This document shows positions 1 through 64,000 of a stretch of 64,000 nt of DNA, in pieces. Both the position numbers and the translations under genes were made by a program. The stretch lies in the NCBI GenBank assembly GCA_022841795.1, contig JALHQU010000016.1:3238-67237 (forward strand). The letters are read 5' to 3'. Source of the stretch: Fimbriiglobus sp. (lineage in GTDB: Bacteria; Planctomycetota; Planctomycetia; Gemmatales; Gemmataceae). The notes under the pieces were generated by a model. It was given only the letters and a program-made list of their open reading frames with translations, made no database searches and was not told where the DNA came from. Positions within the stretch are counted from its first letter, which is position 1, and the number at the start of each line of letters is the position of its first letter.

Positions 1-5
1 CGCTG

Positions 6-818
6 GTGGCGCTCATCCGTCGGCCACCGGGGGCGGTGTTCGAGTCTGCGCTCGTGCTGGCGGTGGTCGGCGTGATCTTGCTGGGGGCGGCGTCGGCGTA
101 TGCCCGCGGGTACGGGCTGGCCGCCCGGCTCGTCACCCCGAGCGCCGCCGGGCTGGGCGTGTGCTGGGTGGCGGCCGGAGGCCGGGGGCGGGTGCCGTGG
201 CCGGCTACGGTGGTGGCGCTCGCCGTTGCCGGCGGGGTGTTCTGGGCGAACACGGATTCCGGCGTGCGGGAGGCGTACTACACGCGGCTGGTGCTGGACG
301 AGCTGAGGGACGACGTGAAAGCCGGAATGTCGCCGGAGTTCGTCGAGGGGCGGTACGGCGGGGCGACGCCGGTACTCATGTACCACGGCACCGCCCGGTG
401 CGTGCGGGCGCTGCGGAACGCGCGGATCGGTGTGTTCGCCCACTGCGGGCCGGACGTGCCGTTCGTCGCCGTGCCGCTCGAAGGGGTGGAATTGCCGCGG
501 GAGTTCGACTGCGGGGCGGCGGAGGTGGCGGCCGGCAACCCGCCCCGGCTGACGCTGCCGGACCCCGGCCGGCCGGTCGTCGGGGTGCGGCTACGGGTGC
601 GGACGGACGAGGCGAGCGGGTGGCGGAAGCTGCTGCTGATCTGGACCGACGCCCGCACCGGGGCCGAGCGTCGTGCGTGGGTGTACCCGCCGTGGATGAC
701 CGCCCAGACGGCGGTGGCGTTCCCGATCGACGGCGTGCCGACCGGCATCCGGGTGGAAGCCGGTAGCGATCTGCGGCTGACGATCGAGGCGGCGGAGTGG
801 CTCACCCCGCCGCGGTGA
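6..818 (+). CDS. hypothetical membrane protein (possibly 5' partial, frame is open to the window edge)
   Basis: GTG-start ORF with high GC3 codon bias and N-terminal hydrophobic segments. The overlapping antisense ORFs are Arg/Gly-rich junk. No recognisable family. Confidence 0.4.
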   Translation: MALIRRPPGAVFESALVLAVVGVILLGAASAYARGYGLAARLVTPSAAGLGVCWVAAGGRGRVPWPATVVALAVAGGVFWANTDSGVREAYYTRLVLDELRDDVKAGMSPEFVEGRYGGATPVLMYHGTARCVRALRNARIGVFAHCGPDVPFVAVPLEGVELPREFDCGAAEVAAGNPPRLTLPDPGRPVVGVRLRVRTDEASGWRKLLLIWTDARTGAERRAWVYPPWMTAQTAVAFPIDGVPTGIRVEAGSDLRLTIEAAEWLTPPR

Positions 819-912
819 CGGGTCACATAAGGCCGGCATATGCCAGCCGGACCGGGTGGGTCACCGTCTCCGACGGTGACGCCGACTCCCGGAGGGAGTC
901 GGCCACCCGACG

Positions 913-2733
913 TTAGCCCACGAACACCCCGTCGGTCATGAGCGACCCGCCGAACGGCGAGCTGAACACCGTGCCGCCGTCGCCCACCAGGTACACCCCG
1001 CCGCCGGATCGCCCGCCGGTGCCCACCACCACCTCGGGCCGGCCGTCTCCGGCGAAGTCGCCGGCCGCCACCCGCGCCCCGCCGGTGTACCCGTCCGCCT
1101 GCGGGATGATGTAGCTGCTGAGCGGGGCGGCCACCGCCTTCGCCCCGTCGCCGGTGTGGGTGAGGGTGGCCCCGCTGATCACCTGCACGTGCATCGCCCC
1201 CACCCCGGCCCCGAACACCACGTCCCCGAACCCGTCGGCGTTCAGGTCGGACACGGCCACATACGCCCCGTTGTTCACCGCCAGGTCGTAGGCGAAGAAG
1301 TCGTACACCAGCCGCTGCGGGGTCTGCCCGCCGCCGACCGTCCGCCCGTCGTAGATGGCGATCCGCGGCCCGCCGCCGAACCCGGCGGCCACCACCAGGT
1401 CCGCCCGCCGGTCGCCGTTCACGTCGCCCACGGCCAGCCGCACCCCGCCGCGGAAGTTGGCGTCGTCGATCCCCCAGAAGTCGGCGGACACGCTGTCCGG
1501 GTTGCCGCCGCTGAACGCCCGCACCCGCGGGCCGCCGCCCTGGTCGGCCCCGACGATCAGGTCGTCCCGCCCGTCCCCGTCGATGTCCCCGGCGGCCAGC
1601 ATCACCCCGCCGCTGAAGTACCACTCGTAGGCGAAGAAGCTCCGCACCTCGCCGCCGGTCTTGCCGTCGTACACCTTCACCATCGGCCCGCCGCCCGGCC
1701 CGGCGCCGACGGCGATGTCCGTCACCCCGTCGCCGGTGAAGTCGCCGGTGGCGGTGCGGACGGACCCGCCGAACCCGCCGAACGGCGTCACCGGCGAGCC
1801 GACCGGGGTGAGCACGCCGCCGGTCGCCGCGTACACCTGGAACGTGCCGTTCGACCCGCCGACCACCACCGGCTCGAACGTGCCCAACTGCGGGGAGACG
1901 CCCGGCGTCGGGGTGGTCACGCTGCCGGCGCTCACCTCCCACCCGATGTCCGCCAGGGCGGCGTAGTCCAGGTCGGAGAACGCCACCCGCGTGCCGGCCG
2001 AGATGTACGGCTGCATGGACACGGCCGCGCCGTTCGAGGTGATGCCCTGTCGCCAGTGCCCGGACTCGGCGGTGCTGATTTGCGGGTTGGTGCCGCCGTT
2101 CGCCGCCCGCGCGTTCGCCCCGGTGAAGCTGCCGCCGGATACCAGCCCGGTCCACTGGCTGGCGATGCCGAACCCGAGCACGTGCCCGAGCTCGTGGACG
2201 GCCACCGAGTACAGGTCGGTCTGCGACCCGGCCGGCGCCCCCAGCCCGGAGTTCCAGTTGGTGTCGCTGCTGAACGAGATGGACCCGCCCCACGAGGCGA
2301 ACCCGCCGCGGCCGCGGGTGCGGAGCAGGTTGAACCAGTCGCCCATGCCGGATGCCGAGTACCCGCCGAACCCGCCCAGCCCGGCCTCGCCCCCGCCAAT
2401 GCCCGCCTGCCCGCCGACGAACACCACGATCTGGTCGGTGCCGACGGTCAGGTTGGGCACCGACACCTGCCGGCTCGGGTCGGACGGGTTGAACGTGGTG
2501 GCCGTCCACGAGTTGCCGCCGGCCGGGGCGATGGCGGCCAGGTCCACGCTGGTGTTCAACCGGGCCGACACGTCCCGCCCGGCCTGTTCGAGCGTCGCCC
2601 GCCGGGTCGGGTCGCTGAAGAACCCGGTGGCGTCGAACCTGTAGTCGAATGTGATCTGGAGGGCAGCCGGCACCTCGCGGGCTTCCAGGCATTCCAGCCG
2701 CCATGCAAACGGACGCGTATGGAGACTCGTCAT
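913..2733 (-). CDS. secreted FG-GAP/VCBS repeat protein with N-terminal metzincin-like zinc metalloprotease motif
   Basis: HELGHVLGF (HExxHxxGxxH) zinc-binding motif. Multiple FG-GAP-like repeats (GDFxGDGxxDxxVG, DxNGDGxxD). N-terminus carries LECLEAREVPA motif and no hydrophobic signal peptide. Confidence 0.75.
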   Translation of the reverse strand: MTSLHTRPFAWRLECLEAREVPAALQITFDYRFDATGFFSDPTRRATLEQAGRDVSARLNTSVDLAAIAPAGGNSWTATTFNPSDPSRQVSVPNLTVGTDQIVVFVGGQAGIGGGEAGLGGFGGYSASGMGDWFNLLRTRGRGGFASWGGSISFSSDTNWNSGLGAPAGSQTDLYSVAVHELGHVLGFGIASQWTGLVSGGSFTGANARAANGGTNPQISTAESGHWRQGITSNGAAVSMQPYISAGTRVAFSDLDYAALADIGWEVSAGSVTTPTPGVSPQLGTFEPVVVGGSNGTFQVYAATGGVLTPVGSPVTPFGGFGGSVRTATGDFTGDGVTDIAVGAGPGGGPMVKVYDGKTGGEVRSFFAYEWYFSGGVMLAAGDIDGDGRDDLIVGADQGGGPRVRAFSGGNPDSVSADFWGIDDANFRGGVRLAVGDVNGDRRADLVVAAGFGGGPRIAIYDGRTVGGGQTPQRLVYDFFAYDLAVNNGAYVAVSDLNADGFGDVVFGAGVGAMHVQVISGATLTHTGDGAKAVAAPLSSYIIPQADGYTGGARVAAGDFAGDGRPEVVVGTGGRSGGGVYLVGDGGTVFSSPFGGSLMTDGVFVG

Positions 2734-3151
2734 GGGACGAACCCCTCCGGGTGAGTCGAAATCAGGTCGGGTGCGGCCGAGCGAGAAAAGTCCGCCGCAA
2801 TTCGGCGGACCCCGAACGGGAGCGGCGGCGACGGGAGGGGACCGCGGCAGCTCGGGACGCGGAGTGTCTGTAGGACGTGATCCGACAGCGTGTCAAACGA
2901 GTCTGGAAAATAGGGAAATCGCAAGTTTCCGCGGGGAAACAGTTGGCGCTAACCGTCCGGAATTCAGACCGCCGCGGGCGCGAAAACTGTTGCCCCGCCG
3001 CCCCGATTCGGCCCCGGCCAATCGGGTGAGAGCCGGGTGAGAACCGCCCGCCCGCCAGGTCGCCTGTTGCCGTCCGGTTCGTCTTCGGGCAAAATGTTCC
3101 CTCTCACCGCTCTCTCAGTTCGACCTCACTCGCTCGCCCACGGAGGCCCCC

Positions 3152-4909
3152 ATGCTCAGGTTCCCGCCCGCCGTCCGCCGACTCGCGGCGACATCACTGC
3201 TTCTGGCGCTGTCCGCCGGGGTGGTGTTCGCCGGCTCGCCGAAGGACAACAAGCCGGCCGGCAAGGCCGACGTTGCGGCCCTCACCCCGATCGACATCGA
3301 CAAGAAGATCATCGACGACATCAAGGCGAACACGCAGGTGAGCCAGAACCTGCAGCACCTGTGCGACGTGATCGGCCCGCGGCTGACCGGCTCGGCCAAC
3401 CTGAAGAAGGCGAACGAGTGGGCGGCCGAGAAGATGAAGGAGTACGGGCTGACCAACGTGAAGTTGGAGCCGTGGGAGATCCCGGTCGGGTGGGAGCGGG
3501 GCACCGCCACCCTGAAGATGATCGAGCCGAACCCGGGCAAGCAGATCCCGGTGGCGGCCAGCGCCTGGACGCCCGGCACCAAGGGCAAGATCACCGGCGA
3601 GGTGGTGTTCCTCGATGCCAAGACCAAGGACGACCTGGCCAAGTACAAGGGCAAGCTGAAGGACGCGCTCGTCCTGTCCCGCCCGCCGTCAAACGTCGCC
3701 CCGATCACCGACCTGCGGTACGGGGCCGGCTCCGGCCCGCAGGCCCCGCCGCCCGCCCCGCCGAAAGACGAGCCGAAGAAGGAGGACAAGAAGGACGAGG
3801 TGAAGAAGGACGACCAGCCGCCGGCGGGCGGCGGGCGGGGCGGGTTCGGCCCGGAGGCGATGGCGCTCCGCCAGGCGATGGGCGAGTTCCTGCGGGCGGA
3901 GGGGGCGGCGGTCATGCTGTCCGATTCGGCCAAGCCGCACGGCCTGATCGTCACCGGCGGCGGGTGGGGGCGGATGGGCGGGGGACCGGGCGGCGGGGAG
4001 GGCGGCCGGGCGGCCCCGGAGCCGATGCCGTCGCTCAGCCTGGCGCACGAGACGTACACCATGCTGTACCGGCTGGCCACCAGCAAGGACGGGCCGAAGC
4101 CGAAGGTGGAAGTCGAGATCACCAACACGTTCATCCCCGGCCCGATCACAGTGTACAACACCGTCGGCGAGATCGTCGGCAGCGAGAAGCCGGACGAGTT
4201 CGTGGTCATCGGCGCGCACCTGGACTCGTGGGACCTGGGCACCGGGGCGACGGACAACGGCACCGGCAGTTGCGCCGTGCTGGAGGTGGCCCGCACCCTG
4301 GGCGCGCTGGCCAAGCAGGGGATCAAGCCGAAGCGGACCATCCGGTTCGTGCTGTTCACCGGCGAGGAGCAGGGGCTGCACGGGTCGAAGCAGTACGTCT
4401 CCCGGCACAAGGACGAGATGCCGAAGACGTCCGCCTGCCTGGTGCACGACACCGGCACCGGCAAGGTGCTCGGGCTGGCCATGCAGGGCCGCACGAAGGT
4501 GCGGGACATCCTGGAGCCGGAGTTGGCCAGCCTGAAGGATGTCGAGGGGTGGAAGGGGCTGAACATGCGGAACCAGGGCGGCACCGACCACCTGTCGTTC
4601 GACGCCGTCGGGGTGCCCGGGTTCGCCTGCGACCAGGAGACGGACGAGTACCGGCTGACCCACCACACCCAGACGGACACCTACGACCACGTGAAGATCC
4701 CGAACATCGTGCAGGGGTCGCAGGTGATGGCGGTGGCGGTGCTGCGGATCGCCAACCTGCCGGACATGCTGCCGCGGGAGCGGCCGGCCCGCACGGGCGG
4801 CGGTCGCGGCGGACCCGGCGGCCCGCCGCCGGCCGAGGAAGTGAAGAAGGACGAGGTGAAGAAGGAGGAGAAGAAAGAAGACAAGAAGGACGAGAAGAAG
4901 GATAAATAG
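3152..4909 (+). CDS. M28 family peptidase with signal peptide and Lys/Glu-rich low-complexity tail
   Basis: Signal peptide LLLALSAGVVFA. M28 zinc-ligand block HLDSWDLGTGATDNGTGS and EEQGLHGS. Internal and C-terminal KDE-rich repeats ending ...KKDEKKDK. Confidence 0.85.
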   Translation: MLRFPPAVRRLAATSLLLALSAGVVFAGSPKDNKPAGKADVAALTPIDIDKKIIDDIKANTQVSQNLQHLCDVIGPRLTGSANLKKANEWAAEKMKEYGLTNVKLEPWEIPVGWERGTATLKMIEPNPGKQIPVAASAWTPGTKGKITGEVVFLDAKTKDDLAKYKGKLKDALVLSRPPSNVAPITDLRYGAGSGPQAPPPAPPKDEPKKEDKKDEVKKDDQPPAGGGRGGFGPEAMALRQAMGEFLRAEGAAVMLSDSAKPHGLIVTGGGWGRMGGGPGGGEGGRAAPEPMPSLSLAHETYTMLYRLATSKDGPKPKVEVEITNTFIPGPITVYNTVGEIVGSEKPDEFVVIGAHLDSWDLGTGATDNGTGSCAVLEVARTLGALAKQGIKPKRTIRFVLFTGEEQGLHGSKQYVSRHKDEMPKTSACLVHDTGTGKVLGLAMQGRTKVRDILEPELASLKDVEGWKGLNMRNQGGTDHLSFDAVGVPGFACDQETDEYRLTHHTQTDTYDHVKIPNIVQGSQVMAVAVLRIANLPDMLPRERPARTGGGRGGPGGPPPAEEVKKDEVKKEEKKEDKKDEKKDK

Positions 4910-4921
4910 TGATGTGGAGAG

Positions 4922-4946
4922 CGGCCGGGTTTACCCCGGCCGTTTT
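4922..4946. terminator. bidirectional rho-independent-like terminator between convergent genes
   Basis: CGGCCGGG-TTTA-CCCGGCCG hairpin followed by TTTT, placed between the M28 peptidase stop (4909) and the sulfatase stop (4946). Confidence 0.6.
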
Positions 4947-6226
4947 CATTTGACCCGCTCGGCCTTGTCGTCGCCGAACAGGTCCTGCTGTTCCCGCAGC
5001 AACTTCTTCATCGCGGCCAGCCGGTCGGCGTGGTCCTTCGCCTCTGCCAGGTTCGTCAACTCGTCCGGGTCGGTTTTCAGGTCGAACAGTTGGAACTTGC
5101 CGAGCTTCGGGTACCAGAGCAGCTTCCAGCGGTCGTCGCGGACCATCCGTTGCGTGCCGGTGTACACCGCGAACAGGGCGTCCCGCACCGCCGCCTTCTT
5201 CCTCGTCAGCACCGGCTTCAGGCTGGCCCCGTCGCACTCCTTCGGCACCGGCACCCCGGCCAACTCGCACGCCGTCGGGAACAGGTCGTGCAGGTACACG
5301 AGCGCGTCCGACTTCCCCTTCGGCACCCCCAGCCCGGCGATGACGAGCGGGGATTTGAAGTGCTCGTACAGGTTCTGCTTGCCCATCAGCCCGTGCCGCC
5401 CGCCGACCGCCAGCCCCTGATCGCTGGTGAAGACGACGACGGTGTTGTCGAGGTGCTTCGCGTCCTTCAGTGCGTCGAGGATGCGGCCGAGGTGGAAATC
5501 GAGGCTGGAAATGCAGGCGTAGTAGTCGGCCAGGTGCTGCCGCATCTCCGCCTCCGCCCGCGGGTACGCCGCCAGCTTCTCGTCGCGGATGTCCCGCACG
5601 CCGATGTCGAGCGGGGATTCGGCCATGAAGTTCTTCGGCAGGGTCAGCTTCGCCGGGTCGTACCGCTTGTGGAACTTCTCCTCGGCGGTGCGGGGGTCGT
5701 GCGGCATGCTCGGGGCGTAGTACACGAAGAACGGCTTCTCCCGGTTCCGGTCCTTCAGCCAGTCGAGTACGGCGTCGGCGCACCGCCTGTTGGTGTCCGC
5801 GCCGACGTGCGGGATGTGAACCGTCGTCTCGAAGTGGTCGTGCGCCGGGCGGAACGAGTTGCCCGGCTTGCTCACGCACAGGGTGGCGAACCCAGCGTCG
5901 CGGAACACCTTCCCGAGCGTCGGCTTGTCGTAGGTCTTCGCCCTGTAGTCCGGGGTGCGAAACGTGCTCTTGCCCGTCAGCAACATCACCCGGCTGGGCA
6001 CGCACACCGCCGCCGACTGCCCGCCCTGGCAGTAGGCGTTCGTGAACGTGAACCCGCGGTTCACCAGGGCGTCGAGGGTCGGGGTGTCGATCTCCTTGTT
6101 GCCGAGCGCGGCGATGGTGTCGAACCGCTGGTCGTCGGTGTACACGAACAGCACGTTCGGCGGCGCGGCGGAGGCAGAGGAGACGGCCGCGACGACCGCG
6201 GCGGCGAGCGAGAGGGCGAATCGCAT
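4946..6226 (-). CDS. sulfatase (arylsulfatase family, formylglycine-dependent)
   Basis: Signal peptide. CVPSR (C-x-P-x-R) formylglycine motif within AAVCVPSRVMLLTGK. Sulfatase-like metal-binding N-terminus VLFVYTDDQRFD. Confidence 0.9.
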   Translation of the reverse strand: MRFALSLAAAVVAAVSSASAAPPNVLFVYTDDQRFDTIAALGNKEIDTPTLDALVNRGFTFTNAYCQGGQSAAVCVPSRVMLLTGKSTFRTPDYRAKTYDKPTLGKVFRDAGFATLCVSKPGNSFRPAHDHFETTVHIPHVGADTNRRCADAVLDWLKDRNREKPFFVYYAPSMPHDPRTAEEKFHKRYDPAKLTLPKNFMAESPLDIGVRDIRDEKLAAYPRAEAEMRQHLADYYACISSLDFHLGRILDALKDAKHLDNTVVVFTSDQGLAVGGRHGLMGKQNLYEHFKSPLVIAGLGVPKGKSDALVYLHDLFPTACELAGVPVPKECDGASLKPVLTRKKAAVRDALFAVYTGTQRMVRDDRWKLLWYPKLGKFQLFDLKTDPDELTNLAEAKDHADRLAAMKKLLREQQDLFGDDKAERVK

Positions 6227-6257
6227 GGCAACCCCTGGGGCGGCCTGACGGGGCCGG

Positions 6258-7682
6258 TCAGACCAACACGTCCTTTACCACGTTGCCGTGAACGTCGGTG
6301 AGCCGGTAGTCCCGCCCCTGGAACCGTGTCGTCAGCTTGGTGTGGTCGATGCCGAGCTGGTGCAGGATGGTCGCTTGCAAATCATGGACGTGGACCTTGT
6401 TCTCGCTCACCGCGAACCCGAGTTCCTCCGTCTCGCCGTAGCTGAACCCCCGCTTGACGCCGGCCCCGGCCAGCCACACGCAGTAGCAGTCCGGGTAGTG
6501 GTCCCGCCCCAAAATGTTCCCGCCGGCGGTGCGGCCCTCGCGGAACGGGGTGCGGCCGAACTCCCCGCTCCACACCACCAGTGTGTCGTCGAACATGCCC
6601 AGCCGCTTCAGGTCGCGGATGAGGGCAGCGATCGGTTTGTCCATCGTGGCGCACTTGGTGGTGAGGCCGTCGCGGATGTCCTCGCTCTTGTTGGTGCCGT
6701 GGAAGTCCCACCCCCAGTCGAACAACTGCACGAAGCGCACGCCCTTCTCGGCCAGCCGCCGGGCGAGCAGGCAGTTGTTGGCGAAGCTCGCTTCGCCCGG
6801 CTTCGCCCCGTAGTCGTCGAGAACCTCCTTCGTCTCCTTGCTGATGTCCATCACCTCGGGCACGGCCGTCTGCATGCGGAACGCCAGCTCGTACTGCTGG
6901 ATCCGCGTGGCCGTCTCCGGGTGGCCGAGTTCCGCCGCCTGCATCTCGTTCAGGTCCTTCAGCGCGTCCAGCGTCTTGCGGCGGGTGTCGCGGTCCATCC
7001 CCTTCGGGTCGGAGACGTACAGCACCGGGTCGCCCTTGCTGCGGCATTGCACCCCCTGGAACACGCTCGGCAGGAACCCGCTGCCCCAGCAGTTCGCCCC
7101 CCCGCTTGGCTGCACCCCGGACGAGATCAGCACCACGAACCCCGGCAGGTTCTCACTCTCGCTGCCCAGGCCGTAGGTCACCCAGGTGCCCATGCCCGGC
7201 CGCCCCTGGCGGTTCGACCCGGTGAAGAGCAGCAACTCGGCCGGGGCGTGGTTGAACTCGTCGGTGTTCATCGACTTGATGACGGTGATGTCGTCGGCCA
7301 GGCCGTGGAAGTTCGGCACCGCGTCGGACATCCAGATGCCGCCCTTGCCGTGCTGCTTGAACTTCCGTGGGGTGCCCATCAGCTTCGGCACGCCGGAGGT
7401 GAACGCGAACCGCCGCCCCTTCAGGTACGACTCGGGCACGTCCTTGCCGTCCCGCTTCACCAGTTCGGGCTTGTAGTCGAACAGGTCCAGGTGCGGCGGG
7501 GAGCCGGACATGTGCAGGTAGATGACCCGCTTCGCCTTCGGCGCGAAGTGCGGCTTCTTCGGCGACAGCGGGTTGTCGGCGGCGACCGAGTGACCGCCGA
7601 GCAGCGACACCGCCGCCGCCCCGAGGCCGAGCGAGCCGCTGCCGAGGAAGTGCCGGCGGGTGTGGTGCAGGAGTGGGGGCAT
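6258..7682 (-). CDS. DUF1501 domain protein (Tat signal, sulfatase-like fold)
   Basis: Twin-arginine motif RRHFLGSGSLGLGAAAV. Typical DUF1501 blocks (HMSGSPPHLDLFDYKP, GREHYP). Start trimmed from 7784 to the ATG at 7682 (MPPLLHHTRRHFLG). Confidence 0.85.
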   Translation of the reverse strand: MPPLLHHTRRHFLGSGSLGLGAAAVSLLGGHSVAADNPLSPKKPHFAPKAKRVIYLHMSGSPPHLDLFDYKPELVKRDGKDVPESYLKGRRFAFTSGVPKLMGTPRKFKQHGKGGIWMSDAVPNFHGLADDITVIKSMNTDEFNHAPAELLLFTGSNRQGRPGMGTWVTYGLGSESENLPGFVVLISSGVQPSGGANCWGSGFLPSVFQGVQCRSKGDPVLYVSDPKGMDRDTRRKTLDALKDLNEMQAAELGHPETATRIQQYELAFRMQTAVPEVMDISKETKEVLDDYGAKPGEASFANNCLLARRLAEKGVRFVQLFDWGWDFHGTNKSEDIRDGLTTKCATMDKPIAALIRDLKRLGMFDDTLVVWSGEFGRTPFREGRTAGGNILGRDHYPDCYCVWLAGAGVKRGFSYGETEELGFAVSENKVHVHDLQATILHQLGIDHTKLTTRFQGRDYRLTDVHGNVVKDVLV

Positions 7683-7692
7683 GGGATGTTCC

Positions 7693-7782
7693 GGGCGAAC
7701 GGTCGGCGTCAGCCGGCCGGTGGTTTGACGAACGGTTGATTCTGGCGTGAACCACCGGCCGGCTGACGCCGACCGTTCGCCC
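7693..7782. repeat. perfect 33-bp inverted repeat with 24-nt loop between DUF1553 and DUF1501 genes
   Basis: GGGCGAACGGTCGGCGTCAGCCGGCCGGTGGTT ... AACCACCGGCCGGCTGACGCCGACCGTTCGCCC, read directly from the sequence. It fills the 106 bp intercistronic gap. Confidence 0.85.
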
Positions 7783-7788
7783 AATCGG

Positions 7789-10101
7789 CTACCGCCGCAT
7801 CAGCATCTCGTCCAGGTTCAGCAGCACGTTGCACACGGTCGTCCACGCGGCCAGGTCCGCCGCGTCCGCCCCCTTCGGCAGCGGGCCGATCGGGTCCGTC
7901 GCCAGCGCCTCGGCCCTCTTCGCGTCCTTCGAGTACGTCGCCTTCGACTCGTCGAACAGCGTCACCAGCCGCGACACTTCCTTGTCAGTCGGCGGGCGGC
8001 CGAGGCAGGCGCGGAACGCGAACGCCACCCGCTCCTCGGTCGTCTTGCCCTGCCCCGCCGCCTTCCGCGCCAGTGCCTGGGCCGCCTCCACGTACACCGG
8101 GTCGTTCAGCGTGACCAGCGCTTGCAGTGGGGTGTTGGTGCGAATCCGCCTCAAGGTACAGGCCTCGCGGCTGGGGGCGTCGAACGTCACCATCGACGGG
8201 TACGGGCTGGTCCGCCGCCACTCGGTGTACAGCCCGCGGCGGTGGCGGTCCTCGCCCGCGCTCGGCTGCCAGTCCAGGTTGCCGCCGAACGCCGCGTTCA
8301 GCCCGGCGCTCGGCCGCAGCGGGCGCACCGACGGGCCGTACAGCTTCGCCGACAGCAGCCCGCTGACCGCCAGCGCCTGATCCCGCACCGTCTCGGCAGA
8401 GAGCCGGTACCGCGGCCCGCGGGCGTACAGCCGGTTGTCCGGGTCCCGCTCCTGGAGTTCCGGCGTCACCTTCGACGACTGCCGGTAGGTGGCCGACATC
8501 ACCATCAGTTTCAGGATGTGCTTCACATCCCACTTGTCCATGAACTCGACCGCCAGCCAGTCGAGCAGTTCCGGGTGGCTGGGCGGTTCGCCCTGGGTGC
8601 CGAACTCTTCCGTCGTGCGGACCAAGCCGGTGCCGAAGATCTGTTCCCAGAAGCGGTTCACCGTCACGCGGGCGGTGAGCGGGTTGTCCTTCGACACCAG
8701 CCACTTCGCCATCGCCAGCCGGTTCACCTCGCCCGCCGGCAGCGGGTGGAACGCCTGCGGCGTTCCTTCCGTCACAACCTCGCCGAGATCCTGGAAGTTG
8801 CCGCGGTACTGAAGTTTCGTCACCCGTCGCTTGTCCTTCGGCAGCTCCTTCAGCACCGGCACCGTCGCCTTCGGCCTCAGGTCGGCGACCTTCTTGTTCA
8901 GCCCGTCGGTCAACTTCTTCAGCGCGTCGGCGTCGTCCTTGTCCTTCAGCTTCACCTTCTGCAGCGCCGCCACCGCCTCCTGGTACTCGGCCCGCTTCGC
9001 CTTCTTCTCCGGCGTGTCGTCGAGCGCCAGCACCGGGGTTTCGTCGTTGCGGTCGGCGTCCTCGGTGTGGTTCAGGATGGCGAGGACGCTGAAATACTCC
9101 TTCTGCGTGATCGGGTCGTACTTGTGCGTGTGGCACTGGGCGCACGCCATGCTGGTGCCCATCCACACGGCCAGGGTGGTGTTCACCCGGTCCACCACGG
9201 CGGCGTTGCGGAACTCCTCGTCGCTGGTGCCGCCCTCGCTGTTGGTCATCGTGTTGCGGTGGAAGGCCGTCGCCACCCGCGTCTCGTCGGTGGCGTCCGG
9301 CAACAGGTCGCCGGCGATCTGCTCGATCGTGAACCGATCGAACGGCTTGTTCGCGTTCAGCGCCTTGATGACGTAGTCGCGGTACGGCCAGATGGTGCGG
9401 GGCGGGTCGTCGGCGTACCCGGCGCTGTCCGCGTACCGGGCCAGATCCAGCCACAGCCGCGCCCAGTGTTCGCCGAACGCCGGCTTCGCCAGCATCCGGT
9501 CCACCATCTTCTCGTAGGCGTTCGCCGACGTGTCCTTCACGAACTCGTCCACCTCGGCGGCGGTCGGCGGCAGGCCGGTCAGGTCCAACGCGACGCGGCG
9601 GACGAGGGTGAAGCGGTCGGCTTCGGGGGAAGGTTGGAGGCCGTCTTTGGCGAGGCGAGCGCGGATGAAGGCGCCGATGGGGTTCGCCGAATCACCCCCT
9701 CCCTTGCGGTCGGGGTTCACCGGGAGCGGCGGGCGGGTCGGCTTGACGTAGCTCCAGTGGGTGGCGTACTTGCCGCCCTGCTTCACCCACGCCGTCAGCG
9801 TCTCGACCTCCTTCGCCGTCAGCTTCTTGCCCGACTTCGCCGGGGGCATCAGCATGTCGGCGTCCGCCGACGCCACCCGGGCGATCAACTCGCTGTCGTC
9901 CGGCTTACCCGGCGTGAGCGCCTTCAACGCCCCCTCTTGCGTGTCGAGGCGGAGCTTTCCCTTCCGCTCCTTCTCGTCCGGCCCGTGGCAGGCGAAGCAG
10001 TTGTTTGACAGGATCGGCCGCACGTCCCGGTTGAAGTCCACGTCGGCGCGGGCGGAGGCGGACAGCACGACGACGGCGACGCAGGCGAGGGTTCGACGCA
10101 T
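7789..10101 (-). CDS. PSCyt1 (planctomycete cytochrome c) / DUF1549 / DUF1553 domain protein
   Basis: Signal peptide MRRTLACVAVVVLSASARA. Heme-binding CFACHG in the N-terminal PSCyt block. Classic partner gene located upstream of the DUF1501 gene. Start trimmed from 10176 to 10101. Confidence 0.85.
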   Translation of the reverse strand: MRRTLACVAVVVLSASARADVDFNRDVRPILSNNCFACHGPDEKERKGKLRLDTQEGALKALTPGKPDDSELIARVASADADMLMPPAKSGKKLTAKEVETLTAWVKQGGKYATHWSYVKPTRPPLPVNPDRKGGGDSANPIGAFIRARLAKDGLQPSPEADRFTLVRRVALDLTGLPPTAAEVDEFVKDTSANAYEKMVDRMLAKPAFGEHWARLWLDLARYADSAGYADDPPRTIWPYRDYVIKALNANKPFDRFTIEQIAGDLLPDATDETRVATAFHRNTMTNSEGGTSDEEFRNAAVVDRVNTTLAVWMGTSMACAQCHTHKYDPITQKEYFSVLAILNHTEDADRNDETPVLALDDTPEKKAKRAEYQEAVAALQKVKLKDKDDADALKKLTDGLNKKVADLRPKATVPVLKELPKDKRRVTKLQYRGNFQDLGEVVTEGTPQAFHPLPAGEVNRLAMAKWLVSKDNPLTARVTVNRFWEQIFGTGLVRTTEEFGTQGEPPSHPELLDWLAVEFMDKWDVKHILKLMVMSATYRQSSKVTPELQERDPDNRLYARGPRYRLSAETVRDQALAVSGLLSAKLYGPSVRPLRPSAGLNAAFGGNLDWQPSAGEDRHRRGLYTEWRRTSPYPSMVTFDAPSREACTLRRIRTNTPLQALVTLNDPVYVEAAQALARKAAGQGKTTEERVAFAFRACLGRPPTDKEVSRLVTLFDESKATYSKDAKRAEALATDPIGPLPKGADAADLAAWTTVCNVLLNLDEMLMRR

Positions 10102-10182
10102 GAAATGCGACCGGCACGGGGAGGGATAGCGATCACAGCTATTCTGCCCCGCGCCGGCCGGATGTTCAACAGGCAACCGCGA

Positions 10183-10641
10183 TCACTTGTCCTTCTTCTC
10201 CTCCTTCATCCGCTTCAGGGTGAAGACGGCCACGTTCTTCCCGTCCGGCTTCATCTCCGTCGGCCGTTTGGCGTCCTTCTGCCCGCCCTCGGTCATACAG
10301 ATCTTGAGCGTATCGCCGTCCAACTCGTAGATGCCCAGTTGAACCCGATCCCCCCGCACCAGGTCGATCGTCTTCACCTTGGCCGCCGGGTCTGTCTTGT
10401 ACTCCCCTTCCTTCTTTTCACCCGGCGACCCGGCGACCATCGCCATCTTGCCGTCCTTGTTGAAGATGAATCGCATCGTCTCCAAATCTTCCTTCGACGG
10501 GCCACCCGCCCCGCCGGTGTCGAGCTTTTCGATCTTCCAGGTGCCGAGGATGGCGTCCTTGTCCTTCGCCGGGTCGGCGGCCGGCAAGCATCCGGTCACG
10601 GCGACCGCCACCGCGAAAACGGGCAGTACGAATCGCATCAC
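10183..10641 (-). CDS. TIGR03067-like secreted small protein (Planctomycetes paralog family), type A
   Basis: Signal peptide/lipobox-like MMRFVLPVFAVAVAVTGC. ILGTWKIEKLD motif, IYELDGDTLKIC, KE-rich tail KRMKEEKKDK. Confidence 0.75.
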   Translation of the reverse strand: MMRFVLPVFAVAVAVTGCLPAADPAKDKDAILGTWKIEKLDTGGAGGPSKEDLETMRFIFNKDGKMAMVAGSPGEKKEGEYKTDPAAKVKTIDLVRGDRVQLGIYELDGDTLKICMTEGGQKDAKRPTEMKPDGKNVAVFTLKRMKEEKKDK

Positions 10642-10675
10642 GGGTCTCCGAGAGTGGGGTTGGGAAGCGGGCGGA

Positions 10676-11122
10676 TCACTTGTCCTTGCTTTCCTCCTTC
10701 ACCCGCTTGAACACGAGGCAGTACTGGCCGCCGGGTCCGCCGCCCTTGAACTCGGTCGGCCGCGGCCGCCCCGGCTGGGCGTGGCACACCGTCAGCGTGT
10801 CCCCCTCCAGCTTGTAGATGTACGGCAGGGGTTCCTTCACCGTCTTCCAGGTGACGTCCATGTGCTTCGGGGATTGGGACTCGTCCAGGGTGAACAGGGT
10901 GTCCGGCGGCCTCTCGGGGGTGCCGTTGCCCGAGCTCATTTTCCCGTCCTGGATCACCTTCCACCACATGGCATCGGCTTTCGGCCCTTGCCCGCCGTCG
11001 AGCGTGACGCCCACCCACCGCCCTTCGAGCAATTCGGCGTCCGACTTCTTCTTCAGTGACTTCGGCACCGGCGCGGCGGCAGCCGCCGACGTGACCAGCA
11101 GCAACACGACGGCGGTACGCAC
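10676..11122 (-). CDS. TIGR03067-like secreted small protein, type B (GTG start)
   Basis: Start trimmed to GTG giving (M)RTAVVLLLVTSAAAAAPVPK. Paralog of 11131..11577 (EGRWVGVTLDGGQGPK, YIYKLEGDTLTVC, tail KRVKEESKDK). Confidence 0.65.
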   Translation of the reverse strand: MRTAVVLLLVTSAAAAAPVPKSLKKKSDAELLEGRWVGVTLDGGQGPKADAMWWKVIQDGKMSSGNGTPERPPDTLFTLDESQSPKHMDVTWKTVKEPLPYIYKLEGDTLTVCHAQPGRPRPTEFKGGGPGGQYCLVFKRVKEESKDK

Positions 11123-11130
11123 CGGGCACC

Positions 11131-11577
11131 TCACTTGCTCTCGTCCTTCACCCGCTTCCAGACGAACGTGGTGCCGACCTGCCCGCCGGCGAACGCGGTG
11201 GGCCGCGGCTGGCCGGTGCTGGAGTGGATGGTCTTCAGCGTGTCGCCGTCCAGCTCGTAGATGTACAGGCAGGTGGACCCGCCGGTCGTCACGTCCAGGT
11301 GCCGGGGCGACTGGGTCTGGTCGAGCGTCATGCCCGCCCCGACGTACCCCTTGGATTTGGGTGTGCCGGTGTGCAGCTTCCCCTCCGTCACCCGCCAGTA
11401 GAACCCCTCCCAGCCCGGCGGCGGGGGCTTCGGCCCTTTCCCCTCGTCCACCGTCTCCACCTGCCACAACCCCTCCATCTGCTGGAGGTCGTCCGCCTTC
11501 TTGATCGTCTTCGGCACCGGGGCGGCGACTACCGACGCGGCCAGCAGAGCGACGACCGGGACGGCGAACCGCGGCAT
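11131..11577 (-). CDS. TIGR03067-like secreted small protein, type B
   Basis: MPRFAVPVVALLAASVVAAPVPK signal. EGLWQVETVDEGKGPK, YIYELDGDTLKTI, tail KRVKDESK. Confidence 0.7.
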   Translation of the reverse strand: MPRFAVPVVALLAASVVAAPVPKTIKKADDLQQMEGLWQVETVDEGKGPKPPPPGWEGFYWRVTEGKLHTGTPKSKGYVGAGMTLDQTQSPRHLDVTTGGSTCLYIYELDGDTLKTIHSSTGQPRPTAFAGGQVGTTFVWKRVKDESK

Positions 11578-11646
11578 GGCTTGGCCCTGATGAGCGTGAT
11601 TCGTTCATTTTGCCCGGCGTCCGGCGGGGAAGCAACTCGCAAAATT

Positions 11647-11709
11647 GGAACCGGGCACGCCGTGACCGGGTGGGTTCCGAACCCACCCGGTCACGGCGTG
11701 CCCGGTTCC
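11647..11709. repeat. near-perfect 63-nt palindrome (30-bp arms) inside the paralog array
   Basis: GGAACCGGGCACGCCGTGACCGGGTGGGTT-CCG-AACCCACCCGGTCACGGCGTGCCCGGTTCC. Only the 3-nt centre breaks the symmetry. Confidence 0.85.
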
Positions 11710-11720
11710 AGACACCTCGC

Positions 11721-12176
11721 TCACTTATCCTTCTTCTCCTCCTTCACCCGCTTGAGCGTGACCACCGGCATCCCCTTCTCGTTCGGCTTCATCTCGGTCG
11801 GCCGCTTGGCGTCCTTCCCCTCGGCGATGCAGATCCTGAGGGTGTCGCCGTCCAACTCGTAAATGCCGGGGGAGGTGCGGCCTTCGCGGACCAGGTCGAT
11901 CGCCTTCACCTTGGCCGCCGGGTCCAGCTTGTACTCGCCTTCCATCTTTTCGCCCCCCGGCCCGCCGGCCATCTCCATCTTGCCGTCCTTCTTGAAGATC
12001 AGCCGCATCGTCTCCAAGTCGTCTTTCGACGGGCCGCCCTGCCCGCCGCCGTTGTCGAACTTCTCGATCTTCCAGGTGCCCTGGATGGCGTCCTCGTCCT
12101 TCGCCTTCTCCTTGTTCTGGGCGACGGCGAGCAGGGCGGTGGCGGCCACCGCGAGCACGGGCAGAACGAATCGCAT
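11721..12176 (-). CDS. TIGR03067-like secreted small protein, type A
   Basis: Start trimmed to MRFVLPVLAVAATALLAVA. IQGTWKIEKFD, IYELDGDTLRIC, tail KRVKEEKKDK. Confidence 0.75.
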   Translation of the reverse strand: MRFVLPVLAVAATALLAVAQNKEKAKDEDAIQGTWKIEKFDNGGGQGGPSKDDLETMRLIFKKDGKMEMAGGPGGEKMEGEYKLDPAAKVKAIDLVREGRTSPGIYELDGDTLRICIAEGKDAKRPTEMKPNEKGMPVVTLKRVKEEKKDK

Positions 12177-12240
12177 CGCGAGTCTCCGGGGTGTAAGGTT
12201 GGAAACGGACGGCTCGGTGCCGAACGCTTTCGCGTTCGGC

Positions 12241-12309
12241 GGGCCGCCACAGAGGGCGGCCCCTACGCCGAAAAGCTCTCTTCGTAGGGGCCGCCCTCTG
12301 TGGCGGCCC
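12241..12309. repeat. REP-like element: two inverted copies of GTAGGGGCCGCCCTCTGTGGCGGCCC flanking a short stem-loop
   Basis: GGGCCGCCACAGAGGGCGGCCCCTACG ... CGTAGGGGCCGCCCTCTGTGGCGGCCC. The same 22-26 bp unit recurs at 43195..43216. Confidence 0.8.
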
Positions 12310-12347
12310 GTGGTCCGGCCCCGCCGGACCACTCCCGGACCCATCTC

Positions 12348-12815
12348 TCACTTTTCCTTCTTCTCGTCTTCCTTCACCCGCTTCAGGGTGATGACGGCGA
12401 TGTTCTTCCCGTCCGTCTTCATCTCCGTCGGCCGCACGCCCTTCTGCCCGCCTTCGGACACGCAGATCTTGAGCGTGTCGCCGTCCAGTTCGTAGATGCC
12501 CAGCATCGTGCTGGTCTTCTCGATCATGTCGAGCGACTTCGGCGTGGTGGTGGCGTCGAGTTTGTAGTCGATCTCGTCCTGCATCCCGTCGCCGCGGCTG
12601 GCGGCCACCTTCCCGTCCTTGAACGTCAGCCGCAGCTTGGTAATCTCGCCGGGCGGCGGGCCGCCGGCGGCCCCGCCCAGGTCGAACGTCTCCACCTTCC
12701 AGGTGCCGAGGATGGCGTCCTCGTCTTTGACTTTCGCTTTCTCCTTTGGCACCGGGGCGGCGGTCAGCCCGAGGGCCAAGGCGGGCAGGACGAGGGCGGT
12801 CAGAGCGAATCGCAT
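12348..12815 (-). CDS. TIGR03067-like secreted small protein, type A
   Basis: MRFALTALVLPALALGLTAAPVPK. ILGTWKVETFD, IYELDGDTLKIC, tail KRVKEDEKKEK. Confidence 0.75.
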   Translation of the reverse strand: MRFALTALVLPALALGLTAAPVPKEKAKVKDEDAILGTWKVETFDLGGAAGGPPPGEITKLRLTFKDGKVAASRGDGMQDEIDYKLDATTTPKSLDMIEKTSTMLGIYELDGDTLKICVSEGGQKGVRPTEMKTDGKNIAVITLKRVKEDEKKEK

Positions 12816-12846
12816 CGGGAGTCTCCGGGTTCGGGGTCAGGGCGGG

Positions 12847-13329
12847 TTACTTGTCCTTCTTCTCTTCCTTCTTCTCCTCGTCCTTCACCCGCTTGAACGT
12901 GACCACCGCCATCCGCGGGCCGCCCGGTTTGAACTCCGTCGGTCGGGGGTCCTTTCCCTCGGACATGCACATCTTGAAGGTGTCGCCGTCCAGTTCGTAG
13001 ATGGCGAGGGCCGGCTTCCCGTCCAGGGTCATGTCGAGCGTTTTTGGGCTGGCCTTCGCGTCCATCTTGTACTCGCCGTCCCGGCTCTGCCCGCCGGGGC
13101 CGCCGGTCAGGCTCATCTTGCCGTCCTTCTTGAACACGAACCGCATCGCGTCCAGCGCTTCCTTCGGCGGCGCTCCCTGCGGCCCGCCGGCCTCGAACGA
13201 CTCGATCTTCCAACTGCCCTGGATGGCGTCTTCATCCTTCGCCGCCTTGTCTTTGTCTTTGGGCACGGGGGCAGCGGTCAGGCCGACGGCGGCGGCGAAC
13301 AGCACCGCGGCTGCGAGGGTGAGGCGCAT
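12847..13329 (-). CDS. TIGR03067-like secreted small protein, type A
   Basis: Start trimmed to MRLTLAAAVLFAAAVGLTAAPVPK. IQGSWKIESFE, IYELDGDTFKMC, tail KRVKDEEKKEEKKDK. Confidence 0.75.
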   Translation of the reverse strand: MRLTLAAAVLFAAAVGLTAAPVPKDKDKAAKDEDAIQGSWKIESFEAGGPQGAPPKEALDAMRFVFKKDGKMSLTGGPGGQSRDGEYKMDAKASPKTLDMTLDGKPALAIYELDGDTFKMCMSEGKDPRPTEFKPGGPRMAVVTFKRVKDEEKKEEKKDK

Positions 13330-13427
13330 GGGTTCTTCCGGGGAACGGGGGGGGAATGGGATGCCAACGACAGTATCAGAACTACGCCAGCCGGTGGACC
13401 GCATTTCGCCCGAAATCCGCCGGCCGG

Positions 13428-14534
13428 TCAGTTTCCGACCACCAGCAGCGGTTCGCCCAGCACGTCCCACTTCGGCCGCACCCCGAGGCCGGGGGCGGTG
13501 GACGCCGCCATGCGGCCGTTCTGCCGCTTCGGGGCGCCGTCGGCGTGGCTGACCGTGACGTAGCTGTTGAAGTCGGTGCTGGTGAACCGGAACTCGGGCG
13601 GGGTGCTGTGCGCCAGGTGGGAAATCGCTGCCGTCACGACGTCCCCGCCCCAACTGTCTTCGAGCGTCATGCCGATGCCCAGGTGAGCGCACAGGTCGCG
13701 GGCCTGCTTCGTCTTCGTCAGCCCGCCGAGCTTGCTGATCTTCAGGTTCACCACGTCCATCGCCCGGTCGGACACCGCCCGCAACAGCATGTCCAGCGAG
13801 TCGATGTTCTCGTCCAGCACGAACGGGTGGTCGGTGTTGCGGCGGACGGCCAGGCACTCCTCGTAGGTGCGGCACGGCTGCTCGATGTACACGTCCAGAT
13901 CCCGCACCGCCCGCACCACCCGTTGGGCCTCATGTTGAGTCCACCCGGTGTTGGCGTCGGCCACCAGCCGGTCGCCGGGCTTGAGCACCGCCGCCACCTG
14001 CCGGATGCGGGCGATGTCCGTGTCCGGGTCGCCGCCCACCTTCAGTTGGAACCGCGTGTACCCCTCCGCCCGGTAGCCAGCCACGTTCGCCGCCATCGCG
14101 TCCGGGTCGGCCTGGGAGATGGCCCGGTACAGCACCACGTCGTCGCCGTACCGCCCGCCGAGCAGCACGCACACCGGCAGCCCGGCCACCTGCCCGAGGA
14201 TGTCCCAGCAGGCCATGTCGATGCCGGACTTCACATAGGGGTGGCCTTGCAGGGCCGCGTCCATCCGCCGGTTCAGCTTGAGCAACTGCGTCGGGTCTTC
14301 GCCGATCAGGTGCGGGCCGAGTTCCCGAATCCCCGCCCGCACCCCGGCGGCGTAGGCCGGCAGGTAGAACGGCCCGAGCGGGCACACCTCGCCCACCCCC
14401 TGAACGCCGGCGTCGGTGTCCACCACCACCACCGTACTGTCGAACACCGACACCGCCTTCCCGCCCGACCACTTGTAGCTGCCCTCGACCAGCGGCAGTT
14501 CGACCCGGTGGCAGGCGATGCGGGTGATCTTCAC
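13428..14534 (-). CDS. enolase-superfamily enzyme (mandelate racemase / muconate lactonizing enzyme family)
   Basis: [21 protein letters not shown] and ISKLGG blocks typical of MR/MLE members. GTG start chosen (VKITRIACH) after removing an Arg-rich extension. Confidence 0.7.
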
Positions 14535-14630
14535 GGCGGCTCCGGGTTCGCGGCGGGGGTGTGGAGGAGAGTAGCGAACCCGCCGCGATTCGGCACTTTC
14601 CGGTTGCACCCGGCCGGCGGATAACGGTGA

Positions 14631-15602
14631 ATGGTGCTTGTCCCGCCCGCCGGAGCCTGTCCCGTGATCCTCGCTTCTCTCGCCGTTGTGACCCTGGCCC
14701 TGTCCGCGGACCCGCCGAAGAACCCGTTCGAGTTCGCCGACGGCGACCGGGTGGTGTTCCTCGGCGGCACGCTCATCGAGCGCGAGCAGAAGTACGGGTA
14801 CTGGGAACTCGCGCTCACGCTGCTGAACAAGGACAAGCGGGTGACGTTCCGCAACCTGGGGTGGAGCGGGGACACGGTGTGGTGCGAGAGCCGCGGCAGC
14901 TTCGACGGGCCGAAGAAGGGGTACGAGAACACCGTCGCCCTGGTGAAGGAGCTGAAGCCGACGGTGATCGTCCTGTGCTACGGGCACGTCGAGAGCTTCG
15001 ACGGCGAGGCCGGGGTGAAGAAGTTCACCGAGGGGCTGGAGAAGTTGATCGACGGCGTGAGCGGGACGAAGGCCCGCGTGGTGCTGATGTCCCCGACGCC
15101 GTTCGAGAACGTGAAGCCGATCACGGATGCGGACAAGAAGAACGACAACCTGAAGCTGTACGTTGCGGCGATGCAGGGCGTGGCCGAGAAGCGGAAGCTG
15201 GGGTTCGTAGACGTGTTCGATCGGCTGCGCACCGGACTGGGCGGGTTCACCTGGACCTGGACGGAGAACGGTACGCACCTGGGCGGCGACGGCTATCAAC
15301 AAGTGGAATGGGCTTTGAGCCGTCAAAAGTACATCGCGTATACGGGGCCGCTCGAAGTCGGCTCATCCGGCAACCTGTCTCCTGAAATGCAAGCCCGTAT
15401 GGAACTCGGCGCCGCACTCCGCACTGCCATCGTCGCCAAGAACGAGTTGTTCTTCCACCGCTGGCGACCGCAGAACCAGACGTACCTGTTCGGGTTCCGC
15501 AAGCACGAGCAGGGGAACAACGCCAAGGAGGTGGCCGAGTTCGACCCGCTGGTGGAGAAAGCCGAGGCCGGCATCGCCGAACTACGGAAGAAGCTGAAGT
15601 AG
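14631..15602 (+). CDS. SGNH/GDSL-like hydrolase family protein (secreted)
   Basis: N-terminal hydrophobic signal. GWSGDTV, DGxH-like and other blocks reminiscent of SGNH hydrolases. The family call is tentative. Confidence 0.5.
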
Positions 15603-15746
15603 GCGAACGGCGCGACGCGAGTCCGCCGGTTCCGGGCGAACCCCGACCGCCAGGGAGGGGGTGCGAGCCAGATGTGATTCACACCCGCGGCCCTTGCGGG
15701 CCGGGTTCACCAAACCCACCGGCGGACTCACGTCGCGCCGTTCGCC
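15602..15746. mobile_element. MITE-like element: 145 bp bounded by 29-bp terminal inverted repeats (1 mismatch)
   Basis: GGCGAACGGCGCGACGCGAGTCCGCCGGT ... ACCGGCGGACTCACGTCGCGCCGTTCGCC. Begins at the stop codon of the hydrolase gene, ends 12 bp before the next start, and contains an internal GCCCGCAAGGGCCGCGGG hairpin. Confidence 0.6.
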
Positions 15747-15758
15747 GAGAACCAACCC

Positions 15759-16184
15759 ATGTCCGACGACCACGACGACGCCGAGGCCGCGCGGGAGGCC
15801 GTCGAAGGGCCGTCGCAGAACGCCCGGTCGATGAGCCTGCTCGCTCATGTGCTCGGGTTCCCGCTCGGGTTCATCGGCCCGGCGGTCCTGCTGCTGGCGG
15901 CGGACAAGTCTCCGTTCGCCCGCCGCCACGCGAAGGAGTCGCTGAACTACCAGATCACGCTCGTGTTCGACGCCCTGGTGATCGTCCTGATCGGCGGGCT
16001 GGTCGGAATGGCGGTGTACGTGGCGGGGGCGAAGCAGTTCGCCGCGGCGATCGCCGCCGCCGCCGTGATGACCCTGCTCGGCCTGGTCATGCTGGTGTAC
16101 GAGATCGTGTGCGTCATCAAGGCCGTGACCGCCGCCAACCGCGGGCAGGACTACCGCTACCCGCTCTGCATCCGCCTATTCTGA
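15759..16184 (+). CDS. DUF4870 family membrane protein
   Basis: Two TM segments and C-terminal YRYPLCIRLF (R-Y-P motif). Confidence 0.7.
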   Translation: MSDDHDDAEAAREAVEGPSQNARSMSLLAHVLGFPLGFIGPAVLLLAADKSPFARRHAKESLNYQITLVFDALVIVLIGGLVGMAVYVAGAKQFAAAIAAAAVMTLLGLVMLVYEIVCVIKAVTAANRGQDYRYPLCIRLF

Positions 16185-16191
16185 GGTTGCC

Positions 16192-16710
16192 ATGCCCGCC
16201 GACGACCCGATCGACGACCGCGACCCGCCGGCCCCCCGCGCCCGCCGCCGCGACCCGGACGACCGATACGACGACGAGGACGACGACCGCTGGCGGCCCG
16301 CCCGCCACTACGACGAGGACGGGTACGAGATCAGCTCGAACGACCAGATGTGGGCCATCTTCGCCCACGTCGGCGTGTTCGTGGCCGGGTTCCTCGCCCC
16401 GCTCATCATCTTCTTCGTGCAGGGCGACAAGTCGGAATTCGTGAAGCGGCACGCGCGGGAGTCGCTCAACCACCAGATCGCGATGACGCTGTACATCTTC
16501 CTGTGGATGTTCGTGGCCGCCCTGATCGGGCTTGCCGTCGGCGGGGCCACGCAGTCGGCCGCGGCCGGGTTCATCACCGGGTATGTGCTGTTCCTACTCG
16601 GGGCGGTCGCGCTCGGCATCAAGAACACGGTGGTGATCGTGCTGGCCACCCTCGCCGCGTCCAAGTACCGGCACTACCGCTACCCGATGAGCATCCGCCT
16701 GCTGGGGTGA
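16192..16710 (+). CDS. DUF4870 family membrane protein (tandem paralog with acidic N-terminal extension)
   Basis: FVKRHARESLNHQIAMTLYIF ... YRHYRYPMSIRLLG. Paralogous to the upstream gene. Confidence 0.7.
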   Translation: MPADDPIDDRDPPAPRARRRDPDDRYDDEDDDRWRPARHYDEDGYEISSNDQMWAIFAHVGVFVAGFLAPLIIFFVQGDKSEFVKRHARESLNHQIAMTLYIFLWMFVAALIGLAVGGATQSAAAGFITGYVLFLLGAVALGIKNTVVIVLATLAASKYRHYRYPMSIRLLG

Positions 16711-16731
16711 ACGGCCAACCCGGTGAACCGC

Positions 16732-16788
16732 GGGTGTCAGCCCGCCGGGTGTGTTTCCTACCCAGGCGGCTGACGCCGCCGGTTCACC
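16732..16788. repeat. GGTGAACCG...CGGTTCACC palindromic repeat, family copy 1
   Basis: GGTGAACCGCGGGTGTCAGCCCGCCGGGTGTGTTTCCTACCCAGGCGGCTGACGCCGCCGGTTCACC. Near-identical copies occur at 37635 and 39423. Confidence 0.8.
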
Positions 16789-16820
16789 AAAAAACATCGA
16801 CCACCACAGAGGTTCCCCCC

Positions 16821-19800
16821 ATGCCCCGCCTCCTCTTCCTTGCCACTTGTTCCTTGCTCCTTGCTCCTTCCGCGCCAGCGCAGCGGAACGCGAAGATCCC
16901 CGACCCGGACCCGGAACTGGAGCGGAAGACGTTCGTGCTGCCGGACGGGTTCGAGGTGAACCTGTGGGCGGCCGACCCGCTGCTCGCCAAGCCGATCCAG
17001 ATGAACTTCGACAGCAAGGGGCGGCTGTGGGTGGCGGCCAGCGAGGTGTACCCGCAGATCAAGCCGGGGCAGAAGGCGGACGACAAGATTCTGATCCTGG
17101 AGGACACCGACGGCGACGGCAAGGCGGACAAGACGACCGTGTTCGCCGACGGCCTGCTCATCCCCACGGCGGTGGAGCCGGACCAACTCGGCGGGTGCTT
17201 CGCCGCCGACAGCACCGAACTCGTCCACTTCAGTTCACCGGACCCGAAGACCGGCAAGGCGACGAAGAAGCGGATCGTGCTGAGCGGGTTCGGCACCGAA
17301 GACACGCACCACATCCTGCACACGTTCCGCACCGGGCCGGACTGCAACCTGTACATGAGCCAGAGCATCTACATCCACAGCCACATCGAGACCCCGCACG
17401 GGGTGCGGCGGCTGAACGCCGGCGGCATCTGGCAGTTCCGCCCGGAGACGGAGCGGCTGGAAGTGTTCGCCCGCGGGTGGGTGAACTCTTGGGGCACGGC
17501 GTGGAACAAGTGGGGCACCACGTTCGCCACCGACGGTGCCGGCGGGGAGGGGATCAACTACGTGGTGCCCGGCGCGGCGTACACCACCGCCCGCGACGTG
17601 GCCCGCATTCTGCCGGGGCTGAACCCCGGCTCGCCGAAATACTGCGGGCTGGAAGTGGCGAGCGGCCGGCACCTGCCGGACGACTGGCAGCAGAACCTGA
17701 TTACGAACGACTTCCGCGGGCACCGCGTGTGCCGGTACGTGGTGCAGGAGGACGGCAGCGGGTTCGCGGCGAAGGAGCAGAAGGAGGTCATCAAGAGTAC
17801 CCACCCGGCGTTCCGCCCGATCGACGTGAAGATGGGGCCGGACGGGGCGATCTACATCGCCGACTGGTACAACCCGATCATCCAGCACGGCGAGGTGGAC
17901 TTCCGCGACGAGCGGCGGGACAAGACGCACGGCCGCATCTGGCGGGTCACCGCGAAGGGCCGCCCGCTGGTGCCCAAGCCGAAGATCAGCGGGGCGACGG
18001 TGGACGAACTGCTGGAACTGCTAAAGGCCCCCGAAGACTGGACGCGGAGCCACGCCCGGCGGGAGTTGAAAGCACGGGGCGAGAAGGAAGTGCTGCCGAA
18101 GCTGAGGGATTGGGCCGTACAGCAGACGGACGAGCACGCGGTGCTCGAAGCACTCTGGGTGCAGGAGGCGTTGGGTGCGATCAAGAGTCGGGTATTTCTT
18201 CAATCCCTCAGAGCTAAGGATCACGGCGTTCGTGCGTCGGCGTACAGAGTGTTCGGAGAGTGGTTCGGATGGCAAACAGACCCGCTGTCAGTCGCATCTC
18301 GCATCGAAATGGCGACGGACGATCACCCCCGCGTTCGCCTGGAAGCCGTTCGGGCATTGGCCAAGCTTCCCGGCTCTGCGGAGGCCATTGCCGCCGCGCT
18401 CGACAAGCCGACCGACCGCTGGCTCGACTACGCCATCTGGCTCAGCCTTCGCGAGACGAAGGACCAGTGGCTGCCGGGCGTGAAGGCCGGCACGTTCGAC
18501 TTCGGCGGCGACCCGAAGAAGCTGGTGTTCGCCCTGCAAGCGGCCGGCGAGTCGGACGTGACGAAGCCGCTGCTCAAGATCGCCAGCAACGAAAAATTGC
18601 CCCCAAGCCAACGCCAAACTGCGTGGCTCACCCTCGCCAAAGTCGGTGGAGCTGCCGAACTGTCCGACGTGTTCCAACTCGGCAGTTTCGGTTCGACGGA
18701 GTACGAGGTCGAGGTGCTGAACGCCCTCGAACAGTCCCTCCGCAACCGGCGTGTCGGCACCATCGATATCAAGCGGTGGGGCGGGCTGTACGACTTGGGG
18801 CATCACGAATCGGCCGCGATTCGGCACCCCGTGTATCGGCTCATGGGACTCATCAAGGCCGACGACTACCGCGGCTTCTTGGAGCCGCGAATCACGAATC
18901 CGAAGTATGACCTCGCCGATCATCAAGTCGCGTGCGAAGGATTGGTGCTGATGGGCGGGAAGAAATCGATCGAGTTTTTCGACAAGCTGTCCGCCAAAGA
19001 TCAAAAGCCCGAATTCCGCCGCCTCGCTGCGATCTCCATGGCCTCGCTGGACGCATCGGCCGCCGCGAAAATCGCTGCCGAACTCCTCGGCGTCGAGAAA
19101 TCCGCCCCGGACGCCGAACCGCTGTTCGCCGCGTTCGTCGGGCGGAAGGGCGGGGCGGCGGCGCTGGCGAAGGCGCTCGCTGACACCAAGCTGTCAGCGG
19201 ACGTGGCGAAGGTGGGCGTGCGGGTGGCCCGCACGTCTGCCGCACCGGACCAAAAGCTGATCGACGCCCTCACCAGGGCCGGCGGGCTGACCGAGCCGAA
19301 GCGGACGCTGACGAAGGCCGAACTCGATCAGATGGTGGCGGACGTGAAGGCGAAGGGCGACCCGGCCCGCGGGGAGCAGGTGTACCGCCGGGCGGAGATG
19401 AACTGCCTGAAGTGCCACGGCGTGGCCGGCGCCGGCGGGCAGGTCGGCCCGGACATGACCAGCATCGGAGCGAGCGCCCAGGTGGATTACCTGATCGAGT
19501 CGATGCTCAACCCGAACGCCAAGATCAAGGAGGGGTACAACTCGTTCCTGGTGAACACCGACGACGGGCGGTCGTTCAGCGGCATCAAGGTGCGGGAGAC
19601 GCCCGCCGAGATCGTGTTCCGCGACGCCGAGGACCGGGAGATCACGGTGCGGAAGGCGGACAAGCCGGACATCAAGCCGGGCAAATCGCTCATGCCGGAG
19701 GGCCTGACCGACCCGCTGACGCATCAAGAGTTCCTCGATCTGGTGCGGTTCCTGTCCGAACTCGGCAAGGGACCGTATCTGGCGCAGCCGGGCAAGGTCG

Positions 19801-20234
19801 TCCGCCGCTGGCAGGCGGTGCTGCCGGTGCAGCCGCTGTTCACCGTGGTCACGCGGGATCGGGTCGGGGCGGTGGCGACGGCGAAGGAGTTGCAGTGGGC
19901 GGCCGCGTACAGCCGCGTCAGCGGGGAACTGCCGGCGGAGGATTTGCCGAAATGGAAGATCGGCCAGGGCGAGTTCCAGGCGGTGGCCCGGTTCGACCTG
20001 GACTGCACCACCGCGGGCAAGGCGAAGCTGGTGTTCGGCGACACCACCGGGTTGCAATTGTGGCTCGACGGCACCCCGCTCGAAGCCAGCAAGGAGGTGA
20101 CGGTGAACCTGTCCGCCGGCGTCCACACGGTCACGGTTCACGTCAAACTGGATCAGCGGAAGGACCCGCTGCGGGCGGAACTGGCCGAGGTGGACGGAAG
20201 CCCGGCCCGCGTCCGCATCGTCGGCGGGAAGTAG
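16821..20234 (+). CDS. PVC-type heme-binding CxxCH protein with membrane-bound dehydrogenase-like beta-propeller and HEAT-like repeats
   Basis: Signal peptide MPRLLFLATCSLLLAPSAPAQ. Dehydrogenase-like N-terminal domain. Cytochrome c motif MNCLKCHGVAG. Start trimmed from 16350 to 16821. Confidence 0.75.
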   Translation: MPRLLFLATCSLLLAPSAPAQRNAKIPDPDPELERKTFVLPDGFEVNLWAADPLLAKPIQMNFDSKGRLWVAASEVYPQIKPGQKADDKILILEDTDGDGKADKTTVFADGLLIPTAVEPDQLGGCFAADSTELVHFSSPDPKTGKATKKRIVLSGFGTEDTHHILHTFRTGPDCNLYMSQSIYIHSHIETPHGVRRLNAGGIWQFRPETERLEVFARGWVNSWGTAWNKWGTTFATDGAGGEGINYVVPGAAYTTARDVARILPGLNPGSPKYCGLEVASGRHLPDDWQQNLITNDFRGHRVCRYVVQEDGSGFAAKEQKEVIKSTHPAFRPIDVKMGPDGAIYIADWYNPIIQHGEVDFRDERRDKTHGRIWRVTAKGRPLVPKPKISGATVDELLELLKAPEDWTRSHARRELKARGEKEVLPKLRDWAVQQTDEHAVLEALWVQEALGAIKSRVFLQSLRAKDHGVRASAYRVFGEWFGWQTDPLSVASRIEMATDDHPRVRLEAVRALAKLPGSAEAIAAALDKPTDRWLDYAIWLSLRETKDQWLPGVKAGTFDFGGDPKKLVFALQAAGESDVTKPLLKIASNEKLPPSQRQTAWLTLAKVGGAAELSDVFQLGSFGSTEYEVEVLNALEQSLRNRRVGTIDIKRWGGLYDLGHHESAAIRHPVYRLMGLIKADDYRGFLEPRITNPKYDLADHQVACEGLVLMGGKKSIEFFDKLSAKDQKPEFRRLAAISMASLDASAAAKIAAELLGVEKSAPDAEPLFAAFVGRKGGAAALAKALADTKLSADVAKVGVRVARTSAAPDQKLIDALTRAGGLTEPKRTLTKAELDQMVADVKAKGDPARGEQVYRRAEMNCLKCHGVAGAGGQVGPDMTSIGASAQVDYLIESMLNPNAKIKEGYNSFLVNTDDGRSFSGIKVRETPAEIVFRDAEDREITVRKADKPDIKPGKSLMPEGLTDPLTHQEFLDLVRFLSELGKGPYLAQPGKVVRRWQAVLPVQPLFTVVTRDRVGAVATAKELQWAAAYSRVSGELPAEDLPKWKIGQGEFQAVARFDLDCTTAGKAKLVFGDTTGLQLWLDGTPLEASKEVTVNLSAGVHTVTVHVKLDQRKDPLRAELAEVDGSPARVRIVGGK

Positions 20235-20236
20235 CC

Positions 20237-21184
20237 ATGCGGATCGTGAAGTGCCAGATCATGCAGCCCGCTCGCCTCTGGCTCTCGGACAGCGGCCGCA
20301 AGCTGGCCGTGGCGGAAGCGTGGCGGGGCGTGGACGTGTACGACCTGCACACCGGCTGTGTCGGGGTGGGGCTGGGGGGCGGGTTCATCGGCCGGCTGAT
20401 CGACGGGTTCGACGCCGACGACCGCCTGCGGGTGATCCCGGGCAAGGCGTTCCCGCTCAACCTCGGTCGGATGGTCCACACGGAGGTGACGAAACTCCCC
20501 CTCATTCCTCCCGCCTGGGCCGACGAGGTGGCCGCGACCGTGGCGGGTCCGATCGCCCTGTCGGCGGACGGCCGCCGGTGCGTGGCGGCGATCGGGTTCA
20601 CCCTGCGGCTGTTCGTCAAAGGGGCGAGCGGGGAGTGGGCCGAGAAGTGGAAGCGGGACACCGAGGCCCACCTGTCCGGTCGCATCCGCTTCCTGCCGGG
20701 CGACACCCGCTGCTCGTTCGTGGAAACGGTGTTCGCGGGCAAGCACAACCCGTTCACCCGGTACAGTCTGGTCGTGTGGGACATGCGGGCCGGGCGGGAG
20801 GCCGGCCGGAGTACACCGACCCGCCGGCCGTTCACGCACGTCGTGCCGGTCGGCCGCCAACTCGTGGTCGGAACGAACGCCACGGCCGGCAAGGTGCTGT
20901 CGAGTGAGCTGGTCGTGTTCGAGGCGGATCACCTGGACCGCGAACCGCGGACGGTGGCGTCCGGCAAGGATCCGATCGCGGCGGTGTGTGCCGACCCGCT
21001 CGGCCGGTTCGTACTCACCGCGGCCGGCAAACTGGTGACGCAGTGGGACCCGGCCACTTGGCTGCCGGCCCGCACGTTCAACTGGAAGATCGGCACCATC
21101 ACCTGCCTGACGGTGAACCCGAACGGCACCATCGCCGCCGCCGGCGGCTACCAGGGCAAGGTGGCCGTGTGGGACGTGGAGTGA
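20237..21184 (+). CDS. WD40-like beta-propeller protein (tandem paralog 1)
   Basis: Start is 3 bp after the stop of the heme protein. C-terminal blade FNWKIGTITCLTVNPNGTIAAAGGYQGKVAVWDVE. Confidence 0.6.
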   Translation: MRIVKCQIMQPARLWLSDSGRKLAVAEAWRGVDVYDLHTGCVGVGLGGGFIGRLIDGFDADDRLRVIPGKAFPLNLGRMVHTEVTKLPLIPPAWADEVAATVAGPIALSADGRRCVAAIGFTLRLFVKGASGEWAEKWKRDTEAHLSGRIRFLPGDTRCSFVETVFAGKHNPFTRYSLVVWDMRAGREAGRSTPTRRPFTHVVPVGRQLVVGTNATAGKVLSSELVVFEADHLDREPRTVASGKDPIAAVCADPLGRFVLTAAGKLVTQWDPATWLPARTFNWKIGTITCLTVNPNGTIAAAGGYQGKVAVWDVE

Positions 21185-21187
21185 CCG

Positions 21188-22114
21188 ATGCGGATCGTGG
21201 CGTGCAGTTACAAGTCGGTGCGGGAGGTCGGGTTCACCCCGGACGCCCGCACCCTGGTCGCGCTCGGGCACCTGTCCACGCCCGGCCGGTGCGAGTGGCA
21301 CGACCTGGCCGGCGACCGCCCGCCGCGGGTCCACACGCTGAGCAGCATCTCGTGGAACGGGTTCGCCGTCAGCCCGCACGACGGCACCGTCCTCATCGGC
21401 GACGCGACCGAACTGCTCGAATTCCCGCCGGCCGGCGGCGAGGTGATCCGGCACGCCTACCCCGACAACCGGCTGTGGAAGGTGGCTGTCTCGCCGGACG
21501 GCCGGCGGCTGGCGTGCGCCGCCGACGGCATCTCGTTCGGCCGCAACCGCGTGCCCATCCGGCTGAGCGGGCACACCCGCACGGGCAAGGGGTGGAAACA
21601 GGCGTGGAAGTTCGACGGCACCGGCACCCGGTTCGGCCAGCCAGTGTTCCTGCCGGACGGCAAGCGGATCGCGGTGTTGCAGTCCGGCGGCAAGAAGGTG
21701 AAAGGCCGGTTCGAGCCGCGGGCCACGCTGTCCGTCCTGAGCACGCAGGGGAAGCTGCTTCACGAGCGGTCGTACGCCGGCGCGTTCCTCGACCTGGCCG
21801 TGTGCGGGGAACACCTCGTCCTCGGCGACAGCCACCTGCTCCGCGTACTTCCGCTCGCCGACCTGGACGCCGAGCCGGTCCTCGTCAGCCTGGGCAACAA
21901 GCACCTGTACGCCCTGTGCGGCGACCCGCTCGGCCGGTTCCTGCTGGCCGGGTGCGGGAAGCAGGTGCTGGAGTTCGACCCGGCGTCGTGGAAGCCGGCC
22001 CGCCAGTTCGACTGGAAAATTGGTACGGTGGCGTGCCTGGCCGTGTCTGCCGACGGCACCGTCGCCGCCGCCGGCGGGGACAAGGGCAAGGTGGCCGTGT
22101 GGGACGTGGGGTGA
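21188..22114 (+). CDS. WD40-like beta-propeller protein (tandem paralog 2)
   Basis: 4 bp after the previous stop. C-terminus FDWKIGTVACLAVSADGTVAAAGGDKGKVAVWDVG is nearly identical to paralog 1. Confidence 0.6.
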   Translation: MRIVACSYKSVREVGFTPDARTLVALGHLSTPGRCEWHDLAGDRPPRVHTLSSISWNGFAVSPHDGTVLIGDATELLEFPPAGGEVIRHAYPDNRLWKVAVSPDGRRLACAADGISFGRNRVPIRLSGHTRTGKGWKQAWKFDGTGTRFGQPVFLPDGKRIAVLQSGGKKVKGRFEPRATLSVLSTQGKLLHERSYAGAFLDLAVCGEHLVLGDSHLLRVLPLADLDAEPVLVSLGNKHLYALCGDPLGRFLLAGCGKQVLEFDPASWKPARQFDWKIGTVACLAVSADGTVAAAGGDKGKVAVWDVG

Positions 22115-22149
22115 ACAGGGATGCTCTGCCGGTAGCGGGCGGTGTGGTG

Positions 22150-22363
22150 GGAGGCCCGAAGGGCCGTCCTCCCTCAGCCCAAGTCGGAGCGAGCGGAGCG
22201 AGCGCAGGCCTGGGAACCACGGTGAAGGTGAACAAGCCCCGAAGGGGCGGGCTACCTGAGGGCGCCCCTTCGGGGCTTGGGGGGTGTTGATCGTTCGCAC
22301 CCAGGGCGACGTTCGCCTGCGGCTCACTTGCCCTGGGCTGAGGGAGTCCGGCCCTTCGGGCCT
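22150..22363. repeat. about 215-bp nested palindromic element, copy A (candidate MITE or structured RNA)
   Basis: Outer arms AGGCCCGAAGGGCC...GGCCCTTCGGGCCT. Inner pair CAAGCCCCGAAGGGGCG / CGCCCCTTCGGGGCTTG. Second copy at 48567..48782. Confidence 0.8.
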
Positions 22364-22376
22364 ACAGACAGAGCTA

Positions 22377-22832
22377 TCACCCGCCGTGCCGCCGCTTCAC
22401 CAGGTTCACCAGCCGGTCGAGTTCGGCCAGCAACCGCGAGCGGTCTTTCGGCGTCATCCCGCTCGGCCCGCCGCTCGCCACCCCAGCTTCCCGCAGGTCG
22501 GTCATCAGGTCGCGGACGGCCACCGCCTCGCCCACCGTGTTCTCGTCCAGCACCCGGCCCTTCGGGTCGATCGCGATGCCGCCGGCGGCCACCACGCGGG
22601 CGGCCAGCGGGATGTCGGCGGTGACGCACAGGTCGCCGGGTTTACACTGCTCCGCAATCCAGTCGTCGGCCGCCCCGAACCCGGCCACCGTCATCAGCGA
22701 GACGAGCGGGTGGTCTTGGATCGCCATCGGGGTGTTCGCCACCACCACCACGGGCACGGCATACCGCCCCGCCACCCGGTACGTCTCGGGCTTCACCGGG
22801 CAGGCGTCGGCGTCGATGTAGATGGTCGGCAT
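22377..22832 (-). CDS. yaiI: YaiI/DUF188 (UPF0178) family protein
   Basis: MPTIYIDADACPVK N-terminus and overall similarity to E. coli YaiI (ADxPLAA, RDLMTDLREAG). Confidence 0.8.
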   Translation of the reverse strand: MPTIYIDADACPVKPETYRVAGRYAVPVVVVANTPMAIQDHPLVSLMTVAGFGAADDWIAEQCKPGDLCVTADIPLAARVVAAGGIAIDPKGRVLDENTVGEAVAVRDLMTDLREAGVASGGPSGMTPKDRSRLLAELDRLVNLVKRRHGG

Positions 22833-23539
22833 GGGGGCATTTTACTCCGCCGCTCCCGCCGCCACTCGAAGAACCACTGCGCCGCCAGCCCGAGGCCCAG
22901 CACCGCCGCCGCCCACTGGTAGAACGTCAGCCCCCACGCGGCGACCGGCTCCGGGCGGATGAACTCGGTGGCGAAACGGTACACCGCGTAGGCGATCAGG
23001 TACAGTTGCAGGCGGTGGTCGGGGATGAGCCGGCGGGCCGTCACCGAGCCGACGACGATCGCCATGCCCAGGTGGAACAGGCTCTCGTAGATCTGCGTCG
23101 GGTGGCGGCGGACGCCGTCGCCGAAGTCCACGCCCCACGGCAGGGCGGTTTCGGTGCCGGCGCAGCAGCCGTTGAAGAAGCACCCCCACCGGCCGACGGC
23201 AACGGCCGCGGCCAGCGGCAGGGCGAACGAGTCGCCCGTCTTCACCCACACGCCGAGCAGCAGCTTCACCCCCTCGACGGCCAGGTACGCGCCGATCAGC
23301 CCGGTGGTGATCGTCTTGCCGTCGGCCAGCCAGTTGACGGACCCCGCCTCTACGCCGACCAGGAACGGCAGGCGGGCGCCGAACACCCCGCCGACGAACC
23401 CGGCGGCGGCCAGGCAGAAGCGGTGGGCGAGCGGCAGGGAGGCGACGGCCGGCACCGGCGGCAGTAGCCGGCGGACGACGACGAACACCACCGCCGCCAG
23501 CAGCATGAACCCGGCGTACAGGAGGCGGGGTGAGGGCAT
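22793..23539 (-). CDS. lgt: prolipoprotein diacylglyceryl transferase
   Basis: Multi-TM protein with Lgt signature blocks GRWGCFFNG and HPTQIYESL. The 3' end overlaps the yaiI start by about 40 bp. Confidence 0.75.
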   Translation of the reverse strand: MPSPRLLYAGFMLLAAVVFVVVRRLLPPVPAVASLPLAHRFCLAAAGFVGGVFGARLPFLVGVEAGSVNWLADGKTITTGLIGAYLAVEGVKLLLGVWVKTGDSFALPLAAAVAVGRWGCFFNGCCAGTETALPWGVDFGDGVRRHPTQIYESLFHLGMAIVVGSVTARRLIPDHRLQLYLIAYAVYRFATEFIRPEPVAAWGLTFYQWAAAVLGLGLAAQWFFEWRRERRSKMPPCRPSTSTPTPAR

Positions 23540-23583
23540 GAAGAGGATTCACCGCGGAGGCCGCAGAGGAAGACAAGAAAACT

Positions 23584-23674
23584 AACCACAGAGGCACAGG
23601 GACACAGAGAAGACGAGAAGAATTGCTCGGAAACTATCTTCCTGTCTTCTCTGTGTCCCTGTGCCTCTGTGGTT
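23584..23674. repeat. AACCACAGAGGCACAG... hairpin repeat (31-bp arms), copy 1
   Basis: AACCACAGAGGCACAGGGACACAGAGAAGAC-29 nt-GTCTTCTCTGTGTCCCTGTGCCTCTGTGGTT. Related copy at 44279..44356. Confidence 0.8.
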
Positions 23675-23726
23675 CAAACTCTGTTTTTCTCCGCGCCCTC
23701 TGCGGCCTCCGCGGTGAAATCTGCTT

Positions 23727-25166
23727 TCAGGTCACCACCAGCGGCTTCCGCCCCGCCGGCGCCGGGCGGTCGGCCAGCGGCGGGAGCGGGACGTGGCCGT
23801 CGCGGTACAGCGTGTTGTACGTGCAGAACGGCACCACATGCCCGCTCGGCAGCACGTGGGCGAGGCAGCACTTCATCGCCTGCCGGGTGTCGAACGTGTG
23901 TGCATCGAGGAAGCTGGTGAGGGTGACGCGGAACACCTGCTCGCCGGTCAGTTGCTCGGCCAGGGCTTTCGTCAGGAACTCGGGCGTGTCGGATGAGCGG
24001 GGGACAACATCCCCCGAACCCCCTCCACACCCGCCGGGGCCGCACCCGCAGTCGCTGAGCACCGCGTTCACGATCTGCTTCGCCCGCGCCGGGGTGTACA
24101 CGATGCTGTTGGCGATCAGGTCCATGTGCGGCCGCACGTCGATCAGCCGGTTGATCGGCAGCGGGGTTTCCCCGCCGCGGTACAGGTACGCCAGCATGTG
24201 GCAGTTCGGGTGCGCACACGGCAGCGGGATGAAGTCCTCGACCGCCAGCATCCCGCCGGTCTGGGCCACCAGCCCCTTCACCAGGTCGGGCATGGTCGCC
24301 CGGCGTTCGAGATCCTCCGGCTGAACGTGCCGCCCGCAGAAGGTGGCGAGTTGGTAGCTCACCCCGCGGACGCCCGGCTTGCCCAGCCCGAACCGCAACA
24401 CCGCCCCGACTTCGTGCAGGTTCACGTCCGAGACGGTACACACGAGCGTGGCCCGCAGGCCGAACTCGGCCAGCACGTCGAGCGCCGCCAGCTTCACGTC
24501 CAGCAACTCCTCGCCGCGGAGCGCCGTGTGCGTGGCCGGGTCGAACCCGTCGAACTGGAGGTAGATTTCCAGCCGATCCCGCATCGGGGCGAGCGCCTCC
24601 GCCAGCTTGCGGTCCTTCGCCAGCCGGATGCCGTTGGTGTTGATCATCACCGCCTGAACCGGCTGGTCGTAGGCGTACCGCACCATCCGCGGCAGGTCCG
24701 GGTGCAGGGTCGGCTCCCCGCCGGACAACTGGATCACGTCCGCCACCCCCTCCACCTCGATCAGCCGATCGACCATGCCCGTGAACGTGTCGAAACTGAC
24801 GTGTGTGCCGCCCGGCCCGCTCTCGGCGAAGCACATCGGGCACTTCAGGTTGCACCCGCTGGTGATCTCCACCAGGGCGATGCAGGTGTGCTGCTCGTGT
24901 TCGGCACACAGGCCGCAGTCGAGAGGGCAGCCCTGGTCCGGCTCGACGCCGTACTTCCGCGGCGAGCGGGCCGGCTGGGCGTACTCGTGCCGGTCCCAGT
25001 ACGCCACGTCCGAACAGACGAAGTCGTCGAACCGGCCGTGTTCGGGGCAGTGCTTGCGGAAGTACACCCGCCCGTCGCGGACGACGATCTTGGCGTCCAG
25101 CACCCGCCGGCAGTGCGGGCACAGGCTGCGGGTGGTGCCCAGGAACGTGTAGTCGCGGGTGGTCAT
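23727..25166 (-). CDS. radical SAM protein with N-terminal zinc-ribbon and C-terminal Cys-rich region (subfamily undetermined)
   Basis: CNLKCPMC (CxxxCxxC) plus SGGEPTLH SAM-binding motif. N-terminal CPHC...CPEH. C-terminal CGCGPGGCGGG and CCLAH...PFC clusters. Start overlaps upstream stop by ATGA. Confidence 0.75.
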   Translation of the reverse strand: MTTRDYTFLGTTRSLCPHCRRVLDAKIVVRDGRVYFRKHCPEHGRFDDFVCSDVAYWDRHEYAQPARSPRKYGVEPDQGCPLDCGLCAEHEQHTCIALVEITSGCNLKCPMCFAESGPGGTHVSFDTFTGMVDRLIEVEGVADVIQLSGGEPTLHPDLPRMVRYAYDQPVQAVMINTNGIRLAKDRKLAEALAPMRDRLEIYLQFDGFDPATHTALRGEELLDVKLAALDVLAEFGLRATLVCTVSDVNLHEVGAVLRFGLGKPGVRGVSYQLATFCGRHVQPEDLERRATMPDLVKGLVAQTGGMLAVEDFIPLPCAHPNCHMLAYLYRGGETPLPINRLIDVRPHMDLIANSIVYTPARAKQIVNAVLSDCGCGPGGCGGGSGDVVPRSSDTPEFLTKALAEQLTGEQVFRVTLTSFLDAHTFDTRQAMKCCLAHVLPSGHVVPFCTYNTLYRDGHVPLPPLADRPAPAGRKPLVVT

Positions 25167-25462
25167 AGCCGGATGAGTTTACAGGTGATTGCGAAGTAGC
25201 CAATGCCCGCACAGGGCACCAGCATCAGTAACACGATTGTGACGATCACCACGTTCCACGCCTGATCGGAGGTCGGCAGCCACCTGGCCCGTCTGGGTTT
25301 GTAGTCCTCGTCGAAGTAACCCTGACGCTTGGAGCGGGCGTGGCGGGCGACCGGCAGCTTGACGGGCGGCTCAGTCTGGGGTGGCGGACGAGGTTCCGCA
25401 GCGGACGGAGGGTCGGACGGCTTCTTTTCCGGTGGCGGCGGTGGAGGTTCGGGCGGGGTCAT
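25163..25462 (-). CDS. proline-rich tail-anchored small membrane protein (paralog 3 of 3)
   Basis: Start trimmed to MTPPEPPPPPPEKKP. Conserved EPPVKLPVA, YFDEDYKPRRAR and C-terminal TM LLMLVPCAGIGYFAITCKLIRL. Confidence 0.55.
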   Translation of the reverse strand: MTPPEPPPPPPEKKPSDPPSAAEPRPPPQTEPPVKLPVARHARSKRQGYFDEDYKPRRARWLPTSDQAWNVVIVTIVLLMLVPCAGIGYFAITCKLIRL

Positions 25463-25482
25463 GTGATCGTGGCACCGGCGGG

Positions 25483-25839
25483 TCACAGCCCGACGAGACA
25501 GGCGATGAAGAGGAAGGCGAACCCGGCGCACGGGAGGAGCAACACCAGCGCGATCACGAGAAGCACTACGTTCCACGGCGATCTCGTCCCCTGCTCCGGC
25601 GAGCGCTGGCGGGCCGTCCGCGGGCGGTAGTCGTCGTCGAACCTGTAGTCCGTGGGCGGCTCTCTCCACGGTTCGTCCGGCACCCGGTGGGCGACCGGCA
25701 GTTTGACGGGCGGTTCTGGGGGAAGGGGCGGTGGTAGCGGCGGCGGGAGCGGCGGTGGAGCGGAGGCCGCTTTCGCCTCCGGCGGATGGGGCGGCAGTGG
25801 CGGTGTGGGTTCGGGCGGGGGTGGGTCGGTCGGGGTCAT
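25483..25839 (-). CDS. proline-rich tail-anchored small membrane protein (paralog 2 of 3)
   Basis: MTPTDPPPPEPTPP... EPPVKLPVA, RFDDDYRPRTAR, C-terminal TM LLLPCAGFAFLFIACLVGL. Confidence 0.55.
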   Translation of the reverse strand: MTPTDPPPPEPTPPLPPHPPEAKAASAPPPLPPPLPPPLPPEPPVKLPVAHRVPDEPWREPPTDYRFDDDYRPRTARQRSPEQGTRSPWNVVLLVIALVLLLPCAGFAFLFIACLVGL

Positions 25840-26105
25840 GGGGTGGTAGCGGTTTTAGAAGCAGTGGCGGGCTTGGTGATGCCGGTCGGCTGCTGTAAGG
25901 CGCAGACTATGAAGAGAAGCCCGCACCCGGCTATCGGTAGGAGTACCGCGAGCAACACGATGAGCATCCCCAACCGCTGCCGTCGCTTGATCTCCTGATC
26001 CGACACGCGGTTGGCCTCAGCCCGACCGACGCGACGGGCAATTGGTGGTTTGGCCGCCGGTTCGGGCGGGACTGGCGGAGGCGGGGGTGGGTCGGACGGG
26101 TTCAC
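25836..26105 (-). CDS. proline-rich tail-anchored small membrane protein (paralog 1 of 3)
   Basis: MNPSDPPPPPPVPPEPAAKPPIARRV, C-terminal TM LLPIAGCGLLFIVCAL. ATGA overlap with the next gene. Confidence 0.5.
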   Translation of the reverse strand: MNPSDPPPPPPVPPEPAAKPPIARRVGRAEANRVSDQEIKRRQRLGMLIVLLAVLLPIAGCGLLFIVCALQQPTGITKPATASKTATTP

Positions 26106-26237
26106 GGGCGTCGCTCCACCGGCGGTGTGACCGCACTATACCGCCGCCCCCGCCGGGCCGCAACCGGGTGGGATTCCAGACGCGGGCGGCGGGACGACGG
26201 GGTAAACTACCCCGGGTGAACTGCCGGAGGGGATGTC

Positions 26238-26525
26238 ATGTCCACCGTCATCGTGAGAGGGGTGGTGCGGAACGGTCGGGTCGAGCTGAGCCGCCCGCTC
26301 GATCTGCCGGACGGGGCGGAGGTGGAGGTCCACGCGCCGGAATCGGATCGGCCGATGACCCCCGAGGAGATCGCCGCCGCCCTCGCGCTCATGGACCAAA
26401 TCGAGCCGGTGGAGTGGACGGATGAGGAGCGGGCGGCGTGGGATGCGGAGCGACAGGCCAAGAAGGAACGGGAGAAGGCGACGTTCTTCGAGCGCGGCGA
26501 GCGCAATCGGAGGATCTGGGAGTGA
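26238..26525 (+). CDS. vapB: VapB-type antitoxin (AbrB/DUF104-like swapped-hairpin N-terminus)
   Basis: MSTVIVRGVVRNGRVELSRPLDLPDGAEVEVHA. Shine-Dalgarno GGAGGGG upstream. 4-bp GTGA overlap with the downstream PIN gene. Confidence 0.7.
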   Translation: MSTVIVRGVVRNGRVELSRPLDLPDGAEVEVHAPESDRPMTPEEIAAALALMDQIEPVEWTDEERAAWDAERQAKKEREKATFFERGERNRRIWE

Positions 26526-26941
26526 CCCGGTATCTCCTCGACAGTGGGATTCTTGGTGACTACATCACCCGGCGAAACGGGGTGTACGAACACGCCCTGG
26601 CTGAAAAGAGGCGAGGCAACCGCATCGGCACGGGGACACCGGTTCTCGGGGAGGTGGTCAGCGGGTTGGAGCGGAGCGCCACCCGCGAGCGGAACATGCA
26701 ACGGCTGCACACCCACCTGCCCAGCCTAACCCTGTGGCCGTTCGACGAGGCAGCGGCATTCGAGTACGGGCGGTTGGAAGCCGAGTTGCTCCGGATCGGC
26801 CGGCCGATGCAGACCATCGACATCGAACTGGCCGCCATCGCATTCGTACTGGGCAACTGCATTGTCGTGACCGTGGACAGCGATCTGTCGGCTGTGCCCG
26901 GTCTGAAGGTAGAAAACTGGCGCATCGCACCTCCCGGCTGA
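26522..26941 (+). CDS. vapC: PIN-domain toxin VapC
   Basis: GTG start overlapping the antitoxin stop. YLLDSGIL N-terminal acidic motif and PIN-like C-terminal VVTVDSDL. Confidence 0.7.
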   Translation: MTRYLLDSGILGDYITRRNGVYEHALAEKRRGNRIGTGTPVLGEVVSGLERSATRERNMQRLHTHLPSLTLWPFDEAAAFEYGRLEAELLRIGRPMQTIDIELAAIAFVLGNCIVVTVDSDLSAVPGLKVENWRIAPPG

Positions 26942-27012
26942 ACCGATCGCCGCTTCCGACGGTCCTGTACAATTCCCGCATCCTCTCGGACCCGGATGGC
27001 ACTGGAGCGCAC

Positions 27013-28524
27013 ATGGCGGAGCTGCCGTACAAGATCGTCGTCGGCCTCGAAGTCCACGTCCAACTGCTGACGAAGACGAAGCTGTTCTGCGGCTGCCTGA
27101 ACAAGTTCGGCCAGCCGCCGAACACGGCCACGTGCCCGGTGTGCCTGGGGCTGCCCGGCTCGCTGCCCGTCATGAACAAGCAGGCGTTCCACCTGGCGCT
27201 GAAGGCGGCGCTGGCCCTGAACTGCCAGATCGCCACGCACGCCGGCTACGCCCCCGGGTTCACCAAGTGGGACCGCAAGAACTACTACTACCCGGACCTG
27301 CCGAAGAACTACCAGATCAGCCAGTACGACCTGCCGTTCAGCCACGACGGGCACCTGGACATCAACGTCCACCCGGACCCGAAGAAGGGGCACACGGCCA
27401 AGCGGGTGGGCATCATCCGCGCGCACCTGGAAGAGGACGCCGGCAAGAACATCCACGACGACTCCGGCCGCGGCGGGGACACCCGCGTGGACCTGAACCG
27501 CACCGGCACCCCGCTGCTGGAGATCGTGAGTCAGCCGGACATGAACAGCCCGGAGGAGGCGATCGCGTACCTGGACGAGCTGCGGCTGATGCTGCGGGAG
27601 CTGAAAGTGTCCGACTGCGAGATGCAGGAGGGCAGCCTGCGGTGCGACGCCAACGTGAACATCCATATCCCGAAGGCGGACGAGCCGAAGGGGTACGCGG
27701 CGACGCCGCTGACGGAGGTGAAGAACCTGAACAGCTTCCGCGGGGTGGGACGGGCGATCGCGTATGAGGCCCAGAGCCAGTACGAGCAGTTCCAGAAGGA
27801 CCCGGCCAACTTCCGCTTCGGCAAGATGCTGAAGACCACCGCCGGGTGGGACGACCACCGCGGCAAGACCATCGTGCAGCGGCGGAAGGAAGAGGCCGCC
27901 GACTACCGCTACTTCCCCGAGCCGGACCTGGTGCCGGTGGTGGTGACGACCAAACAGGTGGCGGCGGTGAAGGCGGACATGGGCGAGCTGCCGCAGGCGC
28001 AGCGGGCGCGGCTGGAGAAGCAATACGGCCTGACCCCCTACGACGCCGACGTGCTGACGGCGAAGGGGCGCACGATGGTGGCGTACTTCGAGGCGGTGGC
28101 GAAGGCGCTGGCCGACGGCAAGGCGGCGGCCAACCGGCTGAGCGACCTGGTGTACCCGGCGCTGACCGAGCGGCACGAGGAGATCGACGCCTTCCCGATG
28201 ACGCCGGCGGCGCTCGCCGACTTCATCAAGGGCACGGCGAGCTTGTCGAAGATGGACCGCACGGCGGTGTTCAACAAGATGCTCGAAACCGGCGGCACGC
28301 TGAAGGAAGCGAAGGACGCGGTCGGCATCAAGGAGGCGGACGCGGGGGCGCTGCGGGCGGCGGTGATCGAAGCCATCGGCAAGAACCCGAAGGCGGTGGC
28401 CGACTTCCGGGCGGGCAAGGAGGCGGCGAAGATGGCGATCGTGGGGGCGGTGATGAAGGCGAACAAGGGCGCGCCGAACGACGTGGTGCGGAAACTGGTG
28501 GACGAGGAGTTGGCGAAGGGGTGA
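27013..28524 (+). CDS. gatB: Asp-tRNA(Asn)/Glu-tRNA(Gln) amidotransferase subunit B
   Basis: Full-length similarity to GatB (KIVVGLEVHVQL, CPVCLGLPGSLP, YFPEPDL). Start trimmed to MAELPYK. Confidence 0.9.
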   Translation: MAELPYKIVVGLEVHVQLLTKTKLFCGCLNKFGQPPNTATCPVCLGLPGSLPVMNKQAFHLALKAALALNCQIATHAGYAPGFTKWDRKNYYYPDLPKNYQISQYDLPFSHDGHLDINVHPDPKKGHTAKRVGIIRAHLEEDAGKNIHDDSGRGGDTRVDLNRTGTPLLEIVSQPDMNSPEEAIAYLDELRLMLRELKVSDCEMQEGSLRCDANVNIHIPKADEPKGYAATPLTEVKNLNSFRGVGRAIAYEAQSQYEQFQKDPANFRFGKMLKTTAGWDDHRGKTIVQRRKEEAADYRYFPEPDLVPVVVTTKQVAAVKADMGELPQAQRARLEKQYGLTPYDADVLTAKGRTMVAYFEAVAKALADGKAAANRLSDLVYPALTERHEEIDAFPMTPAALADFIKGTASLSKMDRTAVFNKMLETGGTLKEAKDAVGIKEADAGALRAAVIEAIGKNPKAVADFRAGKEAAKMAIVGAVMKANKGAPNDVVRKLVDEELAKG

Positions 28525-28566
28525 ACCCGACGTGCGGCATGAGTGTCGGGAGTGCGGAGGTGAACC

Positions 28567-28812
28567 ATGTCCCAACCGACACTCGAAGAGCGCGTTGCTA
28601 CGCTGGAAGCGGCGGTCGCGGAGTTGCAACGCCGCATGCCGGTCCCGCTCTGGCGACAACCACCACAACCAATGACACCCGAGTTGGAACAGGCGGCCAG
28701 GGAAGCGGAGGCTTACGGTCGCTACTACCGCCTGACCGGGAAAGACCCGCCGCCGGACTGGAAGCCCGGAGACCCGATCCCGGAAGCGGATGAGGAGTGG
28801 TGTCCGCGTTGA
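28567..28812 (+). CDS. small hypothetical protein (81 aa)
   Basis: GGAGG Shine-Dalgarno 7 nt upstream. Non-biased composition. No known family. Confidence 0.45.
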   Translation: MSQPTLEERVATLEAAVAELQRRMPVPLWRQPPQPMTPELEQAAREAEAYGRYYRLTGKDPPPDWKPGDPIPEADEEWCPR

Positions 28813-28818
28813 CTCGCC

Positions 28819-29535
28819 TCAAGACGGAAGACTGGACGAAGTAGCCGCCTTCGCCTTCTCCTCGGCCGAGCTGCCCCGCAGGTACAGCGGTTCCAGCCGC
28901 ATCATCTCTTCGACCGTCAGCGGCGGGAGGGTCCGGGCCACGCGGAACACCGCCTCGACGGACGGCTCGACCACCGGCGAGCGGGTGACGTGGACGGGCA
29001 GTTTGTCGGCGAATGTCACCACGCCGGGGCCGGCAACCGAGAGTTCACCCCCCTCCCGGCTCGCTTCGCTCGCCGACCTCCCCCTCAGGGGGGGAGGTGT
29101 GAATTGGGCCACCCACTCGTCGAACCGTTCGATCCGCAACTCGCTCATCGCCGTCCCGTCGGTGAACCGCTGGACGTAGATCGTCCCCTGTAGCGCATCC
29201 CCGATCACGTCCACCGTTCCGGGCACGTCGGCGGCGACGGCCGCAAATGTCGGCACCGCCACCAGCGAACACCCCAGGGCGTAGGCGAGCGTCTTGGCGG
29301 CGGTCAGGCCCACCCGCAGGCCGGTGTAGCTGCCGGGGCCGACCCCGACGGCGATGTGCGTCAGGCTCCGCGGGGTCAGCCCGCACTCACGAATCAGCCG
29401 CTCAACAGTCGGCAGCAGGTGCCGGTTCTGCTGCCGGCCGGCGGGCAGGTCTTCGGCCGCGATCACCGCCCCGCCGACCGCCACCCCGACCCGCGACCGG
29501 CCGGACGTTTCCAGAATCAGCCACGCGCCGCTCAT
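28819..29535 (-). CDS. tsaB: tRNA threonylcarbamoyladenosine biosynthesis protein TsaB (YeaZ)
   Basis: LILETSGRSRVGVAV and GPGSYTGLRVGLTAAKTLAYAL blocks. Carries an in-frame palindromic insert (see findings). Confidence 0.8.
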   Translation of the reverse strand: MSGAWLILETSGRSRVGVAVGGAVIAAEDLPAGRQQNRHLLPTVERLIRECGLTPRSLTHIAVGVGPGSYTGLRVGLTAAKTLAYALGCSLVAVPTFAAVAADVPGTVDVIGDALQGTIYVQRFTDGTAMSELRIERFDEWVAQFTPPPLRGRSASEASREGGELSVAGPGVVTFADKLPVHVTRSPVVEPSVEAVFRVARTLPPLTVEEMMRLEPLYLRGSSAEEKAKAATSSSLPS

Positions 29536-29635
29536 GCGGATGACTTACACCCGCCCCGCCCTGTTGTCTCGTTCCGCCGCCGATACCATAACCAGATGCT
29601 GCCCCGAACGGGAGGGCGGCGGAGACCCGCTTCGC

Positions 29636-32062
29636 ATGAACCGCAACACCGCTTTCAACGCCGCCCTGTTCGTCGTCCTGGCCGTCACCGTCGGCGCCGT
29701 CTGGTGGTGGGTCGAGAAGACCTACTTCCCCAAACCCGAACCGACCCCGGAAGTGCTGAAGCCGACCCGCGAGCAACTGCTGGCCGTCGCCGGCGGCGCC
29801 GTGGCCCCGTCGGACGAGGCAATGAAGCTGCAGTCCCGGTATGTGCCGGAGCAGCCGAAGGCGGAGGCGCCGCCCAAGCCGGTGGAACCGCCGAAGCCCG
29901 TGCCCCCGAAGCCGACCACCCCGGCCGAGCCGTTCCGCCTGATCGCCCTGGGCGGGGACGGGTTCAACAAGCGGGTGCTGCTGAACACCAAGGGGGCGGG
30001 CGTCCAGCAGGTGATCCTGCCGGCGTTCGACCAGGCCAGCCGGCTGGGCCGCGAGGTGAAAGACGAGGCCGGCCACCCCCGCCCGCTCGAACTCATCCCG
30101 GGGTACATCCGCAAGCGGGACAACGCCACCGTCACCAACGACCCCGAGTACCGCAACCTGGTCGCCACCCCGACGGGGCAGGTGGTGGACCCGACCACCG
30201 CCCTGGCGCTGACCGAGCCGTCGTACACCCTGTACCACTACCCGGCCGCCGGCGACCCGGACCGCTGGCCGGAGGACAAGGAGAAGACGCACGAGAAGTT
30301 CCCGTCGCGGGAACTCGGCGACCGCACCTGGAAAGTGGTCGAGGAGGTGCCGGGCACCGAAACGGCCGACGCCAGGGTGGTGTTCGAGACGACGCTCGGC
30401 GAGCCGTACCACCTGAAACTGAAGAAGACGTTCGAGTTGGCCAAGCGGGACTACCACGTCCGCATGAAGCTGGAGATCGTCGGGCAGGACACGCGGTCGA
30501 AGGACGCCCGCACCCGCGCCCCGTTCAAGTACCAGATCGCCGGCGGGCACGGGCTGCCAATCGAGGGCGAGTGGTACACCGGCACGTTCCGCAACGCCCA
30601 GGTGGGATGGAAGACGAAGTCCGGGGCGGGCAAGCGAGACTTCCAGGACGCGGCCACCATCACCGGCCAGCACGGCGGCGAATCGGTCACATCCGGCGGG
30701 TTCGAGTTCACCTACGCGGCCGTGTCCACGCAGTACTTCGCCACCGCCCTGGCCATCGACCCGGACGGCCCGGCCGAGCAGCGGGCGGAGAACGTGTGGG
30801 AGTACGTGCGGGCCACCCGCGAGGCGTCGCCGGGGGTGCCGGAGGACAAGCCGCAGTTGGGCGACATCAGCGTGCGGGCGGTGAGTAAGCCGGTCAACCC
30901 GGACCCCGGGCAGACGGTCGAGCACCGCTACTGGGTGTACGACGGGCCGATCAAGGTGCGGCTGCTCAAGCACCTGGACCAACTGCCGGCCGACCGCCAG
31001 CAGTACGCCGCCGACCCGGCGACGGTGGACCGCTACCTGGACGCGCTCACCCTGTACACGCTCACCGACGCGCCCACCCCGAACGCCCTTGGCACGTTCG
31101 CCGACAAGATCTACTGGACCGACCTGGTGGTGTTCTTCACCAACCTGATGCACGGGGTGCTCGGCTGGCTGCACCGCGTCGTGCCGGTGTGGGGCATCGA
31201 CATCATCCTGCTCACCTTCCTGGTGCGGATGATCCTGCTGGTGCCCAGCCGCCGGCAGCAGGCGTCCATGCTGAAGCTGCAGGACAAGATGGCGGCGCTC
31301 AAGCCGGAGATCGAGAAGCTGACGGAGAAGTACAAGGGCGACCCGCAGCGGATCAACCAGGAGAAGACGCGGCTGATGCTCCAGTCCGGGGTGAACCCGC
31401 TGGCCAGCATGGGCGGGTGCCTGCTCATGTTCGCGCAGATGCCGGTGTTCATGGGCCTGTACTTCTGCCTGCAGGAGTCCGTCTTCTTCCGCCTCGACCG
31501 CTTCCTGTGGGTGGAGAACCTGGCCGCCCCGGACATGATGGTGTGGTGGAGCGAGGCCATCTGGTTCCTGAGCACCCCGGACAGCCTGGGCGGCATGCTG
31601 TACCTGGGGCCGTACCTGAACCTGCTGCCCATCGCCGCCGTCACCCTCATGTTCATCAACATGAAGGTGTCCACCCCGCCGCCGGCGGACGAGCAGCAGG
31701 AGATGCAGCAGAAGACGATGAAGTACATGATGATCTTCATGGGCGTCTTCTTCTACAAGATGGCGGCCGGCATGTGCGTGTACTTCATCGTGTCCACCAC
31801 CTGGGGGCTGATCGAGCGGAAGCTGCTGAAGAAGAAGAAGCCGAACGCCGCCCTCGCGCCGGAGCCGGCCCCGGTACTCATCACCGACCCCGGCCCGGCC
31901 AAACCGGCCGAGCCGAGCGGGTTCATGGGCCGGTTCAAGCAGCGGATGATGGACCGCATGGAGGAGTTGCAGAAGCAGGCCGAGACGCAGCGGCAGATCG
32001 TGAACAACCCGCCCAAGCCGGGCGAAAACGGGAACGGCAAGAAGAAGCGGCGGAAGAAGTGA
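29636..32062 (+). CDS. yidC: membrane protein insertase YidC (long periplasmic domain)
   Basis: N-terminal TM, large periplasmic region, conserved C-terminal TM core MGGCLLMFAQMPVFMGLYF, basic tail. Confidence 0.85.
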   Translation: MNRNTAFNAALFVVLAVTVGAVWWWVEKTYFPKPEPTPEVLKPTREQLLAVAGGAVAPSDEAMKLQSRYVPEQPKAEAPPKPVEPPKPVPPKPTTPAEPFRLIALGGDGFNKRVLLNTKGAGVQQVILPAFDQASRLGREVKDEAGHPRPLELIPGYIRKRDNATVTNDPEYRNLVATPTGQVVDPTTALALTEPSYTLYHYPAAGDPDRWPEDKEKTHEKFPSRELGDRTWKVVEEVPGTETADARVVFETTLGEPYHLKLKKTFELAKRDYHVRMKLEIVGQDTRSKDARTRAPFKYQIAGGHGLPIEGEWYTGTFRNAQVGWKTKSGAGKRDFQDAATITGQHGGESVTSGGFEFTYAAVSTQYFATALAIDPDGPAEQRAENVWEYVRATREASPGVPEDKPQLGDISVRAVSKPVNPDPGQTVEHRYWVYDGPIKVRLLKHLDQLPADRQQYAADPATVDRYLDALTLYTLTDAPTPNALGTFADKIYWTDLVVFFTNLMHGVLGWLHRVVPVWGIDIILLTFLVRMILLVPSRRQQASMLKLQDKMAALKPEIEKLTEKYKGDPQRINQEKTRLMLQSGVNPLASMGGCLLMFAQMPVFMGLYFCLQESVFFRLDRFLWVENLAAPDMMVWWSEAIWFLSTPDSLGGMLYLGPYLNLLPIAAVTLMFINMKVSTPPPADEQQEMQQKTMKYMMIFMGVFFYKMAAGMCVYFIVSTTWGLIERKLLKKKKPNAALAPEPAPVLITDPGPAKPAEPSGFMGRFKQRMMDRMEELQKQAETQRQIVNNPPKPGENGNGKKKRRKK

Positions 32063-32075
32063 CCCGCGGCCGGTG

Positions 32076-32132
32076 TTGGAGTTCACGCTTCAGCGTGACT
32101 GAGCGTGGATCACGCTGAAGCGTGAACTCCAA
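32076..32132. terminator. 23-bp perfect-stem hairpin immediately downstream of yidC
   Basis: TTGGAGTTCACGCTTCAGCGTGA-11 nt-TCACGCTGAAGCGTGAACTCCAA. The stem extends imperfectly further outward. No T-run, consistent with a GC-rich genome. Confidence 0.6.
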
Positions 32133-32347
32133 CCCGGCCGCTATTTTCTCCTGGCCTGTCTGAGCGGACAGCACATCTCTGAGGGCGGGCGGGCGCCGGC
32201 ACCCCCGGCGCTGCCGCCCACCCGGAACACTCGTTAACACCCGTGTCGTGTTTCCCGACCGCGGCGGCGGAACGAGCCGCCGGCCGGTTTCCCCCGCCTT
32301 CTGCGTGGCCTATCCTGCTGCGCCCAATTCGCCCGCGGAGACACCAG

Positions 32348-33346
32348 ATGTCCGAACCCTTGAACCGTCAGACTGCCCTCGCGCTCAACCGCCTGGACGA
32401 CCGCGTGGTGCCGACTGTACTCGACCTGACCACCGCCGGCGCCCACGGCGAACTGGCCGGCGGGCTGTTCACCCAGTACGACGCCCAGCCGACCGGCACC
32501 GGGCAGATCGACTCGTTCCTCCGCATCCAGGGGCGGTCGGCCCAGACCGCCACCCAGACCGGGTTCAACACCTCCGCCCGCCCGCTCCAGTACCAGGAGA
32601 ACAAAAGCCCGCAGTTCACCCGCGACCTGCACTCGTCGGCGGTGCCGGCGGTGACGCTGCCCACCGGCCGGTTCCGCGAGTTCCTGCTGGACGTCAACCA
32701 GAAGGCCAGCCAGCCGCTGCTGTCGCTGGACGAGCTGAAGGTGTTCGTGGCCGACGCCCCCGGGCTGACCGGGTACGACCCGGCCACCGGCAAGCTGGCC
32801 GGGCTGGCCCCGGTGTTCGACCTGGACGCCGGCGGGAACAACAGCGTGCTGCTCAACTACCGGCTGAACCACGGCAGCGGGTCCGGGGACATGCTGTTCC
32901 GCCTGCCGGAGGCGGCGATCGGCGGCGGCGGGTACGTGTACGTGTACAGCAAGTTCGGCGAGACGCACGCCGGCAACGCCGGGTTCCAGGAGTGGGCCAC
33001 CCGCACGTCGCAGACCGGGGCGATCGCCGGCAGCGTGTTCTTCGACGCCGACCGGAGCGGGGTGCGGGACGCCGGCGAGGTCGGGTTCGCCGACCGCACC
33101 GTGTACCTGGACGGGAACAACAACGGGTTCCTGGACGCGGACGAGGTGTTCACCTACACGGACGCCGACGGGTACTACGCGTTCGAACAACTGGCGGTCG
33201 GGGACGACTACGGGTATTCGGTGCGGGTGTCGGACAAGCCGGCCGGCGAGCAGACCACGGCCGACCCGCCGCTCATCTTCCTGGCCCCGGGCGAGTTGCG
33301 GGACCGGGTGGACTTCGGGTTCTACTACGCCCCGCCGGAGAGCTGA
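32348..33346 (+). CDS. extracellular-type protein with SdrD-B/Cna-B-like C-terminal domain and N-terminal LNRLDDRVVP motif (332 aa)
   Basis: C-terminal GSVFFDADRSGVRDAGE...TDADGYYAFEQL (SdrD B-like). No hydrophobic signal peptide. Paralog of 57068..58066. Confidence 0.65.
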   Translation: MSEPLNRQTALALNRLDDRVVPTVLDLTTAGAHGELAGGLFTQYDAQPTGTGQIDSFLRIQGRSAQTATQTGFNTSARPLQYQENKSPQFTRDLHSSAVPAVTLPTGRFREFLLDVNQKASQPLLSLDELKVFVADAPGLTGYDPATGKLAGLAPVFDLDAGGNNSVLLNYRLNHGSGSGDMLFRLPEAAIGGGGYVYVYSKFGETHAGNAGFQEWATRTSQTGAIAGSVFFDADRSGVRDAGEVGFADRTVYLDGNNNGFLDADEVFTYTDADGYYAFEQLAVGDDYGYSVRVSDKPAGEQTTADPPLIFLAPGELRDRVDFGFYYAPPES

Positions 33347-34062
33347 CGCTGCCGGCGGAGCAGGACGACCGCCAGCCCGACGAACGCGGCGGTGCCGCCG
33401 GCCACGACCGCCCCGCCGGCCAGCACCACCCACACCGGCCGGCTCGCGGTCGGGGTGCCGCACCAGTCGCCGAGCACCCCGACCCGCTCCCCGGTGTGAC
33501 AGTCGAGCGTCACCGTCTCGCCCGACTCGGCGGTGAGCGTGACCGTGCCGGCCGCTTCGTCCGGCGGAGTGTGCGTGCCCCACCACGTCGCCTCCGGGTC
33601 GAACCGGGACACGTCGAACAGGTCGGTGACGGTGTGGCTGCGGACCGGCTTGCCGTCGCGGTAGAAGGTGATCGCCGTCGTCACCCGCGCCAGTTCCGGC
33701 ACCGTCCGCCCGTTCCGCTTCAGCGTCCATTCCACCGGGTAGCAGTTCGGCTCCTCGTACTCCACCACCACCAGGGTGCGGCCGTCGTTCAGCGGGTGGA
33801 TGCCTTTGCCCCGGCTGTACCAGTCCACCGTCCACAGCGGGTCGGGGCTGCCGTCGGCGCGGTACAGCCCGGACTGCTTGTACCTGGCGTTCAGTTTCGC
33901 CGCGTCGGATCCTTCTTGCGGTTCGTGCCCGTCCTTCACCAGCATCACCAGCTTGAACTGCCCGTTCGGCGTGTCGACGGCGTAGCTCTCCGGGGCGGAC
34001 ACGCTGGCCCCCGCCCCGCCGCCCAGCCCGACCAGCACCGCCAGGGTGATCGCACTCCGCAT
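33325..34062 (-). CDS. secreted hypothetical protein with C-terminal TM anchor
   Basis: Signal peptide MRSAITLAVLVGLGGGAGASVSA. C-terminal VWVVLAGGAVVAGGTAAFVGLAVVLLRRQRQ. An alternative start at 34095 is possible. Confidence 0.5.
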   Translation of the reverse strand: MRSAITLAVLVGLGGGAGASVSAPESYAVDTPNGQFKLVMLVKDGHEPQEGSDAAKLNARYKQSGLYRADGSPDPLWTVDWYSRGKGIHPLNDGRTLVVVEYEEPNCYPVEWTLKRNGRTVPELARVTTAITFYRDGKPVRSHTVTDLFDVSRFDPEATWWGTHTPPDEAAGTVTLTAESGETVTLDCHTGERVGVLGDWCGTPTASRPVWVVLAGGAVVAGGTAAFVGLAVVLLRRQRQLSGGA

Positions 34063-34136
34063 GACCGCCTCCGGTAACGCCACCGCCCCCGTCATGTCTG
34101 ACGAGGGCGGCTGGGTCGTCGTTTGCCAAACCGAAG

Positions 34137-36275
34137 TTATTTCGGCAGGGTCGGCTTGAACCCCAGGTTTTTCACCAGGAACCCCCACTGGTCGGCGGTC
34201 TCCTCGATCACCTTCGCGGTCGGCTTGCCGGCCCCGTGCCCGGCCTTCGTCTCGATCCGCGCCAGCACTGGCGCCGGCCCGGCCTGGCACTCCTGAATTT
34301 TCGCGGTGAACTTGAAGCTGTGCCCCGGCACCACCCGGTCGTCGGTGTCGGCGGTCGTCACCAGCGTGGGCGGGTAGTTGGTGCCGGTCTTCAGATTGTG
34401 GTACGGGCTGTACTTCACCAGCGCGTCGAACTCGTCCTTGTTGTCGCTACTGCCGTAGTCGTCCGTCCAGAATCGGCCGGCGGTGAACTTCTGGAACCGC
34501 AGCATGTCCATCACCCCGACCGCCGGCAGGGCCGCCCCGAACAACTCCGGCTTCTGGGTGATGACCGCCCCGACCAAGAGGCCGCCGTTGCTGCCCCCCT
34601 GAATCGCCAGTTTCTTCGGGGCCGTGTACTTCTCTTTCACCAGGTACTCGCCAGCGGCGATGAAGTCGTCGAACACGTTCTGCTTCTTCCCCTTGGTGCC
34701 CGCCCGGTGCCACTCGTCGCCGTACTCCCCGCCGCCCCGCAGGTTCGCCACCGCGAATACCCCACCCATCTCCATCCACTGCAACCGGGACACGCTGAAG
34801 CTGGGCGTCAGCGAGATGTCGAACCCGCCGTACCCGTACAAGAGCGTCGGGTTGGTGCCGTCCAGCTTCAGCCCCTTCTTGTGGCTGATGAACATGGGCA
34901 CGCGGGTGCCGTCCTTGCTGGTGTAGAACACCTGCTTCACCTCGTACTCGTCCGGGCTGAACTTCACCTTCGGCTGGCGGAACAGCTTGCTGGTGCCCGT
35001 AATCATGTCGTACCTGTAGATCTCGCCGGCCCGGTTGAAGCTGGTGAACGTGTAGAACGTCTCGGTGTCCGTCTTCTTCCCGCCGAACCCGCCGGCCGAC
35101 CCCAGGCCGGGGAACTGCACCTCCCGCACGAACGCCCCGTCCGGGGTGTACATCTTCACCGCCGTGGTGGCGTCCCGCAGGTAGCTGCACACGAACAGCC
35201 CGCCCACCAGCCCGGCCGACTCCAGCTTCTCCTTCGCCTCCGGCACCAGGTTCTTCCAATCCGCCTTGGCCGGCTTGCGGGTGTCGACGGCGATCACCTT
35301 GCCCTTCGGCGCGTCGGCTTCCGTGCGGAAGTAGAACACCGGCCCGTCGTTGCCGAGGAAGTCGTACTTGGCGTCGTGGTTGTCGATCAGGTCCACCGGC
35401 GCGGCGAGCGGCTCGAACAGGTCCTTGTACACGACCCGCACTTTGCGGCTGGTGGTGCCGTCGCCGACGCTGATGACCAGGTACCGCCCGTCCTCGGACA
35501 CCTCCGCCCCGACCGTCCACCGCGGGTGGTCCGGCCGCCGGTACACCAGCACGTCGTCCGCCTGCGGGGTGCCGACGCGGTGGTAGTACAGCGTCTGGTT
35601 CTCGTTCAGCGCCTGGAACTTGGCCTCGCCGGTCGGCTCCGGGAACCGGCTGTAGAAGAACCCCTTGCCGTCCGGCGTCCACGCCGCCCCGCTGAACTTC
35701 ACCCACTTCAGTTCGTCGCTCAGCGGCTTGCCGGTGGTCACGTCCAGCACGCCCCACGTCTGCCAGTCCGACCCGCTCTCGGACTTGCCGTAGGCGGCGT
35801 ACTTGCCGTCGTCGCTCACCGCGAACCCGGACAGGGCGACCGTGCCGTCCTTGCTCCACTCGTTCGGGTCGAGCAGCTTCCGCGGCTCGGCGTCGAGCGT
35901 CTCCTGCACGTACAGCACGTACTGGTTTTGCAGACCGCTGTTCCGGCTGTAGAAGTACCGCCCGCCGATCTTGCTCGGGGCGGTGAACTTCTCGAAGTCG
36001 TACAGGTCGGTGATCCGCTTCTTGATCGCCTCCCGCTCGGGGATGGTGGCCAGGTACGCCTCCGTCACCTTGTTCTGCTCGGCCACCCAGTCGGCCACCT
36101 CCTTGCTCTTCCGCACGTCGTCTTCCAGCCAGCGGTACGGGTCTTCCACCTTCTGCCCGTGGTAGGTGTCCACCACGTCCCCCTTCTTCGTCTTCGGGTA
36201 CTCCAACTTCTTGTCCTCGGCGAGCGCGGCGGTGCCGACCGCGACCGCGGCCACCGCCCAGCAGAAACGGGTCAT
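34137..36275 (-). CDS. prolyl oligopeptidase (S9A family)
   Basis: N-terminal beta-propeller region (YRWLED) and C-terminal catalytic GGSNGGLLVG serine motif. Signal peptide present. Confidence 0.85.
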   Translation of the reverse strand: MTRFCWAVAAVAVGTAALAEDKKLEYPKTKKGDVVDTYHGQKVEDPYRWLEDDVRKSKEVADWVAEQNKVTEAYLATIPEREAIKKRITDLYDFEKFTAPSKIGGRYFYSRNSGLQNQYVLYVQETLDAEPRKLLDPNEWSKDGTVALSGFAVSDDGKYAAYGKSESGSDWQTWGVLDVTTGKPLSDELKWVKFSGAAWTPDGKGFFYSRFPEPTGEAKFQALNENQTLYYHRVGTPQADDVLVYRRPDHPRWTVGAEVSEDGRYLVISVGDGTTSRKVRVVYKDLFEPLAAPVDLIDNHDAKYDFLGNDGPVFYFRTEADAPKGKVIAVDTRKPAKADWKNLVPEAKEKLESAGLVGGLFVCSYLRDATTAVKMYTPDGAFVREVQFPGLGSAGGFGGKKTDTETFYTFTSFNRAGEIYRYDMITGTSKLFRQPKVKFSPDEYEVKQVFYTSKDGTRVPMFISHKKGLKLDGTNPTLLYGYGGFDISLTPSFSVSRLQWMEMGGVFAVANLRGGGEYGDEWHRAGTKGKKQNVFDDFIAAGEYLVKEKYTAPKKLAIQGGSNGGLLVGAVITQKPELFGAALPAVGVMDMLRFQKFTAGRFWTDDYGSSDNKDEFDALVKYSPYHNLKTGTNYPPTLVTTADTDDRVVPGHSFKFTAKIQECQAGPAPVLARIETKAGHGAGKPTAKVIEETADQWGFLVKNLGFKPTLPK

Positions 36276-36372
36276 GACGACCTCCGGCGGGAAAAAGAAC
36301 CGGCAGCGTGCCGGACAGGTGTTCTACGGGCGGCGGGGTTATAATGACCGGCGAACACCCACGGGAAAAGTC

Positions 36373-36588
36373 ATGACCGCCACCATCCAGGAAGCGAGTA
36401 CCGACCTGTGCGGGCTGCTCCGCCGCCTCCAACCGGGTGAGGAGGTGACGCTGACCGACAACGGCGCGGAGGTGGCGACCCTGCGGGCAGCGTTGCCCGC
36501 CCCCGTCGGCAAGCGGGTGCCGGGGTTGTGGATCGGAAAGGCGACCGTCGTTTCGGACGACGACGACCACCTGGACGGACGAGCATAG
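36373..36588 (+). CDS. type II antitoxin-like protein (Phd/YefM-like N-terminus, DUF2281-like C-terminus)
   Basis: IQEASTDLCGLLRRLQPGEEVTLTDNGAEVATL and C-terminal GLWIGKATVVSDDDDHLD. Confidence 0.5.
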   Translation: MTATIQEASTDLCGLLRRLQPGEEVTLTDNGAEVATLRAALPAPVGKRVPGLWIGKATVVSDDDDHLDGRA

Positions 36589-36624
36589 CTCGGCGAACTC
36601 ACCTCCACATCGGGGCACCGACCC

Positions 36625-37626
36625 ATGAGCCACACCGACTACGAGCGGCCGGAGTTCCCCGAGGGCGACCTGCCGGCCGAGTTCGCCGCCCTGTTCCCGC
36701 ACGGGTGGGCCGGGCCGGACGTGCTGGCCGAACTCGCCCCGCACGGGTGGGCCGCGTCCCCGCTGGTGGCGGCGTTCCACCCGTCCGCCGCCCAGGTCCA
36801 CGCGGAGCGGGTGCGGATGCACCGCGGGCTGGCGAACTTCCCCGGCCGCAAGCCGGATGCCCCGCCGCCACCGCCGGAACCCACCCTGGCCGAGGTGGAG
36901 GCCGAGTTCGCCGACGGGCCGGGCGAGGTGGAGCCGGAGCGGGAGTGCCGCGAGCTGGTCGGCCTGTGCCTGTGGGACGTGTTCTCCGACAACCACGAGG
37001 TGATCGCCGACGACGGCCGCTGGCTGCACCTGGGGTCGGCGCGGGGGAGCGGCGGGTTCCTGGCCGACCTCCTGAACGCCCAGGGCGGCCCGCCCCCGCC
37101 GCCCAAGCCGCAACTGCCGCCCGAGTTAGAAGCCCAGCTCTTCCCGCAGTCGGACGACCCGCGGGTGCGGGCGATGATCGACGAGATGCGGAAGGAGATG
37201 ATCGGCGACGGCGGGTACACCTACCTGGACTTCTACATGGGCACGCACGCGGTGGCCGACCGGGCCGACCTGACGCCGGTGTACGAGCTGATCTTCCGCC
37301 GGCTGAAGGCCCGCGGGCACGACTGGGTGTACCACTTCCCGCGGCTCGGGCTGGTGGACTTCCGCCCGCTCAAGAAGCAGATGGACGAGCAGGCGCGGCA
37401 GGAGCGGGGCGAGTCCGAGTTCGAGAACTACGACCCGGAGAAGGCGATGGCCGAGGAGGAGGAGGACCGGAAGCGGGACGAGGAGATCGCGCGGATGCAG
37501 GAGTCGCTCGACGAGGGCTACCGGGAGAGCGTGGCGGCGGCGCTGGACCAGCCGCCGCCGACGACCGTGCGGGCGTACACCGCGGTGTACGGGCATTTCC
37601 CCGACGGCTGGCCGCCGGAGGGGTGA
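36625..37626 (+). CDS. hypothetical protein (333 aa, acidic C-terminus)
   Basis: Well-formed ORF with normal composition. No recognisable domain. Sits 36 bp downstream of the antitoxin-like gene. Confidence 0.5.
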   Translation: MSHTDYERPEFPEGDLPAEFAALFPHGWAGPDVLAELAPHGWAASPLVAAFHPSAAQVHAERVRMHRGLANFPGRKPDAPPPPPEPTLAEVEAEFADGPGEVEPERECRELVGLCLWDVFSDNHEVIADDGRWLHLGSARGSGGFLADLLNAQGGPPPPPKPQLPPELEAQLFPQSDDPRVRAMIDEMRKEMIGDGGYTYLDFYMGTHAVADRADLTPVYELIFRRLKARGHDWVYHFPRLGLVDFRPLKKQMDEQARQERGESEFENYDPEKAMAEEEEDRKRDEEIARMQESLDEGYRESVAAALDQPPPTTVRAYTAVYGHFPDGWPPEG

Positions 37627-37634
37627 TCGATTTG

Positions 37635-37699
37635 GTGAACCGCGGGCGTCAGCCCGTCGGGTGTGTTCCCACCCAGGCGGCTCACGCCGCCGGTTCACC
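37635..37699. repeat. GGTGAACCG...CGGTTCACC palindromic repeat, family copy 2
   Basis: GGTGAACCGCGGGCGTCAGCCCGTCGGGTGTGTTCCCACCCAGGCGGCTCACGCCGCCGGTTCACC. Confidence 0.8.
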
Positions 37700-39299
37700 G
37701 GCTTCGGGGCGGCACGGCCCACAGCAAGATCGGCCCGTCCTCGCTCTCGGCCGCCAGCAGCCGCCCTTCCGGGCTGAACGCCAGCGCCCGCACCGGCCGC
37801 GTCTGCTCGCGGAACGTGTGGACCACCTCGCCCGTCTTCGCGTCCTGAACGTGGATGCCCTCGGGCGACCAGAACGCCCGCAACTGGCCGCCCGGCCAGT
37901 ACGCCGTCGAACGATTCGCCGGCCGGGTATCGGCGACCTCAGCCGGTTCGTCGTCCCAGTGCTTTCGCTTCCAACAATCTTTTTCGCGGGGCAGCCAGTA
38001 CACCAGCCCGTCCCACGCCGACCGCCGGCGGGCGACGCCGGTGGCCGCGTTCCACACCGTCACCTCGCCCACCCCTTCGCCCATCCTCGTCGCCCGCACC
38101 AGATACTCGCCGGACGAGGAAAACCGCAGCTCGGGCCAGTTCACTGGCCCGGCCGCGAAGCCGGGACTCGGCGGGTCGATTGGCTTGCCGGTGGCGGTGT
38201 CGCACAGAACGGCGTTCCGCCCGCGGGTGACGAGTGCCGTCTTCCCGTCCGGGCTGAAGGTGGACCCGAGCGGGATGACCGGCGGGGCGGCGAGCGGCTT
38301 CCACGTCGTCAGGTCGATCGCCGCCGGCTCCCCGAACCGCGTTCGCGCCACGAGCGTCTTCCCGTCCGGGTGGAACAGGAGTGGGCGGCCGTCCCCGTCC
38401 CACCGCGGCTCGCCGACGTAGCAATACGACTTGTAAATGCGTTGCGGCCACACCGCGGCGCCGACCTCCCGGCCCGTCCGCGGGGCCCGCCCGCGGACGA
38501 TGAACTCGCCCTCGGTCGGCTGCTTCCCCGGCTTCGCCGGCAACACCCGGCCGGTGGTCTCGGCCAGCACCGCGTCGTTCGGGGACATCAGCAGGTACGC
38601 CGCGCTGCCCTCCACCGACCACACGATGTCGCCCGTTTTGGCGTCCATCGCCCACAACTCCCGCTGCTTCCCGTCCGGCGTGGAAACGGGGAAGAACACC
38701 CGGTCGCCCGCGCCGTTCCACACCAGTTGGCTCACACGCGTCAGGCCGATGAACCGCTCGACCGTGTTCTTCCCGCCGGCGGTCGTCACCCGCAGGGTGT
38801 ACGAATCCTGTGAGTCCCGGCTCACCCACGCCACCGCTCCGGATGAGTGCAGCGCGTGGACGGCCACCGTCCGCGGGCGGAGGACGGCGCGAAAAACTTC
38901 GTGGCCGTCGGCGGCGGAAAGGCCGAACCGAACGACCTCCGACTTGTCCCACGGGCCGGTTCCGGCCGTCACCCACACCGTGTTGCCGTTCGGATCGACG
39001 GCCAGTTGGAACAGGTTCGTGTCCGTCAGCGCCCGCCACTTCGCCCGGCCGGTGGCCGCGTCCCAGGCGGTCAGGCCGGGGCCGACCCACCTCTTGCGGT
39101 CGGCCGCCAGGTCGGGGTGGGTGAGGGTGTACACCGTCCGGCCGTCCGGGCTGAAGGCGGCGGCCTTCAGGCTGTTCACCAGGAACCGCTGCGAGCCGAG
39201 CCGCCGCACCGCTTCGGCGGGCAGCGGAAGGCCGTCGGCGTCGAAGCGTGGCGGCGGCTCGTCAACAAGGGCCAGGGCGAGTAGGCAGGCGGGAAGCAT
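37695..39299 (-). CDS. secreted WD40-like/beta-propeller repeat protein
   Basis: Hydrophobic N-terminus. Repeated FSPDG/WD-like blades (AFSPDGRTVYT, FSPDGKTALV, AFSPEGRLLAA). Confidence 0.6.
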   Translation of the reverse strand: MLPACLLALALVDEPPPRFDADGLPLPAEAVRRLGSQRFLVNSLKAAAFSPDGRTVYTLTHPDLAADRKRWVGPGLTAWDAATGRAKWRALTDTNLFQLAVDPNGNTVWVTAGTGPWDKSEVVRFGLSAADGHEVFRAVLRPRTVAVHALHSSGAVAWVSRDSQDSYTLRVTTAGGKNTVERFIGLTRVSQLVWNGAGDRVFFPVSTPDGKQRELWAMDAKTGDIVWSVEGSAAYLLMSPNDAVLAETTGRVLPAKPGKQPTEGEFIVRGRAPRTGREVGAAVWPQRIYKSYCYVGEPRWDGDGRPLLFHPDGKTLVARTRFGEPAAIDLTTWKPLAAPPVIPLGSTFSPDGKTALVTRGRNAVLCDTATGKPIDPPSPGFAAGPVNWPELRFSSSGEYLVRATRMGEGVGEVTVWNAATGVARRRSAWDGLVYWLPREKDCWKRKHWDDEPAEVADTRPANRSTAYWPGGQLRAFWSPEGIHVQDAKTGEVVHTFREQTRPVRALAFSPEGRLLAAESEDGPILLWAVPPRSR

Positions 39300-39392
39300 G
39301 ACGAGTTCCCTCCGTTGCCCGGTTCAACGGCGGAAGGGGGCGAGTGTTGGTGGCCGGTCTTCGTTGGTGTCCCGGTTTTAGCCGGTCTTCGG

Positions 39393-39488
39393 TGGTGAAC
39401 CGCGAGCGTCAGCCGCAGATCGGGTGAACCGCGGGCGTCAGCCCGTCGGGTTCTGAACACACCCAGGCGGCTCACGCCGCCGGTTCAC
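39393..39488. repeat. GGTGAACCG...CGGTTCACC palindromic repeat, family copy 3 with tandem partial duplication of the left arm
   Basis: GGTGAACCGCGAGCGTCAGCC...GGTGAACCGCGGGCGTCAGCCCGTCGGG...CCCAGGCGGCTCACGCCGCCGGTTCACC, in a divergent promoter region. Confidence 0.8.
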
Positions 39489-39711
39489 CCAAGACCGCCT
39501 GAAGGCGGGACACCAGCGAAGACACCGACGACCCCGCTCGCAGGCTCGCGGCGATGACGCCGATTCGCCGCAAGTCGTTGGCGGGTGAGGGATGTTCCAA
39601 AAATGCGCAACGTTTCCCGGTGGGGTGTGTACAAACCCGCCGAATGAAACGGCGGCGGCGGCCCCGCCTTTTCCCGCTTGTGGTTCCGCCGGCCGGACCG
39701 ACAATGTCCGC

Positions 39712-42700
39712 ATGGTCCGCCGTCTCATCCTGATCGTGCTGCTCCTGGTCGCGGCGCCCGCCGTCGCCCAGCCGGTGAACGCCACCCGCCTCCGCGGGGA
39801 GGCCGAGGCGGTGCGGACCCGCAAGCGGCTGACCGAGGCCCGGCAGAAGCTGACCGACAACAAGCCGGCCGAGGCGGCCGACGACCTGCAGAAGATCCTG
39901 GACGAGTCCGGCGACGACCTGGTGGCGGTGAAGGACGGGCAGTTCGTGCCCGCCCGCCGGCTGGTGCAGCAGTACCTGGCGGCGCTGCCGGCGAACGCGC
40001 TCGCCACCTTCCGCCGCCGCATCGACGAGCCGGCCAGGAAGCTGCTCGACGCCGGCCGGTCGGCCCGCGACCCCCGCCCGCTGACCGAACTCTTGGAGCG
40101 GTACTTCGTCAGCCGCCCGGCCGAGGACGCGCTCTTGCTGCTCGGCGAGCTGGCGTTCGAGCGGGGCGACTTCCCGGCGGCGGAGAAGCACTGGCGGAAG
40201 CTGCTGGCGGACGACTCGGAAGAGATGAAGTACCCGGAGCCGAAGACCGACCCGGCCGGGGTGAAGGCGCGGCTGGTGCTGTGCCGGCTGTTCGCCGGGG
40301 ACGCGGCCGGGGCGGAGGCGGACTTGGCGAAGTTCCGCACCGCCCACCCGAAGGCGTCCGGGATGCTGGCCGGGGTGAACGCACCCTACGCCGACACCCT
40401 GGCGAAGCTGATCGCCAGTAAACCGAAGGTGCCGTCCGACGCCGCCGGGTGGACGACGTTCGCCGGCAACCCGGCCCGCGACGGCAAGCCGGACGCCCCG
40501 CTGCCGCGGTACTGGTCCGGCGTCCGCCCGTGGAAGGAACCCATCCCGCGGGAGAAGAAGGACCAGGACCGGCCGAACCCGGCGTCGTTCGCGGCGGCGA
40601 AGACGCTGGCGCTCCACCCGGTGGTGCTGGGCGGGTTCGCGTACCTGGCCGACGCCGGGCGGGTGTACAGGTTCGACTTGCGGACCGGGGCGGTGCGGCT
40701 GGCATACCACTTCGAGACGTTGAACGACCCGCCGGACATCCCGCCGAAAGACCTCGCCCTGCCGTGCCAGCTCGACGCCGACTTCACCCTGACGGTCGGC
40801 GGCGGGCGGCTGTTCGCCCGGCTCGGCCCCGCCGCCCTGCCCGGCGGCAGCGACCAGGGGAAGAAGCCGCGGACGTACCTGGTGTGCCTGGAGCCGAAAG
40901 ACCCGCTCAATCTGGAGGCGGACGCGCTCACCCTGAGCGCCCGCTGGCAGGCGGCCCCGCCGGCCGCGGCCGACCTGTTCGCCGCCTGGGAGGGCGCCCC
41001 GCTGTGGGCGGACGGGCGGGTGTACGCGGCGTTCGTGCGGGTGGAGAACAGCCGGTTCGTCCATGCCGTCGCGTGCTACCCGGACTCGGCCGCGAGCAAA
41101 CCGCTGTGGGTGACGGACGTGTGCGACGCCGACGCCAACCGCGGCACCGGCACGAAGAACCGGCACGAGGTGCTGACGCGGGCCGGCGGGAACGTGGTGT
41201 TCGGCTCGCACACCGGGGTGACGGTGGCCCTGAACGCGGTCAGCGGCAAGCCAGCGTGGGCGTTCCGCAACCCGCTGGCCGTCCGCCCGCCGGCGACTTC
41301 GCCCCGCGACCTGTGCCCGCCGCTGGCCGCCGCCGGCAAGGTGTTCGTCGCCCCGGCTGACGGCGATGCGGTGTACGCCCTGGACGCGGACACCGGCCGA
41401 CCCCTGTGGACCAGCGCCCCCGAGCTGCAGGTGGACCAGTTGCTCGGGGTGAGCCGCGGCCGGCTGATCGTGACGTTGAACGCGCCGAACAAGGGGGTGC
41501 GGGCGTTCGACGTGAACACCGGCGAGGACCAGCAGCCGGGCGGCTGGCGGCACGTCGGGGCGGCGCTGCCGACGCACGGCCGCGGGATCGCCGGCGACGA
41601 CCTGATCCTGTGGCCGACGCAGTCCGCCACCTCGAAATCCCTGTGGCTGCTCGACCCGGACGACGGCCGGCCGGCGTTCGTCCCGCAGCCCCGCATCCCC
41701 GGCGTGGCCGGCAACCTGGCGTTCGCCGACGGGGTGCTGTTGGTCGCCACCGAGAGCGAGCTGTGGGGGTACGTGTTCGACCGCAAGCCGCCGGCGAAGC
41801 CGGCCGAGGGCACGACGCCGACGGTGATCCTGGGCACCGTCCCGCGGCCGGCGTTCGACCCCGCCCCGGTCGTCCGCCCGGCGAAGGCCGGGTTCGACCC
41901 GGTGGCCGCGCCGAGCCTGGGTGAAGGGGCGAAGGTGGCCCGCACCGCCGCCCTGCCGCCGGGGGCGTACCCGCTCCGCCCGCTCGCGGCTTCGAGTGAC
42001 AGCCGGGTGGCACTGACCGACGGGAAGTCGCTGTTCGTCATCGACCCAACGAACGGAAAGACGGTGCTGCGGGCGCGGATCGACACCCCGGCCGCACTCA
42101 CGTCCGCGGCGATCGCGGTTGACGGTGGGGTCGTCGCCGTCGGCCCACACGCGGTGGTGGTGGTGAGCGCCGACGGGCGGAAGCGGTGGGATCATCACTC
42201 GCCGGACCTCGAACTGTCGGCGTTCACGTTCGCCGGGTCGCGGCTGGTGATGCGGGCCGGCGAACGCGGGCTGATCGCCCTCGACCTGACGACCGGGAAG
42301 GTGGCGTGGGCGCTCGACACGCTGAAGCGGCCGGAGGTGCGGCCGCACGAGTTCGACGCCGCCCCGCGGTTCGGCCCGTTCCTCGGCGCCGACGGCCCGG
42401 CGGTGATCGTGCAACGGGAACACGAGTGGTGGCGGGTGTCGGCGGACACCGGACAGGTGGACCACAGCGGCGAAACCACCGGGGCGGATTGGGTGACCCC
42501 GCCGGCGGCGTACAAGGGCGGCGTGCTGATCCCGACGGCGGCCGGCGGGGTGACGACGTGGGCGAGCGGGCGGGAGGAAAAGTTGCTCGACCCCGGCCGG
42601 CCGGCCAGTTGGACCGGCACCCCGCCGGCGGTGCGGGTGTTCGGCGACGACGTGCTGGTAGCGGTGTCGCGGAATACCGGAGTGGAGGTGCAGCGGGCCG

Positions 42701-43194
42701 GGGGCCGGCCGTGGTCGCAACCGAGATTGCTCCCCGCCGGCGCGGTTGATCTGGCGAACGCCGACGCCGACCCGGACCGCTACTACCTGCCGACCGCCGA
42801 CCGGGTGTTCGCGGTGAACCGCGAGTCCGGCCGGCAGGAGTGGTCCGCCCCGCTGCCCGAGTTGCCGGACGGGTCGAGCTGGACGGTGCGGGCCGGCCGC
42901 CGGGCGGTCATCGCCCACCCGACCGCCGCCCTGCCGAACGAACCGCTCGCCCCGCGCCCGCTCCGCCGGTTCGCCGAGTTCCCGTCCGCCGTGCGGCTGC
43001 TCGGGGTGGCGGCGTCTCTGGGCGACGGCTGGGCGAACCGTACCCTGCCCGTACTGCTGCTCGACCCGGAGTCCGGCCGACAGGCGGGGCGGCTCGATGT
43101 GCCGGCGGTCGGGCCGATGGCAGCCGTGCATCTGCACGCGGAGACGGCGGCGGTGGTGACGGCCGGCCGGATCGCGTGGCTGACGAACAAGTAG
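39712..43194 (+). CDS. large secreted TPR + PQQ-like (BamB-like) beta-propeller repeat protein
   Basis: Signal peptide MVRRLILIVLLLVAAPAVA. N-terminal TPR-like helices, then many PQQ/BamB-like beta-propeller repeats (GRVYRFDLRTGAV, DGDAVYALDADTGRPLW). Start trimmed from 39592. Confidence 0.7.
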   Translation: MVRRLILIVLLLVAAPAVAQPVNATRLRGEAEAVRTRKRLTEARQKLTDNKPAEAADDLQKILDESGDDLVAVKDGQFVPARRLVQQYLAALPANALATFRRRIDEPARKLLDAGRSARDPRPLTELLERYFVSRPAEDALLLLGELAFERGDFPAAEKHWRKLLADDSEEMKYPEPKTDPAGVKARLVLCRLFAGDAAGAEADLAKFRTAHPKASGMLAGVNAPYADTLAKLIASKPKVPSDAAGWTTFAGNPARDGKPDAPLPRYWSGVRPWKEPIPREKKDQDRPNPASFAAAKTLALHPVVLGGFAYLADAGRVYRFDLRTGAVRLAYHFETLNDPPDIPPKDLALPCQLDADFTLTVGGGRLFARLGPAALPGGSDQGKKPRTYLVCLEPKDPLNLEADALTLSARWQAAPPAAADLFAAWEGAPLWADGRVYAAFVRVENSRFVHAVACYPDSAASKPLWVTDVCDADANRGTGTKNRHEVLTRAGGNVVFGSHTGVTVALNAVSGKPAWAFRNPLAVRPPATSPRDLCPPLAAAGKVFVAPADGDAVYALDADTGRPLWTSAPELQVDQLLGVSRGRLIVTLNAPNKGVRAFDVNTGEDQQPGGWRHVGAALPTHGRGIAGDDLILWPTQSATSKSLWLLDPDDGRPAFVPQPRIPGVAGNLAFADGVLLVATESELWGYVFDRKPPAKPAEGTTPTVILGTVPRPAFDPAPVVRPAKAGFDPVAAPSLGEGAKVARTAALPPGAYPLRPLAASSDSRVALTDGKSLFVIDPTNGKTVLRARIDTPAALTSAAIAVDGGVVAVGPHAVVVVSADGRKRWDHHSPDLELSAFTFAGSRLVMRAGERGLIALDLTTGKVAWALDTLKRPEVRPHEFDAAPRFGPFLGADGPAVIVQREHEWWRVSADTGQVDHSGETTGADWVTPPAAYKGGVLIPTAAGGVTTWASGREEKLLDPGRPASWTGTPPAVRVFGDDVLVAVSRNTGVEVQRAGGRPWSQPRLLPAGAVDLANADADPDRYYLPTADRVFAVNRESGRQEWSAPLPELPDGSSWTVRAGRRAVIAHPTAALPNEPLAPRPLRRFAEFPSAVRLLGVAASLGDGWANRTLPVLLLDPESGRQAGRLDVPAVGPMAAVHLHAETAAVVTAGRIAWLTNK

Positions 43195-43216
43195 GGGCCG
43201 CCCTCTGTGGCGGCCC
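43195..43216. repeat. REP unit GGGCCGCCCTCTGTGGCGGCCC (third copy)
   Basis: Identical to the units at 12241 and 12288. Overlaps the stop codon of the upstream gene and the GTG start region of moxR. Confidence 0.75.
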
Positions 43217-44280
43217 GCGGAGAACCTCCCGTGTCCGACGCACTCAAGCCGATCATCCTGGACGACGACGAGGTGCAGACCGCCGAGCGGCTACGGTTCT
43301 CGTGCCAGAAACTGCTGGCCGAGTGCGGGAAGGTGATCGTCGGCCAGACGGAGGTACTGGAGCAGCTGCTGCTGGCGGTGCTGGCCCGCGGGCACTGCCT
43401 GCTGGTGGGCGTGCCGGGGCTGGCGAAGACGCTCATGATCCGCACCCTGGCGGACGGCATGAACCTGACGTTCAACCGGGTGCAATTTACACCGGACCTG
43501 ATGCCGACGGACATCACCGGCACGGAAATCCTGTACGACGACAAGGGCAGCGGGCAGCGCGGGTTCCGGTTCGTGAACGGGCCGATCTTCGCCAACATCG
43601 TGCTGGCCGACGAGATCAACCGCACCCCGCCGAAGACCCAGGCGGCGCTGCTCGAAGCCATGCAGGAGCGACAAGTGACGGTCGCCGGCTCCCGGCACAA
43701 GCTGCCCGACCCGTTCTTCGTGCTGGCGACGCAGAACCCGATCGAGCAGGAGGGCACGTACCCGCTGCCGGAAGCCCAGCAGGACCGCTTCATGTTCAAC
43801 ATCCGGGTGGACTACCCGGACGAGGAGGACGAGTACCGCATCATCGAGTCCACCACCTCGGCCAGCCGCCCGCACCTGGACCGGGTGATCGCCACCGCCG
43901 ACATCCTGCAGATGCAGGACCTGGTGCTGAAGGTGCCGGCGGCGCAGTACGTCATCCGGTACGCCGGCAAGCTGGCCCGCGCCACCCGCCCGAAGGCGAA
44001 CCCCGGCGAGGACAGCACCGCCCCGGACTTCGTGAAGAAGTACGTCAGCTTCGGCGCCGGCCCGCGGGCCGGGCAGAGCCTGATCCTGGCGTCCAAGGCG
44101 CGGGCCATCCTGCACGGCCGCACCTACGTGGCGATCGACGACGTGAAGGCGGTGGCGCAGCCGGTGCTGCGGCACCGCATCATGACCAACTACCACGCCG
44201 AGGCCGAGGGCATCAGCAGCGACGACATCGTCACCCGCCTGCTGCCGCTGATCCCGCGGGACGGGGAAAAAGGCAACTAA
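43207..44280 (+). CDS. moxR: MoxR-family AAA+ ATPase
   Basis: VIVGQTEVLEQLLLAVLARGHCLLVGVPGLAKT Walker A, LADEINR Walker B. An alternative GTG start at 43231 is possible. Confidence 0.85.
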   Translation: MAARGEPPVSDALKPIILDDDEVQTAERLRFSCQKLLAECGKVIVGQTEVLEQLLLAVLARGHCLLVGVPGLAKTLMIRTLADGMNLTFNRVQFTPDLMPTDITGTEILYDDKGSGQRGFRFVNGPIFANIVLADEINRTPPKTQAALLEAMQERQVTVAGSRHKLPDPFFVLATQNPIEQEGTYPLPEAQQDRFMFNIRVDYPDEEDEYRIIESTTSASRPHLDRVIATADILQMQDLVLKVPAAQYVIRYAGKLARATRPKANPGEDSTAPDFVKKYVSFGAGPRAGQSLILASKARAILHGRTYVAIDDVKAVAQPVLRHRIMTNYHAEAEGISSDDIVTRLLPLIPRDGEKGN

Positions 44281-44356
44281 CCACAGAGGCACAGAGACAC
44301 CGAGAAGTCAGAGAACCGTTCTGTCGTCTTCTCTGAGTCTCTGTGCCTCTGTGGTT
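44279..44356. repeat. AACCACAGAGGCACAG... hairpin repeat, copy 2
   Basis: AACCACAGAGGCACAGAGACACCGAGAAG ... TCTTCTCTGAGTCTCTGTGCCTCTGTGGTT, between moxR and the DUF58 gene. Confidence 0.8.
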
Positions 44357-44363
44357 CCACCGC

Positions 44364-45257
44364 ATGTCATTAACTCCCGAGATTTTGGCCCGCATCGACC
44401 GCCTGGAGTTGGACGCCCGGCAGGTGGTCGAGGGGTACCTGGCCGGGCGGCACAAAAGCCCGCGGCACGGGTTCGCCGTCGAGTTCGCCCAGCACCGCGA
44501 GTACGCCCCCGGCGACGACATCAAGCACATCGACTGGAAGGTGTACGCCCGCACCGAGCGGTACCACCTGAAGCAGTACGAGCAGGAGACGAACCTGGTG
44601 GCGTGGATGGTGGTGGACGCCAGCGAGAGCATGAACGTGGGCACTGTGAAGCGGAAAGACGGCAGCTACGTCACCAAGTACGACACCGCCTGCACCCTGG
44701 CCGCCGCCCTCGGCTACCTGATCCTGAACCAGTCGGACACCATCGGCTTCCAGATGTACGCCGACCGGCTGAAGGCCGGCACCCGGCTGGGCGGGGGCAC
44801 CGGCAAGCTGCGGGAGCTGATCCGCCAGCTGGCCGACGGCCCGTACCGGGGGCAGTCGAACACCGGCGCCGCCCTGCAAGACATGGGCGGGCTGTTCGGC
44901 CGCCGCGGGGTGGTGTTCGTGTTCTCCGACCTGCTCGACGACCTCGACCCGCTGGTGAACGGCCTCCGCATCCTGAAGTCGCAGAAGCACGAGGTGGTGG
45001 TGTTCCAGGTGCTGGACGCGGCCGAACTGGACTTCCCGTTCCGCCAGCCGACGCTGTTCAAGGGGCTGGAGGAGTTGCCCGAGATCAGCACCGACCCGCT
45101 GAGCGTGCGGGACCAGTACCTGACGGGCTTGAACGCACACCTGACCGCGGTGGAGTCGGCGTGCCGCGCCCAGGAGATCGACTACGCCCGCGTGCGGACG
45201 GACCAGGACTTGGGGCTGGTGCTGGCCGAATACCTGCAGAAACGAAGAGGGCGGTGA
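44364..45257 (+). CDS. DUF58 domain protein (MoxR-associated)
   Basis: RHGFAVEFAQHREYAPGDDIKHIDWKVYART motif characteristic of DUF58. Start trimmed to MSLTPEIL. Confidence 0.8.
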   Translation: MSLTPEILARIDRLELDARQVVEGYLAGRHKSPRHGFAVEFAQHREYAPGDDIKHIDWKVYARTERYHLKQYEQETNLVAWMVVDASESMNVGTVKRKDGSYVTKYDTACTLAAALGYLILNQSDTIGFQMYADRLKAGTRLGGGTGKLRELIRQLADGPYRGQSNTGAALQDMGGLFGRRGVVFVFSDLLDDLDPLVNGLRILKSQKHEVVVFQVLDAAELDFPFRQPTLFKGLEELPEISTDPLSVRDQYLTGLNAHLTAVESACRAQEIDYARVRTDQDLGLVLAEYLQKRRGR

Positions 45258-45295
45258 CGGATCGACCGCCACCGCCCGCGGGCGTCACCCGTCGG

Positions 45296-47437
45296 TTACT
45301 TCCCGTTCGCCAGCGACGCGGTCGCCTCCTTCGTCAGCTTCTCGACCTCGGCCTTCAACTCCAGCGCCTCCGGGGTATCGGCGAACCCGCCCATCCCCGA
45401 CTTCTCGCCGAGCAGCAGGCTCATCAGCAGCCCGAGCGGGCCGCCGGCCACGCTGCCGGTGTCGCCGTTCGCCCCGCTCACGAACATCCGCTGCGGCACC
45501 AGCGGCTGGGCGCTGTTCGCCAGCCGGTCGGCCAGCACCGCCACCGCGTACAGCCGCGGGTCGCCGTAGGCGGCCACCTTCTTCATCACCACCGCCGCCT
45601 CACTCAGGCCGATCTGCAGCGCCTTCTGCCCTTCCCCGCGACCGGCCAGCACCCGCTCCTTCGCCTGCGCCTCGGCCGTCAGCACCGTCTGCTCGGCCTG
45701 CCGTTTCGCTCGGGCTAACTCGGCCTCGGCCACCACCACCGTCTGCTCACTCTGCTTGCGGGCGCGGGCCAACTCCGCCTCCCCGCGGCTCTCGGCGATC
45801 TTCACCTCGGCCGCCGCGTTCGTCAGTTGCACCTGCACGGCCGCGATCGCCTGCGCCTCGTTCAGCGAACGCTGCTTCTCCGCCGCCACCCGCTGCCGCT
45901 CGTAGGTCTCCACCTGCTCCATGCTCAGTTGCCGCAGCCGCAACTGCTCCAGCAGCGTCTCGATCTTGGTGTCCTTGTCCGCCGCCACCGGCTTGCCGAT
46001 GAGTACGTCCACGCACTCGATGTCGAACTCGCGGAAGCGGTCCCGCAGTTCCTTCCGCGCTTCGGCCTGGATCACGTCCCGCTCGTGCAACAGCGCCAGC
46101 ATCGTCTTGCGGTGGGCGATGTCGCGGAAGAACGCGCTCAGCATCGGGTCGATGGTCTGGGTGATCAGCTTCTTCACGTCCCCGAATCGCTGGATGACGC
46201 TCGGCGCCCGCTGGTAGTCGATGTGGACGACCACCGACAGCGGCAGCAGCGGCTCGTAGGCGTCCTTCGTCACCAGGTCGATGCTCCGCAGCCCCTCGTC
46301 GAACTTGTGCGCCTCCGTCTTGCCGGTGATCCAGTGCAGCACGAAGTTGGTGGTCGGCACCAGGATCACCTGCCCGGCGTACACGTTGAACGGGTACTTG
46401 CCCGGTCCGAGCGGGCGTTCCCACACCCCGCGTTCGCCCTCCTGCACCCGCTCGCCGTGGCGAAACGTCGTCCCGCTCACGTCCCGCCCGGCCCGGCCGA
46501 CGTAGCTCACCACCACGCCCACATGCCCGATCGGCACCACCGTCTTCTGCACCATCTCCACGGTGGCGAACCAGCGGTTGACGAAGTAGGTGCCGTCCGT
46601 CAGCGGGGCGTACTGCCGGCCCCGCCGCCCGCCGGCGGTCAGGAACGCCTCCGGGTCCTGGTAGTTGTTGTGGTAGCTGGCGCCGTCCGGCTCGGTGCCG
46701 ACGGCCGGGGCGATGATCTCGCCCGGCGGCAGGCTCGGCCCGTCGTGGACCGTCACCACCCCGATCAGGTCGTCGTGAACCTCCGTCTCGCCGCTGTCGC
46801 TGCTCCCGCCGATGACCACCGGGTGGAACCCCTCGCACTCGGTCAGTTGCTCGTGCCACGTCTTCACCGACGCCGACTCCTGCGCGTCGAGCAGTTGCTT
46901 CAGGCTGTACGCCCGGTTCTCGGTCATCACCACGAACGCCGCCGGGTTGATGGCGTACACCCCCTCCCGCAGGATCATCCGCTGGCGGCCCCGCTGCCCG
47001 TGGTCGGCCTCGCCGGCGGTGCGGGTGAGGAACCCGCGGGCGTCCTGGAAGTTGTTGCAGTCGGCCACCCGGCCGAGCGTCTGGCTCGGCGGCAGCGGTT
47101 CGCCGTCGCGGGCATACACGTAGCCGATCTGCCCCTGCGGGACCGTCACGAGCGGGACGACGTGAACCCGGTACTGCCACCGCCACAGGCCGAAGTGCAG
47201 ACCGCCCCGCAGCAGGTCGGCCTGATACCCGGCCTCGCCGTTCAGGGCGATGATCCGCCCCTCGGAGATCGACCCCTTCTGCGACCACAGCTTCTCCACC
47301 ACCCCGACCTTGTCGTTCGGGATCACCCGCACCGCCAGCCACCAGAGGAACAGCGGGAGGAACACGGCGGCGGCGGCGACCGGCCAGTACTGCTGGAGCA
47401 GTTGCGGCACTTCGACCGCGGCGAACAGCGGGAACAT
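45296..47437 (-). CDS. SPFH/band-7 (flotillin-like) protein with long coiled-coil
   Basis: N-terminal TM, SPFH-like core, extended A/E/K/R-rich coiled coil (AEAELARAKRQAEQ). Confidence 0.7.
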   Translation of the reverse strand: MFPLFAAVEVPQLLQQYWPVAAAAVFLPLFLWWLAVRVIPNDKVGVVEKLWSQKGSISEGRIIALNGEAGYQADLLRGGLHFGLWRWQYRVHVVPLVTVPQGQIGYVYARDGEPLPPSQTLGRVADCNNFQDARGFLTRTAGEADHGQRGRQRMILREGVYAINPAAFVVMTENRAYSLKQLLDAQESASVKTWHEQLTECEGFHPVVIGGSSDSGETEVHDDLIGVVTVHDGPSLPPGEIIAPAVGTEPDGASYHNNYQDPEAFLTAGGRRGRQYAPLTDGTYFVNRWFATVEMVQKTVVPIGHVGVVVSYVGRAGRDVSGTTFRHGERVQEGERGVWERPLGPGKYPFNVYAGQVILVPTTNFVLHWITGKTEAHKFDEGLRSIDLVTKDAYEPLLPLSVVVHIDYQRAPSVIQRFGDVKKLITQTIDPMLSAFFRDIAHRKTMLALLHERDVIQAEARKELRDRFREFDIECVDVLIGKPVAADKDTKIETLLEQLRLRQLSMEQVETYERQRVAAEKQRSLNEAQAIAAVQVQLTNAAAEVKIAESRGEAELARARKQSEQTVVVAEAELARAKRQAEQTVLTAEAQAKERVLAGRGEGQKALQIGLSEAAVVMKKVAAYGDPRLYAVAVLADRLANSAQPLVPQRMFVSGANGDTGSVAGGPLGLLMSLLLGEKSGMGGFADTPEALELKAEVEKLTKEATASLANGK

Positions 47438-47858
47438 GGACGCACCTTTGGGTGCGAGGCAGGGCGCGATCGTCCGAGATGAGACGACGAGGGTGCCCGT
47501 TCAGTGGCGGCGGACGACACGTCCGCGCCGGCCTGCGAGGTTAGCTGACGGGCTAGGGCTTGAACGTGCCCCGGTGAACTGGGTTCACCTGCGCCCCAGG
47601 AGGCGTCTCTCGTCGCCCCCGGTGGTTCCCCCGCTCCCGCGTTGTGCCGCGGGACTCGGCTGCATGGTGGTAGTTTCGCTCACGATCGGACGGGATTCCA
47701 GTAAATTCGCCGTCGCGGTGGCGTCGCTCTGACGGGTGTCTTTCCGGCGACTTGGTACACACCCAATCCTGGAAGATGACCCCATTTTCGGAACATGCCA
47801 TGCCCAGCAACGACTTACGGCGAATTTCACCCCACACGCGATCGTGTAAATCCGCAGG

Positions 47859-48482
47859 TCATCCCCGAGCCAACCGCAGTAGGTGACGGCGACGGAAACC
47901 GCCAGCCAGCCCGGCCAAGCCGACGCCGGCCAGCAGGACGGTGCCCGGTTCGGGCACGAACCGCAGGTTCTCCACGTCCGGGGTCATCGACAGCCGGACG
48001 GTGCCGTCCGCGTCCACCGCCACGTCGTACCGATTCGCCCGCTGGCCGCCGATGTAGTTGTCGCCGAACCACGCGAACAGCCGGTCCGTTTCACCGACGA
48101 ACTCCCACGCCGGGCCGTCGGCCGTACTCACCTTCTCCCACTCCCAGGTGACGCTCCAGTTGGCATAGTCGAAGGTCCGCCCGCCGGACGCCTCGTCCGT
48201 GAACTTCACCAGCAGCGTGTCGGTCAGCGTCACCTCGTGGTCGTCCCACAACCAGGTGGCCGCGTCCGGCAGGTTGACAGGCGGGGTGAGCGGCCGTTTC
48301 AGTGCTTTGTCGAAGACGACGGTGTCGGTGGTGGCCAGGCCGGTGGCGGCCCCCAGCACCTGGGCCGGGGCGACGACGGTGCGGACGTCGTACCCCCACG
48401 TCGGCATCGGCAGCGGCTCGGCCGACGCGGATGCGGCCAGACCGAGGGCGGCGAACAGGGCGGCGAAAGTGGGACGATTCAA
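47859..48482 (-). CDS. PEP-CTERM sorting domain protein
   Basis: Signal peptide. C-terminal VPEPGTVLLAGVGLAGLAGGFRRRH (PEP + TM + Arg cluster). Confidence 0.65.
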   Translation of the reverse strand: MNRPTFAALFAALGLAASASAEPLPMPTWGYDVRTVVAPAQVLGAATGLATTDTVVFDKALKRPLTPPVNLPDAATWLWDDHEVTLTDTLLVKFTDEASGGRTFDYANWSVTWEWEKVSTADGPAWEFVGETDRLFAWFGDNYIGGQRANRYDVAVDADGTVRLSMTPDVENLRFVPEPGTVLLAGVGLAGLAGGFRRRHLLRLARG

Positions 48483-48566
48483 GGGACAGCTCCGGGTGCG
48501 GGCGACACGGCACCTCTTACCCCGAAGCTGGATGTAACAGCAAGCCGAGTCGTCGGGGGCGGGTTC

Positions 48567-48782
48567 GGAGGCCCGAAGGGCCGGACTCCCTTAGCCCAGG
48601 TCGGAGCGAGCCGAAGGCGAGCGCAGGCCTGGGTAACGGGTGTGAAGGGGAACAAGCCCCGTAGGGGCGAGCTAAGACAGGCCGCCCCTACGGGGCTTGG
48701 GTGAATGGCAGACCGCAACCCAGGGCGACGTTCGCCTTCGGCTCACTTGCCCTGGGCTGAGGGAGTGCGGCCCTTCGGGCCT
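48567..48782. repeat. about 215-bp nested palindromic element, copy B
   Basis: Same architecture as 22150..22363. Inner hairpins read CAAGCCCCGTAGGGGCG / CGCCCCTACGGGGCTTG. Confidence 0.8.
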
Positions 48783-48816
48783 TAAAACGGCGGACTTCGA
48801 CCGAACGGCGGGTCCG

Positions 48817-50505
48817 TCACTTCTTCGCCGGCAGGGTCGGGCAGGTGAACGGGAACGGCCGCACCTGGTTGGTACACAGGTACAGGCGGACGTGGCGGAC
48901 CGGCTGGCCGTTTCGGGTCATCCAGAAGTCGTCGATCAGCTCCACGCGGCTGAAGTACGGGGCGTAGTCCTTCGGCTCCCACGGGCGGTCGTCCAGGGCC
49001 ACCATCACCCCGTCCCACCCCAGCCAGTCGTCCGGCCGGCTCCAGTAGGCGAACCCGCGGGTGTCGTACCGGCTGTAGGAGAGCACCGGCGCGCGGCCGG
49101 CGGTGGCGAACCCGATCTGCCCGCCCTCGTGGAACACCCCGCCGCAGAACACGAACGTGTTCGGCCGGCCGACCAGCCCGTGCGCGTCCAGCCGGTCGGC
49201 CAGTGACTCCCACCCGCACTGCTCGTTCAGCGGGTCGTCGGCGATCGGCACGGCGGCGGCGAACAGCCCGGTGCGGGCGTGGACGGCGAACAGGAAGGTG
49301 AGGGTGACGAACCAGAACGCCCAGCCGGCGACGATCAGCCGCACCGCCCGCGGCCGGCGGTCGGCCCACTCTACGAACTGTCTCGCCGCGAGTGGTAGCA
49401 GCGGCAGCACCCCCACCAGCGTCCAGTACCCGGAGGTGATGCGGACGAACGACACCGCCAGGAAGAAGCTCAGCGGCACCACCGCCAGGCAGAGCAGCAG
49501 CCGCTCGTGGTTGGTGTTCGCCCGCCACCGCCGCAGCCCGTTCACCAGCACGACGAGGACGGCCGCCCACAGGAACGGGCCGAGGTAGCCGAGCTGCCCG
49601 ACCAGCATGCGGGCGATGAACTCCGGGCGGAACTCGGTGCCCACCGCCCGCCCGCCCTGGTACGCGAACGACGCCCACTCGTGGGTGGCGTTCCAGTACA
49701 GCACCGGGGCGAACCCGGCCACGCCGATGAGCACCGCCAGGTACGGGCCGGGGGTGAGTAGCACCCGCCGGGCGGCCGGCGTGAGCAGGATGTACAGCAC
49801 TGCCCCGGCTGGCAGGAACACCGCGTGGTACTTGCTCAGCAGCGCCCCCGCCCACGCCAGCCCGACCCACACCCAGGGCAAAGTAGCAGGCACACTCCGT
49901 GTGCCGACTGCCGCGGACGGCACACGGAGTGTGCCTGCTACTTTTTCGTCCACCACCGCCCGGCCGAGGGCGATGAGGGTGAGCAGGGCGAAGAACAGGA
50001 ACGGGCCGTCCGGCATCACCTGCCCGCCGGCCCCCAGGCTGAAGAACGGCGCCAGGTTCCACAGCACCGCCGCCCACAGGCCGGCCCGCTCGCCGTACCG
50101 CCCGGCCGTCCACCGCGCGAGCACCCACGCCGTCGCCGCCGAGATGAGCACGAACCCGACGCGGATGGAAAACGGCGACACCTGCCCGCCGCACGCCAGC
50201 AGCCCGCCGGCGGTCACCGCCGCCAGCATCGGCGGGTGGTCGAAGTAACTGAGCGACGGGTGGACGGTGTACAGGTAGTGGTACCCCTCGTCCTTGTTCA
50301 CCGGCATCACCGCCGCCCACGCCAGCCGCAGCGCCAGCGCCACCCCGATGACGACCGCGGTGGCGGCCCGCGGCGAGAGCGGGGTGCGGCGGACCGCCGG
50401 GCGGGCGGGGGCCGGCGGGGTGAGGATGAGCGGCGTGATCGGCGCACCGGGGCTGGCGAAAGCGAGTGTGGTGCGAGATCGGCCGCCCCGCCCGCCCCCG
50501 CGCAC
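48817..50505 (-). CDS. glycosyltransferase family 39 (ArnT/PMT-like) membrane protein
   Basis: Many TM helices. DEGYHY..FDHPP and KYH motifs of dolichyl-phosphate-mannose/ArnT-type transferases. The exact start is uncertain. Confidence 0.7.
   Translation of the reverse strand: MRGGGRGGRSRTTLAFASPGAPITPLILTPPAPARPAVRRTPLSPRAATAVVIGVALALRLAWAAVMPVNKDEGYHYLYTVHPSLSYFDHPPMLAAVTAGGLLACGGQVSPFSIRVGFVLISAATAWVLARWTAGRYGERAGLWAAVLWNLAPFFSLGAGGQVMPDGPFLFFALLTLIALGRAVVDEKVAGTLRVPSAAVGTRSVPATLPWVWVGLAWAGALLSKYHAVFLPAGAVLYILLTPAARRVLLTPGPYLAVLIGVAGFAPVLYWNATHEWASFAYQGGRAVGTEFRPEFIARMLVGQLGYLGPFLWAAVLVVLVNGLRRWRANTNHERLLLCLAVVPLSFFLAVSFVRITSGYWTLVGVLPLLPLAARQFVEWADRRPRAVRLIVAGWAFWFVTLTFLFAVHARTGLFAAAVPIADDPLNEQCGWESLADRLDAHGLVGRPNTFVFCGGVFHEGGQIGFATAGRAPVLSYSRYDTRGFAYWSRPDDWLGWDGVMVALDDRPWEPKDYAPYFSRVELIDDFWMTRNGQPVRHVRLYLCTNQVRPFPFTCPTLPAKK
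49880..49944. repeat. 65-bp perfect palindrome embedded in-frame inside the GT39 CDS
   Basis: AAAGTAGCAGGCACACTCCGTGTGCCG-ACTGCCGCGGA-CGGCACACGGAGTGTGCCTGCTACTTT, encoding ...KVAGTLRVPSAAVGTRSVPATL... Confidence 0.85.
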
Positions 50506-50608
50506 CCCGTTTCCGGAATACCCGTCCGCCTGTCCGCGGCGGAATGAGCCTTTTCGTTCCCGTCGCTACAGCCCGCAGGGTCGCCGGCGGACGCTCGCCA
50601 GGCAGTGG

Positions 50609-50678
50609 GGCAAGATGGCATCTTGCCACGGCAAGTTGGAAACTTGCCCCACTCCCGATGGCAAGTTGGAAACTTGCC
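50609..50678. promoter_or_regulatory. three tandem 19-bp palindromic operator-like sites (GGCAAG-N7-CTTGCC)
   Basis: GGCAAGATGGCATCTTGCC (50609), GGCAAGTTGGAAACTTGCC (50630), GGCAAGTTGGAAACTTGCC (50660), in a divergent intergenic region. Confidence 0.6.
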
Positions 50679-50774
50679 CCACACGGTCGTCGGCCGGCCG
50701 GTCGCCTTGCCCGCACTCCCCCCCGGCCCCTACAACGCGAACACCGACCGCACCCCTCTTCCCGGAGACCCCCG

Positions 50775-51950
50775 ATGGGCTTCAAACAGACCGCCGCGCA
50801 CAAGAACGGTAAGGGCAGCTTCCACCAGATCGGCCTGGTCCGCGGGCAGTTCGGCAACATCCCGCACGCCCAGTGGGTCAAGTTCATCGCCGACGCCGGG
50901 TTCGACGGGTACGAGGCGGCGAGCTGGGAACTGAACCTGCGGGACGCCGACACCGACGCCGGCGCCGCGGCGATGGCCGGCAACATGGTGAACGAGGCGA
51001 AGGCGAACGGCCTCGAAATCTTCACCGTCGCGGTTCACCTCCAGGGGCAGGTGCTGGGCGACGAGCCGAGCGCGAAGACGCTCAACTTCTGCAACCCGAA
51101 GGGGGCGGCGCGGCAGGCGTACAGCGCGTGGCGGAAGGCCGGCAACACCCCGCCGCGGACCGACCCGTACTTCGTCCCGCCGGACGTGGCCAAGCTGGTT
51201 CACGAGGAGGCGGCGAAGGACCTGATGGCGAGCGTGCGGCTGGCCGGGCACCTGAGCAAGTTGCAGAACCGCAAGGTGGCCCTGCCGGGGTTCGTCGGCT
51301 CGCCCGCCGGGTGCTGGAACCACTGGTTCCTATTCCCGCCGCTGCCCGATTCGATGGACGGGCACAAGCTGGAGGACGTGCGGGAGGTGAGCCTGCAACT
51401 CCTCGTGGAACGCTTCGGCCCGATCTGGTCCGAGTGCAAGAAGTACGGCATCACCTACGACCTGGAGTGCCACCCGAGCGAGCGGGCGATGGGCGACCTG
51501 GAGAGCGCCGCCGACTACATCCAGCACCTGAACAAGGCCGGGTTCGAGGGCACCGTGGGGTTCAACCTGGACGGGTCGCACATGGAGTGGCAGAACGTGT
51601 CGGTCATCCAGTTCATCCGCGAGTTCGCGGACTACATCCACTGCGCGCACGTCAAGGGGGTGCAGGTGGAGCGGGAACACTGCCGCGGCGGGCGGCTGGG
51701 TGGGCACCGGCCGATGGGCCACTGGACGAACGGGTGGAAGTTCGTGACCGCCGGCACCATGCGGGACGCGAACTCGCTCGAAGAGATCTTCATCGAGCTG
51801 AACCGGGTGGGGTACGACGGGGCGGTGAGCATCGAGTGGGAGGACAACGACGCCGACCAGCTGGCCGGGGCGAAAGCAGCACTGGCGAACGCCCGGAAGG
51901 CCGACCTGCCGCCCAGCGGCATGCGGCACGACGACATGCTGAAAGGGTAA
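50775..51950 (+). CDS. sugar phosphate isomerase/epimerase (xylose isomerase-like TIM barrel)
   Basis: AP-endonuclease-2/TIM-barrel blocks (GFDGYE, ECHP, GHWT..GYDGAVSIEWED). Start trimmed to MGFKQTAAH. Confidence 0.65.
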   Translation: MGFKQTAAHKNGKGSFHQIGLVRGQFGNIPHAQWVKFIADAGFDGYEAASWELNLRDADTDAGAAAMAGNMVNEAKANGLEIFTVAVHLQGQVLGDEPSAKTLNFCNPKGAARQAYSAWRKAGNTPPRTDPYFVPPDVAKLVHEEAAKDLMASVRLAGHLSKLQNRKVALPGFVGSPAGCWNHWFLFPPLPDSMDGHKLEDVREVSLQLLVERFGPIWSECKKYGITYDLECHPSERAMGDLESAADYIQHLNKAGFEGTVGFNLDGSHMEWQNVSVIQFIREFADYIHCAHVKGVQVEREHCRGGRLGGHRPMGHWTNGWKFVTAGTMRDANSLEEIFIELNRVGYDGAVSIEWEDNDADQLAGAKAALANARKADLPPSGMRHDDMLKG

Positions 51951-51969
51951 CGGCGTTCGCCGTTCGGGG

Positions 51970-52003
51970 CGCCTTCCCGTTCCAACGGGGAGGCGTTTTT
52001 GTT
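51970..52003. terminator. rho-independent terminator
   Basis: CGCCTTCCCG-TTCCAA-CGGGGAGGCG followed by TTTTTGTT. Confidence 0.7.
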
Positions 52004-52028
52004 ACGGTGGACGGTAAGGAGGAACGCC

Positions 52029-52256
52029 ATGAGTCGGATCACGCTGACCGCCGACATGACAGCCCTGTTGAGCGGGGCGAACGGGCGGGTGGAACTGTGC
52101 GACGATGCCGGGAACCCGATCGGGTTCTTTGAACCGCAGCCAGAGCAGCGGGGGGAATACTGGCCGTTCACCGACGAGGAGGTGGCAGAGGCCGACAAGG
52201 ACACCGGCCCCACCTGCACCCTCGACGACATCGCCAAACGGGCGGGGCTGCTGTGA
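52029..52256 (+). CDS. putative antitoxin (unknown family) of ParE/RelE-like pair
   Basis: AAGGAGG Shine-Dalgarno 7 nt upstream. 4-bp overlap (GTGA) with the downstream toxin gene. Confidence 0.5.
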   Translation: MSRITLTADMTALLSGANGRVELCDDAGNPIGFFEPQPEQRGEYWPFTDEEVAEADKDTGPTCTLDDIAKRAGLL

Positions 52257-52510
52257 GCTACACCGTCGCCTGGAATTCCCTCGCCGCCAACCAGATGCAC
52301 GCCCAACTGCTCCGCGCCGCCGACAAGCAGCAACTGCTCCGGGCCGCCCGCACGGTGGAGAACGCACTCCGGCGTGACCCGTGGGTGGCGGGCGAGGGGC
52401 GAAGTGCCAACCGACGCATTCTGTTCGAGCGGCCGTTGCTATTCCTCTTCCGCATCGACGACGACACCCAGACGGTTTTCATCGAACGGGTGAAGTGGGT
52501 GGGCCACTAG
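52253..52510 (+). CDS. ParE/RelE-like toxin
   Basis: 85 aa with C-terminal RRILFERPLLFLFRIDDDTQTVFIERVKWVGH resembling the ParE/RelE beta-sheet core. Confidence 0.5.
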   Translation: MSYTVAWNSLAANQMHAQLLRAADKQQLLRAARTVENALRRDPWVAGEGRSANRRILFERPLLFLFRIDDDTQTVFIERVKWVGH

Positions 52511-52532
52511 CGGGCCGCCTGAGAGGTGAGCC

Positions 52533-53000
52533 GTGTCCCGCATCCTCAAACCTCCCGCCCCGCTGGACCTCGCCACCGATGAGCGGGCGGTGTTCCTGGC
52601 CGGGTCCATCGAGATGGGCGCCGCCGGGCCGTGGCAGGCGGCGGTGGAGCGGGCGCTCGCCGACCTGCCGGTGGTCATCCTGAACCCGCGGCGGGACGAG
52701 TGGGACGCCTCGTGGGAGCAGTCCATTTCCAACCCGCAGTTCCGCGGGCAGGTGGAGTGGGAGCTGGACGGCCAGCAGCGGGCGGACGTGATCGCCATGC
52801 ACTTCGACCCGGCGACCAAAGCCCCGATCACCCTGCTCGAACTCGGCCTGTTCGCCGCCAGCGGGAAGGTGGTGGCGTGCTGCCCGCCGGGGTACTGGCG
52901 GCGGGGGAACGTCGAGGTGGTGTGCTGCCGGTACGGGGTGCCGCTGGTGAACGACCTGGCGGACCTGATCGCGGCAGTGCGGGAGCGGCTGACCGGCTGA
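52533..53000 (+). CDS. nucleoside 2-deoxyribosyltransferase-like protein
   Basis: VFLAGSIEMG, ILNPRRDEWD and QVEWELDGQQRADVIAMHFD blocks resemble the Nuc_deoxyri_tr2-like family. Tentative. Confidence 0.45.
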   Translation: MSRILKPPAPLDLATDERAVFLAGSIEMGAAGPWQAAVERALADLPVVILNPRRDEWDASWEQSISNPQFRGQVEWELDGQQRADVIAMHFDPATKAPITLLELGLFAASGKVVACCPPGYWRRGNVEVVCCRYGVPLVNDLADLIAAVRERLTG

Positions 53001-53003
53001 ACC

Positions 53004-53492
53004 TCACGGCGCGTCGTCCGGCAGGGCGAGCGAGCCGTCCTGCCGGCGGCACTCGATCTCGGCCTCCAAGTGCCCGACCAACTCGTCCGCTTCCCGGCCG
53101 GATGACAGCACGTGCTCCACCCAGAAGATCACTTCCCGGCAGTGCCGCTCGGCGTCGGTCGTCTGCGGGGCGACCGCCCGGAACGCCTCCCACCGGAATT
53201 GCGGCGACCGGCGGTCGATCCGCCGCATGGCGGCGGCCGCTTCGACCAGGGTGCTGGTGCCGTCGATCACCCGCCGGGCGATCTGTCGTCTCTCCTCGGA
53301 GCTGCGGGCGATGTCCGGGCGGGCGTCGCTCCACTCCCACCGCGTCATCTCGGGCGCGGAGTCCGCCAGCCGCTCGGGCGGGGCCGGGGCCGGATGTGGC
53401 CGCAGCAGGTAGCCGGCGGCGATCCCCGCCGTCGCCGTCACCGCGAACGCCAGCAGCGGAACGGACCAGCCGACGAGACGGAACCGGGCCAT
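53004..53492 (-). CDS. hypothetical signal-anchored protein
   Basis: N-terminal TM MARFRLVGWSVPLLAFAVTATAGIAAGYLL. Divergent from the ECF sigma gene. Confidence 0.45.
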   Translation of the reverse strand: MARFRLVGWSVPLLAFAVTATAGIAAGYLLRPHPAPAPPERLADSAPEMTRWEWSDARPDIARSSEERRQIARRVIDGTSTLVEAAAAMRRIDRRSPQFRWEAFRAVAPQTTDAERHCREVIFWVEHVLSSGREADELVGHLEAEIECRRQDGSLALPDDAP

Positions 53493-53635
53493 GTGTCGCC
53501 CTCCGGGTGGGAACGGTGCCTCACCCGGAATAGCGGGGCCGAACGGTCGGTCGGCTACACCGGCGGAATTTCGCTTGACTCGCCGGCCCGCGCCGCGTCT
53601 CCTACAGGCGTCACGTCCGCAGGCGATCCCCGAAC

Positions 53636-54229
53636 ATGGCCGAGTGGAACACCACCCACGTCGAGGCGTGCCTGGCCCGCATCCGCGACGGGGATGCGTC
53701 CGCCCGGGAGGAACTGTTCGCCGCCTGCCGGCGGCGGCTGGAACTGCTGGTCCGCTCCGCACTCCACACCAAGTACCCGAACGTCCGCCGGTTAGCGGAC
53801 ACGCAGGACGTCCTCCAGGATGTGTGCATCCGGTTGGACGCCGCCCTGCAAACGGTCCCCGTCACCACCGCCAAACACTTCCTGTGCCTGGCGTCGAACC
53901 ACATCCGGTACGCGCTGCTCGAGTTCGCCCGCGAGGTCCGCAAGCGGGAGCGGGAGAACGGCCGGCCGCCGGCGGACGACCCGCCGAGCCCGGCGACCGC
54001 CTTCTCGACGGACGAGATGGTGGCGTTCCACGAGGAGGTGGACCGCCTGCCGGCGGACGAGCGGGAGGTGTTCTGGCTCACCTACTACTTCGGGCTGAGC
54101 CGGGACGACACCGCCCGCGTGCTGGGCGTGTCGCTGGGCACGGTGAAGCTGCGGTGGGCGCGGGCGAAGGTGCGGCTGTCCGAGCGGCTGCGGGACCGGC
54201 CGGCCGGTGGATTCGGGGGGAAAATTTAG
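53636..54229 (+). CDS. ECF-type RNA polymerase sigma factor
   Basis: Sigma-70 region 2 (DVLQDVCIRL) and region 4 (DEREVFWLTYYFGLSRDDTARVLGVSLGTVKLRWARAKVRL). Confidence 0.8.
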   Translation: MAEWNTTHVEACLARIRDGDASAREELFAACRRRLELLVRSALHTKYPNVRRLADTQDVLQDVCIRLDAALQTVPVTTAKHFLCLASNHIRYALLEFAREVRKRERENGRPPADDPPSPATAFSTDEMVAFHEEVDRLPADEREVFWLTYYFGLSRDDTARVLGVSLGTVKLRWARAKVRLSERLRDRPAGGFGGKI

Positions 54230-54292
54230 CCGTTCGCCGGCCGGCCCCCGCTATCCCCTGTAGCGGGCATTGCGCCCCGCACGGGAGTTGCC

Positions 54293-56326
54293 ATGAGTGG
54301 GGACGAGCCGCTGGACGAACGGCTGGTCGAGTGGGCGCTGGCCCACGACGACGACGGCGGCGCCACCCCGCCCGCCGGCGACACCGCCGGCAGCAGCGAG
54401 CCGCTGGCCCCCGAGTTCCGGGCGCTCAGTCGGTTCTGCCGGCTGCTGGACCTGGCCGACCCGCCCGCCGACGCCGCGGCCGATGACCCGCCGCGGGAGC
54501 CGGTGAACGGCCGGTACACGCGGCTCGAATTGCTCGGGCGGGGCGGCAGCGGGGTGGTGTACAAGGCGTGGGACACGGAGCTGGCCGAGTACGTCGCGCT
54601 CAAGTTCCTGCGGACGGCCGCCCTCGCCCGCATCAAACAGGAGGCGCAGATCCTGGCCAGCCTGCGGCACCCGCACATCGTGACCATTCACGACATCGCC
54701 ACCGACGCCGCCGACGGTCGGCCGTTCCTGCGGCTGAGCTGGGTGAGCGGGGGCAGCCTGGCGTCCCGGCTGAAAGAGTTCGTCGGCCGGCCGGCGAAGG
54801 CGGCGAGGCTGATGGAGCAGGTGGCCCGGGCCATCCAGCACGCCCACGCCCACCCCGCCCATCACGTTTACCACCTCGACCTGAAGCCGGGCAACATCCT
54901 GCTGGACGGGAACGGGAACGCCCTCGTGGCCGACTTCGGCATCGCCAAGCTGGTGCGGCCGGCGGGCGACCCGTTCATGCCGGCCGCGGGCGTCGGGTGG
55001 TCGCCCGAAGACACCCGCACGTTCCAGCAGGGCACCCTGCCGTACATGGCGCCGGAGCGGTTCGGGGCGGGCGGCACGGCCGGAGCCGCCGCCGACGTGT
55101 GGGCCATCGGCGTCGTCCTGTACGAGCTGCTCACCGGCCGCCGCCCGTTCGACGGCCGCACCCACGAGGAATGGGAACAGGCCATCCGCACCCAGACGCC
55201 CGTTCGCCCGCGGCTGGTCAACCGCCGCATCCCCCGCGACCTGGAGCGGATCTGCCTGAAGTGCCTGGCCAAGCGGCCGGAGGACCGCTGGGCGACGGCC
55301 GGGGCGGTGGCCGACGCCCTCCGCGCGGCTCTCCAGCGGGAGGAGGAGTACCGGCGGTACCGCCGTTTCGCCCTGATGGCCGGGCTGGCCGTCGTGGTCG
55401 CCGCGGTTGGGGTGATACTCGCCGCGCAGTTCACGCCCGAAGCCCGACACCGGCGACAGGTGACGGCCGCGCAGCAGAGGCTGACGGACACCGGCACGCT
55501 GGACCTGTTGACCGCCGGGGCGGGAGGGAAGGCGCTGGCGGTGAAGCGGTACGGGGTGGAGGCGACCGACCTGCGGCAAATCGCCGACGGGTTGCGGATC
55601 GACACCCCGCTCGATGCCAGTCTGATCGAAATGCTGTCCGCGGTGCCGGGGGAGCGGTTCACCATCCGAGCCGAAGTCCGCATCGACTGGAATCGGGACG
55701 GGCGAGGCAAGATCGGCGTGTACTGCCGCCACGCCGCTGCCACCACCGTCGCCGGTCCGCAGCACTTGCTGGAAGGGTTGTTCCTCTCGGGCGACACGGA
55801 CGCCAATCTGCTGAAAGCGGTTATGCAACCGCGATGGTACGGGGCGGCACACGCCCCGGCCGAACGCAACCAGCGGGAGATCAGCCCGGCGTACCTCAAG
55901 GGCACGAAGCAGCGATACGTCCGCGAGGTGCCCGGCATCCGGTTCGGCCCGGCCCCCGGAAGCACGATTCAGGTGTCGGGTCGCCCCGATCAGTCGCCGA
56001 CACCGCCGACGAAAGTTCAGCACATGAACAGCAAGACCGGGGAACGGACCGACGTCCCCGACCCGGCAGGTGACGTGTGGTGGGAACTGACGGTGTCGGT
56101 TTCCCCCGGCGGCACGACCGCATCCTGGAATCCGGCCGGCGGGCTTCCGCTCGGCCCGATCACGGCGGCCGACCGCCAATTGATCCTTGATGAGGCCCGC
56201 CGGAGATATCCGGATGTGGCGACGACCGACCCCGGCCGGTGGAACGGCACGGGGGTCGGCCTGTACGCCGCCTCGGTGCGATGCACGGTTCGAAAGTTCG
56301 AACTGACCCTCGACTCCGGCGAGTGA
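54293..56326 (+). CDS. serine/threonine protein kinase with TM segment and extracytoplasmic C-terminal domain
   Basis: LGRGGSGVVYKA, HLDLKPGNILLD, DFGIAK, PYMAPE. TM helix FALMAGLAVVVAAVGVILAAQF. Adjacent to the ECF sigma gene, as in planctomycete ECF-STK pairs. Confidence 0.85.
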   Translation: MSGDEPLDERLVEWALAHDDDGGATPPAGDTAGSSEPLAPEFRALSRFCRLLDLADPPADAAADDPPREPVNGRYTRLELLGRGGSGVVYKAWDTELAEYVALKFLRTAALARIKQEAQILASLRHPHIVTIHDIATDAADGRPFLRLSWVSGGSLASRLKEFVGRPAKAARLMEQVARAIQHAHAHPAHHVYHLDLKPGNILLDGNGNALVADFGIAKLVRPAGDPFMPAAGVGWSPEDTRTFQQGTLPYMAPERFGAGGTAGAAADVWAIGVVLYELLTGRRPFDGRTHEEWEQAIRTQTPVRPRLVNRRIPRDLERICLKCLAKRPEDRWATAGAVADALRAALQREEEYRRYRRFALMAGLAVVVAAVGVILAAQFTPEARHRRQVTAAQQRLTDTGTLDLLTAGAGGKALAVKRYGVEATDLRQIADGLRIDTPLDASLIEMLSAVPGERFTIRAEVRIDWNRDGRGKIGVYCRHAAATTVAGPQHLLEGLFLSGDTDANLLKAVMQPRWYGAAHAPAERNQREISPAYLKGTKQRYVREVPGIRFGPAPGSTIQVSGRPDQSPTPPTKVQHMNSKTGERTDVPDPAGDVWWELTVSVSPGGTTASWNPAGGLPLGPITAADRQLILDEARRRYPDVATTDPGRWNGTGVGLYAASVRCTVRKFELTLDSGE

Positions 56327-56350
56327 GTCGAACCCCTACGGAGCGCGACG

Positions 56351-56644
56351 ATGGCTGACAAAACGGTCGAGGTCGAAGAGGTGAACGGGCAGATCGTGGT
56401 GACGATCACCGGGGAGCAGTACGACAAACCGCCCACGATCATCACCGAATCGAACGGCAAGAGGGTGAACCACCCGACGGCCGGGACGGCGAACCAGGAG
56501 AAGGAACAGGGTGTGTTCAAGGCGAACGCGGCGATCCTCGCAGGCGCCAGCCGCACAGTGACGGTGGAGTGCAGCGGGCAGGTGTTCGTGGTGACACTGC
56601 CGGCGAACGGGGTGCGTGTGAAGGCGATCGAAAAGGTGCGGTGA
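56351..56644 (+). CDS. small hypothetical protein (97 aa)
   Basis: Non-biased composition. Followed by a GC-rich hairpin at about 56705-56735. Confidence 0.45.
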   Translation: MADKTVEVEEVNGQIVVTITGEQYDKPPTIITESNGKRVNHPTAGTANQEKEQGVFKANAAILAGASRTVTVECSGQVFVVTLPANGVRVKAIEKVR

Positions 56645-57067
56645 AGTCGTCACCCCCGAATGACTCGGCGGACGGGACCCCCGCGTCCGCCGTCTACTTC
56701 TCGGGTCGAGGCCGTTTGCGGCCCGACCCGAATCGCGGTCAGGTCGGTGTCAGTTTTCACGCCCGTCGGTGTCCCGCATTCTCCTGGCAACACGCCAAGG
56801 CGGGTGGGTCTGTTAACCCCGTGATGCCGTTCGGCAACTGTCGGAAAAAAACCGTCCGAACTGCCGGCCTATCGAAGCCTCTCACCGATTCCCGGTTGCG
56901 TTCCGACAGATTCGTCGATCTGCCGACGTACTGTTCGACACCGCCGGCCCCGTGCCCGCGGCCCGCCCGGTCGTCGCAGTCCCCCCCCTCCTCCAGACGC
57001 CCCGGTGGCCGCGCAGCCTCGCGCCGGCCGGCTGACAGCCGCTTGTCACACACCTGGAGGTCGCGTC

Positions 57068-58066
57068 ATGAGTTCGTGGCAAAGTCCGTCCGCCCCGCTG
57101 CGGGTGGAATCGCTGGAAGATCGGTCCGTTCCCGCCGTCCTCGACCTGTCCGCCGCCGGGGCGTCCGGCTTCCTGAACGGCGCGCTGTTCAGCCAGTTCG
57201 ACGGCCGCACGGTGGAACGCGGCGCGCTGGACACGTTCCTCCGCATGAACGACGGCGGCCGCACCCTTCAGGGGTTCAACTCGGACGCCCGGCGGGTGCA
57301 GTTCGACGAGGTGTCCAGCCGCACCCTGAACCACGCTCTCCGGATCGCCGACCTGCCGCAGGTGACGGTCGCCGGGGTGAAGTACCGGCAGCTGGTGCTG
57401 GACGTGAAGCAGCCGTGGTACAGCCCGAGCGTGTCGCTCGACGAGCTGCGGCTGTACGTGTCCGACTCGCCCGCCCTGAAGGGGTACCGGGCGGCCACCG
57501 GCAAGCTGGGCGGGCTGACCGCGGTGTACGACCTGGACGCCGGCGGGGACAACTGGGTGCGGCTGAACGCCCGGCGGAACGGGGGCAACGACCGCGGGGA
57601 CATGCTGCTGCTGGTGCCGGAGGCGGTGCTCGGCGGCGGCACCCACCTGACCGTGTACTCGAAGTTCGGGGCGACCGCGTCCGCCCGGTTCGGGGAGGTG
57701 AGCTGGTCGTACGGCAAGACCGGGGCGGTCGGCGACTTCCCGCCGCCGAACGAGACCGGCAGCATCAGCGGGGTGGTGTTCCAGGACTTCAACAACGACG
57801 GGGTGCTGGACCCGGACGAGCCGCTGGCGGCCGGGTACGTGGTGTGGCTGGACACCAACGACAACGGGGTGGTGGACGACGGCGAACAGAGCACCACCAG
57901 CGACGCGAACGGGTCGTACCAGTTCGAGAACCTGACCGCCGACCTGACCTACAACGTGCGGGCGCTCAACTTCAACGGCACCGCCACCGGCTCGCGGTTC
58001 GTGTTCGTCGGCCCCGGCGACGCGATCGGCGGGGTGGATCTGGGCATCTTCGCCCCGCCGTCGTGA
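57068..58066 (+). CDS. extracellular-type protein with SdrD-B/Cna-B-like C-terminal domain and N-terminal ESLEDRSVPAVLDL motif (332 aa)
   Basis: Paralog of 32348..33346 (same length, collinear). C-terminal GVVFQDFNNDGVLDPDE...SDANGSYQFENL. Confidence 0.65.
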   Translation: MSSWQSPSAPLRVESLEDRSVPAVLDLSAAGASGFLNGALFSQFDGRTVERGALDTFLRMNDGGRTLQGFNSDARRVQFDEVSSRTLNHALRIADLPQVTVAGVKYRQLVLDVKQPWYSPSVSLDELRLYVSDSPALKGYRAATGKLGGLTAVYDLDAGGDNWVRLNARRNGGNDRGDMLLLVPEAVLGGGTHLTVYSKFGATASARFGEVSWSYGKTGAVGDFPPPNETGSISGVVFQDFNNDGVLDPDEPLAAGYVVWLDTNDNGVVDDGEQSTTSDANGSYQFENLTADLTYNVRALNFNGTATGSRFVFVGPGDAIGGVDLGIFAPPS

Positions 58067-58154
58067 CCGGAAACGTCACCTTCGGGGCGGGCCGATCCGC
58101 CGGCGGCGGGCTACAGCTATTCCCGTAGCCCGCCGCCCGCCTGCCGGACTGCCG

Positions 58155-59042
58155 ATGCCCGCCCGCCATTTCCCGTTCTGGACCCGCCTGGAAGGGGCCG
58201 TCGCCCGCTGGCCGCTCGGGCCGTTCGTCCTCCGCTGCTGGCACTGGGTCCGCAAGAAGCGGCAGGTGTTCCGCTGGCGGGCGATGAAGCGGACGTGGCC
58301 CACCTCGCTGCGGAACTTCGAGAAGAAGGTGTTCTCCCAGAACGGCGAGGACGGCATCGTCGAGGAGATTTTCCGCCGCATCGGCACCACGAACCAGACG
58401 GTGGTCGAGTTCGGCGTCGAGGACGGCGTCGAGTGCAACGCCCGCTACCTGGTCGAGCGACTGGGGTGGACGGCGGTGCTGCTCGACGGGTGGGACGTGG
58501 GGGTGCGGAAGGCCCGCGAACTGTACACCGGCCGGCCGGTGACGGTGGCCGAGGCGTTCATCACCGCCGAGAACATCGTCGAGCTGTTCCGGGCGAACGG
58601 GGTGCCGACCGAGCCGGACCTGGTGGTGGTGGACATCGACAGCAACGACTACTGGGTGTTGCAGGCCATCCTGAAGCAGTTCCGCCCGCGGGCGCTGGTG
58701 GTCGAGTACAACGCCCGGTTCACCCCGCCCACCCGCTGGGTGATGCCCTACGACCCGACCTACGTGTGGGACCGGTCGGTGTACTGCGGGGCGTCGCTGC
58801 AGTCCCTCGCCGACCTGGGGAAGGAGTACGGGTACAGCGTGGTCGGGTGCGACTACCAGGGGGTGAACACGTTCCTCGTCCGCGACGACCTTCTCGCCGA
58901 TCACTTCCCGGACGTGTCGCAGCCGCTGGCGTACCACTACATGGCCCCGCTGTTCACCCACGGGTACGGGCACCCGGTGAACCCGCCGCCGCCGAAGCCG
59001 CCGGCGCGGGGGCTGGCCCCGGCCGGGGCGGCCGTCGGGTAG
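58155..59042 (+). CDS. FkbM-family methyltransferase-like protein
   Basis: FSQNGEDGIVEEIF motif near the N-terminus, as I recall for FkbM-type methyltransferases. An alternative start at 58284 (MKRTWP) is possible. Confidence 0.4.
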   Translation: MPARHFPFWTRLEGAVARWPLGPFVLRCWHWVRKKRQVFRWRAMKRTWPTSLRNFEKKVFSQNGEDGIVEEIFRRIGTTNQTVVEFGVEDGVECNARYLVERLGWTAVLLDGWDVGVRKARELYTGRPVTVAEAFITAENIVELFRANGVPTEPDLVVVDIDSNDYWVLQAILKQFRPRALVVEYNARFTPPTRWVMPYDPTYVWDRSVYCGASLQSLADLGKEYGYSVVGCDYQGVNTFLVRDDLLADHFPDVSQPLAYHYMAPLFTHGYGHPVNPPPPKPPARGLAPAGAAVG

Positions 59043-59064
59043 AATGACGGCGGGAGGGCGAACG

Positions 59065-59370
59065 ATGAACATGAAACTCGAATTCGACGTGACGCTGACC
59101 CAGCACGAGTCCGGGGCGTACCTGGCGTCGTGCGAGGAGTTCCCAGGTAAAATGGGCATCGGCGACACGCCCGAGCAGGCGGTGGCCGACCTGCGGGCGT
59201 TCGTCCTCACCCCGGTGCCGCCGATCCCGCCGGTCCCGGCCGCGACCACCGGGAGCGGGTGGGAGGCGGTCATCGGCACCTGGAAGGACAACCCGTTCTT
59301 CGACGAGTGGCGGAAGGCGGTGGAAGAGTACCGCGAGGCGAAGGATCGTGAGGAGGGGATCGAGCGATGA
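59065..59370 (+). CDS. HicB-like (UPF0150 fold) antitoxin
   Basis: MKLEFDVTLTQHESGAYLASCEEFPGKMGIGDTPEQAVADL. GGGAGGG Shine-Dalgarno upstream of the ATG at 59065. ATGA overlap with the downstream PIN gene. Confidence 0.55.
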   Translation: MNMKLEFDVTLTQHESGAYLASCEEFPGKMGIGDTPEQAVADLRAFVLTPVPPIPPVPAATTGSGWEAVIGTWKDNPFFDEWRKAVEEYREAKDREEGIER

Positions 59371-59795
59371 AGCTGTACGCCCTCGACACCAGCGTCATCG
59401 GGCTGGCGTTCGCCGAGGCGGAACCGGTCACCACCCGCATCCGCGCCCAGCCACACGGAGCGGTTCAGACCACCGCCGTCACGCTGGAGGAATCGTTGAG
59501 CGGCTGGTACACGTTCCTCCGGAAGGCGAAGCAGCCGTCGGTCGTCGAGCGGGCGTACGCCGAGTTGGTCGGCACCGTCACCAACTTCTCGAAGCTGCCG
59601 ATCCTGCCGTACAACCAACTCGCGATCGCCAGGTACGAGGGGTTGCTCCGGTTGAAGCTGAACGTGCGGAAGGACGATCTCCGCATCGCCGCCGTCGCCC
59701 TCGTTCACAACGCCACCGTCGTCACCGCCAACGTCCGCGACTTCACCCGCGTGCCCGGTCTGCAAGTCGAGGACTGGACCCAGCCCGCCGCCTGA
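59367..59795 (+). CDS. vapC: PIN-domain toxin VapC
   Basis: MKLYALDTSVIG N-terminal acidic motif. C-terminal ATVVTANVRDF PIN block. Confidence 0.7.
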   Translation: MKLYALDTSVIGLAFAEAEPVTTRIRAQPHGAVQTTAVTLEESLSGWYTFLRKAKQPSVVERAYAELVGTVTNFSKLPILPYNQLAIARYEGLLRLKLNVRKDDLRIAAVALVHNATVVTANVRDFTRVPGLQVEDWTQPAA

Positions 59796-59869
59796 CCGCC
59801 GTTTCATCTCCCGCCGCCCCCGCCGGGTGAGGTACAATTCAGCATCATCGGCCGCACGAGGTCCGCCCC

Positions 59870-60973
59870 GTGGGACAGAAAATCGAGAAAGACCTGCAGC
59901 GGTTCCGCAAGCTCGTCCGCGGCAAGGTGAAGTCCAACCTGTCCAAGTACATCGGGCGGGGGGAGATGATCGGCAAGAAGGGGAACGACCTGGTGTCCAT
60001 CCCCATGCCGAGCATCAACCCGCCGCAGTTCCGGTTCGGGCAGAAGGGGTCCGGCGGCGTCGGGGTGGGCGACGGCAAGCCCGGCCAGCCGCTCACCCAG
60101 CCGCAGGGCGAGGACGGCGACCCGCAGGCCGGGGACAGCCCCGGCGGGCACATCCTGGAGGTGGAGCTGACGATGGAGGAGCTGGCCGAGATCCTCGGCG
60201 AGGAGCTGGCCCTGCCGCGGATCGAACCCCGCGGGAAGAAGAACATCGTCAGCGTGAAGGACCGGTACAGCAGCATCCGCACCGTCGGCCCGGAGAGCCT
60301 ACGGCACTACAAGCGGACGTACAAGCAGGCACTGAAGCGGCAGATCAGCGCGGGGGTGTACGACCCGAGCCGGCCGGTGGTCATCCCCGAGCGGGAGGAC
60401 AAGCGGTACCGCAGCTGGAAGGAGTTCCCCAAGCCGGAGGCGGTGGCGGCGGTCATCTACATGATGGACGTGTCCGGCAGCATGACGGACGAGCAGAAGG
60501 AGATCGTGCGGATCGAGAGCTTCTGGATCGACACCTGGATCAAGGCCCACTACAAGGGGGTGGACCGGGTGTACATCATCCACGACGCCGCCGCGCACGA
60601 GGTGGACGAGCACACGTTCTACCACACCCGCGAGAGCGGGGGGACGAAGATCAGCACCGCCTACGAGCTGGCCAACCGGGTGGTCGACGCCCGCTACCCG
60701 CCGAGCGAGTGGAACGTGTACGCCTTCCACTTCTCCGACGGGGACAACTGGGGGGACGACAACCCGAAGTGCCTGGCGCTGCTGAAGGAACACCTGCTGC
60801 CCAAGCTGAACCTGTTCGGGTACGGGCAGGTGGAGTCGCCGTACGGCAGCGGCGAGTTCATGGAGACGGTGGAGGGGCTGGTGGGCGAGTTCGAGAACGT
60901 GGTGGCCAGCCGCATCCCCGACCGCGAGGCGATTCTCGGCAGCATCAAAGAGTTCCTGAGCACCGGGCGGTGA
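59870..60973 (+). CDS. DUF444 (YeaH/YhbH, UPF0229) family protein
   Basis: N-terminal [15 protein letters not shown] and central [15 protein letters not shown] (vWA-like MIDAS) typical of DUF444. Confidence 0.75.
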
Positions 60974-61091
60974 ACCTCAGCCGGTCGGCGTGCGTACTAT
61001 CCGCACCCGCCGGTTCCCGCCGCCGCCCCGCGTCGCTACAGTGAAGAACTGGCAGAATCTTCCCCCCGCCCCATCCGAGGAGCGATCTCCC

Positions 61092-61757
61092 ATGCGGAAA
61101 CTGACGTTCGGCCTGCTGTTCGCCCTGGCCGTCGGCTTCGTCGTCGCACAAGACCCCGCCAAGAAGGAAGAGCCGAAGAAGGACGAGACCAAGAAAGAGG
61201 AGCCGAAGAAGGACACCCCGCCGGCCGCGGCCGCCGTCACATCCGACTACTACCCGCTGGCCAAGGGCACCAAGTGGACGTACACGATGGGCCAGACGGA
61301 AGTGCAGGTGGAGGTGACGGATGTGACCGGCGGTGAAGCCAAGCTGGTCACCAAGCACTCGAACAAGGTGGTGGCGGACGAGAACATCAAGGTGACGGCC
61401 GACGGGGTGTACCGCACCAAGGTGAACAACACGCCGATCGAACCGCCGGTGAAGCTGCTCGGCCTGAAAGAAGGGAAGGCGACCAAGGGCGAGAAGTGGG
61501 ACGTGAAGTCGAAGGTGCAACAGACGGAGGTGAGCGGCAACTTCGAGGTGAAGGACACGGCCGCGACGGTGAAGATCGGCGAAAAGGAGTACAAGGACGT
61601 GGCTTACGTCGAAGGGCCGAAGTTCATGATCGCCGGCACCGAGACGGCCGTGCGGTACTGGTTCGCCCCGAAGTCCGGGATCGTGAAGCTGAGCTACACC
61701 ATCGGCGGGCAGGACTCCGCCCCGCTCGAACTGAAGACGTTCGAAGCCGGCAAGTGA
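61092..61757 (+). CDS. secreted hypothetical protein with KE-rich N-terminal linker
   Basis: Signal peptide MRKLTFGLLFALAVGFVVAQ followed by KKEEPKKDETKKEEPKKD. Start trimmed from 60990. Confidence 0.55.
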   Translation: MRKLTFGLLFALAVGFVVAQDPAKKEEPKKDETKKEEPKKDTPPAAAAVTSDYYPLAKGTKWTYTMGQTEVQVEVTDVTGGEAKLVTKHSNKVVADENIKVTADGVYRTKVNNTPIEPPVKLLGLKEGKATKGEKWDVKSKVQQTEVSGNFEVKDTAATVKIGEKEYKDVAYVEGPKFMIAGTETAVRYWFAPKSGIVKLSYTIGGQDSAPLELKTFEAGK

Positions 61758-61765
61758 GTTGAACA

Positions 61766-61832
61766 GGCGAGCCGGGAGCGTGAGCGACCGGAGGAATTCC
61801 TGACCTCCGGTCGCTCACGCTCCCGGCTCGCC
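61766..61832. terminator. 29-bp perfect-stem hairpin between convergent genes (bidirectional terminator)
   Basis: GGCGAGCCGGGAGCGTGAGCGACCGGAGG-AATTCCTGA-CCTCCGGTCGCTCACGCTCCCGGCTCGCC, followed by ATTTCATT. Confidence 0.7.
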
Positions 61833-61835
61833 ATT

Positions 61836-64000
61836 TCATTCCGCCAGTTTGATCTTCCGCTTCACCTCGTCCAGCCGGCCGTTCTGCCGCCCGTGGTGGC
61901 TGTCCTTGAACAGCTTTTCCGCATTCTTCCACGCCACCGCTGCTCGCTTCGTATCCCCTTGGCGGAACGCCACATCCGCCAAGTGGTCCCACACGATCCC
62001 GTCCGGGGCGGACTCGGTCGAAGCGACCGCCTGTTCCAACAGTTCCCGCGCCTCCTTCAGTTTGCCGCGGCGGAACTGCACCCACCCGAGGCTGTCCTGG
62101 TACCCGCCGCTCTCCGGCTCCGGGTCGCCCCGTTTGGTTCGCTCGAACCTGTCCAGCGCAATTGCTCGCCGGATCAGCACTTCCGCCTCGTCCAGCTTCC
62201 GCCCCTGGTCGGCCAGGTTGTACCCCAGGTTGTTCAGCACCAGTACGTCATCCGGGTCGTCGTCGAGCAACTGCCGCAGCACCGCCTCGGACTCGGCGAA
62301 CCGCTTGAGCAGGTTGAGGGTGTCCGCCTGCTGGAGGCGGAACGACCGCAGGTCGCGGCCGGTCGGCCGGTCCGTGTCCAGCACCTTCTCGACCGCCTTC
62401 AGCGCGTCGGTGTGTTTGCCCAGCAGGTTGAGCACCCGGATGCGCTGCTCGTCGGCGTAAAACCCGCCGCCGATGTCGGTTAGCTTCGCCAGCGCCTCCC
62501 GCTCCCGCCCGAGTTCGGCGAACGCCACCGCCGCCTGCGAGGCGATGCCGTAGTAGATGAACTGCTGCTTGTTCCGCCGCATCACCTTCAACTCGTCCGC
62601 CGCGTCGATCACGTCCGGCCACCGCCGCTGGCCGCTCAGGTGGGTGAGCAGCAGCCAAGTCACCCGCAGGCTGGATTTCCTGCGGGCGAACGCCCACAAC
62701 GGGTCGATGACCGCCGGAGCCAACGCGTCCCGCGTGGCCAGCCCGCTGATCAGTTCGAGCGTGTCCGGGTGGCGGTCGGTCTGGGACCGGGCGTCGTCCG
62801 TCAGTTGTTTCACCAGCACCTTGGTGAACCCGGCCTTCGGCGTAACCGCTTTCACCGCCGCACTTAACAGCCGCACCCGCTCCACCGCCTCGGCCGGCGG
62901 CGGGTCGGCCTCGGCGTCCGGCTTGGTGTCCGGGTCGTCGAACCCGACCGGCCGACCGGCCTTCGCCGCCTTGTCGATCAGGTCGAGCAACTCCTTGGGC
63001 CGGTTGGTGTTGCGGTACGCGGCCACCAGCACACGGGCCTCGTCGGCCGTCTTCAGCCCGTTGAACAGCTTCCGCACCACCGCGTCCGCCGCGTCCGGGT
63101 CGCCGGCCATGCCCGCCGCCGCCGCAAGCCATTGCGGGGCAAGGTTCTTGCGGTTCGCCTCGGCATGTTTGGCGAGCGCGTCCGACAACTCGTCCGTCCG
63201 GTTCAGCCGGCGGTACAGTTCGACCAGCCGTTCATATGGCTCGAATGCCGCCGGGCGGAGCGCCAGGTACTTCTCCAGTTCGCGGAGCGATCCGGCCGCA
63301 TCCCCCTGCGCCAGCAGGCTTTCGGACAGGTGCGAGTGCAGCCGGGCCACCCCCGCCGGGTCGTTCGCCCCCTTGGGGTCGGCGGCCAGGTCGCGGGCGG
63401 TCTGGAACGCAGCGGACGCCGCGGCGTAACTCCCTTGTTTCACCAGGGTTGTGCCCAGCCCCTCGTACAGCCGCATCCGCTCGCGGTCGAGTTCGGCCGG
63501 GGTGAACACGTCGGGGTGAAGGAACGCGGCTTTCTTGTCGGCGATCAGTTTGAGCGAGTCGCGGCGGGCGGTTTCGCCGGCCTTCGCATCACCTGCCGAG
63601 TCGGCCGCGCGGGTCAGTTCCCGCAGCACCGCCAGCTTCACCACTGGTTCGGCAAAACCGGGGCTGTCGGCGGCGGTGCGGAGCGCCTTGACGGCGTCGG
63701 CGAACTGGCGGGCGTCGGTTAGCAGCCGGCCGAGCAGCCGGGCGGTCTCGTGGTCGGTCGGGTCGCGGTCGAGGACTTGCCGGGCGGCGCGGATGGCCGC
63801 CGGGTCGCGGCCGAGTTCGGCGTACAGCCGCGCCAACTCGCGTTGGGGCGCGGTGGCGGTCGGGTCCTTGTCGGCGGCGGACTGGTGCTGCCTGGCGGCC
63901 TGGGCCGGTTGTTCGTTGCGGGCATGGATGACGCCGAGGCCGAACCGGGTGAGGGCGTCTCGGCGGGCGGCTTCGGCCGCGGTCGCCGGGGCGAGCGGAA
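61836..64000 (-). CDS. TPR repeat protein (5' end runs off the window)
   Basis: Repeated TPR-like helices throughout. Upstream of the annotated TTG the frame stays open to the window edge (translated manually: ...LGVIHARNEQPAQAARQHQSAADKDPTATAPQRELARLYAELG). Confidence 0.7.
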   Translation of the reverse strand, partial: PLAPATAAEAARRDALTRFGLGVIHARNEQPAQAARQHQSAADKDPTATAPQRELARLYAELGRDPAAIRAARQVLDRDPTDHETARLLGRLLTDARQFADAVKALRTAADSPGFAEPVVKLAVLRELTRAADSAGDAKAGETARRDSLKLIADKKAAFLHPDVFTPAELDRERMRLYEGLGTTLVKQGSYAAASAAFQTARDLAADPKGANDPAGVARLHSHLSESLLAQGDAAGSLRELEKYLALRPAAFEPYERLVELYRRLNRTDELSDALAKHAEANRKNLAPQWLAAAAGMAGDPDAADAVVRKLFNGLKTADEARVLVAAYRNTNRPKELLDLIDKAAKAGRPVGFDDPDTKPDAEADPPPAEAVERVRLLSAAVKAVTPKAGFTKVLVKQLTDDARSQTDRHPDTLELISGLATRDALAPAVIDPLWAFARRKSSLRVTWLLLTHLSGQRRWPDVIDAADELKVMRRNKQQFIYYGIASQAAVAFAELGREREALAKLTDIGGGFYADEQRIRVLNLLGKHTDALKAVEKVLDTDRPTGRDLRSFRLQQADTLNLLKRFAESEAVLRQLLDDDPDDVLVLNNLGYNLADQGRKLDEAEVLIRRAIALDRFERTKRGDPEPESGGYQDSLGWVQFRRGKLKEARELLEQAVASTESAPDGIVWDHLADVAFRQGDTKRAAVAWKNAEKLFKDSHHGRQNGRLDEVKRKIKLAE

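Follow-up and report, generated by a model that had tools for sequence, protein, structure and literature searches.

The 64-kb window analysed here, which is the whole 64,000-nt stretch of Fimbriiglobus sp. DNA, contains two intergenic composite palindromes, copy A of 212 nt (22152..22363, delimited by sequence and RNA fold) and copy B of 214 nt (48569..48782, delimited by sequence and by RNA and DNA fold), both listed without a strand and both lying at most 2 nt from where the original prediction had placed them. Copy A sits between the stop of a WD40 gene (21188-22114, + strand) and the stop of a convergent DUF188 gene (22377-22832, - strand), and copy B sits between a PEP-CTERM gene (47859-48482, - strand) and a PMT_2/GT39 gene (48817-50505, - strand), 34 nt past a stop codon, such that these gene coordinates agree with the intergenic context first described for them. 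The outer arms AGGCCCGAAGGGCC...GGCCCTTCGGGCCT were likewise found in both copies, and the 32-nt arm pattern occurs four times in the window as compared to zero times in 100 shuffles. The identity between the copies had been put at about 90% and proved lower, at 84% (183 matches, 26 mismatches, and 8 gap columns) or 87.6% when gaps are left out. Exact-protein look-ups for the window DUF188 and PEP-CTERM proteins and for P0001 and P0129 returned no record, and the only match to the window in an Rfam scan at gathering threshold was an unrelated c-di-AMP riboswitch.

Each copy is built from two inverted 46-nt double-hairpin modules placed around twin GCCCC-NNN-GGGGC hairpins that are complementary to one another. 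The module order is hairpin H2 (CCCAGGSC..GSCCTGGG), a 12-nt linker starting with CT (CTGAGGGAGnnC here), hairpin H1 with its 5-bp stem and 3-nt loop, and a trailing T, with single-stranded conservation in the linker, which follows H2 and reads CT[GA]A..., and in the T-C-A that follows H1; the arms in the window also carry an insert of roughly 20 nt in the H2 loop. In copy A, the left arm module (22151..22214, - strand) has an H2 with this long loop insert, linker CTGAGGGAGGAC, and H1 GGCCCTTCGGGCC, and it scores 52.0 bits (E 1.7e-9) against R1, our own covariance model of the module. The right arm module (22300..22364, + strand; 59.9 bits, E 2.9e-11) comprises H2 (CCCAGGGC, a 22-nt insert, and GCCCTGGG), linker CTGAGGGAGTCC, H1 GGCCCTTCGGGCC, and T. 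Between the two arms lie central hairpin C1 GCCCCGAAGGGGC (22236..22248, + strand) and its reverse complement C2 GCCCCTTCGGGGC (22264..22276, + strand), which correspond to the two hairpins originally described, CAAGCCCCGAAGGGGCG at 22233-22249 and CGCCCCTTCGGGGCTTG at 22263-22279. Copy B repeats this layout with a left arm module at 48568..48633 (- strand; R1 49.4 bits, E 6.4e-9), central hairpins C1 GCCCCGTAGGGGC (48656..48668, + strand) and C2 GCCCCTACGGGGC (48684..48696, + strand) inside the GTA/TAC counterparts at 48653-48669 and 48683-48699, and a right arm module at 48719..48783 (+ strand; 61.4 bits, E 1.3e-11). All four window arms thus align end to end with R1 at 49-61 bits, and their sole departure from the model is a 22-25-nt insert in the H2 loop.

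Folded as RNA, both copies form a long hairpin (-151 kcal/mol and z -8.5 versus shuffles for copy A; -180 kcal/mol and z -16.3 versus shuffles for copy B), and the DNA fold of copy B reaches -98 kcal/mol with a z of -13.5. A mirrored change in the central loops had been read as covariation that preserves this pairing, and the change itself is present, with A22242 and T22270 in copy A answered by T48662 (loop of C1) and A48690 (loop of C2) in copy B, turning GAA/TTC into GTA/TAC. Its value as evidence is weak, as it is the sole clean Watson-Crick double change between the copies across the 84 pairs of copy B's long hairpin. The other double changes are one from TA to GT and one that breaks its pair, and the one-sided changes comprise seven that break arm-to-arm pairs and two that leave a wobble, in addition to three gaps. 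Because 33% of simulations with 26 random substitutions yielded one compensated pair or more, the mirrored pair is not significant alone, and this chance rate, along with the seven pair-breaking changes, makes it insufficient as proof of long-range pairing.

Structural constraint is nonetheless evident when the family is considered as a whole, and it falls on the local hairpins. Among 57 modules, 98.6% of H1/H2 cells are paired and double changes occur in 48 cells as compared to 15.5 in shuffles, and sliding the partners out of register destroys the pairing. The constraint does not extend to pairing between arms: in 20 of 46 composites, the H1 stem of one arm differs from that of the other by locally compensated changes, and among metagenome composites the local hairpins covary where arm-to-arm complementarity is often lost. 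In this family, then, it is the small hairpins H1 and H2 that are constrained and not the pairing of one arm with the other, and the symmetry between arms, including the mirrored loop base, presumably reflects descent from a palindrome and homogenisation rather than selection for a long hairpin.

Evaluating the distribution of the element beyond the window revealed the exact 25-base arm pattern at 26 loci in Isosphaera, Fimbriiglobus, Frigoriglobus, Planctomycetia and Phycisphaeraceae MAGs, and Thermoanaerobaculia. With R1 we recovered 57 strong modules from 29 sources, nearly all of them in inverted doublets (>< or <>), with modules seen in both orientations and in tandem arrays. All 57 are intergenic, in tandem, convergent, and apparently divergent spacers, according to a home-made GC-frame gene caller that is crude (especially at lower-GC loci) and that we used only for these two statements, namely that the modules are intergenic and that several spacer types hold them. 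Metagenome twin hairpins with both flanks available carried both arms in 39 of 95 cases and one arm in a further 21, against a background of 0.03 descriptor hits per kb per strand. The 46 composites span 172-223 nt, the long ones having an H2-loop insert like that of the window. The element thus belongs to a family of palindromic repeats that is multi-copy and spread across phyla. An R1 scan of ~55 kb of contigs (L148 and L157-L166, of which the closest relatives supply ~50 kb) found no module, so that in its closest lineage the element is known from the window only.

Judged by its sequence, the module is a GC-rich relative of the Acido-Lenti-1 motif (Rfam RF01687; Weinberg et al. 2010, PMC2864571), with the window arms being diverged versions of it. 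Against the RF01687 gathering score of 37 bits, the copy A arms reach 21.1 bits (left) and 24.2 bits (right, at 22331-22363) and the central pair reaches 27.4 bits, the arms falling short because their H2 carries the long loop insert. The gathering score is passed by relatives that have the exact 25-base arm pattern (37.4-40.6 bits) and by relatives of the same composite architecture (39.4-59.7 bits), the modules that pass being those with short loops. The window arms show the Acido-Lenti-1 layout of an 8-bp hairpin, a 12-nt linker starting with CU, a 5-bp hairpin with a 3-nt loop, and a trailing U, and the Rfam seed resembles our family further in being multi-copy with tandem and alternating-strand clusters and in already containing a planctomycete (NC_005027). 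The linkers differ, being G-rich in the window (CTGAGGGAG) and A/U-rich in the seed. The larger difference lies in what the family is taken to be, as Rfam types it as Gene; sRNA with function unknown, whereas our evidence favours a DNA repeat with ties to a transposase, a link not made in the examined literature that mentions the motif. Weinberg's 'Solibacter-1' repeat was considered as a source of the centre of the element and was rejected, as its sequence is unrelated.

Comparison with related contigs revealed a site that lacks copy A. In nine Gemmataceae contigs of ~90% identity (L027 and L157-L164), the stop of the WD40-type gene abuts that of the DUF188 gene (TGA directly followed by TCA), whereas the window has 262 nt between these two stops (22115..22376, no strand), in which the copy A palindrome is preceded by 37 nt and followed by 13 nt. 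With the site empty in nine related contigs, the element is a presence/absence polymorphism. The filled site reads TGA-ACAG...GCTA-TCA and has no duplication of at least 2 nt relative to the nine empty sites, which is as seen for insertions of IS200/IS605 type. The absent segment is longer than the palindrome, with 37 extra nt to its left and 13 to its right, and it comes from site A only; a single site neither fixes the ends of the mobile unit nor gives a target rule like that of IS200/IS605, which insert 3' of a fixed tetra- or pentanucleotide. At the copy B site, the nearest PMT_2 homologues are 60-66% identical and have different downstream genes.

The statement that no transposase is nearby holds for the window as regards Y1 transposases, of which tblastn found none within its 64 kb, but not for the family. 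In five independent lineages, modules or composites adjoin the gene of a conserved 150-aa Y1 HUH transposase (PF01797). At L016, the PF01797 gene (E 2e-20) has modules on both sides in the arrangement '< gene >', and at L029, L030/L031, and L032-L036, the Y1 start is preceded by R1 modules at a distance of 26-110 nt, with three tandem composites downstream of the gene at L029 and downstream modules absent at L030 and L032. The fifth, L148, encodes a homologue of 43% identity amid divergent double-hairpin arms and twin hairpins that were recognised by eye and that R1 does not match. Among the called neighbouring genes of these lineages Y1 was the only transposase domain, with no DDE domain found. 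The Y1 gene is present at only 1 of 26 module loci and most Y1 clusters are confined to a single contig, which matches a low-copy enzyme serving many repeats. Compared with NCBIfam, the protein scores 17.6 bits for REP_Tyr_transpos (cutoff 80) and 50.8 bits for IS200 (cutoff 55), scores that point to an IS200-like protein rather than a canonical or class-2 RAYT. Its closest solved relatives by sequence are the Deinococcus IS200/IS605 TnpA proteins (2FYX, 2XM3; E 0.002-0.04), and all of its matches to solved structures at E up to 1 are IS200/IS605-type transposases. From the co-location of gene and modules we infer that the Y1 enzyme acts on the modules.

Placing the pair of repeat and enzyme among known systems shows that it shares parts with several of these. 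PATEs, which are MITE-like derivatives of IS200/IS605, resemble our element in being short and non-autonomous, in retaining only ends that bear hairpins, in lacking target-site duplication, and in relying, as our element probably does, on a Y1 enzyme in trans. Inverted repeats are normally not found at the ends of PATEs or of IS200/IS605, and of their two strands only one is active. The ends of our element differ in being reverse complements of each other rather than hairpins of the same orientation, and because of this both strands present the same end structure.

The closer likeness is to REP, BIME, and REPIN sequences with their RAYT, the 'REPtron' (Nunvar 2010; Bertels & Rainey 2011; PMC3116915, PMC6006769). 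Shared with these are short, GC-rich, extragenic, multi-copy hairpins that are typically paired around a spacer as inverted doublets and are clustered in some cases (as in the L029 tandem cluster), arms that are often of different subtypes as with the Y and Z REPs of BIMEs, a low-copy Y1 HUH gene flanked by repeats, and presence/absence polymorphism between relatives. The unit here is a 46-nt double hairpin instead of a single 20-40-nt palindrome, neither hairpin foot conserves a GTAG, GTGG, or CGTC of the kind that tags REPs at the 5' side (GT[AG]G or CGTC), the composite has a conserved twin-hairpin centre, and the enzyme does not look like a class-2 RAYT.

The associated Y1 instead appears to fit subclass 1.2 of the TnpA-Y1 proteins (Quentin et al. 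2018, PMC6006769) by motif, length, and low copy number, a placement made by motif and not by phylogeny. Both L016 and L148 have the Y---Q--HH signature (YIDRQDEHH) and the C-terminal extension FQDE...W[DE], and the protein is short (150 aa) and low-copy as are those of the subclass. Subclass 1.2 was described in 2018 as being without insertion-sequence or REP features (PMC6006769), whereas the family here has hairpin repeats on its flanks and is found in Planctomycetota and Thermoanaerobaculia. Class 3 of the same study and the TIRYT-TIRtron of Acidobacteria (Di Nocera 2013, PMC3733652) overlap with our family in phyla (Planctomycetes and Acidobacteria), in a REPtron-like arrangement, and in atypical repeated hairpins, which number ~600 copies in Solibacter. 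The window linker start CTGA also fits the 'atypical secondary structures with a CnGA foot' of Class 3, the repeats being compared by description only. The proteins differ, those of Class 3 having 178 aa with NHVH, W[TA], and YV..EQ where ours has DHVH, WQ, and YIDRQ. We also rejected the acidobacterial TIRYT of Di Nocera as being the same enzyme, as its aligned sequences, aba 1552 among them, have a RAYT-like pattern (VVMPDHVH...WQ..F) and are unlike this Y1. Many members of the Y1 family carry the name 'RayT' in JGI annotation.

Taken together, we consider each copy to be probably a non-autonomous REP/REPIN/BIME-like repeat that is mobilised by a Y1 enzyme. Under this reading, the small hairpins would form in single-stranded DNA, for instance on the lagging-strand template, where they would be recognised by the conserved 150-aa IS200-like Y1 HUH transposase, presumed to be encoded elsewhere in the genome, which would excise the element and re-insert it with no target-site duplication; copy A would be such an insertion, made exactly between two abutting convergent stop codons. 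Y1 is the likely mobilising activity, acting on hairpins of single-stranded DNA, and the near-invariant linker would be its guide or cleavage sequence. The original prediction had offered a structured RNA or a cruciform-forming MITE, and the second option came close, given the multi-copy palindromic family, the constraint, and the empty site; neither an RNA gene nor a classical MITE is what we favour. In its general kind the element appears to be familiar repeat DNA, selfish or semi-domesticated, and not a new structured RNA, and it may have an added role at the RNA level, for example in stabilising a 3' UTR or terminating transcription.

A DDE transposase acting on the terminal inverted repeats of a classical MITE would account for ~210 nt with inverted termini in intergenic DNA, and we nevertheless hold this reading to be very improbable. 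It is at odds with the lack of a target-site duplication at the filled site, with 'TIRs' that are in fact structured double hairpins with covarying stems, and with five Y1 lineages without a called DDE neighbour; because modules adjoin a Y1 gene elsewhere, the element is better described as REP/REPIN-like than as a MITE with terminal inverted repeats and target-site duplication. The Y1 gene could in turn belong to an insertion sequence that homes into existing palindromic repeats, as some other insertion sequences and group II introns do, the modules being its preferred targets and not its substrates. There is precedent for this in ISPpu9 of P. putida, an insertion sequence that is located in REPs (PMC12288879), and the variable distance from module to Y1 start (26-110 nt) and the missing downstream modules at L030 and L032 would suit it. 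A homing insertion sequence is expected in several copies, however, rather than at the single module locus in 26 where the low-copy Y1 is found, and no distinct IS200-type ends were seen between modules and gene. The association also holds to 43% protein identity with hairpin elements that have diverged correspondingly, and it therefore points to co-evolution, all of which leaves homing an unlikely account.

Somewhat less unlikely, though still improbable, is that the element works mainly as RNA, either as an Acido-Lenti-1 'sRNA' or in cis as a 3'-UTR bidirectional terminator or exonuclease block, with its spread reflecting selection for that role. Such a reading overlaps with what has been published, given the likeness of the arms to a family that Rfam types as Gene; sRNA (PMC2864571), and it is consistent with hairpins that are very stable, with the positions of copy A between convergent genes and copy B just past a stop codon, and with E. 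coli REPs, which are reported to influence transcription termination and mRNA stability (summarised in PMC3733652). Against it stand modules in both orientations, in inverted doublets, in tandem arrays, and in several spacer types, as well as nine close relatives that do without the element at site A, and scans at copies A and B found neither a sigma-70-like promoter nor a T-tract or canonical terminator. Non-Watson-Crick pairs in the H2 stems, counted by eye in module orientation, showed no excess of G-U over A-C in numbers too small to decide, and we dropped this asymmetry as a test of an RNA strand for having too few non-canonical pairs. A model based on RNA only also leaves the link to a transposase gene unexplained.

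A bolder form of the REP-like reading, which we regard as evenly balanced between right and wrong, is that Acido-Lenti-1 is not an sRNA but the DNA recognition module of an unrecognised cross-phylum partnership of REPIN-RAYT kind. The ~180-220-nt composite of seven hairpins (arm, twin hairpins, arm) would then be the mobile unit, and the low-copy, highly conserved subclass 1.2 Y1 would be dedicated to mobilising or processing it, as an enzyme that may have been domesticated. If true, an orphan Rfam 'RNA' family from 2010 would become a DNA repeat with a candidate enzyme, a Y1 HUH subclass from 2018 would gain a candidate substrate, and the REP/RAYT paradigm would reach Planctomycetota and Acidobacteriota with a differently built unit, in which a conserved 12-nt linker joins two hairpins. 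In this window, the element looks like ordinary repeat DNA rather than a new regulatory RNA, and composite repeats of this type could be mis-annotated as sRNAs elsewhere. They would also be expected to break metagenome assemblies, because several matches to the 25-base pattern lie at contig ends.

The element was confirmed, though not as a new structured RNA: from the original prediction of a structured RNA or cruciform MITE, the repeat with a (local) structural constraint stands and the new RNA does not. It belongs to the known general class of REP/REPIN-like repeats as a variant, differing in its double-hairpin module, its conserved composite and its IS200-like rather than RAYT-like partner enzyme, a variant not previously tied together within the literature that we could search. 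Both palindromes lie where they had been placed, with copy A (212 nt; 22152-22363) flanked by the stop codons of a WD40 gene (21188-22114, +) and of a DUF188/YaiI gene (22377-22832, -), and copy B (214 nt; 48569-48782) in the spacer that separates a PMT_2 (GT39-type) gene (48817-50505, -) from a PEP-CTERM gene (47859-48482, -); these flanking genes are real, and the intergenic setting holds. The predicted anatomy was recovered, with outer arms sharing a 32-nt pattern that occurs four times in the window, one per arm, and 0 times in 100 shuffles, and with central hairpins matching exactly the sequences quoted. Only the identity of about 90% was slightly high, as global alignment (183 matches, 26 mismatches, 8 gap columns) gave 84%, or 87.6% without gaps. 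The long-hairpin fold of each copy was far more stable than shuffled controls with RNA and DNA parameters. The PEP-CTERM gene next after copy B is followed closely downstream by a c-di-AMP riboswitch (RF00379, 55.6 bits; 47515-47671, -), which lies upstream of a 713-aa SPFH/Band_7 gene (45296-47437, -).

The mirrored change between the copies exists (A22242/T22270 in copy A, T48662/A48690 in copy B), and we mapped all differences onto the 84-pair long hairpin of copy B. Unchanged pairs numbered 69, while one-sided changes broke 7 and turned 2 into wobbles, one-sided gaps affected 3, and double changes comprised a single clean Watson-Crick replacement (the mirrored one), one TA to GT and one that broke the pair. 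Because at least one compensated pair arises by chance in 33% of simulations (26 random substitutions, 200,000 trials), two copies alone are no proof of selection for arm-to-arm pairing, and they do not demonstrate the covariation under constraint that had been read into the change. Palindromic descent, or repair within a folded-back intermediate, would yield the mirrored loop base as a by-product and is its simplest explanation, though chance could also account for it.

With each species represented by a single genome, the arm pattern GGCCCGAAGGGCCGNNCTCCCTNAGCCC matched 26 loci, several at contig ends, in Isosphaera, Fimbriiglobus, Frigoriglobus, Planctomycetia and Phycisphaeraceae MAGs, with Thermoanaerobaculia (Acidobacteriota) an unexpected addition. 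The arm there is a compact 46-nt unit composed of hairpin H2 (CCCAGGSC-GTT-GSCCTGGG), a linker CTGAGGGAGnnC, hairpin H1 (GGCCC-TTC-GGGCC) and a T; the 12-nt linker is nearly invariant within this subfamily. R1, a covariance model that we built from 20 such units, gave 57 strong matches spread over the window and 28 loci, nearly all of them inverted doublets with either H1 ends (><, gaps 6-67 nt) or H2 ends (<>, gaps 13-125 nt, the type of the window copies) facing each other. The window arms fit R1 end to end apart from 22-25 extra nt inserted in the H2 loop. Local covariation across the 57 modules is evident from standard pairs in 98.6% of H1/H2 cells and from double-sided changes in 48 cells versus 15.5 ± 2.5 in column shuffles, in an alignment fitted to R1 and so favouring its structure; both measures collapse when partner columns are slid by 1-3. 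Thermoanaerobaculia doublets combine arms of different subtypes (H2 GGGC/GCCC versus GCCC/GGGC) that keep their own hairpin and have lost arm-to-arm complementarity. Structural constraint acts locally. Directly 3' of H1, most modules carry T-C-A-R (T 52/57, C 27/57, A 34/57; alignment A4, window plus L001-L028), the window copies lacking TCA after H1, and the spacer between the H1 hairpins of >< doublets is itself palindromic (TCAGAC..GTCTGA).

The whole composite of arm, twin central hairpins and inverted arm is a conserved unit. A metagenome scan with GCCCCGNAGGGGC-N8-24-GCCCCTNCGGGGC found the twin hairpins at at least 120 loci, with complementary loop bases in 111 of 122 cases among the matches listed. 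By an arm descriptor (7-bp H2 stem, CT, 10 nt, then 5-3-5 H1) with a background of 0.03 matches per kb per strand, 39 of the 95 listed twin hairpins with both flanks available had both arms in window geometry and 21 had one. Among the matches listed, the 46 composites span 172-223 nt, the longest (200-223 nt) share with the window copies a type of H2-loop insert rich in CGCTCGC/TTCG, and locus L152 comes closest to the window insert. H1 stems differ between arms in 20 of the 46, always via locally compensated changes; since only hairpins can pass the descriptor, what is telling here is the variety, with nine different H1 stems, all perfectly paired, found in mixed combinations on the arms. Mismatch rates between the two arms are alike in stems, linkers and loops (7.5-11.6%; central loop base 9%), a pattern that palindrome descent plus decay or homogenisation would give, and long-range pairs show no special conservation. 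Some composites (L075, L104) are enclosed by an outer inverted repeat, AGCTAAAGTTTCTACACAAGT ... ACWTGTGTAGAAACTTTAGCT, extending the palindrome to ~260 nt.

Rfam gave no match on the element at the gathering threshold, and in E-value mode the window arms and centre resembled RF01687 (Acido-Lenti-1) at 21-27 bits, a resemblance that stays below the cutoff of 37. Short-loop modules of related loci (37.4-40.6 bits) and arms of metagenomic composites (39.4-59.7 bits) score above it. The 2010 description of Acido-Lenti-1 (PMC2864571) drew on 89 sequences and took it for a probable sRNA with no known function; the seed, which includes Rhodopirellula, already contains multiple copies, clustered in tandem and on alternating strands. 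The searched literature on the motif makes no link to a transposase, and both the relation of the arms to Acido-Lenti-1 and their link to a subclass-1.2-like Y1 enzyme appear new within the literature searchable to us.

This enzyme is not encoded in the window, in agreement with the prediction of no transposase nearby. Its co-location with modules was seen in a Fimbriiglobus MAG (L016), where a 150-aa ORF lies between a minus- and a plus-orientation module, the '< >' geometry of the window element. This ORF encodes a Y1 HUH transposase (Pfam PF01797, E 2e-20), scoring 50.8 bits on NCBIfam IS200 (cutoff 55) and 17.6 bits on REP_Tyr_transpos (cutoff 80); among proteins of solved structure, Deinococcus IS200/IS605 TnpA is closest to it in sequence, with the HUH motif and YI..Q tyrosine aligning. 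It has the Y---Q--HH signature and conserved C-terminal tail of subclass 1.2 (Quentin et al. 2018, PMC6006769), described as low-copy and as generally lacking the terminal secondary structures typical of IS200. The protein family is large, and its conservation is striking (best 120 matches 66-89% identical), with clusters mostly on a single contig and some matches named Thermoanaerobaculia or Planctomycetes. In three further lineages fetched via Y1 homologues, namely a 7.05-Mb genome (L029), Thermoanaerobaculia (L030/L031) and one more (L032-L036), the Y1 start is preceded by R1 modules at a distance of 26-110 nt. The 7.05-Mb genome has an additional '<>' doublet upstream of Y1 and, downstream, three tandem 344-nt units (2545-3448), each with a ~216-nt composite; its composite centre has GCGGCCTGAAGGGCYGC hairpins in place of the window GCCCC-NNN-GGGGC. 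By chance, the twin-hairpin set also contained a Y1 homologue of only 43% identity (L148); by eye, double-hairpin arms and twin hairpins of a divergent type lie around it, with no R1 match at that locus. The acidobacterial 'TIRYT' proteins (Di Nocera) were ruled out as the same enzyme, belonging to a different RAYT-like group.

Insertion polymorphism was found at copy A. Logan contig L027, ~91% identical to the window, is collinear with it over a stretch that starts at the end of the large gene preceding the WD40 pair, includes DUF188 and LGT and reaches the radical-SAM gene, and eight further contigs were chosen for a DUF188 protein in the same 90%-identity cluster. The WD40-type stop TGA directly abuts the DUF188 stop TCA in all nine, while the window has 262 nt between these stops (22115-22376; 37 nt, the 212-nt palindrome and 13 nt); given these nine empty sites, copy A is a derived insertion. 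Compared with them, the filled site carries no duplication of at least 2 nt, which fits Y1 chemistry and contradicts a DDE-type MITE, whose target-site duplication is missing. Judged from this one empty site, the inserted segment extends beyond the palindrome by the 37-nt and 13-nt flanks; in IS200/IS605, cleavage sites lie outside the hairpins. The tandem WD40-like paralogues beside copy A (20238-21184 and 21188-22114, +; 3' ends 77% identical) correspond to a single-copy gene in eight related Gemmataceae contigs and to a fused start-plus-end vestige of ~45 nt in L027.

By analogy with IS200/IS605 TnpA and E. coli TnpA-REP (PMC6006769), the Y1 enzyme would recognise the small hairpins in single-stranded DNA and cleave near them, helped by a short guide sequence for which the near-invariant 12-nt linker is the obvious candidate, and the element would move without target duplication. 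Each of its ends is the reverse complement of the other, so that either strand shows the same structure at its ends, as REPINs do. An RNA-level role, as sRNA, terminator or stabiliser, may be an added function, but it accounts for neither the two orientations nor the arrays and leaves the transposase link and the dispensability at site A unaccounted for, and scans found no promoter or T-tract terminator at either copy. That the modules are insertion targets rather than substrates of Y1 is less likely, because Y1 is low-copy and enzyme and repeat co-diverge.

Hairpin repeats of several families seem abundant in the genome. Other intergenic palindromes, some multi-copy and unrelated in sequence to the element studied, lie at 7693-7782, 11646-11710, 12236-12266 with 43191-43221, 23584-23674 and 44279-44356, 49880-49944 and 61760-61838, and a three-copy repeat of ~80 nt with palindromic ends, GGTGAACCGCGGGCGTCAGCCCG ... 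GGCGGCTCACGCCGCCGGTTCACC, at 16707-16788, 37619-37699 and 39408-39489. Four to five small paralogous genes form an array elsewhere in the window (10176-13256, -), with repeats 60-90% similar, signal-peptide-like starts and a common C-terminal block.

Follow-up and report, generated by a model that had tools for sequence, protein, structure and literature searches.

Several groups of otherwise unrelated proteins, namely those of the PEP-CTERM/exosortase, GlyGly-CTERM/rhombosortase, and MYXO-CTERM systems, carry a C-terminal TM-helix tag, and the membrane enzyme that presumably recognizes the tag is encoded adjacently. In the LGT family, the H103-GGL motif is the proposed site of the lipobox peptide, with Y, W, or F replacing the histidine in some phyla. 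In Lgt, R143, G154, Y235, R239, E243, and R246 bind and activate phosphatidylglycerol (PMC4728403). In the E. coli enzyme H103 is essential (PMC4728403, PMC13251419), and H103 and N146 are both listed as absolutely required (PMC13251419). Distantly related Lgt proteins with N146C and E151C/D have been described, among them the mycobacterial N146C homologue M. smegmatis MSMEG_5408, which is presumed to have low Lgt activity (PMC13251419). The archaeal tetraether synthase GDGT-MAS binds glycerolipids, including the PG-type lipid archaetidylglycerol, and couples their tails through chemistry with a C-S intermediate on route (PMC9433317). Planctomycete homologues of this enzyme (Tes) have been assigned to putative brGDGT-type lipid synthesis (PMC8941075; bioRxiv 10.1101/2023.10.20.563219).

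In the window (the whole 64-kb stretch of Fimbriiglobus sp. DNA that was analyzed), members of both enzyme families lie downstream of three small proline-rich genes (Table 1). An earlier note on this DNA had described three paralogous small genes (ORF1–ORF3) and a radical SAM gene (rSAM) on the minus strand, and all four reading frames were recovered at the same positions. We found ORF1–ORF3 to be paralogues (pairwise identity 36–44%) that have in common MxPxxPPP, a Pro-rich stretch, and, at the end, a hydrophobic helix bearing LLP(C/I)AG together with another Cys; the EPPVKLPVA and FD(D/E)DY(K/R)PR blocks, previously ascribed to all three, are confined to ORF2 and ORF3. ORF1 consists of a Pro-rich N-terminus, a basic patch (RRQR), a TM helix with IAGC and FIVC, and a 22-aa tail. 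ORF2 is 37% Pro before the helix, carries EPPVKLPVA and FDDDYRPR, and has a TM helix ending ...LLLPCAGFAFLFIAC-LVGL, while ORF3 is built in the same way and ends ...LVPCAGIGYFAITC-KLIRL. The stop of ORF3 overlaps the start of rSAM by ATGA, as noted before; the second such overlap joins the ORF1 stop to the ORF2 start and not, as had been claimed, the second gene to the third, since 20 nt separate ORF2 from ORF3.

These three proline-rich ORFs are genuine genes, and the cassette that contains them is conserved across Planctomycetes. Their reading frames are preserved in relatives, with dN/dS of 0.33–0.7, and their in-frame GC content peaks at the third codon position (GC3 0.71–0.82; the neighboring genes are higher, at 0.94). 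Public gene callers annotated orthologues in L123–L127; an ORF1 orthologue (P0123) is 71% identical, tblastn matches to ORF1 also occur in L001–L003, and public data hold a protein identical to ORF3 (P0121) and a C-terminal homologue of it (P0122). Short, fast-evolving genes of this kind can escape notice because they are largely absent from protein databases, where we obtained only 3 matches among 5.8 billion proteins. A filter for "TM helix + Cys + short tail" applied to the whole window passed only ORF1–ORF3 and one unrelated DUF4870 protein. A consensus promoter scan found none; the TATAGT upstream of ORF1 may be a −10 element, and it recurs at equal spacing before the orthologous GTG start in L123.

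Table 1. Positions of the features discussed, in coordinates of the window
Feature	Position	Strand	Remarks
LGT-family membrane transferase (LGT-like)	22793..23539	minus	248 aa, "Cys-type" signature GRWGCFFNGCCAG
Nested perfect hairpin, repeated palindromic element	23548..23718		~170 nt, between the rSAM and LGT-like genes
rSAM, GDGT-MAS/Tes/TrsS family	23727-25166	minus	479 aa; Pfam, NCBIfam, and PDB matches
ORF3	25163-25462	minus	99 aa; length from internal ATG of a longer ORF
ORF2	25483-25839	minus	118 aa
ORF1	25836-26105	minus	89 aa, GTG start
Possible −10 element TATAGT	26135..26140	minus	30 nt upstream of the ORF1 GTG; read from sequence

The rSAM protein is homologous over its full length to the archaeal tetraether synthase GDGT-MAS/Tes, and its metal-ligand motifs are all conserved; it belongs to the radical SAM superfamily and has the four-domain GDGT-MAS architecture. 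The match to PDB 7TOL runs end to end (E 4.7e-69), and the structural model (pLDDT 73, with loops of low confidence) matches 7TOM in Foldseek (E 2.8e-33, TM 0.74/0.71 over 487 columns), the further Foldseek matches, many of them rSAM structures, covering the core barrel only. The motifs singled out in the earlier note are all present. With cluster motifs defined as in PMC9433317, these are a rubredoxin-like site, C16-X2-C19-X20-C40-X2-H43 (CPHC..CPEH), invariant in homologues and matched by Pfam Zn_ribbon_HMPTM (PF23545, E 1.7e-20); the radical SAM cluster C105-N-L-K-C109-P-M-C112 (CNLKCPMC), invariant in 60 homologues (Pfam PF04055, E 5e-19); and a C-terminal cluster of Cys 317/322/433/434/448, of which C317, C322, C433/434, and C448 are conserved positions aligned with Cys residues of MJ0619. 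An N-terminal cluster (C80, C84, C87, and H90/H93) is also invariant and aligns with the MJ0619 stretch GCPYDCGLCPNH, and there is an additional C373-x-C375-x4-C380. The labile Met439 of MJ0619 is apparently Thr in rSAM, by an uncertain offset set by hand from the HMMER alignment. The best-scoring NCBIfam model is TrsS NF045646 (326 bits vs a cutoff of 490), which aligns end to end (rSAM residues 11–457 vs profile positions 2–436 of 441); the Tes equivalog NF045702 gives 285 bits vs a cutoff of 450, in a match confined to residues 12–322. Pfam, NCBIfam, and structure searches turned up no SPASM/twitch or RRE domain in rSAM, and NCBIfam SPASM models match only the core (residues ~95–260). The tetraether-synthase-like role that the earlier note had mentioned in an aside as pure speculation names the correct family.

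The LGT-like protein is an LGT superfamily member of a divergent paralogue type and a core component of the cassette. It matches Pfam LGT (PF01790) at 82 bits vs a gathering threshold of 24.9, as do 20 of 20 tested orthologues, but lies far under all NCBIfam lgt equivalog cutoffs (41–50 bits vs 118.9 for TIGR00544). A profile search matched E. coli Lgt (5AZB), which is also the sole significant PDB match of the model (probability 1.00, TM 0.60). Equivalents of E. coli R143, G154, Y235, R239, E243, and R246 are retained, and R117, Y184, R188, E192, and R195 (corresponding to R143, Y235, R239, E243, and R246) are invariant. The substitutions relative to E. coli Lgt are H103T, N146C, and E151C: the canonical signature G142-R-L-G-N146-F-I-N-G-E151-L-W-G154 is not matched (GRWGCFFNGCCAG), and throughout the LGT-like clade the H103-GGL motif is replaced by T-T-G-L-I-G. 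Nearly all of the best 150 representatives at 50% identity read GCF..GCC or GCF..GLT. Because H103, N146, and E151 are replaced and the N146C homologue is presumed weak, this protein may be no diacylglyceryl transferase at all. The hairpin that separates its gene from rSAM folds with a dG of −132 kcal/mol (z −18), has a second copy at 44281-44354, and matched no Rfam family at threshold; it is absent in L123–L125, in which the rSAM and LGT-like genes share 4 nt.

Comparison of 122 related loci defined a conserved unit of 1–4 membrane proteins, rSAM, and an LGT-family transferase, in that order. At 31 of 39 genome loci, which are phylogenetically non-independent yet have ORF sequences diverged past BLAST linkage, an ORF with a Cys tail ends ≤160 nt upstream of the rSAM homologue, against a background of 7 of 4648 ORF ends elsewhere (0.15%); a search of other Planctomycetes genomes for such ORFs had been suggested in the earlier note, and its refuting condition, that the two kinds of gene never occur together elsewhere, did not hold. 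The LGT-like gene lies directly downstream of rSAM at 36 of 40 genome loci, 4 rSAM loci have no LGT-like gene within 5 kb, and 45 of 61 metagenome loci have rSAM upstream of the LGT-like gene. About a quarter of the LGT-like loci have no rSAM within 6 kb, and in 14 of ~17 rSAM-less loci the ORF immediately before the LGT-like gene is one with a Cys tail. The three-gene order is maintained from 91% to 49% rSAM identity across Planctomycetia, which bears out the proposed functional tie between the small ORFs and rSAM. Among the closest relatives, the partner/rSAM and rSAM/LGT-like junctions each overlap by 4 nt, and near-identical genomes carry anywhere between 1 and 3 partner copies. The cluster had been said to run on into lgt and yaiI; the former is a core component, and the latter does not belong to the conserved unit.

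All that the partner proteins have in common is a TM helix that closes with [F/L][A/I][A/V/T]-Cys and is followed by ~7 further residues. From 94 distinct tails at 68 loci, the consensus is F/L(−5) L/V/F(−4) F/L/I(−3) A/I/C/L(−2) A/V/T(−1) C A/S/L(+1), and the median tail length past the Cys is 7 residues. This is near the lipobox [LVI][ASTVI][GAS]C, although tails down to 0–5 residues and V, I, or T at −1 are non-canonical as lipobox features. The partners are 50–300 aa long, with N-terminal parts that vary between lineages (Pro-rich, acidic, Zn-ribbon, or polytopic). They differ from bacterial lipoprotein precursors as defined, having a C-terminal helix after 40–300 residues and only ~7 residues past the Cys; at some loci, classical-looking mini-lipoprotein precursors occupy the partner position (L076, ...SFVLFGC-WC..., L009, L016, and L024). 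In the Gemmataceae clade a further Cys lies in the middle of the helix (PCAG). The Cys tails are matched by no NCBIfam or Pfam model. In partners with a Zn-ribbon N-terminus, the Cys is preceded by an odd number of TM helices, which would place it outside; we infer that it lies at the periplasmic end of the helix, like a lipobox Cys.

The comparisons show which family each enzyme belongs to, that the three-part synteny is conserved, and where the Cys motif lies and what it consists of. The cassette points to an undescribed protein-lipidation system and not a peptide natural-product cluster. Our preferred reading, held tentatively and at somewhat less than even confidence, is that the Cys is lipidated by the LGT paralogue while the Tes-like enzyme tailors the lipid tails, in a dedicated protein-lipidation system of Planctomycetia. 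We infer the topology, the role of the Cys as acceptor, the kind of lipid, and the sequence of events as follows. The substrates would be the small Pro-rich proteins and, in other lineages, their Zn-ribbon or polytopic counterparts, inserted with the N-terminus cytoplasmic and the Cys at the periplasmic face after the last in-to-out TM helix. The downstream LGT-family enzyme would transfer a glycerolipid moiety from a phospholipid to the Cys thiol. The Tes/GDGT-MAS-type rSAM, acting from the cytoplasmic side on alkyl-chain termini, would couple or cyclize lipid tails, either on the donor lipid or after its attachment, and the resulting anchor would be a looped or bilayer-spanning lipid and not plain diacylglycerol. 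Against lipidation stands the predicted position of rSAM in the cytoplasm, with the proposed acceptor Cys and the LGT active site periplasmic; direct action of rSAM on an attached lipid would need passage through the bilayer. The replacement of H103, N146, and E151, the LGT-like loci with no rSAM nearby, the rSAM loci with no LGT-like gene, and the non-canonical tails also weigh against it.

The same genes could instead form a membrane-lipid module, in which the Tes-like rSAM makes tail-to-tail-linked bacterial lipids (membrane-spanning or macrocyclic), as the literature has proposed for bacterial Tes homologs, the LGT-like protein moves or re-heads them, and the Cys-tail and 6TM proteins are accessory subunits such as anchors, chaperones, or regulators and not substrates. 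We consider this unlikely. It draws on the homology of rSAM to GDGT-MAS, on the published placement of Planctomycete Tes homologues in brGDGT-type synthesis (PMC8941075, bioRxiv 10.1101/2023.10.20.563219), on a PilS-like 6TM protein that joins the cassette in 34 loci, and on two complete Planctomycetaceae genomes in which the cassette divergently adjoins fabD-fabG-acpP-fabF. However, it leaves unexplained the universal lipobox-like helix-end Cys of the partners, their variation in copy number from 1 to 3, and their persistence with the LGT-like gene in rSAM-less loci; in addition, rSAM falls under the NCBIfam Tes cutoff (285 vs 450), and the sole non-Planctomycete locus recovered (L042, Terriglobia, rSAM 27% identical) lacks the cassette. 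It is quite unlikely, in our judgment, that the small genes are precursors on which rSAM acts, for example by forming a thioether or crosslink at the helix Cys, although the earlier note had recognized in them the layout of a RiPP or protein-modification system. That reading is unsupported because there is no SPASM/twitch/RRE domain, the partner N-termini are unconserved, and only a helix-end Cys is common to the partners. The sole full-length structural match of rSAM is the lipid enzyme GDGT-MAS, with RiPP maturases such as SkfB matching the core barrel only (TM 0.36); no leader-like conserved region is found between lineages; the conserved Cys sits at the predicted periplasmic TM end; and the partners track the LGT-like gene where rSAM is missing. 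In its favor are the 1–4 small paralogous genes directly upstream, often translationally coupled, their fast evolution (dN/dS 0.33–0.7) and variable copy number, the mid-helix Cys (PCAG) of Gemmataceae that is possibly reachable from the cytoplasm, and the C-S intermediate of GDGT-MAS chemistry (PMC9433317).

Alternatively, the LGT-like protein might be no more than the general housekeeping Lgt of Planctomycetes, with the Cys-tail genes being ordinary small lipoprotein or membrane genes linked to it by chance and rSAM in an unrelated role. Annotations do call these proteins "prolipoprotein diacylglyceryl transferase," N146C and E151C/D are known in distantly related Lgt (PMC13251419), some LGT-like loci, such as L050, have neither partner nor rSAM, and we found no second, canonical Lgt within the ~700 kb of sequence examined. 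Yet an order of three genes that persists from 91% to 49% rSAM identity with 4-nt overlaps is left unexplained by chance linkage, as are Cys tails whose background rate is 0.15%, and the LGT-like protein scores only 41–50 bits against the TIGR00544 cutoff of 118.9; we regard this account as improbable.

The cassette provides a conserved context and candidate substrates for Planctomycete Tes homologues and for "Cys-type" Lgt paralogues (N146C/E151C), both of which had been noticed before with no function assigned. Surveys that score Tes homologues as markers of bacterial tetraethers (brGDGT palaeothermometry) may be counting a Planctomycete protein-lipidation system. If the Cys is lipidated, a signal-anchor helix would carry a lipoprotein-type modification at its C-terminal end, on substrates with nearly no "mature" part, shifting the definition of a lipoprotein. 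We also raise, as a doubtful extension of the lipidation reading, that Planctomycete Tes homologues, at present counted as candidates for brGDGT-type lipid synthesis, could instead serve a protein-lipid conjugation machine in which the Cys-type LGT paralogue attaches a glycerolipid to the Cys at the outer end of the last TM helix of dedicated membrane proteins and rSAM then couples tails across the bilayer, tethering the protein covalently to a membrane-spanning or macrocyclic lipid. If true, an anchor made through a tail-coupled lipid would be a new lipid-anchor class, and Tes-type chemistry would have its first protein-linked product.

Among described systems, GDGT-MAS/Tes (M. jannaschii MJ0619, 7TOL/7TOM, NF045702) is like rSAM in its four-domain layout, CX2CX20CX2H, CX3CX2C plus His, CX3CX2C, and C-terminal Cys. 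At 29% identity, rSAM differs in being bacterial (Planctomycetia), in an extra CxCx4C insertion, and in lying between Cys-tail genes and an LGT-family gene, a setting unreported for Tes. TrsS is a radical SAM (seleno)protein reportedly described by Haft and Tolstoy in 2025; NF045646 is the best NCBIfam model for rSAM (326 vs 490 bits), and the rSAM gene has no in-frame TGA/Sec. The SkfB/sactipeptide RiPP clusters likewise have tandem small paralogous, translationally coupled ORFs upstream of a radical SAM gene, but here the enzyme lacks SPASM/RRE and the "precursors" are membrane proteins of 50–300 aa with unconserved N-termini. With E. coli Lgt (5AZB), the LGT-like protein has in common Pfam LGT, the 7-TM fold, HPxQxYE, and probably Y26 (invariant Y8); it differs in the signature GRWGCFFNGCC in place of GRLGNFINGELWG, in missing much of the periplasmic head insertion (248 aa only), and in being encoded with apparent dedicated substrates. 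The MSMEG_5408-type distant Lgt homologues share the N146C signature, but the literature gives them neither dedicated substrates nor a radical SAM partner. Finally, compared with PEP-CTERM/exosortase-type sorting, the Cys-tail residue follows the helix and does not precede it, no basic cluster is obligatory, and the enzyme is an LGT-type transferase and not a sortase-like protease.

The region holds six consecutive minus-strand genes, encoding three small proline-rich proteins (ORF1, ORF2 and ORF3), a radical SAM protein (rSAM), an LGT-family protein (LGT-like) and YaiI. The earlier note had placed ATGA overlaps at ORF2/ORF3 and at ORF3/rSAM; the latter stands, but ORF2 and ORF3 lie 20 nt apart, and the other ATGA overlap is that of ORF1 with ORF2. 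The small products can be aligned as paralogues. Each opens with MxPxxPPP, continues through a Pro-rich region (25-37% Pro) and closes on a hydrophobic helix that contains LLP(C/I)AG and, shortly before the end, a second Cys. Within the whole 64-kb window, an ending made of a TM helix, a Cys and a short tail was found only in these three proteins and in one unrelated DUF4870 protein. A profile of the small ORFs retrieved 3 matches among 5.8 billion proteins; because homology search is nearly blind to such ORFs, the ORFs upstream of rSAM were instead scanned by their features. The closest relatives (L123-L125, rSAM 90-91% identical) carry orthologous small genes upstream of rSAM, predicted by public gene callers, in the same GTG context and with the pattern NPSDPPP...PVAKPPLA(H/Y)R...DDFD(E/D)xYEPRQPRR...LLPCAG...C. 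Their copy number is 1, 2 or 3 among otherwise near-identical genomes, and dN/dS is 0.33-0.7 across paralogues and orthologues. When the small ORFs are read in the proposed frame, GC content peaks at the third codon position (GC3 0.71-0.82; flanking genes 0.94). A TATAGT hexamer lies 30 nt 5' of the ORF1 start and is kept in L123; a consensus scan for sigma-70 promoters and intrinsic terminators gave no match. We conclude that the three small ORFs are genes.

Features of the locus in the window, with the cofactor motifs of the radical SAM protein
Feature	Position	Strand	Detail
ORF1	25836-26105	-	GTG start, 89 aa
ORF2	25483-25839	-	118 aa
ORF3	25163-25462	-	99 aa
Radical SAM gene	23727-25166	-	479 aa
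rSAM motif			C16X2C19X20C40X2H43
rSAM motif			C80X3C84X2C87 plus His
rSAM motif			C105X3C109X2C112
rSAM motif			C-terminal Cys 317/322/433/434/448
rSAM Cys-rich insertion	24027-24050	-	CxCx4C, residues 373-380
Hairpin	23548-23718		between rSAM and LGT-like genes
Shorter copy of hairpin core	44280-44356		another intergenic spacer
LGT-family gene	22793-23539	-	248 aa
yaiI (YaiI/DUF188)	22377-22832	-	40-nt overlap with end of LGT-like gene
WD40/beta-propeller paralogues	20153-22114	+	two neighbouring genes
Small gene divergent from ORF1	26238-26525	+	95 aa, no Pfam match
PIN-domain gene	26516-26941	+	overlaps the preceding gene

On the upstream side of ORF1, the divergent overlapping pair has a VapBC-like toxin-antitoxin layout and is followed by gatB. 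The WD40/beta-propeller paralogues lie beyond yaiI on the opposite strand, and L124 is arranged alike.

The rSAM protein has the Pfam domains Zn_ribbon_HMPTM and Radical_SAM, and among NCBIfam models it scores best against TrsS (326 bits; cutoff 490) and then Tes (285 bits; cutoff 450), in both cases below cutoff. It aligns end to end with the tetraether synthase GDGT-MAS (MJ0619, PDB 7TOL; E 4.7e-69), and its AlphaFold model (pLDDT 73) matches 7TOM/7TOL with a TM score of 0.74 over 487 columns, while the match to the rest of the radical SAM structures is limited to the core barrel. Among 60 rSAM homologues, down to 49% identity, the cofactor motifs established in GDGT-MAS (PMC9433317) are invariant. 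A tetraether-synthase-like nature, earlier offered as pure speculation, is thus the right family by alignment, fold and motifs, with neither equivalog cutoff reached. In contrast to MJ0619, which has no counterpart to it, the rSAM clade carries an additional Cys-rich insertion (C-G-C-G-P-G-G-C, 80-93% conserved), which lies within a low-confidence loop of the predicted model.

All LGT-like orthologues tested match Pfam LGT. Their profile aligns with E. coli Lgt (PDB 5AZB) at E 3.5e-9, and 5AZB is the only significant PDB match to the predicted model. Equivalents of E. coli R143, G154, HPxQxYE, Y235, R239, E243 and R246 are invariant, whereas H103 is replaced by Thr and both N146 and E151 by Cys, so that the signature reads GRWGCFFNGCC in place of the canonical GRLGNFINGELWG. 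In Lgt, R143 and R239 serve in binding and activating phosphatidylglycerol, E151 acts in donor selection, and HGGL has been proposed as the site for the lipobox peptide (PMC4728403, PMC13251419). N146C and E151C/D occur in "distantly related" Lgt proteins, and the second Lgt homologue of M. smegmatis has N146C and a presumed low activity (PMC13251419). Of the 150 best representatives found for the window protein at 50% identity, nearly all have GCF..GCC or GCF..GLT; they make up a sizeable uncharacterised clade rather than a one-off. In-frame stops in LGT-like HSPs were considered as possible Sec and rejected; they are true stop codons past which the tblastn alignments had extended.

A nested near-perfect hairpin of ~170 nt (dG -132 kcal/mol, z -18) separates the rSAM and LGT-like genes. 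We rejected a conserved regulatory RNA here, since the palindrome recurs in the window at 44281-44354, is missing from the closest relatives (whose rSAM and LGT-like genes have a 4-nt overlap) and gave only sub-threshold generic-hairpin matches in Rfam. The hairpin resembles palindromic repeats of the REP/MITE type; it is an insertion outside the conserved system, and may influence co-transcription in the window genome.

To what extent do these genes travel together? Scanning genomes with rSAM gave 42 loci, nearly all labelled Gemmataceae, Planctomycetia or Planctomycetota. In 31 of 39 loci, an ORF ending in a TM helix, Cys and short tail has its stop no more than 160 nt upstream of rSAM, whereas at other places in these loci the background is 7 in 4648 ORF ends; the LGT-like gene lies downstream of rSAM in 36 of the 40 with downstream sequence. 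Metagenomes scanned with LGT-like yielded 80 loci, with rSAM directly upstream in 45 of the 61 that had sufficient upstream sequence. In branches labelled Planctomycetaceae, where rSAM has diverged to 49-55% identity, multi-TM proteins with a Zn-ribbon serve as the partners; they are encoded upstream of rSAM or between rSAM and the LGT-like gene, with F[FV]x[TA]C at a helix end and sometimes one further helix after it. Among 94 distinct tails, the residues around the Cys are F/L, L/V/F, F/L/I, A/I/C/L, A/V/T, C, A/S/L, and a median of 7 residues follow the Cys. Judged from these sequences, the partner proteins have nothing in common but a lipobox-like Cys where a helix ends.

All-against-all ORF clustering found no further broadly conserved neighbour except a ~200-aa membrane protein (weak Pfam 6TM_PilS; conserved W-x-GE-x-RVN-x-x-R), a frequent fourth member encoded upstream of the Cys-motif proteins in 34 loci (e.g. 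L038:3578-4171, L054:1910-2536, L126:2575-3273); no copy was found within the window. Pfam and NCBIfam searches with the small ORFs and the Zn-ribbon and 6TM partners returned no family beyond generic Zn_ribbon and weak 6TM_PilS. YaiI was rejected as a member of the cassette (partner genes, rSAM and LGT-like), being found in 0 of 42 genome loci; only L123-L125 have yaiI with the cassette, and a SnoaL_2-like gene sits between LGT-like and yaiI in L123 and L124. An apparent rSAM-LGT fusion in locus L037 was likewise rejected; the two genes do not share a frame, and the long open frame there is an artefact of high GC content. On two complete Planctomycetaceae chromosomes (L126:300-2348, L127:46-3615) the cassette, with its 6TM gene, divergently adjoins the fatty-acid synthesis genes rpmF-fabD-fabG(-acpP-fabF). 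Metagenome locus L098 is a rearranged version, in which a more distant rSAM homologue (983-2386, minus strand; 35% identical) adjoins the 6TM and LGT-like genes from the opposite strand. Full Planctomycete-type cassettes in MAGs labelled Acidobacteriaceae and Alcaligenaceae (L017, L035) probably reflect mis-binning and not true occurrence outside Planctomycetota.

Zn-ribbon-starting partners have an odd number of helices before the Cys; those with a single helix lack a signal peptide and have a long N-terminal domain. From this we infer that the helix before the Cys runs from inside to outside and that the Cys lies at its periplasmic end, which is where a lipobox Cys sits and where the Lgt active site opens (PMC4728403). 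We postulate that the LGT paralogue would lipidate the helix-end Cys, and that the cytoplasmic Tes-type rSAM would perform radical chemistry on lipid tail termini, of either the donor or the attached lipid. GDGT-MAS, its characterised relative, couples chain ends and binds PG-type lipids (PMC9433317). We give this lipidation model somewhat less than an even chance; it is weakest on sidedness (rSAM is cytoplasmic, the Cys periplasmic), on the replacement of H103 and N146, and on the loci that lack rSAM.

Those same loci bear on the alternatives. A Cys-tail protein immediately precedes the LGT-like gene in 14 of the ~17 rSAM-less loci (example tails ...IIYFFETC-CSNNP and ...LLLLVC-LGGGFKI), so the tie of the partners to LGT-like is no looser than their tie to rSAM. 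We find it quite improbable that rSAM directly modifies the small proteins in a RiPP-like manner. A membrane-lipid pathway with accessory subunits seems to us unlikely. It is, like the RiPP-like reading, quite improbable that LGT-like is the housekeeping lgt with linked genes. An HMM search found no canonical Lgt gene in the ~700 kb of sequence examined, which is too little to be informative.

The literature searched, which did not cover the TrsS paper (Haft & Tolstoy 2025), contained nothing that describes the three-part cassette or the Cys-tail proteins, and no paper on Lgt in Planctomycetes was found. Planctomycete Tes homologues appear there only as putative brGDGT-type lipid enzymes (PMC8941075; bioRxiv 10.1101/2023.10.20.563219), and Cys-type Lgt variants only in passing (PMC13251419). 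Both enzymes belong to known superfamilies and fall, by their respective tests, outside the characterised families Tes, TrsS and canonical Lgt. Tentatively, the cassette might combine lipidation of the lipoprotein type with lipid chemistry of the Tes type.

Follow-up and report, generated by a model that had tools for sequence, protein, structure and literature searches.

The palindrome at positions 49880-49944 of the window (the whole stretch of 64,000 nucleotides that was analysed) is best explained as a small non-coding repeated element, a tail-to-tail doublet of GTAG-tagged REP units, which was inserted in a gene for a GT-C (ArnT/PMT_2-like) glycosyltransferase, and we give this reading a probability of about 0.8. 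The host gene, the element and its parts lie in the window as follows.

48817-50505, minus strand: host gene, GT-C fold membrane glycosyltransferase (PF13231 PMT_2, ArnT-like), 562 aa, intact (ORF, domain search, homologues, AF2 model)
49879-49944, minus strand: insert, codons 188-209 of the host gene (KVAGTLRVPSAAVGTRSVPATL) (orthologue alignment, homologue survey, codon reading)
49880-49944, no strand: REPIN-like doublet, 65 bp, in which two complete 32-nt REP units stand tail-to-tail, separated by 1 nt (sequence, repeat search, position matrix of 137 independent copies)
49880-49911, plus strand: REP unit A, AAA-GTAG-CA-GGCACAC-TCC-GTGTGCC-GACTGC, head at 49880 (sequence, repeat search, position matrix)
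49913-49944, minus strand: REP unit B, AAA-GTAG-CA-GGCACAC-TCC-GTGTGCC-GTCCGC in minus-strand reading, exact family consensus (sequence, repeat search, position matrix)
49889-49905, no strand: inner hairpin of unit A, 7-bp stem GGCACAC/GTGTGCC with a 3-nt loop (stem covariation across family variants)
49919-49935, no strand: inner hairpin of unit B (stem covariation across family variants)

The palindrome and its repeat unit

The element reads AAAGTAGCAGGCACACTCCGTGTGCCG-ACTGCCGCGGA-CGGCACACGGAGTGTGCCTGCTACTTT, and inspection of the sequence gave two perfect 27-nt arms around an 11-nt centre, exactly as an earlier note on this DNA had described. The same note had called the whole 65 bp a perfect palindrome, which was correct for the 27-nt arms but not for the full length: the central 11 nt were only partly palindromic, and in a repeat search the arms reached 32 nt, being 94% complementary and 1 nt apart. 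The 27-mer arm occurred at no window position besides these two, with matches in 0 of 100 dinucleotide shuffles. The doublet folds into a 27-bp hairpin; the predicted folding energy of the 65-bp element was −37 kcal/mol as single-stranded DNA (z = −10) and −57 kcal/mol as RNA (z = −8.4), each equalled by 0 of 200 shuffles. A terminator scan of the plus strand flagged an inner hairpin with a T-run. In a search against Rfam 15, generic miRNA hairpin models gave the only matches, all below threshold with at most 40 bits against the 90 required, and a described RNA family was rejected.

MITEs (Correia/NEMIS, ERIC, RUP, Nezha) are likewise small non-autonomous hairpin repeats in or beside genes. 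They are 70-300 bp long, with IS-derived terminal inverted repeats and target-site duplications. The flanks of the window element (GACGAA and GCCCTG) have no common direct repeat and its inverted arms are complete REP units rather than IS ends, so a MITE was rejected. A local inverted duplication of native coding sequence was rejected as well, because both arms are the phylum-wide consensus and are lacking in orthologues.

The arms proved to be copies of a dispersed repeat family, in line with the earlier view of the element as a repeated one. The unit of this family is AAW-GTAG-CA-GGCACAC-TCC-GTGTGCC-GT-CSGC, 32 nt with sharp boundaries, and it is laid out as an A-rich trinucleotide, the GTAG head, CA, a 7-bp stem with a 3-nt loop and a GT-CSGC tail. 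The tail of unit A (GACTGC) is two positions off the consensus GTCSGC. In a position matrix made from 137 distinct contexts, conservation was confined to positions −6 to +25, with background information outside, and the GTAG head at −3 to 0 was conserved in 135 (G), 136 (T), 133 (A) and 137 (G) of the 137. Across 55 variant sequences, 94.5% of stem cells were paired and four of the seven pairs had double changes. There were 15 compensatory cells compared with 2.2 in shuffles, a number reached by 0 of 500 shuffles, and the covariation signal vanished when the partners were slid. This analysis showed that the stem is maintained by compensatory changes. Adjacent units no more than 150 nt apart were arranged tail-to-tail in 75 pairs, head-to-head in 2 and directly in 39, and the spacing of the window doublet is that of the commonest tight tail-to-tail class. 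By most definitions the unit qualifies as a GTAG-tagged REP; the doublet resembles a REPIN.

Distribution and proposed mobilisation of the unit

Among the matches listed, more than 115 stretches, which come from about 77 species-level genomes, had the exact 20-mer core of the unit. The hosts among these matches were Pirellulales, Planctomycetales, Gemmatales, Isosphaera, Tepidisphaeraceae and Kuenenia-labelled MAGs, and outside Planctomycetota a few Poribacteria and Verrucomicrobiales. Single genomes carried several copies: at least five separate stretches with the unit were found in the MAG CAWJKP01 and at least four in the closed genome OY969783.1, and locus L027 had four copies within 8 kb. 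Further closed genomes with the unit are OZ244999.1, OX639992.1 and CBDBFT01. The 64-kb window held this one doublet only. The exact junction of the window doublet had no match in a metagenome collection, which gives no evidence of this doublet having been copied as a unit. A sequencing adaptor or artefact was rejected as the source of the 20-mer on the basis of the taxon-restricted matches, the in-frame copies in collinear genes and the closed long-read genomes. A CRISPR repeat was also rejected: the only regular array (L078, nine units with a period of 61) is a tandem duplication with identical "spacers", and the other copies are singletons or doublets. Near-identity of the unit across the whole phylum is unusual. 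Such near-identity would not be expected of vertically inherited REPIN-RAYT systems, and we count it against our explanation.

GTAG REPs are as a rule extragenic and tend to lie shortly downstream of ORFs. Most of the sampled copies appeared not to be spanned by coding-like ORFs, and many lay just after stop codons; the window copy itself is intragenic. At least six further copies were in frame within real genes, as follows.

L079: mnmA
L102: agmatine deiminase
L100: DUF1553/PSD1 domain, in two parts
L005: between DUF1592 and DUF1588 domains
L049: DEAD-box helicase
L069: HI0933-like protein

The in-frame copies gave the same peptides (VAGTLRVPS, GTRSVPAT, SSRHTPCA and GRHTECA). When the REP-encoded peptides were joined into a synthetic 52-aa query and searched against a protein database, the 26 candidates were all short hypothetical ORFs and the window protein itself was missed, the word index being ill-suited to such a query.

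A RAYT is a Y1 HUH transposase (PF01797) that is flanked by the same REP and is usually single-copy. The window, 116 loci (about 0.9 Mb in 8-kb samples) and 8 viral stretches yielded no gene for a RAYT or Y1 transposase. The methods were weak: tblastn with an E. coli RayT query, a regex for the HUH...Y motif, clustering of ORFs, and a look at the ORFs that lie between distant unit pairs. One tblastn match to the RayT query (L082, E = 0.076) was not a transposase, and "RayT" matches in papers on planctomycete species turned out to be an author's name, Raytselis. Since RAYTs are usually single-copy, missing one in 8-kb pieces is expected, and it is by analogy alone that we propose a mobilising enzyme. 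By analogy with the REP/RAYT systems of E. coli and Pseudomonas, the unit would fold as a hairpin in single-stranded DNA and would be copied by a Y1 HUH transposase of the RAYT type. Insertions into genes would mostly be lost, and the survivors would be those in which a permissive loop was hit and the frame was kept, giving a surface loop of 17-20 residues.

The unit could instead be a motif with a host function, such as the binding site of a conserved planctomycete protein or an mRNA-stabilising or terminator hairpin. Its copies would then owe their spread to recombination, template switching or selection, and the one in the glycosyltransferase gene would be a by-product. We consider this unlikely, at the same time noting that the core, almost invariant across orders and even phyla among the matches listed, is easier to reconcile with constraint by a conserved host factor than with a selfish element that drifts. 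Many copies directly after stop codons and the terminator hit on the plus strand also agree with such a function, but there would be no reason for a binding site or a terminator to lie within mnmA or agmatine deiminase. That no RAYT was near any sampled copy points the same way, but this is what would be expected of 8-kb samples. The GTAG head, the short stem-loop, the tail-to-tail doublets with variable spacers, the tandem arrays and the insertions in unrelated genes are, however, the signature of REPs and REPINs (PMC3733652), which argues for the inserted REP doublet.

The host gene and the insert

The earlier note had placed the element in frame within an ArnT-like glycosyltransferase gene, and the ORF and the PMT_2 match bore this out. 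On the minus-strand ORF (48817-50505) the element is read as K188-VAGTLRVPSAAVGTRSVPAT-L209, in one of two stop-free frames, the third forward frame having the TAG of the GTAG head, and the PF13231 match consists of two stretches, one on each side of the insert. An NCBI record with the identical 562-aa protein exists (P0001). The AF2 model of the host protein had a pLDDT of 85.7 and a pTM of 0.86, and its top Foldseek match was ArnT (PDB 5f15). In this model the insert is a coil between helices 166-186 and 209-224 with a pLDDT below 50 at residues 190-198, and it is predicted to occupy a disordered loop between the two helices. All invariant residues of the family were retained, including D72/E73 of the DEGYHY motif. 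The codon usage of the insert is foreign to the host gene: GC3 was 11/22 (0.50) in the insert versus 0.965 in the remaining gene (P = 5e-11).

Comparison with homologues indicated that the host protein has a net gain of 17 residues, which are missing in 19 of 19 aligned orthologues with 47-67% identity. In a set of 120 proteins including that of the window, the segment was present in none of the other 119, so that the window protein was the sole carrier of REP-encoded peptides, and 96 homologues had a short loop at this place. The orthologue alignment suggested in the earlier note thus identified the segment as a lineage-specific insertion. The same loop also bears insertions in about 14 other homologues, which differ in sequence and length and of which the longest amount to about 35 extra residues, and in the orthologues L117 and L118 it holds two other, unrelated palindromic repeats. 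The in-frame insertion of a palindromic element in a loop between helices, in the manner of Rickettsia palindromic elements, as had been suggested, is therefore supported both by the homologues and by the dispersed repeat family. The same note's wider statement that this genome tolerates palindromes inside ORFs received no backing from the window, where the nine other long palindromes mapped are intergenic; in-frame insertion was instead shown to be tolerated by this glycosyltransferase loop and, for the repeat family, phylum-wide.

Because 65 is not divisible by three, the intact frame cannot be accounted for by a simple insertion in one step. The frame would have been retained because a gain of 65 bp was accompanied by a loss of about 14 bp relative to orthologues, which makes a net gain of 51 bp. 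Both the boundaries of the insertion and the 14-bp loss are probable placements, judged from an alignment in which the nearest homologue has only 66% protein identity.

The insertion may also have been co-opted, with the extra loop or the mRNA hairpin under selection, for example for translational pausing at membrane insertion, for RNase processing or as a new surface loop. The arms that are still perfect over 27 bp within a coding region and the very stable RNA hairpin (−57 kcal/mol) speak for it, but the unadapted GC3 of the insert indicates a recent event. Co-option could likewise draw on the insertions in the same loop of some 14 other homologues, but their differences in sequence and length suggest tolerance rather than a common function. 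Moreover, the peptide is predicted to be disordered, and its sequence is set by the repeat, with the same peptides in unrelated proteins. We regard co-option as improbable; the insert peptide is most likely a tolerated passenger and not an adaptation.

It is just as improbable that the insertion inactivated the gene and that the open frame is that of a young pseudogene before decay. A perfect palindrome does suggest a recent event, and a loop of 20 residues between GT-C transmembrane helices could disturb packing, but homologues accept loops with up to about 35 extra residues here and the model is confident on either side of the insert. All 562 codons are open, the invariant residues including D72/E73 are in place, GC3 outside the insert is 0.965, and retention of the frame required a compensating change, which argues for selection. 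It is very improbable that the palindrome arose as an artefact of assembly or amplification, for example as a fold-back chimera: the source is apparently a draft assembly with a 67-kb contig and chimeric reads can create palindromes, but both flanks are collinear with orthologues and in frame where a fold-back would invert one of them, the arm tails differ as in independent units, and both arms match a repeat of about 77 independent assemblies among the matches listed, including closed long-read genomes.

Known systems and meaning of the finding

The Rickettsia palindromic elements (RPE), which Ogata et al. reportedly described in 2000, have in common with the inserted REP doublet that a palindromic repeat lies in frame in functional genes and encodes a short peptide in a surface-exposed or loop position. 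RPE-1, which is specific to Rickettsia, measures about 100-150 bp. The window element is 65 bp long, GTAG-tagged and planctomycete; RPE-4 and RPE-6 are classed as CGTC-tagged REPs (PMC3733652), which is a different superfamily, and by this description the two are set apart. The label "RPE-like" given in the earlier note therefore holds for the in-frame behaviour but not for family membership, the element being a GTAG-headed REP doublet.

GTAG REPs have been reported in Planctomycetes and Opitutus (Di Nocera et al. 2013, PMC3733652), together with tail-to-tail GTAG-REP dimers spaced by 1-2 bp and with intragenic dimers that code for 20-30 residues (PMC3733652). The window element is thus a further instance of an already described event, as intragenic GTAG-REP dimers are known (Di Nocera 2013). 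The intragenic dimers of Opitutus terrae have the same 1-2 bp partner spacing and lie in frame in known genes, where they encode 20-30 residues (PMC3733652). Opitutus terrae and the window host both belong to the PVC group, but the two cases differ in unit sequence, in host phylum and in targets, which are DNA-repair genes in many cases in Opitutus terrae (PMC3733652) and which for our unit are a GT-C glycosyltransferase, mnmA, agmatine deiminase, planctomycete DUF1553/DUF1592 proteins and a helicase. In the tables of Di Nocera et al., the R. baltica families GTAG-20 and GTAG-21 have peptides that differ from those of the unit (PMC3733652), and the unit sequence was not found in the literature searched, including the supplements of REP surveys.

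With the GTAG REPs and REPINs described so far (Nunvar 2010; Bertels & Rainey 2011, PMC3116915; PMC3733652), the unit has in common the GTAG head beside a 7-bp stem-loop, a length of about 30 nt, and, as seen in relatives of the window genome, many dispersed copies, mostly paired as inverted doublets that can fold into one long hairpin. Both also show sub-families with compensatory changes in the stem and occasional tandem clusters. The unit differs in that no RAYT was linked to it among the loci sampled and in its core, which among the matches listed is identical in about 77 species-level genomes from several orders and other phyla, whereas the described REP families are mostly species- or genus-specific. 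We therefore put forward tentatively, as a possibility we hold to be somewhat less than even, that a single 32-nt GTAG-REP with a near-invariant core extends across the phylum with spill-over to Poribacteria and Verrucomicrobia, and that from it loops in membrane and housekeeping proteins recurrently acquire the peptides VAGTLRVPS, GTRSVPAT and SSRHTPCA. If true, such a phylum-scale REP would be the counterpart of the RPE phenomenon in Rickettsia, and it would mean either that the partnership of REP and transposase is unusually old and conserved or that the repeat is actively spreading by horizontal transfer. Both implications conflict with the current view that REPIN-RAYT systems are lineage-specific and drift vertically.

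For the gene itself, the odd palindrome in a conserved coding region is explained as a tolerated insertion of a mobile repeat, which is a warning to annotators against labelling the gene as broken or treating the assembly as faulty. The unit is a ready marker for planctomycete DNA, and its copies are natural "loop-insertion mutagenesis" data on which loops tolerate about 20 extra residues. If its phylum-wide identity holds in complete genomes, the unit would be a test case for the persistence or spread of REPs, REPINs and their transposases over very long timescales.

The palindrome and its insertion into the glycosyltransferase gene

The element and its host gene lie at the following positions of the window.
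48817-50505, minus strand: host ORF of 562 aa, containing the element
49880-49944: palindromic element

The palindrome described in the earlier note was recovered with the same sequence, as an 11-nt centre flanked by two perfect 27-nt arms, and by the repeat finder each arm could be lengthened to 32 nt, at 94% complementarity, leaving one base in the middle. The 27-mer arm occurred nowhere else in the window, and no such arm arose in 100 dinucleotide-preserving shuffles. The element folded as single-stranded DNA into one 27-bp hairpin (-37 kcal/mol, z = -10) and as RNA at -57 kcal/mol (z = -8.4), and each arm contained a small inner hairpin, GGCACAC-TCC-GTGTGCC.

The host ORF had a clearly coding composition (GC of 0.70/0.53/0.94 at codon positions 1/2/3), and its product was identical to an NCBI protein (P0001). 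Hundreds of planctomycete homologues were annotated as ArnT-like or GT39, and PF13231 (PMT_2) matched the protein as two stretches, one on each side of the insert. The AlphaFold model was confident (pLDDT 85.7, pTM 0.86), with ArnT (PDB 5f15) as the top solved-structure match, and the invariant residues of the family were kept, including D72/E73 of the DEGYHY motif. The element was translated as K188-VAGTLRVPSAAVGTRSVPAT-L209, and the model showed residues 187-208 as a coil linking helix 166-186 to helix 209-224, where pLDDT fell below 50 over residues 190-198.

The earlier note had proposed an insertion, and alignment with orthologues bore this out: 17 residues were absent at the insert point in all 19 aligned orthologues (47-67% identity), which read D-x-P-G-x-T-L-P-W where the window protein reads D-E-[20 residues]-T-L-P-W. 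The short loop was found in 96 of 120 homologues, and peptides encoded by the repeat in the window protein only. GC3 was 0.50 over the 22 insert codons, compared with 0.965 elsewhere in the gene (binomial P = 5e-11). These data show a dispersed hairpin repeat inserted in frame, in a predicted disordered loop, with the gene otherwise intact. The element is 65 bp long, not a multiple of three, and the net gain against orthologues was 51 bp, which would mean that some 14 bp of the ancestral loop were lost; this loss is inferred from homologues of which the best non-self hit was 66% identical.

The repeat unit and its distribution

The 20-mer GCAGGCACACTCCGTGTGCC was searched for in 185,579 species-representative genomes and matched at least 115 stretches; the matches listed spanned about 77 assemblies (counted from accession prefixes). 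When 137 distinct contexts were aligned in register, the conserved positions relative to the 20-mer were -6 to +25, with a drop to background directly beyond, so the unit is 32 nt long, with the consensus AAW-GTAG-CA-GGCACAC-TCC-GTGTGCC-GT-CSGC. The element in the window consists of exactly two complete units placed tail-to-tail and one further base; its minus-strand unit is identical to the consensus, and its plus-strand unit departs from it at two positions of the tail.

Hosts of the 20-mer among the matches listed
Pirellulales: Pirellulaceae, Lacipirellulaceae, Thermoguttaceae
Planctomycetales, including Schlesneria and Planctomyces
Gemmatales: Gemmata, Limnoglobus, Gemmataceae
Isosphaera
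Tepidisphaeraceae
Kuenenia-labelled MAGs
Poribacteria: two closed genomes
Verrucomicrobiales: one MAG
One contig, probably mis-binned

This breadth stands out, since described REP families are mostly confined to one species or genus, whereas one essentially invariant core is common here to species-level genomes of several orders. Three Kuenenia-labelled contigs (L026, L040, L092) and three of Schlesneria (L064, L072, L082) had a second repeat upstream in common (…GGCGTCAGCCCAATGGCACTCACTTTGCC…), which suggests mis-binned contigs or a common composite element. The exact 20-mer was also present in viral-labelled contigs, in 8 stretches from 6 contigs of 2.9 million (IMG/VR; L119-L126), with five copies in the 21-kb contig IMGVR_UViG_3300025935_000252; these contigs may be host fragments.

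A fuzzy search that tolerated up to 6 mismatches per 25 nt, at which less than one match is expected by chance, yielded 251 unit copies in the retrieved DNA, as 70 sequence variants, and many variants had both sides of a stem pair altered (GGCACAT..ATGTGCC, GGCATAC..GTATGCC, GGCACGC..GCGTGCC, GGCAGAC..GTCTGCC). Over 55 distinct variants the 7-bp stem was 94.5% paired and compensatory changes fell at 4 of 7 stem pairs; 15 compensatory cells were observed against 2.2 in shuffles (none of 500 as high), and the signal was lost on sliding the stem partners by 1-3 columns. Adjacent units within 150 nt were mostly tail-to-tail (75 pairs; head-to-head 2, direct 39), and the spacing of the window doublet was the commonest tight class. 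Units were also seen singly, as doublets whose partners lay about 10-100 nt apart, and in tandem arrays. One stretch of the closed MAG OZ244999.1 (L078, 4647-5154) had nine tandem units with a period of 61 nt; its GT-rich spacers are identical, so a CRISPR reading was rejected in favour of tandem amplification.

Insertions in other genes and other repeats of the window

Some of the 149 exact unit matches were spanned by long ORFs of coding-like composition. Six such cases, all from other planctomycete MAGs, were confirmed by Pfam domains that flanked or spanned the unit.

Intragenic units in retrieved stretches, all in frame
L079, about 3560-3630: mnmA, doublet inside the HUP domain
L102, about 2690-2775: agmatine deiminase, doublet
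L100, about 4260-4375: DUF1553/PSD1 protein, domain split in two
L005, about 2750-2810: DUF1592/DUF1588 protein, inter-domain
L049, about 935-960: DEAD-box helicase
L069, about 7445-7470: HI0933-like flavoprotein

The same encoded peptides recurred (VAGTLRVPS or VAGTFHVPS, GTRSVPAT, SSRHTPCA, GRHTECA), and units were read in stop-free frames only, because the TAG of the GTAG head falls in the third forward frame. In-frame insertion is a habit of this family. The inter-helix loop of the glycosyltransferase is itself a recurrent permissive site: about 14 homologues had a longer loop at this point, and the two inspected as DNA, both metagenome orthologues, carried, exactly there, palindromic repeats unrelated to the window unit, namely a doublet of CGAAAAATGGGTCTGACCCC (L117, 958-1038) and a 29-nt-arm palindrome composed of GGAGTCA heptamers (L118, 588-686).

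The window holds a minimum of eight further long palindromic doublets, which belong to different sequence families, all intergenic and mostly directly past stop codons; therefore the source genome hosts several REP-like families.

Other palindromes in the window
12240-12310: head-to-head pair of a different GTAG unit (GTAG-GGGCCGCC-CTCTGT-GGCGGCCC)
50601-50656: GTGG-headed hairpin pair, about 100 nt upstream of the glycosyltransferase gene
23584-23674 and 44279-44356: one common family
7693-7782 and 39422-39490: another common family, possibly CGTC-type
11646-11710, 32075-32133 and 61760-61838: further palindromes

The palindromes at 11646-11710 and 12240-12310 sit exactly at the junctions of three tandem paralogous small secreted proteins (10676-12836, minus strand; about 155-210 aa, C-terminus ...LKRVKEE.KKDK). 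The ORF at 28822-29544 (minus strand) is tsaB (PF00814), and the tsaB case of the earlier note, at about 29040-29105, which the repeat finder missed at seed 8, is a G/C-run hairpin, ACCTCCCCC-CCTGA-GGGGGAGGT, nested in TTCACACCTCCCCCC...GGGAGGGGGGTGAA and encoding about PPPLRGRSASEASREGG, C-terminal to the Pfam match.

Proposed mobilisation and relation to known repeats

The repeat family shows the features that define GTAG-tagged REPs and REPINs, namely the GTAG head, a hairpin that is short and conserved, and many dispersed copies, mostly as inverted doublets. The element is a GTAG-REP doublet inserted in frame, and the interpretation of the earlier note is upheld in substance. By analogy, a Y1 transposase of the RAYT type would mobilise the unit in the form of a single-stranded DNA hairpin, a mode reportedly established in E. 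coli and proposed for REP/REPINs of Pseudomonas (Nunvar 2010; Bertels and Rainey 2011; Ton-Hoang 2012; Messing 2012). No gene for such an enzyme was found in the window, in 8-kb samples of loci totalling about 0.9 Mb or in eight unit-bearing viral stretches; RAYT genes are as a rule single-copy, so samples of this kind could miss one.

The extreme conservation of the unit would fit a host-function motif spread by other means, which we consider unlikely. It is possible, at low probability, that the insertion made the host gene a pseudogene or that the insert was co-opted for function. An assembly artefact is very unlikely, because both flanks keep the order and frame of the orthologues, the tails of the two arms differ, and the unit recurs in those roughly 77 independent assemblies, some of them closed genomes from long reads. 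The two arms both agree with the phylum-wide consensus, which excludes a local inverted duplication of native sequence. A terminator reading was rejected as well: the scan found no terminator at the element on the coding strand, and on the antisense strand flagged the inner hairpin alone, with a weak T-run.

GTAG- and CGTC-tagged REPs are known from over 80 species, among them the planctomycete R. baltica and Opitutus terrae, a PVC bacterium, and tail-to-tail dimers with 1-2 bp between partners, as well as dimers inside known genes encoding 20-30 residues, have been described (Di Nocera et al. 2013, PMC3733652). The same study counts Rickettsia RPE-4 and RPE-6 among the CGTC-type REPs. The insertion event is therefore of a known kind, and the comparison with Rickettsia palindromic elements was right as an analogy. 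The unit sequence had no exact match in the literature searched or in the supplements of two REP surveys, where the R. baltica families encode peptides different from those of the window unit, and Rfam had no family for the element. The significance of the finding would grow if phylum-wide conservation and recurrent insertion of the same peptides were confirmed on complete genomes and were tied to a transposase or shown to have no tie to one.
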